Origin: Leucoraja ocellata
Taxonomy: Eukaryota
Assembly: GCA_036785375.1 (NCBI GenBank)
Contig: JAWMAR010000070.1
Coordinates: forward strand, 7,316,001 to 7,380,000
DNA length: 64,000 nt
Direction: 5' to 3'
Numbering within the stretch: position 1 is the first letter of the stretch; each line of letters starts with the position of its first letter. The position numbers and the translations under genes were made by a program. Shown piece after piece: positions 1 to 64,000 of the stretch. The notes under the pieces are model-generated. The model made no database searches. It was not told the DNA's origin and worked only from the letters and a program-made list of their open reading frames with translations.

Positions 1-12517: not shown

Positions 12518-12672
12518 TTTTTCAGAGCCCCGCGCGATGTCGGGACCAGCTCCACACAACTCCATACGGCTCCGGCGATCAAAGTGGGACCGGCCCCGCG
12601 TGGCCGTACGGCTCAAGTGACCACGTTAGGTCGCGCTTGCCGCATGGAGTCGCATGCTCATGGGACAGGCCC
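12518..12672. mobile_element. Right half of a Harbinger-like MITE (left half survives at 34737-35017)
   Basis: Termini agggcctctccca / tgggacaggccct with a TTA duplication, relative to empty site cacttaatc at 1782 and 40994. Confidence 0.6.
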
Positions 12673-13559
12673 TTTAATCCGGCGATGTTGCCCGTAGTGA
12701 GCAAAAGTTGCACAAAGTTCACACCCAACTCAATGCTGGCGTACAAAGAATCACTCACACCGGCTGTCTTCAGGGCAGGCAGAAGAAAGTTTATTTAAAT
12801 TAAACGTACATTTACCGGTGCAAGCAAGGTCAGTTCTCCTCACTGCATGCGATCCACGCTCACACCTTCCACGCTGCTCATCTTTATACCTTTACTATTC
12901 CCTACTTAGTGTCAGAGTCAAACAATATGGAAACAGGCCCTTCCCCCAATACCATGTGCTCTAATTTTGCCCATTAATCTCCTATGTGGGACCTTATCAA
13001 ATACTTCCTGCAAGTCCAGGTACACTACATCCACTGGCTCTCCATTGTCCCCAGATCGTCTGACCACTAGTACATCAGGGAGATTGTTTGTGTTCTTCTT
13101 AGTGAAGACGGATCCAAAGTTTTTAGTCTATAAAGGTCCAATTTTAGTCTGAACTAATTTTGCTAGTTATTTTTTAGTTATCTTCTGTTGCTCTTTAAAA
13201 GAGTTACCCAATCCCCTGGCTTTCCGCTCATCTTTGCAACGTTATACCTGTTCTCTTTTATTTTGATAGTGTCCCTGACTTCCCTTGTCAGCCACGGTCG
13301 CCCCTAACTCCCCATGGAATCTTCCTTCCTCTTTGGAATCCGGGTGCTCCGGTTTCGTCCCACACCCCAGAGACGTGCAGGTTTGTAGGTTAATTGGTCA
13401 GTGTAAATTGTATCTAGTGTGTGGGATAGAACTAGTATATGGGGTGATCACTGGTCCCCATTGACTCTGTGGCCGAAGGGCTTGTTTCCCTGTTGTACCT
13501 CTGAACGGAACTAAACTAAACTAGACTTTGTTACTGACCCTGGGACTGGCCCTGCTGAA

Positions 13560-14096
13560 TCAGTGAGAGATCACCAGCTGCATCAATAATTCACAAATCG
13601 GTCTATCACTATAATGGAGCCAAACACAGGAATACGTCCCTGTATCTTCCTCTTTTACACCTGTCAGGAGCAACGTGGCGTCCTGTTCCCAAAGGACGTT
13701 TCGTTCCACGAACTTCCAGTGAACATGAGATCCCGTATAACGCGCATGCACTCTACTATGGAAATTGGCAATTGCAACACCATCTTTTTTCCATGTAACC
13801 ATGGGACTATTGTCAACGTTGGATACTTTACATGGCAACATAACAGAACCACCCAGAGATGCAACGAGCACCTTCTTGTTAATCGTTGATAGGTGATGAC
13901 TGATGGCATCAGAATCTGACTTGTCCGTGCATCTTGGAAACCGTTCATCGGTGACTTGCCGAGGGGCCCGTGCGTTCCGCCCGGCCAAGTTTGCTTCCTC
14001 TCCCCATTCTCTGGAGATCGGACCTGTTCCAGTTGCGGAGACTTGCCACACCATCTCCACAAGGACCATGAATCCTATCCATCTCTGCAGTCCCAT
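13560..14096 (-). CDS. Secreted single V-type Ig-domain protein, copy 2 (type B), 178 aa
   Basis: Same leader as copy 1; motifs VMLPC, VTW, DATLLL, DTGTYSC; open frame. Confidence 0.85.
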   Translation of the reverse strand: MGLQRWIGFMVLVEMVWQVSATGTGPISREWGEEANLAGRNARAPRQVTDERFPRCTDKSDSDAISHHLSTINKKVLVASLGGSVMLPCKVSNVDNSPMVTWKKDGVAIANFHSRVHARYTGSHVHWKFVERNVLWEQDATLLLTGVKEEDTGTYSCVWLHYSDRPICELLMQLVISH

Positions 14097-14692
14097 GTTC
14101 CTGTGGGTGAAACAATGGGTCACCTTATTGCAACTCAGTAGGATTCATGATGGCATTCCCTGAACCCGCCCAGAGTTGGGGAATCGAGAACCAGAGGACA
14201 TCGGTTTAAGGCGAGGGGGGGGGGGGGGGGGGGGGGGGGGAAGATTTAATGGGAAACTGAGGGGTGACTTTTTTACACAAAGGGTGGAGGGTGTTTGGAA
14301 CGAGCTGCCGGAAGAGGTAGTTGAGGCAGGTACTATCACAATGATTAAGAAACAGTTAGACAGGTACATTGATAGGACAGGATTAGAGGGGTAAGGGCCA
14401 AACGCAGGCAGGTGGGTCTAGTATTGATGGGGACACGTTGGTGGGCGCGGGCAAGTTGGGCCAAAGGTCTCGCTGTGACTCTATGACTCCATCACTTGTC
14501 CCACCCCGGTCATTCCTCCTTCTCCCTGGTCCTGTCTAGCAGAAGGTACAGAAGCTTGAAAGCGCGCACCACCAGACTCAGGAACAGCTTCTTCCCCTCT
14601 GCTATCAGGCTTCTGAACTGGGGGAACAGTGAACAGAGACAATCCCACCCCCATCACTCACAGACACTTGAAGGATCCACAGGGTTGGTTAC

Positions 14693-14848
14693 CAGCTCCG
14701 GAGTCTCCACACAGGGTGACGGGGTTGGTCTTGTTCTCATCTCCTGCCATCGCTCGCTCCTTTTATACCGACTCCCGGCTTCTCCTGCCCCTCATTGTCT
14801 GCCCTCACGTACATTCAACCAATCACTGCCTCCCACGGAGCATTGGCC
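14693..14848 (-). promoter_or_regulatory. Promoter and exon 1 of Ig copy 2
   Basis: TATAAAAG at 14767-14760; same CCAAT boxes and GTAACC donor. Confidence 0.65.
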
Positions 14849-15371
14849 GGAGTCAGCCGCGACCTCTCCACCCTCTGCCAAACGTGTCGTTGCATCAGCC
14901 GTTAACGTTTAACAAGAACAACGTCATCCCAGCTGCCAGCGGCCAACCAGGCGCCCCACACATCCTGCTTGTGTCTCCACCACGTCTCGTTCTGGTCAAC
15001 CCATCGCAGTTGAGGCAGAAACTATCCCAACGTTTAAGAAACAGCTAGACAGGAACAGGGATAGGTCAGATTTGGAGGGAAATGGACCAAACGTGGACAG
15101 GTGGGACTAGTGTAGCTGGGACATGTTGTCCAATGTGGGCAAGTTGGGCCGAAGGGCCTGTTTCCATGCTGTATCACTCTATAACTGTATTACACTATGA
15201 CATTAAATCTTCTGCTTATCGAATCCACACACAGATTAGTTGTTCAGCCAGAGCTGATCACACTTCTCGGCATCTGCATAAAATGGTGTCTGTCTTGTCG
15301 CGTCTTGTGCTGCTTGTTCGTGGTGGTGGAGAAATTGGTGTAAACGTGAAACATTAAATAAATAATGATAA

Positions 15372-15400
15372 CTAGACCAAGTGGGACCCGTTGGGCCCCG
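15372..15400 (-). mobile_element. Helitron-like 3' terminus (hairpin + CTAG|T); also at 30973 and 37121
   Basis: Minus strand gggaccc-aac-gggtccc-acttggt-CTAG-t (perfect hairpin in the 37121 copy); 5' end not identified. Confidence 0.45.
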
Positions 15401-16866
15401 TTCCCCCAACGTAATATTCCACCACTCACCCATACCCCACAATACTCACCCCACCCTCCCACAAGGAAAATTCTGGAAATGAAACCTCTCTCTTACTCCA
15501 CCCCCCCACAATGAAACGGGGAGCCCCCGCCCCAACCCACCCCTCCCCACAATCGTAATTATTTTGTAAATAAGGAGTAAATGAAACCTCTCAGCAATTC
15601 CACCCCCCACAATGAAAAGTCTCCTCCCAAGTAATCTAAATGAGATTCCTTTGCGATGTACCCGTCCCCCCAACGTAATATTCCACCACTCACCCATACC
15701 CCACAACTGCGCAGGCGAGTCTCTTACACTCCCTCCCCCTCGTCTTTACCCTCCTCCTTCTCTCCCCTCTCCTCCTCCACTCCCTCCATCACCTCTCCTT
15801 CCCTCTCATTTTTCCCTACCCTCAGTCACTGCCTCCCCTTTCGCACTCCCCCACTAAACACAACGTTTAAATAACATTTCTTCTCCTCCACTCCCTGCTT
15901 CTACTTACAACAATGTAAGGAATCTCTCATTGCACTGGCTGGAACTTATCTCAACACTGTTGATTGGGAGCTGAGATCCCATTCTGATGTCATTGTCGGA
16001 TCAACCCCCCCTTCCTCTCCCTCTATTCCCCCTCCTCACCCACTCTCCCTCCTCACCTCCCCCACTTTCCCCCCTCTTCCTCCCTACTCCCTTCTCTCCC
16101 CCAATCCCCCCCCCCCCCCCACCTCCTCACACTGCCTTGTAACTAACAACCTCCAATCCAGGCATCATTCTGGGATTCCTCTCCTGCACCCTCTCCAAAC
16201 TCTTTGGGAAATTGGCTCCGGTTATCTCCCCTATCTATGCCTCTCATCTCTATATTGTTAAAAGTCTCATCTTGTGTATATGTATACGTGTGTGTGTTGT
16301 CTGTGCCTTTCTGCCTTCATCAAAATGCCACGCATTAGCGCATTAGCTTTCACGCATTAGTAATCGTATTAACCCCTTTGACAAAATAAACTGCTCCACT
16401 TCACATTACATGCTGTAGTTCACAAGTTATAGCGTTTTAAAAATAGTGAAAACCAACTTATTAAACGGCAAACCTTCACCCCGCTTCGAGTGATGTCACA
16501 AAGGGGGAGTGGTCGACCACCAGCTTCCAGTGATGTCAGGGGGATGACCTCATTGAAATTAACTTTCCGCTTTATCCGATCCGGCCTTCTACGCCCCACA
16601 TGGAGTTTTTCGCGGCCATCAAAGAGGCGTCGAGACTGCAGCGGTGAAGGAGATATCGTGACCGCCATGGGCAGAAATCCTGGGGGGGGAACAGGGGACA
16701 CGTCTCCCTATGCTTTGGGAGGTGGGGGACGATTCCCCCCCGCCCATGTTTTGTGTTCCGGACTTTATCAGACGCTTTCTATGGGCAGAATCGTCCCGTT
16801 CGCGGGGCCTTTCAGCGCCCAAGCGGCTTAAAATCAAACTGCTGCATCGAGGCGATCGAGGCTCCC

Positions 16867-18312
16867 ATAGAAACGTAGAAAATAGGTGCAGGAGTAGGGC
16901 ATTCGGCCCTTCGAGCCTGCACTGCCATTTAATATGATTATACTGATCATCCAACTCAGTATGCCATAAAGTCCTGACATCCCAGGAATCAGTCTGGTGA
17001 GCCTTCTCTGTACTCCCTCTATGGCAAGAATGTCTTTCCTCAGATTAAGAGACCAAAACTGTACGCAATACTCCAGGTGTGGTCTCACCAAGAGCATGTA
17101 CAACTGCAGTAGAACCTCCCTGCTCCTATACTCAAATCCTTTTGCTATGAATGCTAACATACCATTCGCCTTCTTCACTGCCTGCTGCACCTGCATGCCT
17201 ACTTTTAATGACTGGTGTACCATGACACCCAGGTCTCGTTGCATCTCCCCCTTTCCTAATCGGCCACCATTCAGATAATAGTCTAATTTCCTGTTTTTGC
17301 CACCAAAATGGATAACCTCACATTTATCCACATTATACTGCATCTGCCATGCATTTGCCCACTCACCCAGCCTATCCAAGTCACCTTGAAGCCTCCTAGC
17401 ATCCTCCTCACAGCTAACACTGCCCCCAGCTTTGTGTCATCCGCAAACTTGGAAATGTTGCATACAATTCCCTCGTCCAAATCATTAATATATACCGTAA
17501 ATAGCTGGGGTCCCAGAACTGAGCCTTGCGGTACCCCACTAGTCACTGCCTGCCATTGTGAAAAGGACCCGTTTACTCCTACTCTTTGCTTCCTGTCTGC
17601 CAGCCAGTTCTCTATCCACATCAGTACTGAACCCCCAATACCATGTGCTTTAAGTTTGTATACTAATCTCTTATGTGGGACCTTGTCGAAAGCCTTCTGA
17701 AAGTCCAGATATAACACATGCACTGGTTCTCCCCTATCCACGCTACTAGTTACATCCTCGAAAAATTCTATAAGATTCGTCAGACATGATTTACCTTTCG
17801 TAAATCCATGTTGACTTTGTCCAATGATTTCACCACTTTCCATATGTGCTGCTATCCCATCTTTAATAACTGACTCTAGCAGTTTCCCCACTACCGATGT
17901 TAGGCTAACTGGTCTGTAATTCCCCGTTTTCTCTCTCCCTCTCTTTTTAAAATGTGGTGTTACATTAGCTACCCTCCAATCCTCAGGAACTACTCCCAAA
18001 TCTAAAGAGTTTTGAAAAATTATCACTAATGCATCCACTATTTCTGGGGCTACTTCCTTAAGTACTCTGGGATACAACCTATCTGGCCCTGGGGATTTAT
18101 CGGCTTTTAATTCATTCAATTTACCTACCACCACTTCCCGGCTAACCTGGATTTCACTCAGTTCCTCCATCTCATTTGACCTCCGGTCCCCTGCTATTTC
18201 CGGCAGATTATTTATGTCTTCCTTAGTGAAGACAGAACCAAAGTAGTTATTCAATTGGTCTGCCATGTCCTTGTTCCCCATGATCAATTCACTTGTTTCT
18301 GACTGCAAGGGA
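16867..18312 (-). mobile_element. Recombinant CR1 (site-1 3' end, site-2 5' end)
   Basis: ORFs 17283-18308 and 16834-17379. Left flank matches the 5131 site; right flank matches the 8350 site. Confidence 0.88.
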
Positions 18313-19778
18313 CCTGAAGGGCTTGGCCAAGCAGATACAAGGATTGAACCCGCAGTGGTTTAGGTATCGTGTAGGGGAATTTGATGTACAGTCCAAAAAT
18401 AAAGATTAGTTGTAGAGTTGCTGCCTTACAGCGCTAGAGACCCGCCTTCGATGGTAACTACGGGCACTGTCTGTACAGTGTATGTACATTGTCCCTGTGA
18501 CCATGTGGGTTTCCTCCGGGTGCTCTGGTTTCCTTTCAGATTGCAAAGACGTGTAGATTTGTAGGTTAATTGGCTTCAGTAAATTGTCCCTAGTGTGTAG
18601 GTTAGAACTAGTGTAGGGGTGATCACTGGTTGGGTTAGACTCGGTGGGCCGAAGAACCTGTTTCCATATCCTAACATATTCAGTTTTTCAGAGCTCCGCG
18701 CGATGTCGGGACCAGCTCCACACAACTCCATACGGCTCCGGCGATCAAAGTGGGACCGGCCCCGCGAGGCCGTACGGCTCAAGTGACCACGTTAGGTCGC
18801 GCTTGCCGCATGGAGTCGCATGCTCGTGGGACAGGCCCTTTAATCCGGCGATGTTGCCCGTAGTGAGCAAAAGTTGCACAAAGTTCACACCCAACTCAAT
18901 GCTGGCGTACAAAGAATCACTCACACCGGCTGTCTTCAGGGCAGGCAGAAGAAAGTTTATTTAAATTAAACGTACATTTACCGGTGCAAGCAAGGTCAGT
19001 TCTCCTCACTGCATGCGATCCACGCTCACACCTTCCACGCTGCTCATCTTTATACCTTTACTATTCCCTACTTAGTGTCAGAATCAAACAATATGGAAAC
19101 AGGCCCTTCCCCCAATACCATGTGCTCTAATTTTGCCCACTAATCTCCTATGTGGGACCTTATCAAATACTTCCTGAAAGTCCAGGTACACTACATCCAC
19201 TGGCTCTCCATTGTCCCCAGATCCTCTGACCACTAGTACATCAGGGAGATTGTTTGTGTTCTCCTTAGTGAAGACGGATCCAACGTTTTTAGTCTATAAA
19301 GGTCCAATTTTAGTCTGACCTAATTTTTTTCACATATCTAAAGAAGCTTTTACGATCCTCCTTTCTATTCTTGGCTATCTTACCTTCATACCTCATCTTT
19401 TCTCCCCGTATTGCTTTTTTAGTTATCTTCTGTTGCTCTTTAAAAGAGTTACCCAATCCCCTGGCTTTCCGCTCATCTTTGCAACGTTATACCTGTTCTC
19501 TTTTATTTTGATAGTGTCCCTGACTTCCCTTGTCAGCCACGGTCGCCCCTAACTCCCCTTGGAATCTTCCTTCCGCTTTCATCCCACACCCCAGAGACGT
19601 GCAGGTTTGTAGGTTAATTGGTCAGTGTAAATTGTAGCTAGTGTGTGGGATAGAACTAGTACATGGGGTGATCACTGGTCCCCGTTGACTCTGTGGGCCG
19701 AATGGCCTGTTTCCCTGAACTAAACTAAACTAAACTAAACTAGACTTTGCTACTAACTCTGGGACGGGCCCTGCTGAA

Positions 19779-20315
19779 TCAGTAGATTTCAAAGACTGCC
19801 AGCGAGACCCATTCTTCACAAGTCCTATTATCTTGAGTGGTCCAGACACAGGTATATAACCCTTCATCTTTCTGTTCTACGCCTGCCAGGATCAACGAGG
19901 CGTCATGTATCACATGGATATCATTATGCTTGAAACGCCAGCGGCCCTCCGATCGCTTCGCTATGTCAGGAGTTTTAAGACCATACCTGGCAATCGTAAC
20001 ATTGTATTTTCTCCAAATGACATTCAAGAGTTGATGGTATTCGCGGGATACTTTACAGGGCAGCGTAATGATACTACCCAGAGCTGCATCGAGCATATGC
20101 TCGCTAAATGATGCACCGTGATCACTGTCAGAATCTGACTCGTCCGTGCATCTTGGAAACCGTTCATTGGTGACTTGTCGAGGGGCCCGTGCGTTCCGCC
20201 CGGCCAAGTTTGCTTCCTCTCCCCATTCTCTGGAGATCGGACCTGTTCCAGTTGCGGAGACTTGCCACACCATCTCCACAAGGACCATGAATCCTATCCA
20301 TCTCTGCAGTCCCAT
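19779..20315 (-). CDS. Secreted single V-type Ig-domain protein, copy 3 (type A), 178 aa
   Basis: Close paralog of copy 1 (about 9 substitutions plus a different C-terminus); ITLPC...W...DEGLYTC. Confidence 0.85.
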   Translation of the reverse strand: MGLQRWIGFMVLVEMVWQVSATGTGPISREWGEEANLAGRNARAPRQVTNERFPRCTDESDSDSDHGASFSEHMLDAALGSIITLPCKVSREYHQLLNVIWRKYNVTIARYGLKTPDIAKRSEGRWRFKHNDIHVIHDASLILAGVEQKDEGLYTCVWTTQDNRTCEEWVSLAVFEIY

Positions 20316-20897
20316 GTTCCTGTGGGTGAAACAATGGGTCACCTTATTGCAACTCAGTAGGATTCATGATGGCATTCCCTGAACCCGCACAGAGTTGGGG
20401 AATCGAGAACCAGAGGACATCGGTTTAAGGCGAGGGGGGGGGGGAAAGATTTCATGGGAAACTGAGGGGTGACTTTTTTACACAAAGGGTGGAGGGTGTT
20501 TGGAACGAGCTGCCGGAAGAGGTAGTTGGGGCAGGTACTATCACAATGATTAAGAAACAGTTAGACAGGTACATTGATAGGACAGGATTAGAGGGGTAAG
20601 GGCCAAACGCAGGCAGGTGGGTCTAGTATTGATGGGGGCACGTTGGTGGGCGCGGGCAAGTTGGGCCGAAGGTCTCGCTGTGACTCTATGACTCCATCAC
20701 TTGTCCCACCCCGGTCATTCCTCCTTCTCCCTGGTCCTGTCTAGCAGAAGGTACAGAAGCTTGAAAGCGCGCACCACCAGACTCAGGAACAGCTTCTTCC
20801 CCTCTGCTATCAGGCTTCTGAACTGGGGGAACAGTGAACAGAGACAATCCCACCCCCATCACTCACAGACACTTGAAGGATCCACAGGATTGGTTAC

Positions 20898-21054
20898 CAG
20901 CTCCGGAGTCTCCACACAGGGTGACGGGGTCGGTCTTGTTCTCATCTCCTGCCATCGCTCGCTCCTTTTATACCGACTCCCGGCTTCTCCTGCCCCCTCA
21001 TTGTCTGCCCTCACGTACATTCAACCAATCACTGCCTCCCACGGAGCATTGGCC
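20898..21054 (-). promoter_or_regulatory. Promoter and exon 1 of Ig copy 3
   Basis: TATAAAAG at 20972-20965; same architecture. Confidence 0.65.
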
Positions 21055-22433
21055 GGAGTCAGCCGCGACCTCTCCACCCTCTGCCAAACGTGTCGTTGCA
21101 TCAGCCGTTAACGTTTAACAAGAACAACGTCATCCCAGCTGCCAGCAGCCAACCAGGCGCACCACACATCCTGCTTGTGTCTCCACCACGTCTCGTTCTG
21201 GTCAACCCAGAGATCCGAGTTTTTCGCGGCCATCAAAGAGGCGTCGAGACTGCGGCGGTGAAGGAGATATCGTGACCGCAATGGGCAGAAATCCTGGGGG
21301 GGGGGGGAACAGGGGGCACGTCTCCCTATGCTTTGGGAGGTGGGGGACGATTCCCCCCCCGCCCATGTTTTGTGTTCCGGACTTTATCAGACGCTTTCTA
21401 TGGGCAGAATCGTCCCGTTCGCGGGGCCTTTCAGCGCCCAAGCGGCTTAAAATCAAACTGCTGCATTGAGGCGATCGAGGCTCCCATAGAAACATAGAAA
21501 ATAGGTGCAGGAGTAGGCCATTCAGCCTCCTAGCATCCTCCTCACAGCTAACACTGCCCCCCAGTTTCGTGTCATCCGCAAACTTGGAGATGTTGCATTC
21601 AACTCCCTCATCCAGATCATTAATATATATCGTAAATAGCTGGGGTCCCAGCACTGAGCCTTGCGGTACCCCACTAGTCACTGCCTGCCATTCTGAAAAG
21701 GACCCGTTTACTCCTACTCTTTGCTTTCTGTCTGCCAGCCAGTTCTCTATCCACATCAATACCAATGTTGAAACCCCCGCCGGGCGATGAAAGGCCCCGC
21801 GAACGGGCCGATTCAAGCCCACGATTCCGGGCAGACGAAGCTGCTGTTGCTGGAGTTCGGAGTCGGTCACCAACCAAGTCAGCTCCCGATGTTACCGTCC
21901 ACAGGGCCCACGGCCGAATCCTCGCGTGTGTGCCGCATGCACGCGTGTGCATGTGTGCCGCCATGGAATTGTGCCCCACCATGTTTTGATACCGATTTCC
22001 ATGCATGGAGATGACCTCCAATGAAGTGTAAATGCATGGTTGATTAGATTACTGTAACAGCATTGTAAATATTGTACATAATGTGCCAGGCAGTTATCCT
22101 ACTGTTTGTTGATTGGCTAAAGTGTTGAGCCCTGGCAGGTTTGTTTGAATTCCAGGGTAAATGTTGGCATTATTCAAGTTAAGTTAGCATCTTCCCAGAA
22201 GCTTCTCCTGAAACAATGTATGGGATCTGTAGTGGTCTGGGGAACTGTCTATAATATACTGATGTAATTAATATGTTTGATTGGATTGTAAAGAGACCAC
22301 CCCTATGTAGTTCGGCCCCTCAAGGTTCGGGGACTTATAAAAGGCAGCCCCCACGAGGTCCTTTGTCGATCTTCTGGAAGAATCCTTGGGACAGCGTGAC
22401 CTTTTGGAGTGTTTCTGCTTGCACGAGGCTGAA

Positions 22434-25400
22434 CATAGAAACATAGAAACATAGCTAATAGGTGCAGGAGTATGCCATTCGCCCTTCGAGCCTGCACCGC
22501 CATTCAATATGATCATGGCAGATCATCCAACTCAGTATCCTGTAACTGCGTTCTCTCCATACCACCTGATCCATTTAGCCACAAGGGCCACATCTAACTC
22601 CCTCTTAAATATAGCCAATGAACTGGCTTCAACTACCTTCTGCGGCAGAGAATTCCAGAGATTCACCACTCTCTGTGTGAAAAAAGTTGTCCTCATCTCG
22701 GCCCCAAAAGACTTCCTCTTATCCTTAAACTGTGACCCCTTGTTCTGGACTTCCCGAACATCGGGAACAATTTTCCTGCATCTAGCCTGTCCAACCCCTT
22801 AAGAATTTTGTAAGTTTCTATAAGATCCCCCCTCAATCTTCTAAATTCTAGCGAGTACAAACCGAGTCTATCCAGTCTTTCGTCATATGAAAGTCCTGAC
22901 ATCGCAGGAATCAGTCTGGTGAGCCTTCTCTGTACTCCCTCTATAGCAAGAATGTCTTTCCTCAGATTAAGAGACCAAAACCTGTACGCAATACTCCAGG
23001 TTGGTCTCACCAAGAGCATGTACAACTGCAGTAGAACCTCCCTGCTCCTATACTCAAATCCTTTTGCTATGAATGCTAACATACCATTCGCCTTCTTCAC
23101 TGCCTGCTGCACTGCATGCCTACTTTTAATGTTTAAGAGGGAACTGCAGATGCTGGAGAATCGAAGGTTACACAGAAAAGCTGGAGAAACTCAGCCGGGT
23201 GCAGCAGCATCTATGGAGCGAAGGAAAAAGGCAACGTTTCGGGCCGAAACCCCTTCTTCAGACTGATCAGGGGTGGGGGTGGGGTGGGGACAAGAAAGGA
23301 AAAGGAGGAGTCGCGGAAGGCTGGAGGGTGGGAGGAGAAGGCTGGAGGGTGGGAGGAGACACCAGGGGAGCTGAGGAAGGGGAGGAGACAGCAAGGACTA
23401 ACAGAATTGGGAGAAGTCGATGTTCATGCCCCCGGGGTGCAGACTCCCCAAACGGAATATGAGGTGCTGTTCCTCCAATTTCCGGTGCTGCTCGCTGTGG
23501 CCATGGAGGAGACCCAGGACAGAGAGGTCGGAGGCGGAGTGGGAGGGGGAGTTGAAGTGCTGAGCCACCGGGAGGTCAGCTAGGTTATTGCGGACCGAGC
23601 GGAGGTGTTCGGCGAAACGATCGCCCAACCTCCGCTTGGTCTCACTGATATAGATCTGCTGACATCTAGTGCAGCGGACGCAATAGATGAGGTTGGAAGA
23701 GATGCAGGTAAACCTCTGTCGCACCTGGAACGATTGCTTGGGTCCCTGAACGGAGTTGAGGGGGGAGGTAAAGGGACAAGTGTTGCATCTCCTGCGGCCG
23801 CAAGGGAAAGTGCCCGGGGAGGGGGTGGACCGGAGGGGAAGGGAAGGAGAATTGACAAGGGAGTTATGGAGGGAGCGGTCTTTGCGGAAGGCAGATATGG
23901 GGGGAGATGGGAAGATGTGGCTAGTAGTGGGGTCACGTTGGAGGTGGCGAAACTGACGGAGGATTATTTTTTGTATGTGATGGCTGGTGGGGTGAAAGGT
24001 GAGGACTAGGGGGACTCGGCCCTTGTTGCGAGTGCGGGGATGGGGAGAGAGAGCAGTGTTGCGGGGTATGGAAGAGACCCTGGTGCGAGCCTCATTTATG
24101 GTGGAGGAGGGGAACCCCCGTTCCCTGAATAGTGAGGACATTTCAGATGTCCTGGTGTGGAACGCCTCATCCGTGGAGCAGATGCGGCGTAGACGGAGGA
24201 ATTGGGAGTAGGGGTGGAGTCCTTACAGGAAGCAGGGTGGGAAGAAGTGTAGTCCAGATAGCCATGGGAGTCAGTGGGTTTATAGTGTATGTCGGTTATA
24301 AGTCTATCACCTGCAATGGAATAGTGAGGTCAAGGAATGGTAGGGAAGTGTCGGAGATGGTCCAGGTGTATTTCAGTGCCGGGTGGAAATTAGTGGTGAA
24401 GTGGATGAAGTCAGTCAGTTGTGTGCGGGTGCAGGAGGTGGCACCAAAGCAGTCGTCGATGTAGCGGAGGTAGAGGTTGGGGATGGGGCCCTGGTATGTA
24501 TTGAACAAGGATTGCTCGACGTAACCTACAAATAGGCAGGCATAGCTGGGGCCCATGCGTGTGCCCATAGCTACGCCTTGTATTTGAGGAAGTGGGAGGA
24601 GTCGAACTCGAAGTTATTGAGGGTAAGGACCAGCTCCGCTAGGCGGAGGAGAGTGTCAGTGGCTGGGTATGGGTTGCTTGTCTGGTCGAGGAAGAACCGG
24701 AGGGCTGTGAGACCATCGTAGTGGGGGATGGAGGTGTATAGTGATTGGACGTCCATGGTGAAGATGAGGGGGTGAGGGCCTAGAGAATTGAATGCGCGGA
24801 GACGACGGAGAGTGTCTGAGGTGTCTTGGACATAGGTAGGGAGGGATTTAACCAAGGGTGATAGGATGGAGTCAAGGTATTTGGAAATGAGTTCGGTGGG
24901 GCACGAACAGGCGGAGACAATGGGTCTTCCGGACAATCAGGTTTGTGGATTTTAGGGAGAAGGTAAAATCGGGCTGTGCGGGGCTGGGGAACGATGAGGT
25001 TGGAGGCTCGGTCGGGTAGGGCATTGGAGTGGATGAAGTTGGTGATGGTGCTGGAGATGGTGGCCTGGTGCTCGTCAGTGGGGTCATGGTCCAGGGGTAA
25101 GTAGGAGGAGGTGTCCGATAGTTGGCGCGTGGCCTCAGCTTTGTAGGTTTACCTGCATCTCTTCCAACCTCATCTATTGCGTCCGCTGCTCTAGATGTCA
25201 GCAGAGCTTATCGGTGAGATCGGTGACCAAGCGGAGGTGGGCGATCGTGTTCGCCGAACACCTCCGCTCGGTCCGCAATAACCTAGCTGACCTCCCGGTG
25301 GCTCAGCACTTCAACTCCCCCTCCCACTCCGCCTCCGACCTCTCTGTCCTGGGTCTCCTCCATGGCCACAGCGAGCAGCACCGGAAATTGGAGGAACAGC

Positions 25401-26806
25401 ACCTCATATTCCGTTTGGGGAGTCTGCACCCCGGGGGCATGAACATCGACTTCTCCCAATTCTGTTAGTCCTTGCTGTCTCCTCCCCTTCCTCAGCTCCC
25501 CTGGTGTCTCCTCCCACCCTCCAGCCTTCTCCTCCCACCCTCCAGCCTTCCGGCTACTCCTCCTTTTCCCTTTCTTGTCCCCACCCACCCCCACCCCTGA
25601 TCAGTCTGAAGAAGGGTTTCGGCCCAAAACGTTGCCTATTTCCTTCGCTCCATAGATGCTGCTGCACCCGCTGAGTTTCTCCAGCTTTTCTGTGTAACCT
25701 GCCTACTTTTAATGACTGGTGTACCATGACACCCAGGTCTCGTTGCATCTCCCCCTTTCCTAATCGGCCACCATTCAGATAATAGTCTAATTTCCTGTTT
25801 TGCCACCAAAGTGGATAACCTCACATTTATCCACATTATACTGCATCTGCCATGCATTTGCCCACTCACCCAGCCTATCCAAGTCACCTTGCAGCCTCCT
25901 AGCATCCTACTCAGAGCTAACACTGCCCCCAGCTTTGTGTCATCCGCAAACTTGGAGATGTTGCATTCAATTCCCTCGTCCAAATCATTAATATATACCG
26001 TAAATAGCTGGGGTCCCAGAACTGAGCCTCGAGGTACCCCACTAGTCACTGCCTGCCATTGTGAAAAGGACCCGTTTACTCCTACTCTTTGCTTCCTGTC
26101 TGCCAGCCAGTTCTCTATCCACATCAGTACTGAACCCCCAATACCGTGTGCTTTAAGTTTGTATACTAATCTCTTATGTGGGACCTTGTCGAAAGCCTTC
26201 TGAAAGTCCAGATATAACACATCCACTGGTTCTCCCCTATCCACGCTACTAGTTACATCCTCGAAAAATTCTATAAGATTTGTCAGACATGATTTACCCT
26301 TCATAAATCCATGCTGACCTTGTCCAATGATTTCACCACTTTCCAAATGTGCTACTATCCCATCTTTAATAACTGATTCTAGCAGTTTCCCCACTACCGA
26401 CGTTAGACTAACTGGTCTGTAATTCCCCATTTTCTCTTTTTAAAATGTGGTGTTACATTAGCTACCCTCCAATCCTCAGGAACTACTCCCAAATCTAAAG
26501 AGTTTTGAAAAATTATCACTAATGCATCCACTATTTCTGGGGCTACTTCCTTAAGTACTCTGGGATACAACCTATCTGGCCCTGGGGATTTATCGGCTTT
26601 TAATTCATTCAATTTACCTACCACCACTTCCCGGCTAACCTGGGTTTCACTCAGTTCCTCCATCTCATTTGACCCCCGGTCCCCTGCTATTTCCGGCAGA
26701 TTATTTATGTCTTCCTTAGTGAAGACGGAACCAAAGTAGTTATTCAATTGGTCTGCCATGTCCTTGTTCCCCATGATCAATTCACTTGTTTCTGACTGCA
26801 AGGGAC
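22434..26806 (-). mobile_element. CR1 (site 2 paralog) split by a Penelope-like insertion
   Basis: Same flanks as 6551-8350; RT fragments on both sides of 23131-25699. Confidence 0.88.
23131..25699 (-). mobile_element. Penelope-like retroelement (RT + GIY-YIG) with inverted terminal copy
   Basis: RT motifs GRPIVS, MDVQSLYT, MGTRMGP, RYIDD; endonuclease NLIY...YISET..RL..RF.EH. 25146-25699 is an inverted copy of the 3' part; 14-bp TSD tgcctacttttaat (23117-23130 / 25700-25713). ORF is frameshifted. Confidence 0.92.
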
Positions 26807-29178
26807 CTGAAGGGCTTGGCCAAGCAGATACAAGGATTGAACCCGCAGTGGTTTAGGTATCGTGTAGGGGAATTTGATGTACAGCACAAAAATAAAGTTT
26901 AGTTGTTCCAGTGCTTGACTCAGTGGTTTTTGACTGAACTAGACTGGGGGTAAGCTTGAGAAGAATGTATTTAATCCCTCCCCCCCCCCCACTACCACCC
27001 TCCTTCTCCCTCTACCCCTTCCCACTCTCTCTCTACCTCCTTTCTCTCTGCCTCTCTCCTTCACTCCCCCTCCTCTCTCCCTCTAAGTATTGAAGAGGGA
27101 GGGTGAAGAGTAGGAAGAGGGGATGCGGCGAAATGAGCCGCGCCTCCAGAGTTGGGGGCTATGAGTGAGTGGTGGAATATTGCGTTGGGGAACGGGTGAG
27201 TGGTGGAATATTGCGTTGGGGAATGGGTGAGTGGTGGAATATTGCGTTGGGTTTGTACTTGGTCTGCACAGTAACTTTATATAATTCTATCAGGTCTATG
27301 GGCGGCTCTGTAGTGGCAGCCCTCCACTGTCTACCCTGGCCTATCATGATTATATACTTACACCATAAGTACACAATAAGGTCTCAGTTATTCCAAGTAA
27401 ACCAGACCATGATAGTACAAGACAACGTACGTGGGGCATCACCAGTGGTGCAGTGTCCATCAGGGTTGTGTAGGGTTGTGGTGAGTGGCGTAGGGTTGTG
27501 GTTGGGGTTGTGCAGGCTGGTTCAACAACCTTGTGCTTGCTGGGAAGAAGCTGCTCTTGAACCTGGAGCTCACGGTTCTCAGGCTCCTGTACCTTCCCCT
27601 CAGTAGTGGTGATAAGAGAGTGTGGCCAGGGTGGTGTGGGTCTATAACTGGAAGACCAGGCTCCATACGGAGGTAAGAAAGCTCCTTGACAACCACAATT
27701 GACACCCAACGAGGGTCAAAACTGGACTCTAATCAGCAGCCCTAACAATGCACGAGGGCAATGCAGGGGCGGTACAGTGGCGCAGCGGTAGAGTTGCTGC
27801 CTTACAGCGCTAGAGACCCGCCTTCGATGGTAACTACGGGCACTGTCTGTACAGTGTATGTACATTGTCCCTGTGACCATGTGGGTTTCCTCCGGGTGCT
27901 CTGGTTTCCTTTCAGATTACAAAGACGTGTAGATTTGTAGGTTAATTGGCTTCAGTAAATTGTCCCTAGTGTGTAGGTTAGAACTAGTGTAGGGGTGATC
28001 ACTGGTTGGGTTAGACTCGGTGGGCCGAAGAACCTGTTTCCATATCCTAACATATTCAGTTTTTCAGAGCCCCGCGCGATGTCGGGACCAGCTCCACACA
28101 ACTCCATACGGCTCCGGCGATCAAAGTGGGACCGGCCCCGCGAGGCCGTACGGCTCAAGTGACCACGTTAGGTCGCGCTTGCCGCATGGAGTCGCATGCT
28201 CGTGGGACTGGCCCTTTAATCCGGCGATGTTGCCCGTAGTGAGCAAAAGTTGCACAAAGTTCACACCCAACTCAATGCTGGCGTACAAAGAATCACTCAC
28301 ACCGGCTGTCTTCAGGGCAGGCAGAAGAAAGTTTATTTAAATTAAACGTACATTTACCGGTGCAAGCAAGGTCAGTTCTCCTCACTGCATGCGGTCCACG
28401 CTCACACCTTCCACGCTGCTCATCTTTATACCTTTACTATTCCCTACTTAGTGTCAGAGTCAAACAATATGGAAACAGGCCCTTCCCCAATACCATGTGC
28501 TCTAATTTTGCCCATTAATCTCCTATGTGGGACCTTATCAAATACTTCCTGCAAGTCCAGGTACACTACATCCACTGGCTCTCCGTTGTCCCCAGATCGT
28601 CTGACCACTAGTACATCAGGAGATTGTTTGTGTACTCCTTAGTGAAGACGGATCCAAAGTTTTTAGTTTATAAAGGACCAATTTTAGTCTGAACTAATTT
28701 TTTTCACATATCTAAAGAAGCTTTTACGATCCTCCTTTCTATTCTTGGCTATCTTACCTTCATACCTCATCTTTTCTCCCCGTATTGCTTTTTTAGTTAT
28801 CTTCTGTTGCTCTTTAAAAGAGTTACCTAATCCCCTGGCTTTCCGCTCATCTTTGCAACGTTATACCTGTTCTCTTTTATTTTGATAGTGTCCCTGACTT
28901 CCCTTGTCAGCCACAGTCGCCCCTAACTCCCCTTGGAATCTTCCTTCCTCTTTGGAATCCGGGTGCTCCGGTTTCGTCCCACACCCCAGAGACGTGCAGG
29001 TTTGTAGGTTAATTGGTCAGTGTAAATTGTATCTAGTGTGTGGGATAGAACTAGTATATGGGGTGATCACTGGTCCCCATTGACTCTGTGGCCGAAGGGC
29101 TTGTTTCCCTGTTGTACCTCTGAACGGAACTAAACTAAACTAGACTTTGTTACTGACCCTGGGACTGGCCCTGCTGAA

Positions 29179-29715
29179 TCAGTGAGAGATCATCAGCTGC
29201 ATCAATAATTCACAAAACGGTCTATATGGATACTTGATCCAAACACAGGAATACGTCCCTTTATCTTCCTCTTTTACACCTGTCAGGAGCAACGTGGCGT
29301 CCTGATTCCTAATGACGTCTCGTTGCACGAACCTCCAGTGAACATCAGATCCGTAATAAAACGCTAACGCTCTCTCATGGAAATGGGCAATTTGAACACC
29401 ATCTTTATTCCATGTAACCGTGGGACTATTGTCAACGTTGGATACATTACATGGCAACGTAACAGAACCACCCAGAGATGCAACGAGCACCTTCTTGTTA
29501 ATCGTTGATAGGTGATGACTGATGGCATCAGAATCTGACTTGTCCGTGCATCTTGGAAGCGTTTCATTGGTGACCTGTCGAGGGGCCCGTGCGTTCCGCC
29601 CGGCCAAGTTTGCTTCCTCTCCCCATTCTCTGGAGGTCGGACCTGTTCCAGTTGCGGAGACTTGCCACACCATCTCCACAAGGACCATGAATCCTATCCA
29701 TCTCTGCAGTCCCAT
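29179..29715 (-). CDS. Secreted single V-type Ig-domain protein, copy 4 (type B), 178 aa
   Basis: Paralog of copy 2; VTLPC...W...DKGTYSC; open frame. Confidence 0.85.
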   Translation of the reverse strand: MGLQRWIGFMVLVEMVWQVSATGTGPTSREWGEEANLAGRNARAPRQVTNETLPRCTDKSDSDAISHHLSTINKKVLVASLGGSVTLPCNVSNVDNSPTVTWNKDGVQIAHFHERALAFYYGSDVHWRFVQRDVIRNQDATLLLTGVKEEDKGTYSCVWIKYPYRPFCELLMQLMISH

Positions 29716-30295
29716 GTTCCTGTGGTGAAACAATGGGTCACCTTATTGCAACTCAGTAGGATTCATGATGACATTTCCTGAACCCGCCCAGAGTTGGGGA
29801 ATCGAGAACCAGAGGACATCGGTTTAAGGCGAGGGGGGGGGGAAAGATTTAATGGAAAACTGAGGGGTGACTTTTTTACACAAAGGGTGGAGGGTGTTTG
29901 GAACGAGCTGCCGGAAGAGGTAGTTGAGGCAGGTACTATCACAATGATTAAGAAACAGTTAGACAGGTACATTGATAGGACAGGATTAGAGGGGTAAGGT
30001 CCAAACGCAGGCAGGTGGGTCTAGTATTGATGGGGACACGTTGGTGGGCGCGGGCAAGTTGGGCCGAAGGTCTCGCTGTGACTCTATGACTCCATCACTT
30101 GTCCCACCCCGGTCATTCCTCCTTCTCCCTGGTCCTGTCTAGCAGACGGTACAGAAGCTTGAAAGCGCGCACCACCAGACTCAGGAACAGCTTCTTCCCC
30201 TCTGCTATCAGGCTTCTGAACTGGGAGAACAGTGAACAGAGACAATCCCACCCCCATCACTCACAGACACTTGAAGGATCCACAGGGTTGGTTAC

Positions 30296-30448
30296 CAGCT
30301 CCGGAGTCTCCACACAGGTGACGGGGTCGGTCTTGTTCTCATCTCCTGCCATCGCTCGCTCCTTTTATACCGACCCCGGCTTCTCCTGCCCCTCATTGTC
30401 TGCCCTCACGTACATTCAACCAATCACTGCCTCCCACGGAGCATTGGC
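30296..30448 (-). promoter_or_regulatory. Promoter and exon 1 of Ig copy 4
   Basis: TATAAAAG at 30369-30362; same architecture. Confidence 0.65.
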
Positions 30449-33400
30449 CGGAGTCAGCCGCGACCTCTCCACCCTCTGCCAAACGTGTCGTTGCATCAGC
30501 CGTTAACGTTTAACAAGAACAACGTCATCCCAGCTGCCAGCGGCCAACCAGGCGCCCCACACATCCTGCTTGTGTCTCCACCACGTCTCGTTCTGGTCAA
30601 CTCATCGCAGTTGAGGCAGAACTATCCCGACGTTTAAGAAACAGTTAGACAGGTACAGGCATAGGTCAGATTTGGAGGGATATGGACCAAACGTGGACAG
30701 GTGGGACTATTGTAGCTGGGACATGTTGTCCAATGTGGGCAAGTTGGGCCAAAGGGCCTGTTTCCATGCTGTATCACTCTATGACTGTATAACACTATGA
30801 CATTAAATCTTCTGCTTATCGAATCCACACACAAGATTAGTTGTTCAGCCAGAGCTGATCACACTTCTCGGCATCTGCATAAAATGGTGTCTGTCTTGTT
30901 GCGTCTTGTGCTGCTTGTTCGTGGTGGTGGAGAGATTGGTGTAAACGTGAAACATTAAATAAATAATGATAACTAGACCAAGTGGGACCCGTTGGGCCCC
31001 GTTCCCCCAACGTAATATTCCACCACTCACCCATACCCCACAATACTCACCCCATCCCCTAGCAAGGAAAATTCTGGAAATGAAACCTCTCTCTTACTCC
31101 ACCCCCCCACAATGAAACGGGGAGCCCCCGCCCCCAACCCACCCCTCCCCACAATCGTAATTATTTTATAAATAAGGAGTAAATGAAACCTCTCAGCAAT
31201 TCCACCCCCCACAATGAAAAGCCTCCTCCCAAGAAATCTAAATGAGATTCCTTTGCGATGTACCCGTCCCCCCAACGCAATTTTCCACCACTCACCCATA
31301 CCCCACAACTGCGCAGGCGAGTCTCTTACACTCCCTCCCCCTCGTCTACACCCTCCTCCTTCTCTCCCCTCTCCTCCTCCACTCCCTCCATCACCTCTCC
31401 TTCCCTCTCATTTTTCCCTACCCTCAGTCACTGCCTCCCCTTTGGGAGCTGAGATCCCATTCTGATGTCATTGTCGGATCAACCCCCCCTTCCTCTCCCT
31501 CTATTCCCCCTCCTCTCCCACTCTCCCTCCTCACCTCCCCCACTTTCCCCCCTCTTCCTCCCTACTCCCTTCTCTCCCCCAATCCCCCCCCCCCCCACCT
31601 CCTCACACTGCCTTGTAACTAACAACCTCCAATCCAGGCATCATTCTGGGATTCCTCTCCTGCACCCTCTCCAAACTCTTTGGGAAATTGGCTCCGGTTA
31701 TCTCCCCTATCTATGCCTCTCATCTCTATATTGTTAAAAGTCTCATCTTGTGTATATGTATACGTGTGTGTGTTGTCTGTGCCTTTCTACCTTCATCAAA
31801 ATGCCACGCATTAGCGCATTAGCTTTCACGCATTAGTAATCGTATTAACCCCTTTGACAAAATAAACTGCTCCACTTCACATTACATGCTGTAGTTCACA
31901 AGTTATAGCGTTTTAAAAATAGTGAAAACCAACTTATTAAACGGCGAACCTTCACCCTGCTTCGAGTGATGTCACAAAGGGGGAGTGGTCGACCAGCAGC
32001 TTCCAGTGATGTCAGGGGGAGGACCTCATTGAAATTAACATTCCGCTTTATCCGATCCGGCCTTCTACACCCCACATGGGGTTTTTTTCGCGGCCATCAA
32101 AGAGGCGTTGAGACTGCGGCGGTGAAGGAGATATCGTGACCACCATGGGCGGAAATCCTGGGGGGGGACAGGGGGCACGTCCCCCTATGCTTTGGGAGGT
32201 GCGGGACGATTCCCCCGGTTCATGTTTTGTATTTGGCACTTTATCGGACGCTTTCTATGGGCAGAATCAGCCCATTCGCGGGGCCTTTCAGTGCCCAGCG
32301 TGGCTTAAAATCAAATTGCTGCATCAAGGTGATCGAGGCTCCCGATGTTGAAGCCCCGCCGGGCGATGAAAGGCCCCGCGAACGGGCCGATTCAAGCCAC
32401 ACGATTCGGGGCTGACGAAGCTGCTGTTGCTGGAGTTCGGAGTCGGTCACCAACCAAGTCAGCCCCCGATGTTACCGTCCACAGGGCCCACGGCCAAAGC
32501 CTCGCGTGTGTGCCGCATGCATGTGTGCCGCCAAGGAATTGTTTCCCCCCATGTTTTGATGATGATTTCCGTGCATGGAGAAGGCAGCGGTGAGGCATCG
32601 CGACGGTGGGTCGGCACGTTGGCGGTGAGGCCTCGCAGATATGGAGCAGCTGCGGCGGCAGGAAAGGAGAGGGAGAGAGAGAGAAGGAGGGATTGGGGGA
32701 GAGGAGAAAGAGACGGGGAAGATCCTGGGGAGGTGAGGAAGGACGGGGGAGATTGAGGGAGAGGAGGGGGTAGGGAGGGTAGTTGCCACATCTGCACTCC
32801 CTCTCTTGCCCCCTTTCTACCCTCCCTCACCCACTCTACCCTCCTCCCTCTCCCTCTCTACCTGTAAATCCTCGCTAAATCAGAGCAGTAATAGCACCAA
32901 AATTTAGTAAAGGACATGTATTGTTCGGCCATTTTGGTCAAGTCTGATGTACTGTGCAGAAGTAAGACAAGCTTCTGAATGGTGCCGGTAAGTCTGGGCC
33001 CCACATCAATGTTGCAGATAAGAAATGTATGAGAATTGACAGAATGAATGCGATTTCTGCAGAAGACCTCCAAGGGAGTGTAAAATGCATGAAGTTGATT
33101 GGATTACTGCAACAGCATTGTAAATATTGTAAATCATGTTGCCAGTTACCCTGCTGTTTGTTGATTGGCTAAAGTGTTGAGCCCTGGCAGGTGTTTATTT
33201 GAATTCCAGGGTAAATGTTGCATTATTCAAGTTAAGTTAGCTTCTTCCAGCAGCTTCACCTGAAACAATGTATGGGAGACTGTTATTGGTCTGGGGAACT
33301 GTCTATAATGTACTGATGTAATTAATATGTTTGATTGGATTGTAAAGAGACCACCTCTATGTAGTTTGGCCCCTCAAGGCTCAGGGACCTATAAAAAGCA

Positions 33401-34739
33401 GGTCCTTTGTCGATCTTCTGGAAGAGCCCTTGGGACTGTGTGACCTTTTGGAGTGTTTCTGCTTGCATAAGGCTGAAGGGTTTGGCCAAGCAGATACAAG
33501 GATTGAACCCGCAGTGGTTTAGGTATCGTGTAGTTGAATTAGATGTACAATCCAAAAATAAAGATTAATTGTTCCAGTGCTTGACTCAGTGGTTTTTGAC
33601 TGAACTAGACTGGGGGTAAGCTTGAGAAGAATGTATTTAATCCCTCCCCCACACTACCCCCCTCCCCCTCTCCCTTTACCCCTTCCCACTCTCTCTCTAC
33701 CTCCTTTCTCTCTGCCTCTCTCCTTCTCTCCCCCTCCTCTCTCCCTCTAGGTATTGAAGAGGGAGGGTGAAGAGTAGGAAGAGGTGATGCGGAGTAATGA
33801 GCCGCGCCTGCACAGTTAGGGGCTATGAGTGAGTGGTGGAATATATAGTGTTGGGGAATGGGTGAGTGGTGGAATATTGCGTTGGGTTTGTACTTGGTCT
33901 GCACAGTAACTTTATATAATTCTATCAGGTCTATGGGCGGCTCTGTAGTGGCAGCCCTCCACTGTCTACCCTGGCCTATCATGATTATATACTTACACCA
34001 TAAGTACACAATAAGGTCTCAGTTATTCCAAGTAAACCAGACCATGATAGTACAAGACAACGTACGTGGGGCATCACCAGTGGTGCAGTGTCCATCAGGG
34101 TTGTGTAGGGTTGTGGTGAGCGGCGTAGGGTTGTGGTTGGGGTTGTGCAGGCTGGTTCAACAACCTTGTGCTTGCTGGGAAGAAGCTGCTCTTGAACCTG
34201 GAGCTCACGGTTCTCAGGCTCCTGTACCTTCCCCTCAGTAGTGGTGATAAGCGAGTGTGGCCAGGGTGGTGTGGGTCTATAACTGGAAGACCAGGCTCCA
34301 TACGGAGGTAAGAAAGCTCCTTGACAACCACAATTGACACCCAACGAGGGTCAAAACTGGACTCTAATCAGCAGCCCTAACAATGCACGAGGGCAATGCA
34401 GGGGCGGTACAGTGGCGCAGCGGTAGAGTTGCTGCCTTACAGCGCTAGAGACCCGCCTTCGATGGTAACTACGGGCACTGTCTGTACAGTGTATGTACAT
34501 TGTCCCTGTGACCATGTGGGTTTCCTCCGGGTGCTCTGGTTTCCTTTCAGATTGCAAAAATGTGTAGATTTATAGGTTAATTGGCTTCAGTAAATTGTCC
34601 CTAGTGTGTAGGTTAGAACTAGTGTAGGGGTGATCACTGGTTGGGTTGGACTCGGTGGGCCGAAGAACCTGTTTCCACACTGTATCTCTAAGCAAAACTG
34701 AACTAAACTAATTTAAAGGCAACTCCATGACACTTAAGG

Positions 34740-35530
34740 GCCTCTCCCACTAGCATGCGACCTGCATGCGGCAAGCGCTACCAAACCGGAAGCGGAGGAC
34801 GAGTGAATGATGTGAAGTTCGAGCGAAGTCCGCGGGAAGTTCGCGCGTGACGTACGCCGTCAAGCCGCTGCGTGCTGCGTCGAGACGCTGCGCACGCCCA
34901 TCGAGGCGGTGCGTACGGCATCGAGGCGGCTGCGGGCCAGCAGGCCGTTACCGTGCAGAATTTTAGAACACGTTCAATTTTTCGGAGCTCTGTGCGATGT
35001 CAGGACCAGCTCCACACCGAGATATGTACTCCGAGGAATTTATAGCTGGAGACGCGCTCCACCTCAGTCCCGTTTATATGGATGGGGGTATGACTGCCTC
35101 CTCTGGTCTGCCTGAAGTCAACAATAATCTCCTTCGTCTTTTTGGAGTTGAGGACAAGGTTATTGTTGGCACACCAGGCTGTCAGGTGCTGGATCTCCTC
35201 CCTGTAGGCTGACTCATCGTTGTCGCTGATCAGTCCTACTACCGTGGTATCGTCAGCAAACTTAATAATGGCGTTGGATCCGTACTTTGGGATGCAGTCG
35301 TGGGTGAAGAGGGAGTAGAGGAGAGGGCTGAGCACACAGCCCTGTGGCACCCCGGTGTTCAGTGTTATAGTGGAGGAGGTGATTCAACCAATCACTGCCT
35401 CCCACGGAGCATTGGCCGGAGTCAGCCGCGACCTCTCCACCCTCTGCCAAACGTGTCGTTGCATCAGCCGTTAACGTTTAACAAGAACAACGTCATCCCA
35501 GCTGCCAGCAGCCAACCAGGCGCCCCATTT
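34740..35530 (-). pseudogene. Gene-less unit: Ig gene deleted, only upstream CCAAT promoter remnant left
   Basis: Sequence passes from the downstream flank (accagctccacac, 35017) through a Rex1 fragment to attcaaccaatcac (35382). CDS, intron, exon 1 and TATA are absent. Confidence 0.8.
35018..35381 (-). mobile_element. Internal Rex1/Babar RT fragment at a deletion junction
   Basis: [18 protein letters not shown]...FADDTT...FLGVHIS; no 3' tail, no TSD. Confidence 0.85.
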
Positions 35531-36692
35531 CCGACACTTCCCTACCATTCCTTGACCTCACTATCTCCATTGCAGGTGATAGACTTCTAACCGACATACA
35601 CTATAAACCCACTGACTCCCATGGCTATCTGGACTACACTTCTTCCCACCCTGCTTCCTGTAAGGACTCCATCCCCTACTCCCAATTCCTCCGTCTACGC
35701 CGCATCTGCTCCACGGATGAGGCGTTCCACACCAGGACATCTGAAATGTCCTCACTATTCAGGGAACGGGGGTTCCCCTCCTCCACCATAAATGAGGCTC
35801 GCACCAGGGTCTCTTCCATACCCCGCAACACTGCTCTCTCTCCCCATCCCCGCACTCGCAACAAGGGCCGAGTCCCCCTAGTCCTCACCTTTCACCCCAC
35901 CAGCCGTCACATACAAAAAATAATCCTCCGTCAGTTTCGCCACCTCCAACGTGACCCCACTACTCGCCACATCTTCCCATCTCCCCCCATATCTGCCTTC
36001 CGCAAAGACCGCTCCCTCCATAACTCCCTTGTCAATTCTTCCCTTCCCTCTCGGTCCACCCCCTCCCCGGGCACTTTCCCTTGCGGCCGCAGGAGATGCA
36101 ACACTTGTCCCTTTGCCTCCCCCCTCGACTCCGTTCAAGGACCCAAGCAGTCGTTCCAGGTGCGACAGAGGTTTACCTGCATCTCTTCCAACCTCATCTA
36201 TTGCGTCCGCTGCTCTAGATGCCAGCAGATCTATATCGATGAGACCAAGCGGAGGTTGGGCGATCGTTTCGCCGAACACCTCCGCTCGGTCCGCAATAAC
36301 CAAGCTGACCTCCCGGTGGCTCAGCACTTCAACTCCCCCTCCCACTCCGCCTCCGACCTCTCTGTCCTGGGTCTCCTCCATGGCCACAGCGAGCAGCACC
36401 GGAAATTGGAGGAACAGCACCTCATATTCCGTTTGGGGACTCTACACCCCCGGGGCATGAACATCGAATTCTCCCAATTCTGTTAGTCCTTGCTGTCTCC
36501 TCCCCTTCCTCAGCTCCCCTGCTGTCTCCTCCCACCCTCCAGCCTTCTGGCTACTCCTCCTTTTCCCTTTCTTGTCCCCACCCACCCCCACCCCCGATCA
36601 GTCTGAAGAAGGGTTTCGGCCCGAAACGTTGCCTATTTCCTTCGCTCCATAGATGCTGCTGCACCCGCTGAGTTTCTCCAGCTTTTCTGTGT
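35528..36692 (+). mobile_element. 5'-truncated Penelope-like element (GIY-YIG end)
   Basis: 246-aa ORF 35746-36486 nearly identical to 23398-24141; 14-bp TSD aaccaggcgcccca (35514-35527 / 36693-36706). Confidence 0.92.
36598..36635 (+). ncRNA. Minimal hammerhead-ribozyme core in the Penelope terminal repeat
   Basis: CTGAAGA-a-GGG-tttcgg-CCC-GAAAC-GTT; also on the minus strand at ~23230-23263. Stem I pairing is weak. Confidence 0.55.
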
Positions 36693-39600
36693 AACCAGGC
36701 GCCCCACACATCCTGCTTGTGTCTCCACCACGTCTCGTTCTGGTCAACTCATCGCAGTTGAGGCAGAAACTATCCCGACGTTTAAGAAACAGCTAGACAG
36801 GAACAGGCATAGGTCAGATTTAGAGGGATATGGACCAAACGTGGACAGGTGGGACTAGTGTAGCTGGGACATGTTGTCCAATGTGGGCAAGTTGGGCCGA
36901 AGGGCCTGTTTCCATGCTGTATCACTCTATGACTGTATAACACTATGACATTAAATCTTCTGCTTATCAAATCCACACACAAGATTAGTTGTTCAGCCAG
37001 AGCTGATCACACTTCTCGGCATCTGCATAAAATGGTGTCTGTCTTGTTGCGTCTTGTGCTGCTTGTTCGTGGTGGTGGAGAGATTGGTGTAAACGTGAAA
37101 CATTAAATAAATAATGATAACTAGACCAAGTGGGACCCGTTGGGTCCCGTTCCCCCAACGTAATATTCCACCACTCACCCATACCCCACAATACTGACCC
37201 CATCCCCTAGCAAGGAAAATTCTGGAAATAAAACCTCTCTCTTACTCCACCCCCCCACAATGAAACGGGGAGCCCCCGCCCCCAACCCACCCCTCCCCAC
37301 AATCGTAATTATTTTATAAATAAGGAGTAAATGAAACCTCTCAGCAATTCCACCCCCCACAATGAAAAGCCTCCTCCCAAGAAATCTAAATGAGATTCCT
37401 TTGCGATGTACCCGTCCCCCCAACGCAATTTTCCACCACTCACCCATACCCCACAACTGCACAGGCGAGTCTCTTACACTCCCTCCCCCTCGTCTTTACC
37501 CTCCTCCTTCTCTCCCCTCTCCTCCTCCACTCCCTCCATCACCTCTCCTTCCCTCTCCATTTTCCCTACCCTCAGTCACTGCCTCCCCTTTCGCACTCCC
37601 CCACTAAACACAACGTTTAAATAACATTTCTTCTCCTCCACTCCCTGCCTCTACTTACAACAATGTAAGGAATCTCTCATTGCACTGGCTGGAACTTATC
37701 TCAACACTGTTGATTGGGAGCTGAGATCCCATTCTGATGTCATTGTCGGATCAACCCCCCCTTCCTCTCCCTCTATTCCCCCTCCTCTCCCACTCTCCCT
37801 CCTCACCTCCCCCACTTTCCCCCCTCTTCCTCCCTACTCCCTTCTCTCCCCCAATCCCCCCCCCCCCCCCCCCCCCCACCTCCTCACACTGCCTTGTAAC
37901 TAACAACCTCCAATCCAGGCATCATTCTGGGATTCCTCTCCTGCACCCTCTCCAAACTCTTTGGGAAATTGGCTCCGGTTATCTCCCCTATCTATGCCTC
38001 TCATCTCTATATTGTTAAAAGTCTCAACTTGTGTATATTTATACGTGTGTGTGTTGTCTGTGTCTTTCTACCTTCATCAAAATGCCACGCATTAGCGCAG
38101 AAGCTTTCAAACATTAGTAATCGTATTAACCCCTTTGACAAAATAAACTGCTCCACTTCACATTACATGCTGTAGTTCACAAGTTATAGCGTTTTAAAAA
38201 TAGTGAAAACCAACTTATTAAACGGCAAACCTTCACCCCGCTTCGAGTGATGTCACAAAGGGGGAGTGGTCGACCACCAGCTTCCAGTGATGTCAGGGGG
38301 ATGACCTCATTGAAATTAACATTCTGCTTTATCCGATACGCCCCACATGGGGTTTTTTCGCGGCCATCAAAGAGGCGTCGAGACTGCGGCGGTGAAGGAC
38401 ACATCGTGACCGCCATGGGCGGAAATCCTGGGGGGGGGGACAGGGGGCACGTCTCCCTATGCTTTGGGAGGTGGGGGACGATTCCCCCCCGCCCATGTTT
38501 TGTATTCGGCACTTTATCGGACGCTTTCTATGGGCAGAATCGGCCCATTCGCGGGGCCTTTCAGCGGCTTAAAATCAAATTGCTGCATCAAGGCTCCCGA
38601 TGTTGAAGCCCCGCCGGGCGATGAAAGGCCCCGCGAACGGGCCGATTCAAGCCACACGATTCGGGGCTGACGAAGCTGCTGTTGCTGGAGTTCGGAGTCG
38701 GTCACCAACCAAGTCAGCCCCCGATGTTACCGTCCACAGGGCCCACGGCCAAAGCCACGCGTGTGTGCCGCATGCATGTGTGCCGCCAAGGAATTGTTTC
38801 CCCCCCATGTTTTGATGACGATTTCCGTGCATGGAGAAGGCAGCGGTGAGGCATCGCGACGGTGGGTCGGCACGTTGGCGGTGAGGCCTCGCAGATATGG
38901 AGCAGCTGCGGCGGCAGGAAAGGAGAGGGAGAGAGAGAGAAGGAGGGATTGGGGGAGAGGAGAAAGAGAGGGGGAAGATCCTGGGGAGGTGAGGAAGGAC
39001 GGGGGAGATTGAGGGAGAGGAGGGGGTAGGGAGGGTAGTTGCCAAATCTGCACTCCCTCTCTTGCACCCTTTCTACCCTCCCTCACCCACTCTACCCTCC
39101 TCCCTCTCCCTCTCTACCTGTAAATCCTCGCTAAATCAGAGCAGTAATAGCACCAAAATTTAGTAAAGGACATGTATTGTTCGGCCATTTTGGTCAAGTC
39201 TGATGTACTGTGCAGAAGTAAGACAAGCTTCTGAATGGTGCCAGTAAGTCTGGGCCCCACATCAATGTTGCAGATAAGAAATGTATGAGAATTGACAGAA
39301 TGAATGCGATTTCTGCAGAAGACCTCCAAGGGAGTGTAAAATGCATGAAGTTGATTGGATTACTGCAACAGCATTGTAAATATTGTAAATCATGTTGCCA
39401 GTTACCCTGCTGTTTGTTGATTGGCTAAAGTGTTGAGCCCTGGCAGGTGTTTATTTGAATTCCAGGGTAAATGTTGCATTATTCAAGTTAAGTTAGCTTC
39501 TTCCAGCAGCTTCACCTGAAACAATGTATGGGAGACTGTTATTGGTCTGGGGAACTGTCTATAATGTACTGATGTAATTAATATGTTTGATTGGATTGTA

Positions 39601-42351
39601 AAGAGACCACCTCTATGTAGTTTGGCCCCTCAAGGCTCAGGGACCTATGAAAAGCAGGTCCTTTGTCGATCTTCTGGAAGAGCCCTTGGGACTGTGTGAC
39701 CTTTTGGAGTGTTTCTGCTTGCATAAGGCTGAAGGGTTTGGCCAAGCAGATACAAGGATCGAACCCGCAGTGGTTTAGGTATCGTGTAGTTGAATTAGAT
39801 GTACAATCCAAAAATAAAGATTAATTGTTCCAGTGCTTGACTCAGTGGTTTTTGACTGAACTAGACTGGGGGTAAGCTTGAAAAGAATGTATTTAATCCC
39901 TCCACCCCACTCTACCCCCCCCCCCCCCTCACCCTCTACCCCTTCCCACTCTCTCTCTACCCCTTCTCTCTGCCTCTCTCCCTCTCTACCCCCTCCCTCT
40001 ACCCCTCCTCCCTCTCTAAGTATTGAAGAGGGAGGGTGAAGAGTAGGAAGAGGTGATGCGGAGAAATGAGCCGCGCCTGCACAGTTGGGGGCTATGAGTG
40101 AGTGGTGGAATATATAGTGTTGGGGAATGGGTGAGTGGTGGAATATAGCGTTGGGTTTGTACTTGGTCTGCACAGTAACTTTATATAATTCTATCAGGTC
40201 TATGGGCGGCTCTGTAGTGGCAGCCCTCCACTGTCTACCCTGGCCTATCATGATTATATACTTACACCATAAGTACACAATAAGGTCTCAGTTATTCCAA
40301 GTAAACCAGACCATGATAGTACAAGACAATGTACGTGGGGCATCACCAGTGGTGCAGTGTCCATCAGGGTTGTGTAGGGTTGTGGTGAGTGGCGTAGGGT
40401 TGTGGTTGGGGTTGTGCAGGCTGGTTCAACAACCTTGTGCTTGCTGGGAAGAAGCTGCTCTTGAACCTGGAGCTCACGGTTCTCAGGCTCCTGTACCTTC
40501 CCCTCAGTAGTGGTGATAAGAGAGTGTGGCCAGGGTGGTGTGGGTCTATAACTGGAAGATCAGGCTCCATATGGAGGTAAGAAAGCTCCTTGACAACCAC
40601 AATTGACACCCAACGAGGGTCAAAACTGGACTCTAATCAGCAGCCCTAACAATGCACGAGGGCAATGCAGGGGCGGTACAGTGGCACAACGCTAGAGTTG
40701 CTGCTTTACAGCGCTAGAGACCCGCCTTCGATGGTTGACTACGGGCACCGGTGTATGTACATTCTCCCTGGGACCATGTGGGTTTCCTCCGGGTGCTCTG
40801 GTTTCCTTTCAGATTGCAAAGGCGTGCAGATTTGATGGTTAATTGGCTTCAGTAAATTGTCCCTAGTGTGTAGGTTAGAACTAGTGTAGGGGTGATCACT
40901 GGTTGGGTTGGACTCGGTGGGCCAAAGAGCCTGTTTCCACACTGTATCTATAAGCAAAGCCGAACTAAACTAATTTAAAGGCAACTCCATGACACTTAAT
41001 CTGGCGATGTTGCCCGTAGTGAGCAAGAGTTGCACAAAGTTCACACCCAGCTCAATGCTGGCTTACAAAGAATCACTCACACCGGCTGTCTTCAGGGCTG
41101 GCAGAAGAGAGTTTATTTACATTAAACGTGCATTTACTGGTGCAAGAAGGGTCAGTTCTCCGCACTGCATGCGATCCACGCTCACACCTTCCACGCTGCT
41201 CATCTTTATACCTTTACTATTCCCTACTTGGTGTCATAGAGTCTTACAGCACGGAAATAGGCCCTTCAGCCCAACTTGGCCATGCAGACCCATATACCCC
41301 ATCTAAGCTCATCCCATTTCACTACATTTGGCCCATGTCCCCATAAAACCATGTGGGATAGAACTATTGCATGGGGTGATCATTGGTCTCCACTGACCCG
41401 GTGGGCTGAAGGGCCTGTTTCCTTGTTGTACCTCTGGACTGAACTAGGCTTTGCTACTGGCATTTCACTCCGGCACTTCACTCCGCACTCGACAACAGAG
41501 ACACTTACATAAGAATACTGTTCATCGATTACAGCTCAGCATTCAACACCATTATACCCTCTAAACTGATCACCAAATTCGGTAACCTGGGCATTGACCC
41601 CTCCCTCTGCAACTGGATACTGGACTTTCTAACCAACAGACCCCAGTCTGTGAGGTTAGACAAGCACACCTCTTCAACTCTCACCCTGAACACCGGCATT
41701 CCACAGGGCTGTGTGCTGAGCCCCCTCCTCTACTCTCTCTTCACCTACGACTGCACACCTGTACATGGTACTAACACCATCGTCAAGTATGCAGATGATA
41801 CAACGGTGATTGGCCTCATCAGCAACAACGATGAGTCGGCCTACAGGGAGGAGGTCCAGCTCCTAGCAGCATGGTGCGCTGACAACAACCTGGCCCTCAA
41901 CTCCAAGAAGACCAAGGAGCTCATTGTAGACTTCAGAAAGTCTAGGGGCGGCACGCACACCCCCATCCACATTAACGGGCCGGAGGTGGAACGTGTTTCC
42001 AGCTTCAGGTTTCTGGGGGTCAACATCTCCGATGACCTCTCTTGGACCCACAATACCTCAACTCTGGTCAACAAGGCTCACCAGCGTCTCTTCTCCTTGA
42101 GGAGACTAAAGAGGGTCCATCTGTCTCCTCAGATTCTGGTGAACTTCTACCGCTGCACCATCGAGAGCATGGTTACCAACTGTATCACAGTATGGTACGG
42201 CAACTGCTCTGTCTCCGACCAGAAAGCACTGCAGAGGGTGTTGAAAATTGCCCAACGCATCACCGGTTCCTCACTCCCCTCCATTGAGTCTGTCCAGAGC
42301 AAGCAATGTCTGCAAAGGGCACTCAGCATCATCAAGGACTGCTCTCACCCC

Positions 42352-44402
42352 TGAGGAAATATTATATAAATAGAACCGTTTGGATAGTGATTTTTATATA
42401 AGCTAGGTAATTTGCAAAAGAAAATCTTAGGGTTTTCCTGGTGAAATAAAGTGCAGACAGATACACACAGGCAAAGATGAATCAAAACATTGAGGCCTGA
42501 ACCTGAACCTGTTTAGCTTAGGTTTATTGCTGAGGCAATTATAACACTGGAGGAAATTGTATTTGGTATGATTGTGTTGGAAAATAGATAACTGAATACG
42601 GGCTTCTTCTTAGGTCAGATTCACTTTTCTTTGTGGACATTCTTGAGCTGTGGGGTTTGTGCTGAGTTTGAGATATAGTTCAGGGCTGAGAGATAATAGG
42701 CCCTGTAGTTAGCTTTGGCTAGGTTGAATTAGGATGTATGTGAAGGGGAGTCGTTGCTTGGAGAAGATCATTTGTAATATTTGTAAAAGGCCTTGTAGAG
42801 AGATTGGAAATCCAGCTCCCAGAGATAGCAGGAGAAGGGGAGGCTGTAAGTTAAGATGTATGAAGTATGTAAGTTAAGTGAATGAAGCTGTATCCTGGAA
42901 CCAAACACTAATTAAGTAAGTTGACAGATTTACGACCCATGTATCCTTGGTTGGGATGGGTATAGGTTTTGAACTTAGAAACTGTAATTCAGCAAACTTA
43001 TACAGGTGCACAACCTTTTATCCGGTGTTCCGGAAACCGAAAAACTCCGAAAACCGGCCATTTTTTCCAGATGTCGTCTGCACACCAAAGCTCGCGTTTG
43101 GCGCCAAACTTGACCCGAAACGACGCACGGTCAACCCAGGTCTGTACTACTGCAGCGGCTGCCTCCTCCCCGGAGACCGGGAGACGCTTAAACATCTGTA
43201 AATCATTGCTTAAATGTTAGTCAGTTAGTTTGGAGGGCTTTTATGTGAAGGGGGGGGGTGAAGGGGTAAACTTTAATTCTTAGTCCCCTCCCTGGTCGGA
43301 GAGGCGGGGAGCGGTCAATGCCTTACCGGGTCGCCGTGCGGCAAGCTCCGCAGCGCTGTGGCTGGTGAAGCTGCGGGCGTCGCCGGTTGTAGCTCCGACC
43401 CCGGCAACTCTACCCCTGGCTGCGAGGCGCTCCAAATCCAGCGCGGCCCGCGGCCGGACGCCCCAGCTCCGCGAATGTTGGAGCATCGCTGGATTTGGAG
43501 CCGCGCAGCCAGGGGTAGAGTTGCCGGGGTCGGAGCTACAACCGGCACCGCCCGCGGCCGGACGGAGCCCCCAGCTCCGCGAGGTTGGGAGTCGCCGACC
43601 AGGTAGGGGACTAAGAATTAAAGTTTCCCCCTTCACCCCTACTCCACCACCACCACATAAAATCCCTCCAAACTAACTGACTAACATTTATGCAATGATT
43701 CTCCCGGTCTCCGGGGACGAGGCAGCTGCTCCAGACTTTTCAAGCCGCCCGCGCTACCTACCTAATCTACGCTAAAAATCTTCCATTCGGAAATCCGAAA
43801 ATGTCCGAAATCTGACAAGTGTCTGGTCCCAAGGCTTTCGGATAAAAGGTTGTGCACCTGTATAATTAATGTTTTAAAGACCTAGGTAAAAGTATTTCAA
43901 ACTGTGAAATTGTAGTAAAACAAATTATGAAATGTATTGCCTTAGTAGAAATGTACACTTTAGACATAGAAATTGTTTAGATTTATAGAAATATCTTTCT
44001 TCTTGGTATAGAAAGTGTGTATGACTTGTGTGATCATTGTCTGTATCTTATATTTTGAGGAGTGGTCCTTGATAAGAGCCTACTGGGGTTTTGCTGTGTT
44101 GAAATAAAATAATTCTGAAACAAAGTTATAAAGTTATACCATAGACAAACGAAGATTGTAAAAAGAAGGACTCAGCTGATTGGTTACTAGCTTGTCATAC
44201 CCTCTGTATCTGAAATGTCTAATACCTATATAAATGCCATGAGTTTGTATCAAAGTTACTCCTCTCTGGACCCGCCCCAGAGCATCAGCTCTGTGTTGGA
44301 AGGTTCAAGAGACTAGTCTCAGTTGAATAAAGAATTGATTTTAACAGCAACAAGTGTTTGAGTCAAGTTGACTTTAGATTGGCAGAAGAACTCAGTTTAA
44401 CA
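42352..44402 (+). mobile_element. Solo LTR
   Basis: TG...CA ends; 4-bp TSD cccc (42348-42351 / 44403-44406); TATA at ~44227 and AATAAA at 44326. Confidence 0.8.
43003..43860. mobile_element. Tc1/mariner-pogo type non-autonomous element (MITE)
   Basis: Perfect 22-bp TIR caggtgcacaaccttttatccg; TA TSD; long internal inverted repeats. Confidence 0.9.
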
Positions 44403-44798
44403 CCCCAACCATAGACTGATTACCCTCCTCCCGTGCGGGAGGCGCTACAGGTCTCTCCGTTGCTGAACCAGCAGGTCCAGGAACAGCTTCTTCCCTGCGG
44501 CTGTTACATTACTCAACACTGTACCTCGGTGATTGCCCCCGGACACTCATCCACCAGATAAAAATTGCATTACTACGACTGTATGCACGTATATTTATTT
44601 ATTGCTCATATTCTATGTCGCTCTTCTAGGGAGATGCTAACTGCATTTTGTTATCTCTGTACTGTACACTGCACAATGACAATAATGTTTGCATCTGAAT
44701 CTGAATATGAATAAGCTGCCCAAGTGAAATTTGAGTGCTATCCCTCCAATTTGCACTTGGCCTCACTCTGACAGTGGAGGCGGCCCAGGACAGAAAGG

Positions 44799-45371
44799 TC
44801 AGTGTAGGAATGGGGGGAGTCCGTGGTGAATCATTGGGAGGTTTCTCTCTATTTTCAGCCATGTCAATACATGACATTTCCCATGATGAGAAGTGGACCA
44901 AATGCAGGTATATGTCCCGGCATCTTTCTCTTGTACCCCCCACAGGACCAACGAGGCGTCCCGATTTGTGAATAAATCGTTATTCACGAACTTCCAGTTG
45001 GGATACGATCCCTTATATCCCACTGAAAACCAACTGTGATATGTTGCAATGGCAACACCGTCTTTTTTCCATGTGACGAGGGTAGGTTTACTGTAATTCT
45101 TGGATAGTTTACAGGGCAGCGTAATAGAACCACTCGGAGACACAACGGCAACCTGCAGACTAATGATTAAAGGGTGATCACCAGCAGAGTCTGGCTTGTC
45201 CGTGCATCTGGGAAGCTGTTCATTGTTGACTTGCCAATACGCCCGTGCGTTCCGCCCGGCCAAGTTTGGTTCCTCTCCCCATTCTCTGGAGATCGGACCT
45301 GTTCCAGTTGCGGAGACTTGCCACACCATCTCCACAAGGACCATGAATCCTATCCATCTCTGCAGTCCCAT
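44799..45371 (-). CDS. Secreted single V-type Ig-domain protein, copy 5 (type C), 190 aa
   Basis: Same leader; ITLPC, VTW, DASLVL, DAGTYTC. The TGA used by the other copies is out of frame here, giving a longer tail. Confidence 0.8.
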   Translation of the reverse strand: MGLQRWIGFMVLVEMVWQVSATGTGPISREWGEEPNLAGRNARAYWQVNNEQLPRCTDKPDSAGDHPLIISLQVAVVSPSGSITLPCKLSKNYSKPTLVTWKKDGVAIATYHSWFSVGYKGSYPNWKFVNNDLFTNRDASLVLWGVQEKDAGTYTCIWSTSHHGKCHVLTWLKIERNLPMIHHGLPPFLH

Positions 45372-45952
45372 GTTCCTGTGGGTGAAACAATGGGTCACCT
45401 TATTGCAACTCAGTAGGATTCATGATGACATTCCCTGAACCCGCCCAGAGTTGGGGAATCGAGAACCAGAGGACATCGGTTTAAGGCGAGGGGGGGGGGA
45501 AAGATTTAATGGAAAACTGAGGGGTGACTTTTTTACACAAAGGGTGGAGGGTGTTTGGAACGAGCTGCCAGAAGAGGTAGTTGAAGCAGGTACTATCACA
45601 ATGATTAAGAAACAGTTAGACAGGTACATTGATAGGACAGGATTAGAGGGGTAAGGGCCAAACGCAGGCAGGTGGGTCTAGTATTGATGGGGACACGTTG
45701 GTGGGCGCGGGCAAGTTGGGCCGAAGGTCTCGCTGTGACTTTATGACTCCATCACTTGTCCCACCCCGGTCATTCCTCCTTCTCCCTGGTCCTGTCTAGC
45801 AGAAGGTACAGAAGCTTGAAAGCGCGCACCACCAGACTCAGGAACAGCTTCTTCCCCTCTGCTATCAGGCTTCTGAACTGGGGGAACAGTGAACAGAGAC
45901 AATCCCACCCCCATCACTCACAGACACTTGAAGGATCCACAGGGTTGGTTAC

Positions 45953-46108
45953 CAGCTCCGGAGTCTCCACACAGGGTGACGGGGTCGGTCTTGTTCTCAT
46001 CTCCTGCCATCGCTCGCTCCTTTTATACCGACTCCCGGCTTCTCCTGCCCCTCATTGTCTGCCCTCACGTACATTCAACCAATCACTGCCTCCCACGGAG
46101 CATTGGCC
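45953..46108 (-). promoter_or_regulatory. Promoter and exon 1 of Ig copy 5
   Basis: TATAAAAG at 46027-46020; donor at 45952. Confidence 0.65.
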
Positions 46109-46419
46109 GGAGTCAGCCGCGACCTCTCCACCCTCTGCCAAACGTGTCGTTGCATCAGCCGTTAACGTTTAACAAGAACAACGTCATCCCAGCTGCCAGC
46201 GGCCAACCAGGCGCCCCACACATCCTGCTTGTGTCTCCACCACGTCTCGTTCTGGCCACCTAACCGCTCCACTGTAATTGAGAAGACGATGTAACATAGA
46301 ACATGGAATAGTGCAGCACAGGTACAGGCCCTTCGGCCCACAATGTCCGTGTTGAACATGATGTTGACCATGATGCCAAGAAGTTAAACTAATCTCTTCA
46401 GCCTGCATGTAATCCACTA

Positions 46420-47340
46420 GTGGGGGAGTCTCGGACAAGAGGTCACAGCCTCAGAATTAAAGGGTGGTCGTTTAAGAAGGAGATGAAGAGGAATTTCTTT
46501 AGTAAGAATGTGGTGAATCTGTGGAATTCATTCCCACGGAAGGCTGTCTGTGGAGGCCAAGTCGACGGATATTTTTAATGCAGAGATGGATAGATTGTTG
46601 ATTTGTACAGGTGTCAGAGCTTATGGGGAGAATGTAGATTATTATCTGAATGTTGTCAGATTAGGAAAAGGGAATATGCAATGAGACCTCGGTGTGCTTG
46701 TACACCAGTCACTAAAAATAAACATGCAGGTACAGCAGGCAGTGAAGAAAGCAAATGGCATGTTGGCCTTCATAGTGAGAGGATTTGTGAAGCGGGGCAA
46801 GGAGGTCCTACTGCAGTTGTATAGGGCCATGGTAAGACCACACCAGCAGTTTTGGTCTTGTAATTTGAGGAAGGGCATTCTTGCTATTGAGGGAATGCAG
46901 CGAAGGTTCACCAGGTTAATTCCTGGGATGGCGAGACTGTCATATGATGAAAGAATGGGTCGACTGGGCTGATATTCACTGGAATTCAGAAGAATGAGAG
47001 GGGATCTTACAGAAACATACAAAATTCTTAAGGGATTGGACAGGCAAGATGCAGAAAAAATGTCCCCGATGTTGGGGGAATCCAGAACCACGGGTCACAG
47101 TTTAAGAATAAAGGGTAGGTCATTTAGGGCTGAAATGAGGAAAAACATTTTCACCCAGAGTTATGAATCTGTGGAATTCTATGCCTCAGAAGGCAGTGGA
47201 GGCCAATTCACTGGATGTTTTCAAGAGAGAGTTAGCTCATAGGGCTAATGGAATCAAGGGATATGGGGAGAAAGCAGGAACAGGGTACTAATTGTGGACA
47301 AATAGCTATGATCATAATTGAATGGCGGTGCTGGCTAAAT
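46420..47340 (+). mobile_element. Decayed CR1 3' fragments between the Ig array and the chitinase
   Basis: QQAVKKANGMLAFI, MRGDLTETYKILKG, degenerate tail. Confidence 0.85.
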
Positions 47341-47549
47341 GCCCTACTCCTGCGCCTACTTTCCATGTTTCTACGTTTCTAAGTCATTTCCAATCAAGCT
47401 CAGAAACAGAGAGGTGAAAATGAAGGTGAACAATCTGAATGACATTGAACAGGGGACGAGGTATTATTGAAGAGAAAATATTGAAGTCAAGATAAGAACT
47501 ATTATTTTCCCTTTGTAAATAGCAGGAGGATCATCGTGACTGCCCTTTC

Positions 47550-47647
47550 ACTCTGATAAAGGGAACGACAAACACATTGGATTATTGTTCGTGATAAGCT
47601 CATTGTATAAAAGAGGCAGCTCAGGTCTAGTCAGCAACAGTAACAAG
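47550..47647 (+). promoter_or_regulatory. Chitinase core promoter
   Basis: TATAAAA at 47606-47612, ~40 nt before the ATG (context AAGATGG); two WGATAA sites at 47554 and 47592. Confidence 0.7.
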
Positions 47648-50600
47648 ATGGCAAAGCTACTTCTTGGAACAGGTAAGAGCCTTTTGTTGTTTAATTCCTT
47701 TTGATATTGGAATACTTTTTGAAAGAATCAGGTTTAGACATTAAATGATGAGAACAGGTTAAATTGTTTCTCAAGTTTTATTATAAAGGTGTCTGAATGG
47801 TCTTGACTCTATCTAACCTTAATCTCCAGAGATGCTGCCTGACCCGCTGTGATACTCCAGCACTTTGTGAAACGTCACCTATCCATGTTCTCCACAGATG
47901 CTGCCTGACCCGCTGAGTTACTCCAGCACTTTGTGAAACGTCACCTATCCATGTTCTCCACAGATGCTGCCTGACCCGCTGAGTTACTCCAGCACTCTGT
48001 GAAACGTCACCTATCCATGTTCTCCACAGATGCTGCCTGACCCACTGAGTTATGGTGCAGCAGCATCTATGGAGCTAAGGAAATAGGCAACGTTTTGGGC
48101 AGAAACCCTTCTGGAAATAGGCAACGTTTCGGGCCGAAACCCAGAAGGGTTTCGGCCCGAAACGTTGCCTATTTCCTTAGCTCCATAAATGCTGCTGCAC
48201 ACGCTGAGTTACTCCAGCACTCTGTGAAACGTCACCTATCCATGTTCTCCACAGATGCTGCCTGACCCGCTGTGATACTCCAGCACTTTGTGTCTATCTT
48301 TGGTGTAAATCAACTTCTGCAGTTCGTAGTTTCTTAATATTTTGTATTTTCCAACGGACCCGAAACGTCACCCATTCCTTCTCTCCGGAGAAGTTGCCTG
48401 ACCTGCTGAATTACTCCAGCTCTCTGTGAAAATCTTCAGAGACATTTAGAAAATCACGAGGGGCAGAGATATGAAGGATGGTCTCTGCCTTTCCCCAGGG
48501 AAGGGGAGTCTAAAACTACAGGGCATTGACACTGAATGTGAGAGGGCAAAGATTTAAAGGCGAATCCAGGGGCAACTGGGACAAGCTAAGATGGGGCATT
48601 TGATCAGCATGGACAAATTGGGCCAAAGGGCCTGTTTCTGCGTTGTGTGACTATGACTATGACTCTAACCTGTTGCCCAGAGGGTGGTGAGTATATGGAA
48701 CGATCTGCCAGAGGAGGCAGATGAGGCAAGTATAATAACATTTAAAAGATATTTGGATGAGTACATGGATAGGAAAGGTTTAGTTTAGAGATACAGTATG
48801 GAAACAAGGCCCTTCGGCCCACGGAGTTCACGCCGACCATTGTTCAGCCTTTCACACTATTTCCATGTTATCCCACTTATGTTTTTAAATCACTCCTGAA
48901 GACATATCTATTCTCCATGGCCTTTGTAGACCAGTGAGGTGTTGAATTGTTTATTAACTTTATTTGCTTGGTTTTGCTGCGTTGTTCGTACTTGTGTTTT
49001 ATGTTTTTTTAATTTATTGTTTGGATTTTTGTATGTAATTTATGCGCCTCGTGTTAGTTGTATGTTCTGTTGTTCTGCCTGTTTTATGATGTCTTGCTTG
49101 TTTTCTTTTTTCTGTACAGCACTTTGGTCAGCTTTGGTTGTTTTTAAGGTGCTTAACAAATAAAGTTATTATTATTATTATTATGCAACGACTCCCTACA
49201 CACGAGGAGCAATTTTACAGAGGGACAATTAACCTTCAATCCCTCACATCTTTGGGATTTGGGTGGAAACCAGAGCTCCTGGAGAAAACCCACTTGGTCC
49301 CAGGGGGAGGGAGTTAAGAGTGTTATTGTCATATGTACCAGAAACAGAACAATCAAATTTATACTAGAATAGCAAGCATAACAGGGTTGATGTACAAATT
49401 CCACACACGTTCAACACCCATAGTCAAGATCAAACCTGGGTCTCTGGCGCTGTGAGGCAGCAACTCTACCACTGCTCCACCGTGCCGCCCACAAGATAGA
49501 TCTTCATAGTTTCCCAACCACTTACATAACAGTGTCATTGTGTAGAGGCCGTAATACAGCCAAGGTTTCATAATTTCATACGTGCTAGGAGCAGAATTAG
49601 GCCATTCGGCCCATCAAGTGCACTCTAGCCACACAATCATGGCTGATCTACCTTTCCCTCTCAACCCCATTCTCCTGTCTTCTCCCCGTAACACCTGATT
49701 TATTACGGTTTGTCATAATCCTAACACGCTGTTCTCTGTTTTCTGTTCCAGCGGTGGTCTTACTGGCCTGCCTGCAACTGGGTGAGTCTTTGTGCATTTG
49801 CAGCCTTGCTTTGCTTTGCGTGAGTGCCACAGAGACATTGTCCTGACCACCCTGTCTCTCCCTTGCCCAGGCTCTGCCTACAGGCTGGTGTGTTACTTCA
49901 CCAACTGGGCACAGTACAGACCAGGAGAGGGTAAATACATGCCCCAGAGCGTGGACCCTTGCCTCTGCACGCACATCATCTACGCCTTCGCTGGAATGAA
50001 GAGCAATCAGATCGCCACCTACGAATGGAACGACCCAAAACTCTACCAGGAGATCAACAGCCTGAAGAACAAGTACAGTCGCTGAATAAATACTAACGCC
50101 TCTGTCCCACTTTCCCGAGTTACTCACGAATTCTCCCGAGTTTTCCCCGTTGATTCAAACTCAGACAATGTCCGTAGCGAGTCCGTAGAGCCATAGGTAC
50201 TCGGGGCATCAGGTAAGTCGGGACGTTTTTTCAGCATGTTGAAAGATGTCCACGAGTAAACAAAAATATCCCCGAATACCATCGGCTGGCATCTCCGAGT
50301 TTGAATCAAGGGGAAAACTCGGGAGAATTCGGGAGTAACTCGGGAAAGTGGGACAGGGGCTTAACCTTGTTTCTCAAATGCCGGGCAATGTTGCGATGTT
50401 TACATTGTCCAGTTTAGTTCATTGTCACCTGTACTGATACAGTGAAACATTTTTGTTGCTTGCTAACCGGTCACTGTATTGGATATTCCCCAAATCCACA
50501 TTCCATAACCCATATTCCACAGTTAATTTAGTTTAGTTTATTATTGTCACGTGTACCATGGTACAACAAAAAGCTTTTTGTTGCGTGCTAACTAGTCGGC

Positions 50601-53600
50601 GGAAAGACTGTACATGGTTACAATCAGGCCGTCCACACTGTACAGACACAGGGTCAAGGGTATAATGTTTAGTGCAAGATAAAGTCCAATGACGTCTGAT
50701 TAAATATAGTCCGAGGGTCTCCAATGAGGTAGATGGGAGGCCAGGGCTGCTCTCTAGTTGGTGAGAGGACGGTTCAGTGGGATAAGCCCACCGTATGGGT
50801 TAGGTGATGCCTAACTTCTCAGAGACAGCTTGGTGGAGACAAATTGCCCTGCTGATTTGGGTCTGATTGGGTTAAATTTAACCATGAATATTCCCTGGTG
50901 CTTGCTGCAAGCGAAGGGACATCCAGTGTTTAATGAACAGTCCATTTCAAACTCTTCGAAATGGTCGATCTAAGTGAACAAGTCGTTTGGAAGCTTATGT
51001 GGCAAGAATCCACCTGTTGTATGTACCGGGTGGCACAGTGTCGCAGCGGGTAGAGCCACTGCCTCACCGCGCCAGAGACCTGGGTTCGTTCCTGACCTCG
51101 GGCACTGTTTGTGTGGAGTTTGCACGTTTGCCATAAGACAGTGAGGGTTTTCTCTGGATTACCGGTTTTCTCCCACATTCTAAAGGGTTTCTAGATTAAT
51201 TGGCCTCTACAATTTGCCCCAAGTGCATAGGGAGTGGATGAGAAAGTGGGATGAAATAGCACTGGTGTGAACGGGTGATCGATGGTCAGCGGGGTCTTTG
51301 ACATGACCCTGTTACACATCCATTTGTTGAAGGTTTTCTCATCTCATCCACCTCCCCTGTCTGAAAGGTGACTTGGTTTAGGGGGATATTCAGGAGAAAG
51401 CTATTGGACAGGCCAACAGAATCATTGTCATAGATTGAGGAAATAGGCCCTTCAGCCCACATAGTGAGACTGGCCCATTGCTTATGAAGCCTTGTTGCAT
51501 AAACTTGCACCTCATTTTCTGTGACCCCCTTGAGATCCAGACTAAGGTAAATCCCCTCAACTAAACGTAACACCAAAGGGGCGAAAAAAACAGAAGATCC
51601 AGAAGTTCCTGAGCAGTTCTGAAAATGTTTTGTTGTTCTAAACATCATTCTAAAACCACATTTTGTCTATTTTTTTTAAGGAATTCAAACCTCAAGACTC
51701 TGCTGTCCATTGGAGGCTGGAACTTTGGCACCCAGAAGTAAGATGGAAACTTTTACATTAGCATTAGATTAAAAAAAGTTATTTTCCAATTGACTGTGAT
51801 ATGGAATTAATATTGAAAGACACAACGTACTGGAGTAATTCCTCAGTAACTCAGCCTGAAGAAGGGGCTTGACCCGAATCGTCACCTATCCATGTTCTCT
51901 AGAGATGCTGCCTGACCCGCTGATTTACTCCAGCACTTTGTGTCTTTTCTTTTTGTAAACCAGCACCTGCAGTTCGATGTGCCCAACGTAAACAGTGGGT
52001 GTGTTTGGTAATTTTGCCATAAATGCCATGTGCCGTTTCATGCCTTTTTTGATGATTTTACCAAGATACCTTTTTCACGATCTAGTGGCTAAATCAGCCT
52101 TTTTTTTGCTGTTTTGCTAAAAGGTCATGCTATTTTGTCTAGTTGTACCATGATTACAATGACATTTTCTATATTAACACGTTAATATTAATGTTATTAT
52201 TAAAGCGTTAACATAGTATAAATTACAAGAAGATTTTCACCTCCGGGATGAAACTGGGGGCGCCACTGTTATTCGTGCCACTGCCCGCTGGTTCAGTCTT
52301 CCCCAACATCTATTCATTGCTTCCAATTTTGCAAACTTCCCACAAGCTACCACTTCCCTTGAGAAAGGTGGTGAAACGTTAGTGAATAACTTGCAGGTTT
52401 TCCACAAAGTAACTGACGATATTCGTAAAGTTCCTGGCGATGTAGGTAAAGACATACAAGGAAATTATGAGAGAGTGATTTTAGCTAACAAAGATCATGA
52501 AGAAATACAAAACATAGCTAAAGTTCTCAAAGGTAATTGTAATGCACAAGGTATCAACGTGAATATAGAGTCTGTAGCTTGTTTCTGGTATGCACCAGTG
52601 ACCTCAGCTGGGGTACAAATAAGTTTTTCACAACTGAAGAATATTCTGTCTGACAGATGGCATAGTTTAACACCAGATAATTTGAAAAAATGCTAGTAAT
52701 TATGTGCAACCAGGCAACTTTGGTCATTTAATGTACTATAACCTTATATTATCATTTTTAACCATATTTTGGTGGTGGAAATAAATGCCTTTTACGTGCC
52801 TTCTTTGTAGTTTTATTATGCCTTTTTGCCTGCCTATTTCAGTTTTTTAGTGCCTAAACATCCTGTAATGATATACACAGAGATAAATATTGAGGGGATA
52901 ATTTTACAGTGAACTGTTTCAGGAGTATTATTAAACAGAGCAGTTTGCAAATTGTAATTTGAACAATATAGGATATTGCTTGCCAAAAAGTAAAATAACA
53001 TAATTTTACGAAAGAATCCTTTCAATAGTGTGTGGCACAGCGGTAGAGTTGCTGCCTTATTGCGCTTACAGCACCAGAGACCCAGGTTCGATCCTGACTA
53101 CGGGTGCTGTCTGTACGGAGTTTGTACGTTCTCCCTGTGACCTCCTGGGTTTTCTCAGAGATCTTCAGTTTGCTCCCACACTCCAAAGACGTACAAATTT
53201 GTAGGTTAATTGGCTTGTTATTAATGTAAATTGTCCCTTGTGTGTGTAGGATAGTGCTAGTGAGCAAAGATCGCTGGTCGGTGCAGACTGGGGGGGGCCG
53301 AAGGGCATGTTTCCACGCCGTATCTCTGAACTAAACGTCATTTTCAGAAATAATAATTTCACATGAAACTTCAGATAATAGCAGGAGAAAGGAGTAATTT
53401 TTTAACCACGTACATTTAATGAAGGCGAGGGTGAATCTGTACATGATAGGATATAACAGCAGATTCACTGCATCACTGAGTACAGTGGCCATTACTACAG
53501 TTCCTTGTGTCTCCGGCACATTTAATTTCTAACTCCTCTCCCCACATCCATCCCTCCTGCAGATTCACCGCGATGGTCGCCTCATCAGGAACTCGGCAAA

Positions 53601-56600
53601 TCTTCATCAAGTCAGTCATCGCCTTCCTGAGAGGGTACGGCTTTGACGGTCTGGACATCGACTGGGAATATCCTGGATCTCGAGGAAGTCCTCCCGTTGA
53701 CAAGCATCTCTACACTGTCCTGGCTCAGGTTCGGTCAAGTACATCTCACTATGAGTTTCTTTAAAATAAATGGGCCAAACTCAGGCCAAACCTATCCTTT
53801 ATCTCCACAGATGCTGCCTGACCCGCTGAGTTCTCCAGCACTCTGTGAAACGTCACCTATCCATGTTCTCCACAGATGCTGCCTGACCCGCTGAGTTACT
53901 CCAGCACTTTGTGGGACTAGTGTAGATGGGACATATTGGTCGGTGTGGGCAGGTTGGGCCAAAAAGTCTGTTTCCACGCTGCATAAGTCTATGACTTGAA
54001 AATGTATCCAATAAATGTAACCTTATTGTCAAGATCACCAAGGACAGATTTTCACAAAAGATTTTAAGAATTCAGAAATTAAGAATTTAATAAAATTTGA
54101 ACCAAGCACCATTTTGAGTGGGGATTAAAAGGTTTCTTCCCCACTCTTGGTTGACACGGTGGCGCAGGGTAGAGTTGCTGCCCTACAGCACCAGAGACGC
54201 GGGATCGATCCTGACCATGGATGCTGTCTGTACGGAGTTTATACGTTCTCCCTGTGACCTCAGGTGCTATTGATTCCTCCCACACTCCAAATATGTGTGG
54301 GTTTGTAGGTTAATTGGCTTCAGTAAATTGTCCCAAGTATGTAGGATATAACTACAGTGAAAGGGTAATCGCTGATCGGCATGGACTCGATGGACTCGAT
54401 GGGCCTGTTTCCAAGCTGCATCTCTAAACCAAACTGAACTAAAATCGAAATTGACACAAAGTGTTGGAGTAACTCAGCGGGTCAGGCAGCATCTCTGAGG
54501 AAAGAGGATAGGCGATGTTTCGGGTCGGGACCCTTTCTAAGACTAGACTTGACCTCTTGCTAAAGGAGCCCTCGATCTCTCTGACCCACAGGAGCTGATG
54601 GCTGCCTTCGAGGCCGAAGGGAAAAGCGCAGGAAAGCCACGACTGCTGCTCTCGGCTGCCGTTGCTGGTGGGATGAGCAACATCGATACTGGCTACGAGG
54701 TTCCTCAGCTCAGCCAGTGAGTGTCCTTCCACATGCAAAGAAACCCAACTTTTCCTGTGGGCGTTTAGCGAGTTTGACGTCGTATTTGAACTAGTTTTTC
54801 ATGGCTCCACAATTTCAATGGTGGGAGCTTCTAGCACGGTGATTGAGATCCATCCACAACCCTAATGCATTCAATGCCTTCATCAGTCGGGGCATTGAGT
54901 GTGAGATTCAGGAAGCCAACTTGCAGCTCTGTAGGTCTTTAGCCAGGAGGCATTTAGAGCATTGCGTGCAGGTCTGGTCGTCTCCATTACAGGAAGCATG
55001 TGGAGGCTTTAGAGACGGTTCAGAGGAGAGTTACCAGAGCGCTGCTTGGATTAGAGGGGATTAGCTACAGGGAGAGGTTCGACAAATTTACAATGTTTCC
55101 TCTGGAACGTCAGAGGTTGAGGAGAGACTTGATAGAAATTTATAAAATCACTAGAGGCATAGATAGTGTAGACAGTCAGAACCTGCTGGGGTGGTGGTTG
55201 AAACAGATACGTTAATGGCATTTAAAAGACCTTTAGATAGGCACATGATCATGCCAGGCATGGAGGGATGTTGGTGATATGCAGGTAGATAAGTGATGGA
55301 CTTGGCATCATGTTCAAGTTTAAAGGAGATATGCATGTTTTTTTTTACAGAGATAGTGGTGGGTGCCTGGAACGCGCTGCCAGGGGTGGTGGTGGAGGCA
55401 GATACGATAGTGGTGTTTAAGAGGGTTGTAGATATACAAGGAATGGAGGGATATGGATCACGTGTAGACAGAGGAGATGAGTTTATCTTGCCGCCATGTT
55501 TGGCACGGACATTGTGGGCAGAAGGGCCTGTTCCTGTGTTGTACTGTTCTGCATTCTGATGTTAATTTGGTGCATGGAGTATCAGGGTGACCCGTCTCCT
55601 CTCTTGCAGGGTAGTTGACTTCTTCAACGTGATGACCTACGATTTCTATGGTCCCTGGAGCCACGTTACTGGAGAGAACAGCCCCCTCTATGCCCTGCCT
55701 AATGACAAGGATTACACCAACACCCACTTCAATGTGGTAAGTGCTCAAGAAAAATAAATCCTGCTCAACTTTTTCAACTCCTCTCTCCGAATTAATAAAC
55801 CCGTTTTGTCAAGTCCATATAACTGGTCCATACACCATGGGGAGCAGACTGTGGAGTTGCATCACAACTAGGTTTGGGAACAGCTCTGAGCCCAAGACCA
55901 CAAGAAATTGCAGAGAGTTGTGGATGGAGCCCAGTCCATCACACAGACCACACTCCCCACCATTAACTCCATCTACACTTCACGCTTCCTCAGAAAAGCA
56001 GCCAACAGAACAAAGACTTGTCCCACCCCAGTCATTTCTCCTTCACCCTGGTCCTGTCTAGCAAAGGTACAGAAGCTTGGAAGCACGCACCACACCACCA
56101 GACTCAGGAACAGCTCCTTCCGCTCTGCTATCAGGCTTCTGAATGGTCCTTCCATAAGCTAGGGTACTGTCCGATTCACCTCTACCCCATTGCGGACATT
56201 GGACTTTGTCTCTGGAACTGATGCGCTACGATGCTGAGAACTATATTCTTCACTCTGTATCTTCCCCTTTGTTCTACCTATTGTACCCGAGATTGATTTT
56301 ACTTCGGAGTCACGTGAGTGATTCCGTGAAGAACCCGTTCAGCACGCATGCGTGGCATTACGTCCAGCAGAGCAACAGCGGCAGGCGGGAGTCGGGCTCT
56401 CCCGCTATGGAGGTGAAAGAACGGACCGTCAGGTAAGCTGACGTCGGTTTCCTTCACAGGGAGCCTTCTGCTGTCCGGCAGAGAAGAAAGGCTCTGCAAC
56501 AAACCTGTCCCCCGCTCGACTCCACGGAGGAGCCTTCCTTCAGGGGGGGCAGCTGGAAGTAACGCAACGGAGGCGTCCAGCCGGTGGCTCCGACTTATCG

Positions 56601-59600
56601 GACGGGGACGTCTCTCCACCCAGGCGGGGGAGAGACAGCCGCCTGAGTCGCATGGAGCGGCTCTTGGAGCAGGAGCTTGGGGGTAATAACAAACCGTCGA
56701 CACCATGTCAGCATCCCTCTGAACATCCACTAAAAAACAGCACTTGTCCAGCATCAAAAAATGGGAGAAGTACTGCTTGGATACAGGGACCACCTACTCA
56801 ACCGCTATAGTGACCAACGTACTGGAATTCCTGGCGAACCTTCACCACGATGAAGGACTTCAGCTACAGAGCCATCAACACAGCTAGAATTGCCCTGCCT
56901 GTCTATTTAAAACCAGCTCCAGGACAACAGGCCATGGGGTCCCACCAGCTGGTGGTCAAACTAATGAAGGGTATTTACAACTCTAACCCCTAGACCAAGG
57001 TACACCCATATATGGGATGTCAGTGTGGTCCTGACATACCTCAGGGGATGCCCACCAGCCAGACCCCTCAACCTGAAACCATCTATGCTCAAAACACTCA
57101 GGTTGATGGCACTTGTAGCTGCACAGAGGGTCCTGTCACTACACCTATTGCGACTGGACACCATGCTCACAGCTCCAGACCAGGTCTCTGTCATTATCCA
57201 GGGAATGATCAAACAGAGCAGACCAGGAACACCTAATCCAGTCGTGGAATTCCGGGCTTACCCGCCAGAAACACCGTTATGTGCCATGACCCTATTATCC
57301 TACATAGACACAACCAAAAATTCGAGGGAGATGAAAAGCCTTGTGGGTCAGTCATAAAAAACCTTATGGTCGGGTGACGAGCCATTTCGAGATGGCTCAA
57401 GCAGGTGCTAAAAGCTGCTGGGATAAAAACTAACATGTACAAAGTTCATTCCACCAGGGCAGCATCCACGTCAACGGCTAAAAGAATGGACGTGCCTATA
57501 AACCACATCCTGGCTACAGCAGGATGGTGGGGGGTAAGACCGTTCAGAAATTTTATAATAAGCCGTTGGCAAAACCTGTTTTATTTGCAGGAAAGATTTT
57601 ACAGACTGCAAATATTTAATTTTAGCCCAGGGGAACAATTTAATTTCTTTGTTGTTATTGTTAAAAAAAAAAAAAATGCCATTGTGTTTTTCTACAAACA
57701 GATTCATTGGTTGATTACGATAACACACTTCCTCCCTCAAAGACTTCGGCAGTGATGTAGTAATAACTGTTACACGGTTTGAAATCACAAAGCTTTGAAA
57801 TCTTCATGGAATCACTCACGTGACTCCGAAGTAAAATTGTAAGATTAAACGAGAACTTACCAGTTTGAAGTTTGATCTGTATTTTATGAGGAGTTACTAT
57901 GAGGGATTACGTGCCCTCCGCTCCCACCCTCAATAATATGGGTCAAATTCATAAACTGATGTCTCCTTATCTTTACTATGTTTACTTCAATAACTGTGTC
58001 TATCTGTGATTCCACACCGCTGCTTTGAAGTATGCCGCGCATGCGTGCTGAACGGGTTCTTCACGTAATCCCTCATCGTAACGCCTCATAAAATACAGAT
58101 CAAACTTCAAACTGGTAAGTTCTCGTTTAATCTTACTATTTGATTGTATTCATGTACGGTATTATCTGATCTGTTTGGAGACTTTTCACTGTGCCTCGGT
58201 ACACGTGATAATAATAAACCTAAACGTAAACATGAGCCTTTGATGCCAACTGTGTCCCTGCAGGAATACGCCATGAACTACTGGAAGAGCAAGGGGGCTC
58301 CAGTGGAGAAGTTGAATGTGGGTTTCCCCACCTACGGACACACATTCAAACTGACCTCGTCCAGCACGGCTGTGGGTGCCCCAGCAGGAGGCCCTGGTCC
58401 AGCCGGCAAATTCACCCGCCAAGCCGGCTTCCTGGCCTACTATGAGGTACTGTACCTACCGACCAATCCAACCGCGTGGCTCTTTACTCAATGTTATCTT
58501 CCAATCCAATACTGAATAACCACACACAACATAGATGGACACAAGGTGCTGCAGCCTGAGGATGGATCTCCACCTGAAACATCGCACACCCATGTTCTCC
58601 GTTCCCCTCCTCAAGAGATCCCCATTTCCTTTCTATCCTCCCCTTCCTCTTTGCCCTCCCCACTATCTCCTTCTCACCACATCTCTCCCTCCGGCTTTAT
58701 ATCTCTCTCCTCCACTTTCTGGACATATCGCTCTTTCCTCTCTTTATATATCTTTCTCTCCTCTTTCTTTTTTTCTCTTTCATGTATTTCTCCTCAACAT
58801 CTCTCTCTACTCTTTCTTCCTCTTTGCACATCTCTCTTCCCCTCTCCTCTCAGTATCTGACACTATTTCATCTCCTGTTCCCCTCCAGCCTTTGTCACTA
58901 TCTCCACCCACCACCCTTGGAGTCAAATGGTTACCCCTCAGATTTAATAGACAATAAGTGCAGGAGTAGGCCATTCGGCCCTTCAAGCCAGCACCATTCC
59001 TATTAAATCTTTCTCCCTCACCCATGTCCTCTGGTTCTCGATTCGCCGTCTCTGCGTTTGCGTTTACCTGATCGGTTCCTCTCATGATTTTTTTCCAACT
59101 CGACAAGATTGGTCCCTAACATCTCCGTCTCTGGGCAGATCTGCGGGTTCCTGAACGGTGCCACCAGCGAATGGAACGCCCCACAAGACACCCCGTACGC
59201 CTTCAAGAATGGAATATGGGTCGGCTATGACAACGTCAAGAGCTTCGGAGACAAGGTACATCTGACCATCGAAGTTCCACCCTTCCTGCGTGAGCCACCG
59301 TGGTCTCGTTTATCTCAATATCTACTGCAGAGTTTCCAACAGTGAACTCCAGAATTATGCTTCAAAATCCTTAGAATCTTTTGTCGTTAACATTCTGCAT
59401 AAAATTTCCGGCTCACCATAAATTCATGGTGTTCGCGTGTCATGGGTTATGGGGAGAAGGGAGGAGAATGGGGTTAGGATTCACATCGGGGAAACTTGGA
59501 ATTTCTGTTTTTATTTCCCAAACCGTGCTGTGATGAATCCCGATAGAAAGCTTTCTACAGCGCATTGTAGAAGCCATTATTGACTGAGGGATGTTGGTGT

Positions 59601-60440
59601 AAAGATGTGAACTGTGTCTTCCAGGTTGAGTGGCTGAAGAAGAACAACTTTGGAGGAGCTATGGTCTGGGATCTGGCTCTGGATGACTTCTCTGGTGCCT
59701 TCTGTCACCAGGGACCCTACCCCCTCATCAACACTCTGCACTCTGGCCTTGGCATCTCTGGAGGTAATGGAGATGTGCGGGACAAGTCTTTCACACGGAG
59801 GGTGGTGGGTGCCTGGAACACGCTACCAGGGGGTGGTGGTGGAGGCAGATAGTGGTAGGACTAGGTATGTAGCTACGTTTTCCACACAGAGGGTGGTGGG
59901 TATAGAGAACAAGCAACTGTTACTCCAGCACATTGTGTCTCTTTTTATAGACCAGCATCTGGGGTAGATGCGAGGTCAGGACCCCGCTGGAGTTGGTGAG
60001 AGGGAGGTTCAGTGGCATAATCCCATTGACTGGGATATTCACACAGTTCCTTGTTATTATGGGGAGAAGGCAGGAGAATGGGGTTGAGAGGGAGGGAACC
60101 ATGATTGAATAGTGGAGTAAACCCAATGGGTTAAATCGCCTAATTCTCCTATGAATTTAGGAGAACTTATAACAAACTGTGTTTCTTTGCAGCTTGCGTC
60201 CCATCCAAGACAACATTGGCGCCGGCGGTCCCACCTACTGATGCTCCTAGTGGTGGTGGAGGCGGTGGCGGCAGTGGTGGTGGAGGCAGTGGCTTCTGTA
60301 AGGGCAAAGCCAACGGTACCTTCGCTGATCCCAAGAACAACAACAAGTTCTACCAGTGCGTCAATGGTCGGACCTACCTGAAGAGCTGTGCCACTGGATT
60401 AGTCTTTGATTCATCCTGTAAATGTTGCAACTGGGCTTAA
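47648..60440 (+). CDS. chia: GH18 chitinase with CBM14 chitin-binding domain (acidic chitinase-like), 472 aa; exons 47648-47672, 49752-49781, 49871-50072, 51681-51737, 53563-53728, 54592-54716, 55610-55736, 58264-58446, 59139-59255, 59625-59763, 60193-60440
   Basis: All introns are GT-AG with compatible phases; total 1419 nt. Motifs [22 protein letters not shown], catalytic [29 protein letters not shown], Gly linker and 6-Cys domain ending CKCCNWA. Orthology to CHIA rather than CHIT1 needs a tree. Confidence 0.93.
47825..48430 (+). repeat. ~66-bp tandem repeat derived from a Penelope-like terminal repeat, with a nested fold-back insertion (~48054-48203)
   Basis: Unit gatgctgcctgacccgctgagttactccagcactytgtgaaacgtcacctatccatgttctccaca; also at 53805-53912. 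Confidence 0.75.
50098..50360. mobile_element. MITE with long TIRs in a chitinase intron
   Basis: ctgtcccactttcccgagttactc...gagtaactcgggaaagtgggacag; related to the fragment at ~170-352. Confidence 0.75.
51993..52865 (+). mobile_element. Decayed hAT-like DNA transposon remnant
   Basis: ORF 52382-52696 ends [33 protein letters not shown], resembling the hAT C-terminal dimerization motif (P.TS..VERSFS); AT-rich; termini degenerate. Confidence 0.55.
56298..58141 (+). mobile_element. Internally deleted DIRS1-like tyrosine-recombinase retrotransposon
   Basis: YR fragments ([25 protein letters not shown]); ITRs at ~56326-56358 / 58032-58064; internal complementary region ~57801-57912; TTT ends, no TSD. 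Confidence 0.88.
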
Positions 60441-61766
60441 TGGCAGAAGGTGAGTGCTTGCCGACCTCACACTCTATACTGGGCATCGAGTCATACAGTT
60501 CAGAACCAGCCCTTCAGCCCAACAAGTCCATACTGACCCTACTTGACCCTAATGCTCGTAGGGTAAGAAACACAAGAGTAGTATGTGACTGGCCGTCCTA
60601 AACATTCATTGGTCATAGTATTTTCACCTCTAGTCTTTAGAGATACAGCGCGAAAACAGGCCCTTCGCCCCATCGAGTCCATGCCGACGAGCGGTCACCC
60701 TGTACACTAGCACTATCCTACACACTGGGGAAAGTTTACAATTTACAGAAGCCAATTAACCGACAAACCTGTACGATTTTGGAATGTGGGAGGAAACCGG
60801 AGCACCCGGAGAAAACCCACGCAGTCACAGCGAGAACGTGCAAACTCTATACCGACAGCACCTCTGGGGTCAGTATTCTCTGGGGTGGAACCCTCTCCAT
60901 TTGACCTGTTTTTACAAAATGTTAAATGGTCAGCTCGACATAGATCACAAGACCTACACCAAACCCAAACCAATTAGGAGCAGACGAGGGCATTCGATCC
61001 AATTTGTGATCCCAGCTACAAAGACAGATGTGTTGGTACAGCAATTCGTTCTTCCCCTGCACAATTAAATCATGGAATAATCTCCACCCTACTATAGTTA
61101 CCCAACCAGATGCAACTAAATTTAAAGTAGCTCTTTCTGGCTTATGTCCTCCCTCCACCACCTCCAGTTTAAATTCCATTTGGACCAAGAAACCAAGAAA
61201 CCCGAGGTCAGGATGGAACCCGGGTCTTTGGCGCTGTGATGTAAGCGGTATGTCTACCACCGCACCACCTCGTCTCTGGGTGAAGACTGTGGCGGTGGGG
61301 GTGGGCAAAGGAACCAACAGGCCAGGAAACAGGCGACCATCCCAGTAAATGCTCCAGAGAATGTAGCTGTGCAGCGGGTAGAGCCGCTGCCTCACAGCTC
61401 CAGCGTCTCGGGTTCAATCCTGACTGCTGGAGCTGTCGGTGTGTGGAGTTAGGAAAAATATAGGTGTGGGAGTAGGCTATTCGACCCACACACACACTCA
61501 CCCTCNNNNNNNNNNNNNNNNNNNNNNNNNNNNNNNNNNNNNNNNNNNNNNNNNNNNNNNNNNNNNNNNNNNNNNNNNNNNNNNNNNNNNNNNNNNNNNN
61601 NNNNNNNNNNNNNNNNNNNNNNNNNNNNNNNNNNNNNNNNNNNNNNNNNNNNNNNNNNNNNNNNNNNNNNNNNNNNNNNNNNNNNNNNNNNNNNNNNNNN
61701 NNNNNNNNNNNNNNNNNNNNNNNNNNNNNNNNNNNNNNNNNNNNNNNNNNNNNNNNNNNNNNNNNN

Positions 61767-61885
61767 CCCACACATCCTCACCCACACCCTCACCCACACA
61801 TCCTCACCCACACACCCTCACCCACACACCCTCACACACACACCCTCACACACACACCCTCACCCACACATCCTCACCCACACAC
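61767..61885. repeat. CA-rich simple repeat between N-runs (61506-61766, 61886-62288)
   Basis: (cacaccct/cacatcct)n continuing into Ns on both sides. Confidence 0.85.
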
Positions 61886-62654
61886 NNNNNNNNNNNNNNN
61901 NNNNNNNNNNNNNNNNNNNNNNNNNNNNNNNNNNNNNNNNNNNNNNNNNNNNNNNNNNNNNNNNNNNNNNNNNNNNNNNNNNNNNNNNNNNNNNNNNNNN
62001 NNNNNNNNNNNNNNNNNNNNNNNNNNNNNNNNNNNNNNNNNNNNNNNNNNNNNNNNNNNNNNNNNNNNNNNNNNNNNNNNNNNNNNNNNNNNNNNNNNNN
62101 NNNNNNNNNNNNNNNNNNNNNNNNNNNNNNNNNNNNNNNNNNNNNNNNNNNNNNNNNNNNNNNNNNNNNNNNNNNNNNNNNNNNNNNNNNNNNNNNNNNN
62201 NNNNNNNNNNNNNNNNNNNNNNNNNNNNNNNNNNNNNNNNNNNNNNNNNNNNNNNNNNNNNNNNNNNNNNNNNNNNNNNNNNNNNNNNGGCCGAGATGGC
62301 CGCCGCCACCAGGAGCAGCAACAACACCCACCGCCCCCCCCCCCCCCCCCCGGCCAAACCCAGGCCCGCAGTCGGACACCGAACCCGACTGTACCGGGAC
62401 TAGCGGGCGGGGCCGGGACAGAGTCGCTGTCGTCGACCCTCACCGACCCCCCTCCCCCCGGTAATCTATGCTGCTGCCGCCGACGCCGGTCTCTATCTAC
62501 GGGCCTCCGCCGACCCGACCCGACCCGACCCGACCCGACCCGACCCGACCCTCCCCCACCGGTCACCGGGGCCGGAGCCGACACTCACCTCACCAGAGGT
62601 CCAGGCGCTGCACGAGGCCCGCAACCAACCGCCACGTGGCGGGCAGCACGTGGT

Positions 62655-63175
62655 CTGTCTCTGCTGGGTCCTAGTGGGTCCTAGTGCCCCCCCTCCACAG
62701 GGAACACCCATCAGTAGTGATGTCTCTGCTGGGTCCTAGTNNNNNNNNNNNNNNNNNNNNNNNNNNNNNNNNNNNNNNNNNNNNNNNNNNNNNNNNNNNN
62801 NNNNNNNNNNNNNNNNNNNNNNNNNNNNNNNNNNNNNNNNNNNNNNNNNNNNNNNNNNNNNNNNNNNNNNNNNNNNNNNNNNNNNNNNNNNNNNNNNNNN
62901 NNNNNNNNNNNNNNNNNNNNNNNNNNNNNNNNNNNNNNNNNNNNNNNNNNNNNNNNNNNNNNNNNNNNNNNNNNNNNNNNNNNNNNNNNNNNNNNNNNNN
63001 NNNNNNNNNNNNNNNNNNNNNNNNNNNNNNNNNNNNNNNNNNNNNNNNNNNNNNNNNNNNNNNNNNNNNNNNTCCATCAGTAGTGATGTCTCTGCTGGGT
63101 CCTAGTGCACCCCCCCCATCTCCCCTATAGGGAAGACAACTCAGTAGTGATTGAAAACCCATCAGTAGTGATGGG
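62655..63175. repeat. Minisatellite flanking N-run 62741-63072
   Basis: ccatcagtagtgatgtctctgctgggtcctagt on both sides of the gap. Confidence 0.75.
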
Positions 63176-63824
63176 TCTTCCCCTTCCCCCTCTTTTAATC
63201 AGGTTACCCCGACCACACACCCGCTCGTTAAAATTCCCCATTATTTTGGTGTTTTGTTTACAGGGGTGCCCTCTGGCAGCACTGCACCCCTGGCTATATC
63301 CAACTCTCTCTTGAAGGCATCCGGTGAATTGGCCTCCACTGCCTTCTGTGGCGGAGAATTCCACAGATTCACAACTCTCTGGGTGACGGAGTTTGCACGT
63401 TCTCCCCATGACTGCGTGGGTTTTTCTCCAGGAGCTCCGGTTTCCTCCCACATCCCAAAGTTGCGCAGGGTTGTAGGTTGACAGACCCTCTGTAAATTGC
63501 TCCTCATGTGTAGGTGAGGGTTGGAATCTGGGGAGAACTGATGGGAATGTTGGGGAAAATGAGTGAGGGTCAGGTCTGCACTGAACGGCCTGTCTCCCTG
63601 CTGTATAGCCCCATCACACTTTGGATTATCTCTGATCAGCCTTTGCCTCACACTGAACATTAACCCCTTCATCCTGTATCTGTACACTGTGGGCGGCTGG
63701 ACTGTAATCATGTGTAGTCTTTCCACTGACAGGATAGCACGCAAACAAAAATACTTTTCACTGCACCTCGGTCCACGTGATAATAAACTAAACTAAACTA
63801 GAAACTTTAAAAAAAAAGACGTAC

Positions 63825-63968
63825 TTTAGATATTGTTTTTGATCTGATGTGTAGACATCCTTCCTGGTTGTGAGAATTCTAAGATGATCTTTCTGTTGCA
63901 GACTGCACTCAACAAACAACTGGGAACTTCCACCACCGATCGTTTGTCCATCACAAAGATAATTGTTG
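63825..63968 (-). CDS. Candidate internal coding exon of an unidentified gene converging on the chitinase
   Basis: Acceptor tttattttattgttttaacAG, donor aa|GTACGT, 144 nt, open in phase 2-2: NNYLCDGQTIGGGSSQLFVECSLQQKDHLRILTTRKDVYTSDQKQYL. Confidence 0.45.
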
Positions 63969-64000
63969 CTGTTAAAACAATAAAATAAAGTCATAATTTC

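Follow-up and report, generated by a model that had tools for sequence, protein, structure and literature searches.

Replacement-only divergence of the V-set domain between two tandemly duplicated genes of the skate Leucoraja ocellata

Duplicated units and gene copies

The window, which is the whole 64-kb stretch of Leucoraja ocellata DNA that was analyzed, contains five copies of a gene for a single-Ig-domain protein (table 1). Four of them lie in two units that self-BLAST aligned as collinear blocks, with offsets of 15.5-18.5 kb and identities of 95.6-98.8%. The divergence between the units is about 1.5-2.8% (1.5-2% in their non-coding part), and large insertions set them apart, for example an intact LINE ORF (8302-11103) that is found in unit 1 only. 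The pairs c1/c3 and c2/c4 are the products of one segmental duplication of ~16 kb that included two genes. The remaining copy, c5, is ~93% identical to Leucoraja LOC129708937 (manual count on the alignment). A GH18 chitinase exon is also present within the 64-kb window.

Table 1. Features of the window (positions counted from its first letter)
Feature	Positions	Strand	Details	Source
Segmental-duplication unit 1	2931-16866		carries c1 and c2	self-BLAST
Copy 1 (c1)	3432-3968	minus	member of control pair	
Copy 2 (c2) CDS	13563-14096	minus	178 codons, single exon; stop codon 13560-13562	ORF list, translation
Hyper-diverged span of c2	13572-13841	minus	codons 86-175 of V-set domain; domain coded by 13563-13871	
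c2 5'-UTR intron	14101-14661	minus	GTGAGT donor at 14661, CAG acceptor ending 14101	sequence reading
c2 exon 1, probably non-coding	14662-14750	minus		tblastn with first 31 residues of P0001; sequence
Segmental-duplication unit 2	19286-32343		carries c3 and c4	self-BLAST
Copy 3 (c3)	19782-20315	minus	member of control pair	
Copy 4 (c4) CDS	29182-29715	minus	178 codons, single exon; stop codon 29179-29181	ORF list, translation
Hyper-diverged span of c4, matching the c2 span	29191-29460	minus	domain coded by 29182-29490	
c4 exon 1	30264-30352	minus	upstream reading frame broken; two overlapping pieces in different frames	tblastn
Copy 5 (c5)	44802-45371	minus	older paralogue	

The ORFs of c2 and c4 were located on the minus strand at the positions given for them in the preliminary description. 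Both are intact, without internal stops or indels. An intron nearly identical between the copies had been described as well. Its near-identity was recovered, with 0-3 mismatches per 100 nt between the 5'-UTR intron of c2 and its c4 counterpart, but its location had to be corrected, as it is placed after a probably non-coding 5' exon and ahead of the ATG, and no intron interrupts the coding sequence. Exon 1 of c2 has an upstream ATG, which is taken as the start by the Leucoraja RefSeq models, and a TATAAAA motif lies next to this exon at ~14760-14766. Because the upstream ATG is only 10-16 nt past the TATA box, it is probably outside the transcript. A 5' block of 1.15 kb is ~95% identical across all five copies, while their Ig dS is ~0.5, and this block has clearly been homogenized. 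Among old paralogues, dS of the leader and linker is 0.06-0.15, compared with 0.43-0.57 in the Ig part. The 5' conservation reaches equally into the intron and the promoter (~95%), and therefore reflects homogenization of the DNA and not protein constraint alone.

Protein fold and family

The proteins of c2 and c4 consist of a leader, a linker, and a single V-set Ig domain, 178 aa in all. All five copies in the window passed the Pfam V-set model (PF07686; 37.9, 42.5, 31.0, 32.2, and 31.2 bits, cut-off 26), and V-set, Ig_3, and ig were all above cut-off for c2. AF2 predicted an Ig fold in which strands A-G, with C' and C'' among them, are all present (pLDDT 80-92). Residues C89, W102, Y155, and C157 are invariant in all 14 aligned members, and so are two extra cysteines, C56 and C168, outside the canonical pair. 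The FG loop and the full G strand (167-177) are contained in the germline ORF and are followed by the stop. Across the copies the ORFs end 0-20 residues past the G strand, as do the RefSeq models of relatives. The hydrophobic leader, the lack of a transmembrane segment, and the stop right after the G strand suggest that the proteins are secreted. Family proteins are 175-221 aa long with one Ig match each, and family alignment A1 has 24 invariant leader columns. RNAR, a candidate RxxR site, occurs in 9 of the 14 aligned members; 4 others have WNAR instead, and the Narcine protein lacks the site (manual count).

The family was detected in three batoid species only, and its members are unnamed or, in one case, automatically annotated as "nectin-1-like." Word-index searches gave 7 proteins among 89 candidates and 8 among 8,000 candidates scored. 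A profile search of protein libraries returned 1,893 matches at E <=0.001, the best 150 of which were judged by length and matched stretch; among these 150, only P0001 and P0071 were single-domain and full-length. P0079 and P0114 are repeated-V proteins. Searches of PDB sequences, Foldseek, and the ESM Atlas found generic V-set neighbors and no named relative, and a literature search at abstract level found no paper on the family. In an independent annotated assembly, that of Leucoraja erinacea, there are two adjacent c2/c4-like genes, LOC129708938 and LOC129708939. Contigs of three public runs show c4 states in 19 of 30 decoded rows and add new letters, 5 at c2/c4-variable sites and 6 elsewhere; the exact c2 sequence was not found in any public run examined. 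Read depth over both exons was zero in one RNA run (organism C), which is a weak test.

Divergence of c2 and c4

The codons of c2 and c4 were compared without gaps. We found 37 differences in the 309 nt of the Ig part, distributed over 25 codons, and all 25 were non-synonymous. One base was changed in 17 of these codons, two in 4, and three in 4, and the replacements run from strand B to strand G of the V-set domain. Codons 86-175 contain 25 amino acid differences and no silent codon, while codons 1-85 contain only 4 (27, 50, 52, and 53) together with 2 silent changes (46 and 47). In the flanks and the 5'-UTR intron, 53 of 3,391 aligned bases differ (1.56%), and the difference from the Ig part is highly significant (Fisher p 7e-18). 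Along ~4 kb, each 100 nt holds 0-5 mismatches, except in the three 100-nt intervals covering the Ig part, where the counts rise to 14, 13, and 10. These counts agree with the preliminary description, which had reported about 25 late and 4 early amino acid differences, a domain essentially without silent changes, and near-identical flanks; the strings quoted there (AIANFHSRVHARYT/QIAHFHERALAFYY, ERNVLWE/QRDVIRN, and LHYSDRPI/IKYPYRPF) match c2 and c4 exactly.

It had also attributed the pattern to diversifying selection and suggested that dN/dS be compared between domain and leader. For the Ig part, dN/dS was 0.162/0.030 (NG86), 0.159/0.012 (LWL85), 0.160/0.017 (ML), and 0.165/0 (YN00), so that omega ranged from 5.5 to infinity across the four methods, an imprecise estimate because dS is based on only ~69 silent sites. 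For the leader and linker, it was 0.027/0.049. The dN of the Ig part is ~10 times as high as the divergence seen in the non-coding DNA around it; at the flank rate 3.75 replacements would be expected, and the probability of at least 25 is 4e-13. In Monte Carlo simulations, the probability of no silent codon was <=0.0006 with 37 substitutions, 0.0014-0.007 with 25, and 0.013-0.034 with 16. Restricted to the 17 single-change codons, the test is modest (p about 0.01-0.03). The presence of 4 triple-hit codons has a probability of 5e-5 if changes are placed at random. Multi-nucleotide mutation, which inflates dN/dS tests, could account for the eight codons with more than one changed base. The pair c1/c3, from the same duplication, serves as a built-in control and shows no excess, with 6/309 differences in the Ig part and 35/1700 in the flanks (p 1.0; dN 0.013, dS 0.031). 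In these intact genes, dN is significantly above dS and above the rate of neutral non-coding change, which supports positive diversifying selection. In the two Leucoraja relatives, 12 of the 25 variable sites show a third residue, and the Ig parts of c2, c4, and these two proteins are about equidistant (24-29 differences/103).

None of the 15 family-invariant Ig core columns was changed between c2 and c4. In the other 10 family members, entropy is higher at the c2/c4-variable columns than elsewhere (1.93 vs 1.23, p 1.6e-5). With sites placed on the secondary-structure string of the predicted fold, variable sites were not significantly enriched in the CDR-like top loops (11/32 vs 14/71, p 0.14), and a test of the C'-to-DE segment, made post hoc, gave p 0.002. 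Of the proposal that diversifying selection acts on a binding surface in an arms race with a pathogen, prey, or mate, the selection is supported, while the surface is only suggested by the avoidance of the core and the use of hypervariable columns, and the arms-race partner would be hypothetical. The changed residues may form the ligand-binding face, made of the C, C', C'', and D strands and the CDR-like BC, C'C'', DE, and FG loops, and the ligand, perhaps of microbial, parasitic, or reproductive origin, may itself change rapidly.

Origin of the divergence and related systems

We consider it probable that positive diversifying selection has acted on the recognition surface of the V domain in the young c2/c4 pair. 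In this explanation, the tandem duplication of the ~16-kb segment, with its two genes for small, apparently secreted single-V-domain proteins, was recent. The daughter pair c1/c3 would then have drifted at the pace of its own flanks. In c2/c4, amino acid replacements, which are confined to the V-set Ig domain, would have been fixed ~10 times faster than the neutral rate, often repeatedly at the same codons, by selection for altered recognition specificity of a germline-encoded V domain.

Gene conversion or unequal recombination could instead have brought in the differences as short tracts, taken from members or alleles of the young c2/c4-like subfamily outside the window, with selection only maintaining the shuffled variants. 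Such exchange would fit the homogenized 5' block of all five copies, the contigs of organism A, which mix c2 and c4 states, and the recurrence of the T/K (152) and V/M (175) alternatives in Leucoraja LOC129708938/39. However, the 25 replacement codons came with no silent difference, so a donor would have to be as young as the c2/c4 pair, and the variants would still need positive selection; moreover, the codons left unchanged in between show not a single base difference. Copies c1, c3, and c5 were rejected as conversion donors: they differ from both c2 and c4 at 89-101 of ~270 sites where c2 and c4 agree, and their longest identical run over a variable site is 14 nt. Mosaic exchange is therefore regarded as unlikely. 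We give still less weight to a false tandem duplication, that is, two haplotypes of one locus set next to each other in the assembly, with c2 and c4 as alleles under MHC-like balancing selection. In its favor, the units are collinear and little diverged, and the exact window sequence occurs in none of the public runs examined. Yet the neighboring genes LOC129708938 and LOC129708939 recur in the Leucoraja erinacea assembly, and the units differ by large insertions such as the LINE ORF. Even if the duplication were false, the replacement-only pattern would still indicate diversifying selection.

A germ-line AID-like or error-prone process targeted to the V exon, comparable with shark somatic hypermutation and producing contiguous multi-base substitutions, would account for the eight-fold local excess of substitutions, for runs of 2-4 adjacent changed bases, and for a share of transversions that is higher in the Ig part (transition:transversion 11:26) than in the flanks (33:20; p 0.003). 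Mutation would not spare silent positions, though, and none of the 25 changed codons is silent. The differences are not enriched in WRC/GYW hotspots (7/37 vs 42/309, p 0.31), three clean 3-base runs (codons 114, 117, and 121; manual reading) lie exactly in codon register, with the triple-hit codon 163 within a 4-base run, and the equally old V exons of c1/c3 are unaffected; the process is thus a very improbable cause. Relaxed constraint, or an error in the sequencing or assembly of one of the copies, is hardly credible. Its one indication, that exon 1 of c4 breaks the upstream frame used as the start by the RefSeq models, is offset by the probable lack of transcription of that ATG. Both ORFs are intact, and the changes are codon-aware, with an omega significantly >1 instead of near 1; in addition, protein-level polarization gives more derived changes in c2 (7) than in c4 (3), and independent runs carry c4 states. 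A pseudogene reading of c2/c4 was rejected on the intact ORFs and omega >1. Old duplicates with homogenized flanks were rejected by argument, because selected sites lying so close together would keep conversion out of the exon; silent changes should then have accumulated there, and these are missing.

The skate genes can be compared with several known systems. VCBPs are described as secreted V-type Ig proteins of protochordates (PMC4757023). The skate proteins are like them in being apparently secreted, germline-encoded, non-rearranging, clustered, and hypervariable in V. VCBPs form germline-encoded, non-rearranging multigene clusters with hypervariable V regions and combine two tandem N-terminal V domains and a C-terminal chitin-binding domain in one polypeptide. 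In contrast, the skate polypeptide has one V domain and no chitin-binding domain, stops right after the G strand, and belongs to a jawed vertebrate. Sequence kinship to VCBPs beyond generic V-set was not found in Pfam, PDB sequences, or Foldseek.

MHC, KIR/Ly49, CEACAM/PSG, and teleost NITR genes evolve by birth-and-death, segmental duplication, and patchy gene conversion, with dN > dS in the recognition domain only. The skate genes likewise form an Ig-superfamily multigene family in which dN > dS is confined to the recognition domain, but those are membrane receptors with more domains, whereas the skate protein is a stand-alone, apparently soluble V with a homogenized leader and linker. For duplicates only 1.6% apart, an omega of at least 5 across an entire domain is unusually large. 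As in conotoxin and antimicrobial-peptide precursors, the leader and linker are near-identical across paralogues and species while the mature domain is hypervariable; unlike in these precursors, the variable part is an Ig domain of ~100 residues and not a short peptide. In structure, the predicted domain is matched best by the N-terminal V domains of nectin, PVR (CD155), CAR, and 2B4 (TM to target 0.6-0.85, Foldseek E 4e-9 to 1e-7), which also give the best full-domain PDB sequence matches (E 1e-4). Sequence identity is 15-28%, however, and unlike nectin the skate proteins lack a V-C-C ectodomain, C-type domains, a transmembrane helix, and a cytoplasmic tail. They resemble IgNAR V and camelid VHH in relying for recognition on a single autonomous V domain and in carrying extra cysteines (C56 and C168 in skate); they differ in having neither rearrangement nor a constant region, and their diversity is germline and multigenic, not somatic. 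Rearranging V segments (Ig, TCR, IgNAR) end after the F-strand Cys, followed by an RSS, and take the G strand from J, whereas the skate G strand lies in the ORF; inspection by eye beyond the stop codon revealed no recombination-signal heptamer.

Replacement of 24% of the domain residues, by replacement changes only and in duplicates with flanks 1.6% apart, is among the strongest pairwise adaptive signals in vertebrate genomes. The family is unnamed and apparently restricted to batoids, and the c2/c4 pattern marks it as a recognition system, built of apparently secreted single V domains, on which selection is currently acting. More tentatively, skates and rays may possess a large repertoire of secreted, stand-alone V domains that is encoded in the germline without rearrangement. 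It would amount to a humoral "innate nanobody" system among chitinase genes that would functionally parallel the VCBPs but be split into separate genes, and whose paratope-like surface would be renewed by duplication and bursts of positive selection (omega at least 5). These naturally autonomous, soluble V domains could be possible binder scaffolds. The finding opens two testable questions, namely what the ligands of the skate V proteins are and whether germline V repertoires exist beside the rearranging receptors in cartilaginous fishes. If such a repertoire were real, a jawed vertebrate equipped with Ig, TCR, and IgNAR would also possess a second system of V-domain recognition, one that has so far gone undescribed.

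Five tandem genes for a single V-type domain

A tblastn search of the whole window with copy 2 revealed one type of ORF repeated five times in tandem on the minus strand. We named the copies c1 to c5 in window order; copies 2 and 4 of the preliminary description correspond to c2 and c4. Each product has about 178–190 residues, comprising a hydrophobic leader (starting MGLQRWIGFMVLVEMVWQVSATG), a linker of ~50 residues with one cysteine, and a single Ig domain that in 5/5 copies scored above the Pfam cut-offs for V-set, Ig_3 and ig. An AlphaFold model of c2, computed from an alignment of 12 sequences, gave low confidence for residues 1–67 and a confident V-type sandwich for residues 70–178 (block pLDDT 68–92, mostly 80–92), with strands A 70–80, B 84–87, C 99–104, C' 107–113, C'' 117–120, D 127–129, E 142–145, F 153–160 and G 167–177. 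Its closest solved folds in Foldseek were the N-terminal V domains of nectin-1, CD155, CAR, 2B4 and PD-L1 (E 4e-9 to 1e-7, identity 15–28%), and the PDB sequence search matched generic Ig only. The proteins stop directly past the G strand and lack a hydrophobic segment there; judging from this architecture of leader and end, they are probably secreted. They resemble VCBPs in design by analogy, without being members of that family.

The annotated Leucoraja erinacea relatives are built from a short upstream exon followed by this very ORF, stopping at the same place. Since the upstream exon lies ~565 nt 5' of the ATG in the window, the intron mentioned in the preliminary description does exist but is located in the 5'-UTR, and the entire CDS is one exon. 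All searches were made with unjoined exons. The upstream ATG, taken as the start in RefSeq models, is only 10–16 nt past a TATAAAA box (c2, 14748–14766), and the frame read from it is broken in c4; because of both, the MGLQ methionine is most likely the true start codon. The N-terminal extension of 31 residues annotated in the Leucoraja relatives is probably not translated. Within the 5'-UTR intron, a poly-G tract measures ~30 G in c2 (~14213–14241) and ~10 G in c4 (~29833–29843). Elsewhere in the window, an inverted ORF pair probably belongs to a transposable element; the copy scanned (23398–24138) had no Pfam match.

Features of the window and their coordinates
Feature	Coordinates	Strand	Remark
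c1	3468-3995	-	tblastn match to copy 2
c2	13563-14123	-	tblastn match to copy 2
c3	19794-20342	-	tblastn match to copy 2
c4	29182-29730	-	tblastn match to copy 2
c5	44850-45398	-	tblastn match to copy 2
c2 upstream exon (exon 1)	14662-14750	-	GTGAGT donor at 14661, acceptor end at 14101
c4 exon 1	30264-30352		frame from upstream ATG broken
~1.15-kb 5' block, five copies	3699-4856, 13821-15003, 20046-21209, 29440-30601, 45102-46255		
LINE ORF, intact, 933 aa	8302-11103	+	endonuclease + reverse transcriptase
246-247-aa ORF, two inverted copies	23398-24141 (-), 35746-36486 (+)		1.2-kb inverted repeat, 95.7% identity
GH18 (glycosyl hydrolase family 18, chitinase) exon/ORF fragment	58144-58512	+	E 1.6e-9
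Runs of N	61506-61766, 61886-62288, 62741-63072		

Replacement divergence between c2 and c4

Mismatches were counted per 100 nt along a 4-kb alignment of c2 and c4 with their surroundings. The counts were 0–5 throughout, but reached 14, 13 and 10 in the three 100-nt bins over 13843–13544. Codons 1–85 contained 4 replacement codons (27, 50, 52, 53) and 2 silent ones (46, 47), and codons 86–175 contained 25 and 0, respectively. Compared codon by codon, the difference counts and peptide strings quoted in the preliminary description were exact, and the near-absence of silent changes it reported for the Ig domain was borne out. The 25 replacements comprised 37 changed bases (one base in 17 codons, two in 4, three in 4). 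Outside the CDS, 53/3,391 aligned bases differed (1.56%; 33 transitions, 20 transversions), versus 37/309 in the Ig part, codons 76–178 (11 transitions, 26 transversions); Fisher tests gave p 7e-18 for the density of differences and p 0.003 for their spectrum.

Over the 68.7 silent and 240.3 replacement sites of the Ig part, dN and dS were 0.162 and 0.030 (NG86), 0.159 and 0.012 (LWL85), 0.160 and 0.017 (ML), and 0.165 and 0 (YN00). The proposed comparison of domain and leader gave a dN/dS well above 1 for the former and 0.027/0.049 (NG86) for the leader plus linker. The flank rate predicts 3.75 replacement differences (P of 25 or more, 4e-13). When substitutions were scattered randomly over the Ig sequence of c2, silent codons were absent with a probability of ≤0.0006 for 37 substitutions, 0.0014–0.007 for 25 (one event per codon) and 0.013–0.034 for 16 (near the 17 single-change codons). 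Random placement would yield four codons altered at every base with a probability of 5e-5. In our own reading of the codon comparison, the three clean 3-base runs, at codons 114, 117 and 121, coincide with codon boundaries, which fits residue-level selection better than tandem-substitution mutation; the fourth such codon, 163, sits within a 4-base run.

The variable sites avoided family-invariant Ig columns (0/15), and column entropy among ten other family members was 1.93 bits at the 25 variable versus 1.23 at the 78 identical columns (Mann–Whitney p 1.6e-5). By model element, they occupied 2 of 21 residues in strands A, B, E and F, 9 of 32 in C, C', C'', D and G, 11 of 32 in the CDR-end loops (BC, C'C'', DE, FG) and 3 of 18 in the opposite loops. 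Mapped on the predicted structure, as had been suggested, the sites showed no significant top-loop enrichment (p 0.14); the C'-to-DE stretch, picked post hoc, had 14/31 variable (p 0.002). N-glycosylation sequons numbered two in c4 and none in c2: NET at N50 (codons 50–52, ~29560–29568) and NVS at N90 (codons 90–92, ~29440–29448), through D50N/R52T and K90N.

Duplication history and alternative explanations

Self-BLAST blocks at 2931–16866 and 19286–32343 were collinear (offsets 15.5–18.5 kb, identity 95.6–98.8%), which shows that a stretch carrying two genes was duplicated once in tandem, c1 and c2 lying in unit 1 and c3 and c4 in unit 2. As products of the same duplication, c1 and c3 form a matched control. 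Their Ig parts differed at 6/309 bases versus 35/1,700 in the flanks (p 1.0), with dN 0.013 and dS 0.031. The excess replacement divergence claimed for the c2/c4 domain is real, and the acceleration is a property of the c2/c4 lineage, not of the region. The intact LINE ORF of unit 1 has no counterpart at the corresponding position in unit 2 and probably inserted after the duplication.

Gene conversion from c1, c3 or c5 was excluded by sequence comparison: these candidate donors differed from both copies at 89–101 of the ~270 sites where c2 and c4 agree, many of them silent, and the longest identical run over a variable site was 14 nt. An origin as old duplicates whose flanks were homogenised does not fit either, since selected codons every few bases would shield the exon from conversion and silent differences would be expected there; none had accumulated. 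AID-type hotspots were not enriched (7/37 versus 42/309, p 0.31), and both ORFs are intact, contrary to relaxed constraint or a pseudogene. Exchange with equally young paralogues or alleles outside the window is a possible but less probable alternative. We consider it likely that, after the recent duplication of the two-gene unit, a burst of positive selection acted on the face by which this probably secreted V domain would recognise its target, exchange among close paralogues perhaps contributing.

Independent sequences and the wider family

The stretch 12900–14900 was compared with contigs of the public DNA-type runs X1 and X2 (organism A) and X6 (organism B), and with raw reads of the poly-A RNA run X22 (organism C). 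The flanks of c2 are high-copy repeats, and depth over the Ig part was modest; reads seemed cut at the intron poly-G tract. The exact c2 sequence was seen in none of the four runs over this stretch, where contigs show presence, not absence, and X22, a single run, had zero depth over both exons. At 13706, 13727, 13774, 13827 and 13840, all depth in X1, X2 and X6 carried the c4 letter. Of thirty decoded rows, 19 were c4 states, 5 were new letters at sites where c2 and c4 differ and 6 were new letters at other sites, with only one lone third-position silent change among the new letters (13743, X6; our own reading). The FG-loop contigs of X1 and X2, two samples under one organism label, differed, which hints at polymorphism. 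Over 385 nt, X6 had 40 letters and 7 gaps relative to c2, and it encoded residues matching the L. erinacea protein P0001 (LOC129708939); the X6 contigs that matched best across exon 1 and the intron had one differing letter each, in 311 and in 129.

With P0001 and its neighbour P0157 (LOC129708938) as reference, the 25 variable sites had at least three residues at 12, a c2-derived state at 7, a c4-derived state at 3, both states within the Leucoraja pair at 2 and a mixed pattern at 1. In the Ig part, c2, c4 and the Leucoraja proteins were about equidistant (24–29/103 differences). P0001 and P0157 differed at 5/103 Ig positions versus 8/75 in leader plus linker, the opposite of c2/c4. The P0157 linker (ARAYFK) resembles that of the neighbouring c5-type protein, suggesting that the 5' part underwent conversion.

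Among the database matches listed, members outside the window came only from L. erinacea, Rhinoraja longicauda and Narcine bancroftii and formed 8 clusters, seven named "uncharacterized protein" and one "nectin-1-like"; no paper on the family, LOC and XP identifiers included, was found in titles and abstract openings. Cysteines 56, 89, 157 and 168 were invariant in 14/14 members. All five copies share ~95% identity over ~1.15 kb (promoter, exon 1, intron, leader and linker, to ~codon 92), and the leader plus linker of the old paralogues had a dS of merely 0.06–0.15. In this 5' cassette it is the DNA itself that has been homogenised, a case of concerted evolution with a sharp edge within the coding exon. 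In the Ig part, the pairs of old paralogues (between c1/c3, c2/c4 and c5) had dN 0.42–0.59 and dS 0.43–0.57 (NG86), an omega of ~1 (about 0.8–1.4, NG86) across the whole folded domain. Such a ratio, unusually high for a folded domain, suggests a long-running diversification across the family, beyond c2 and c4 alone.
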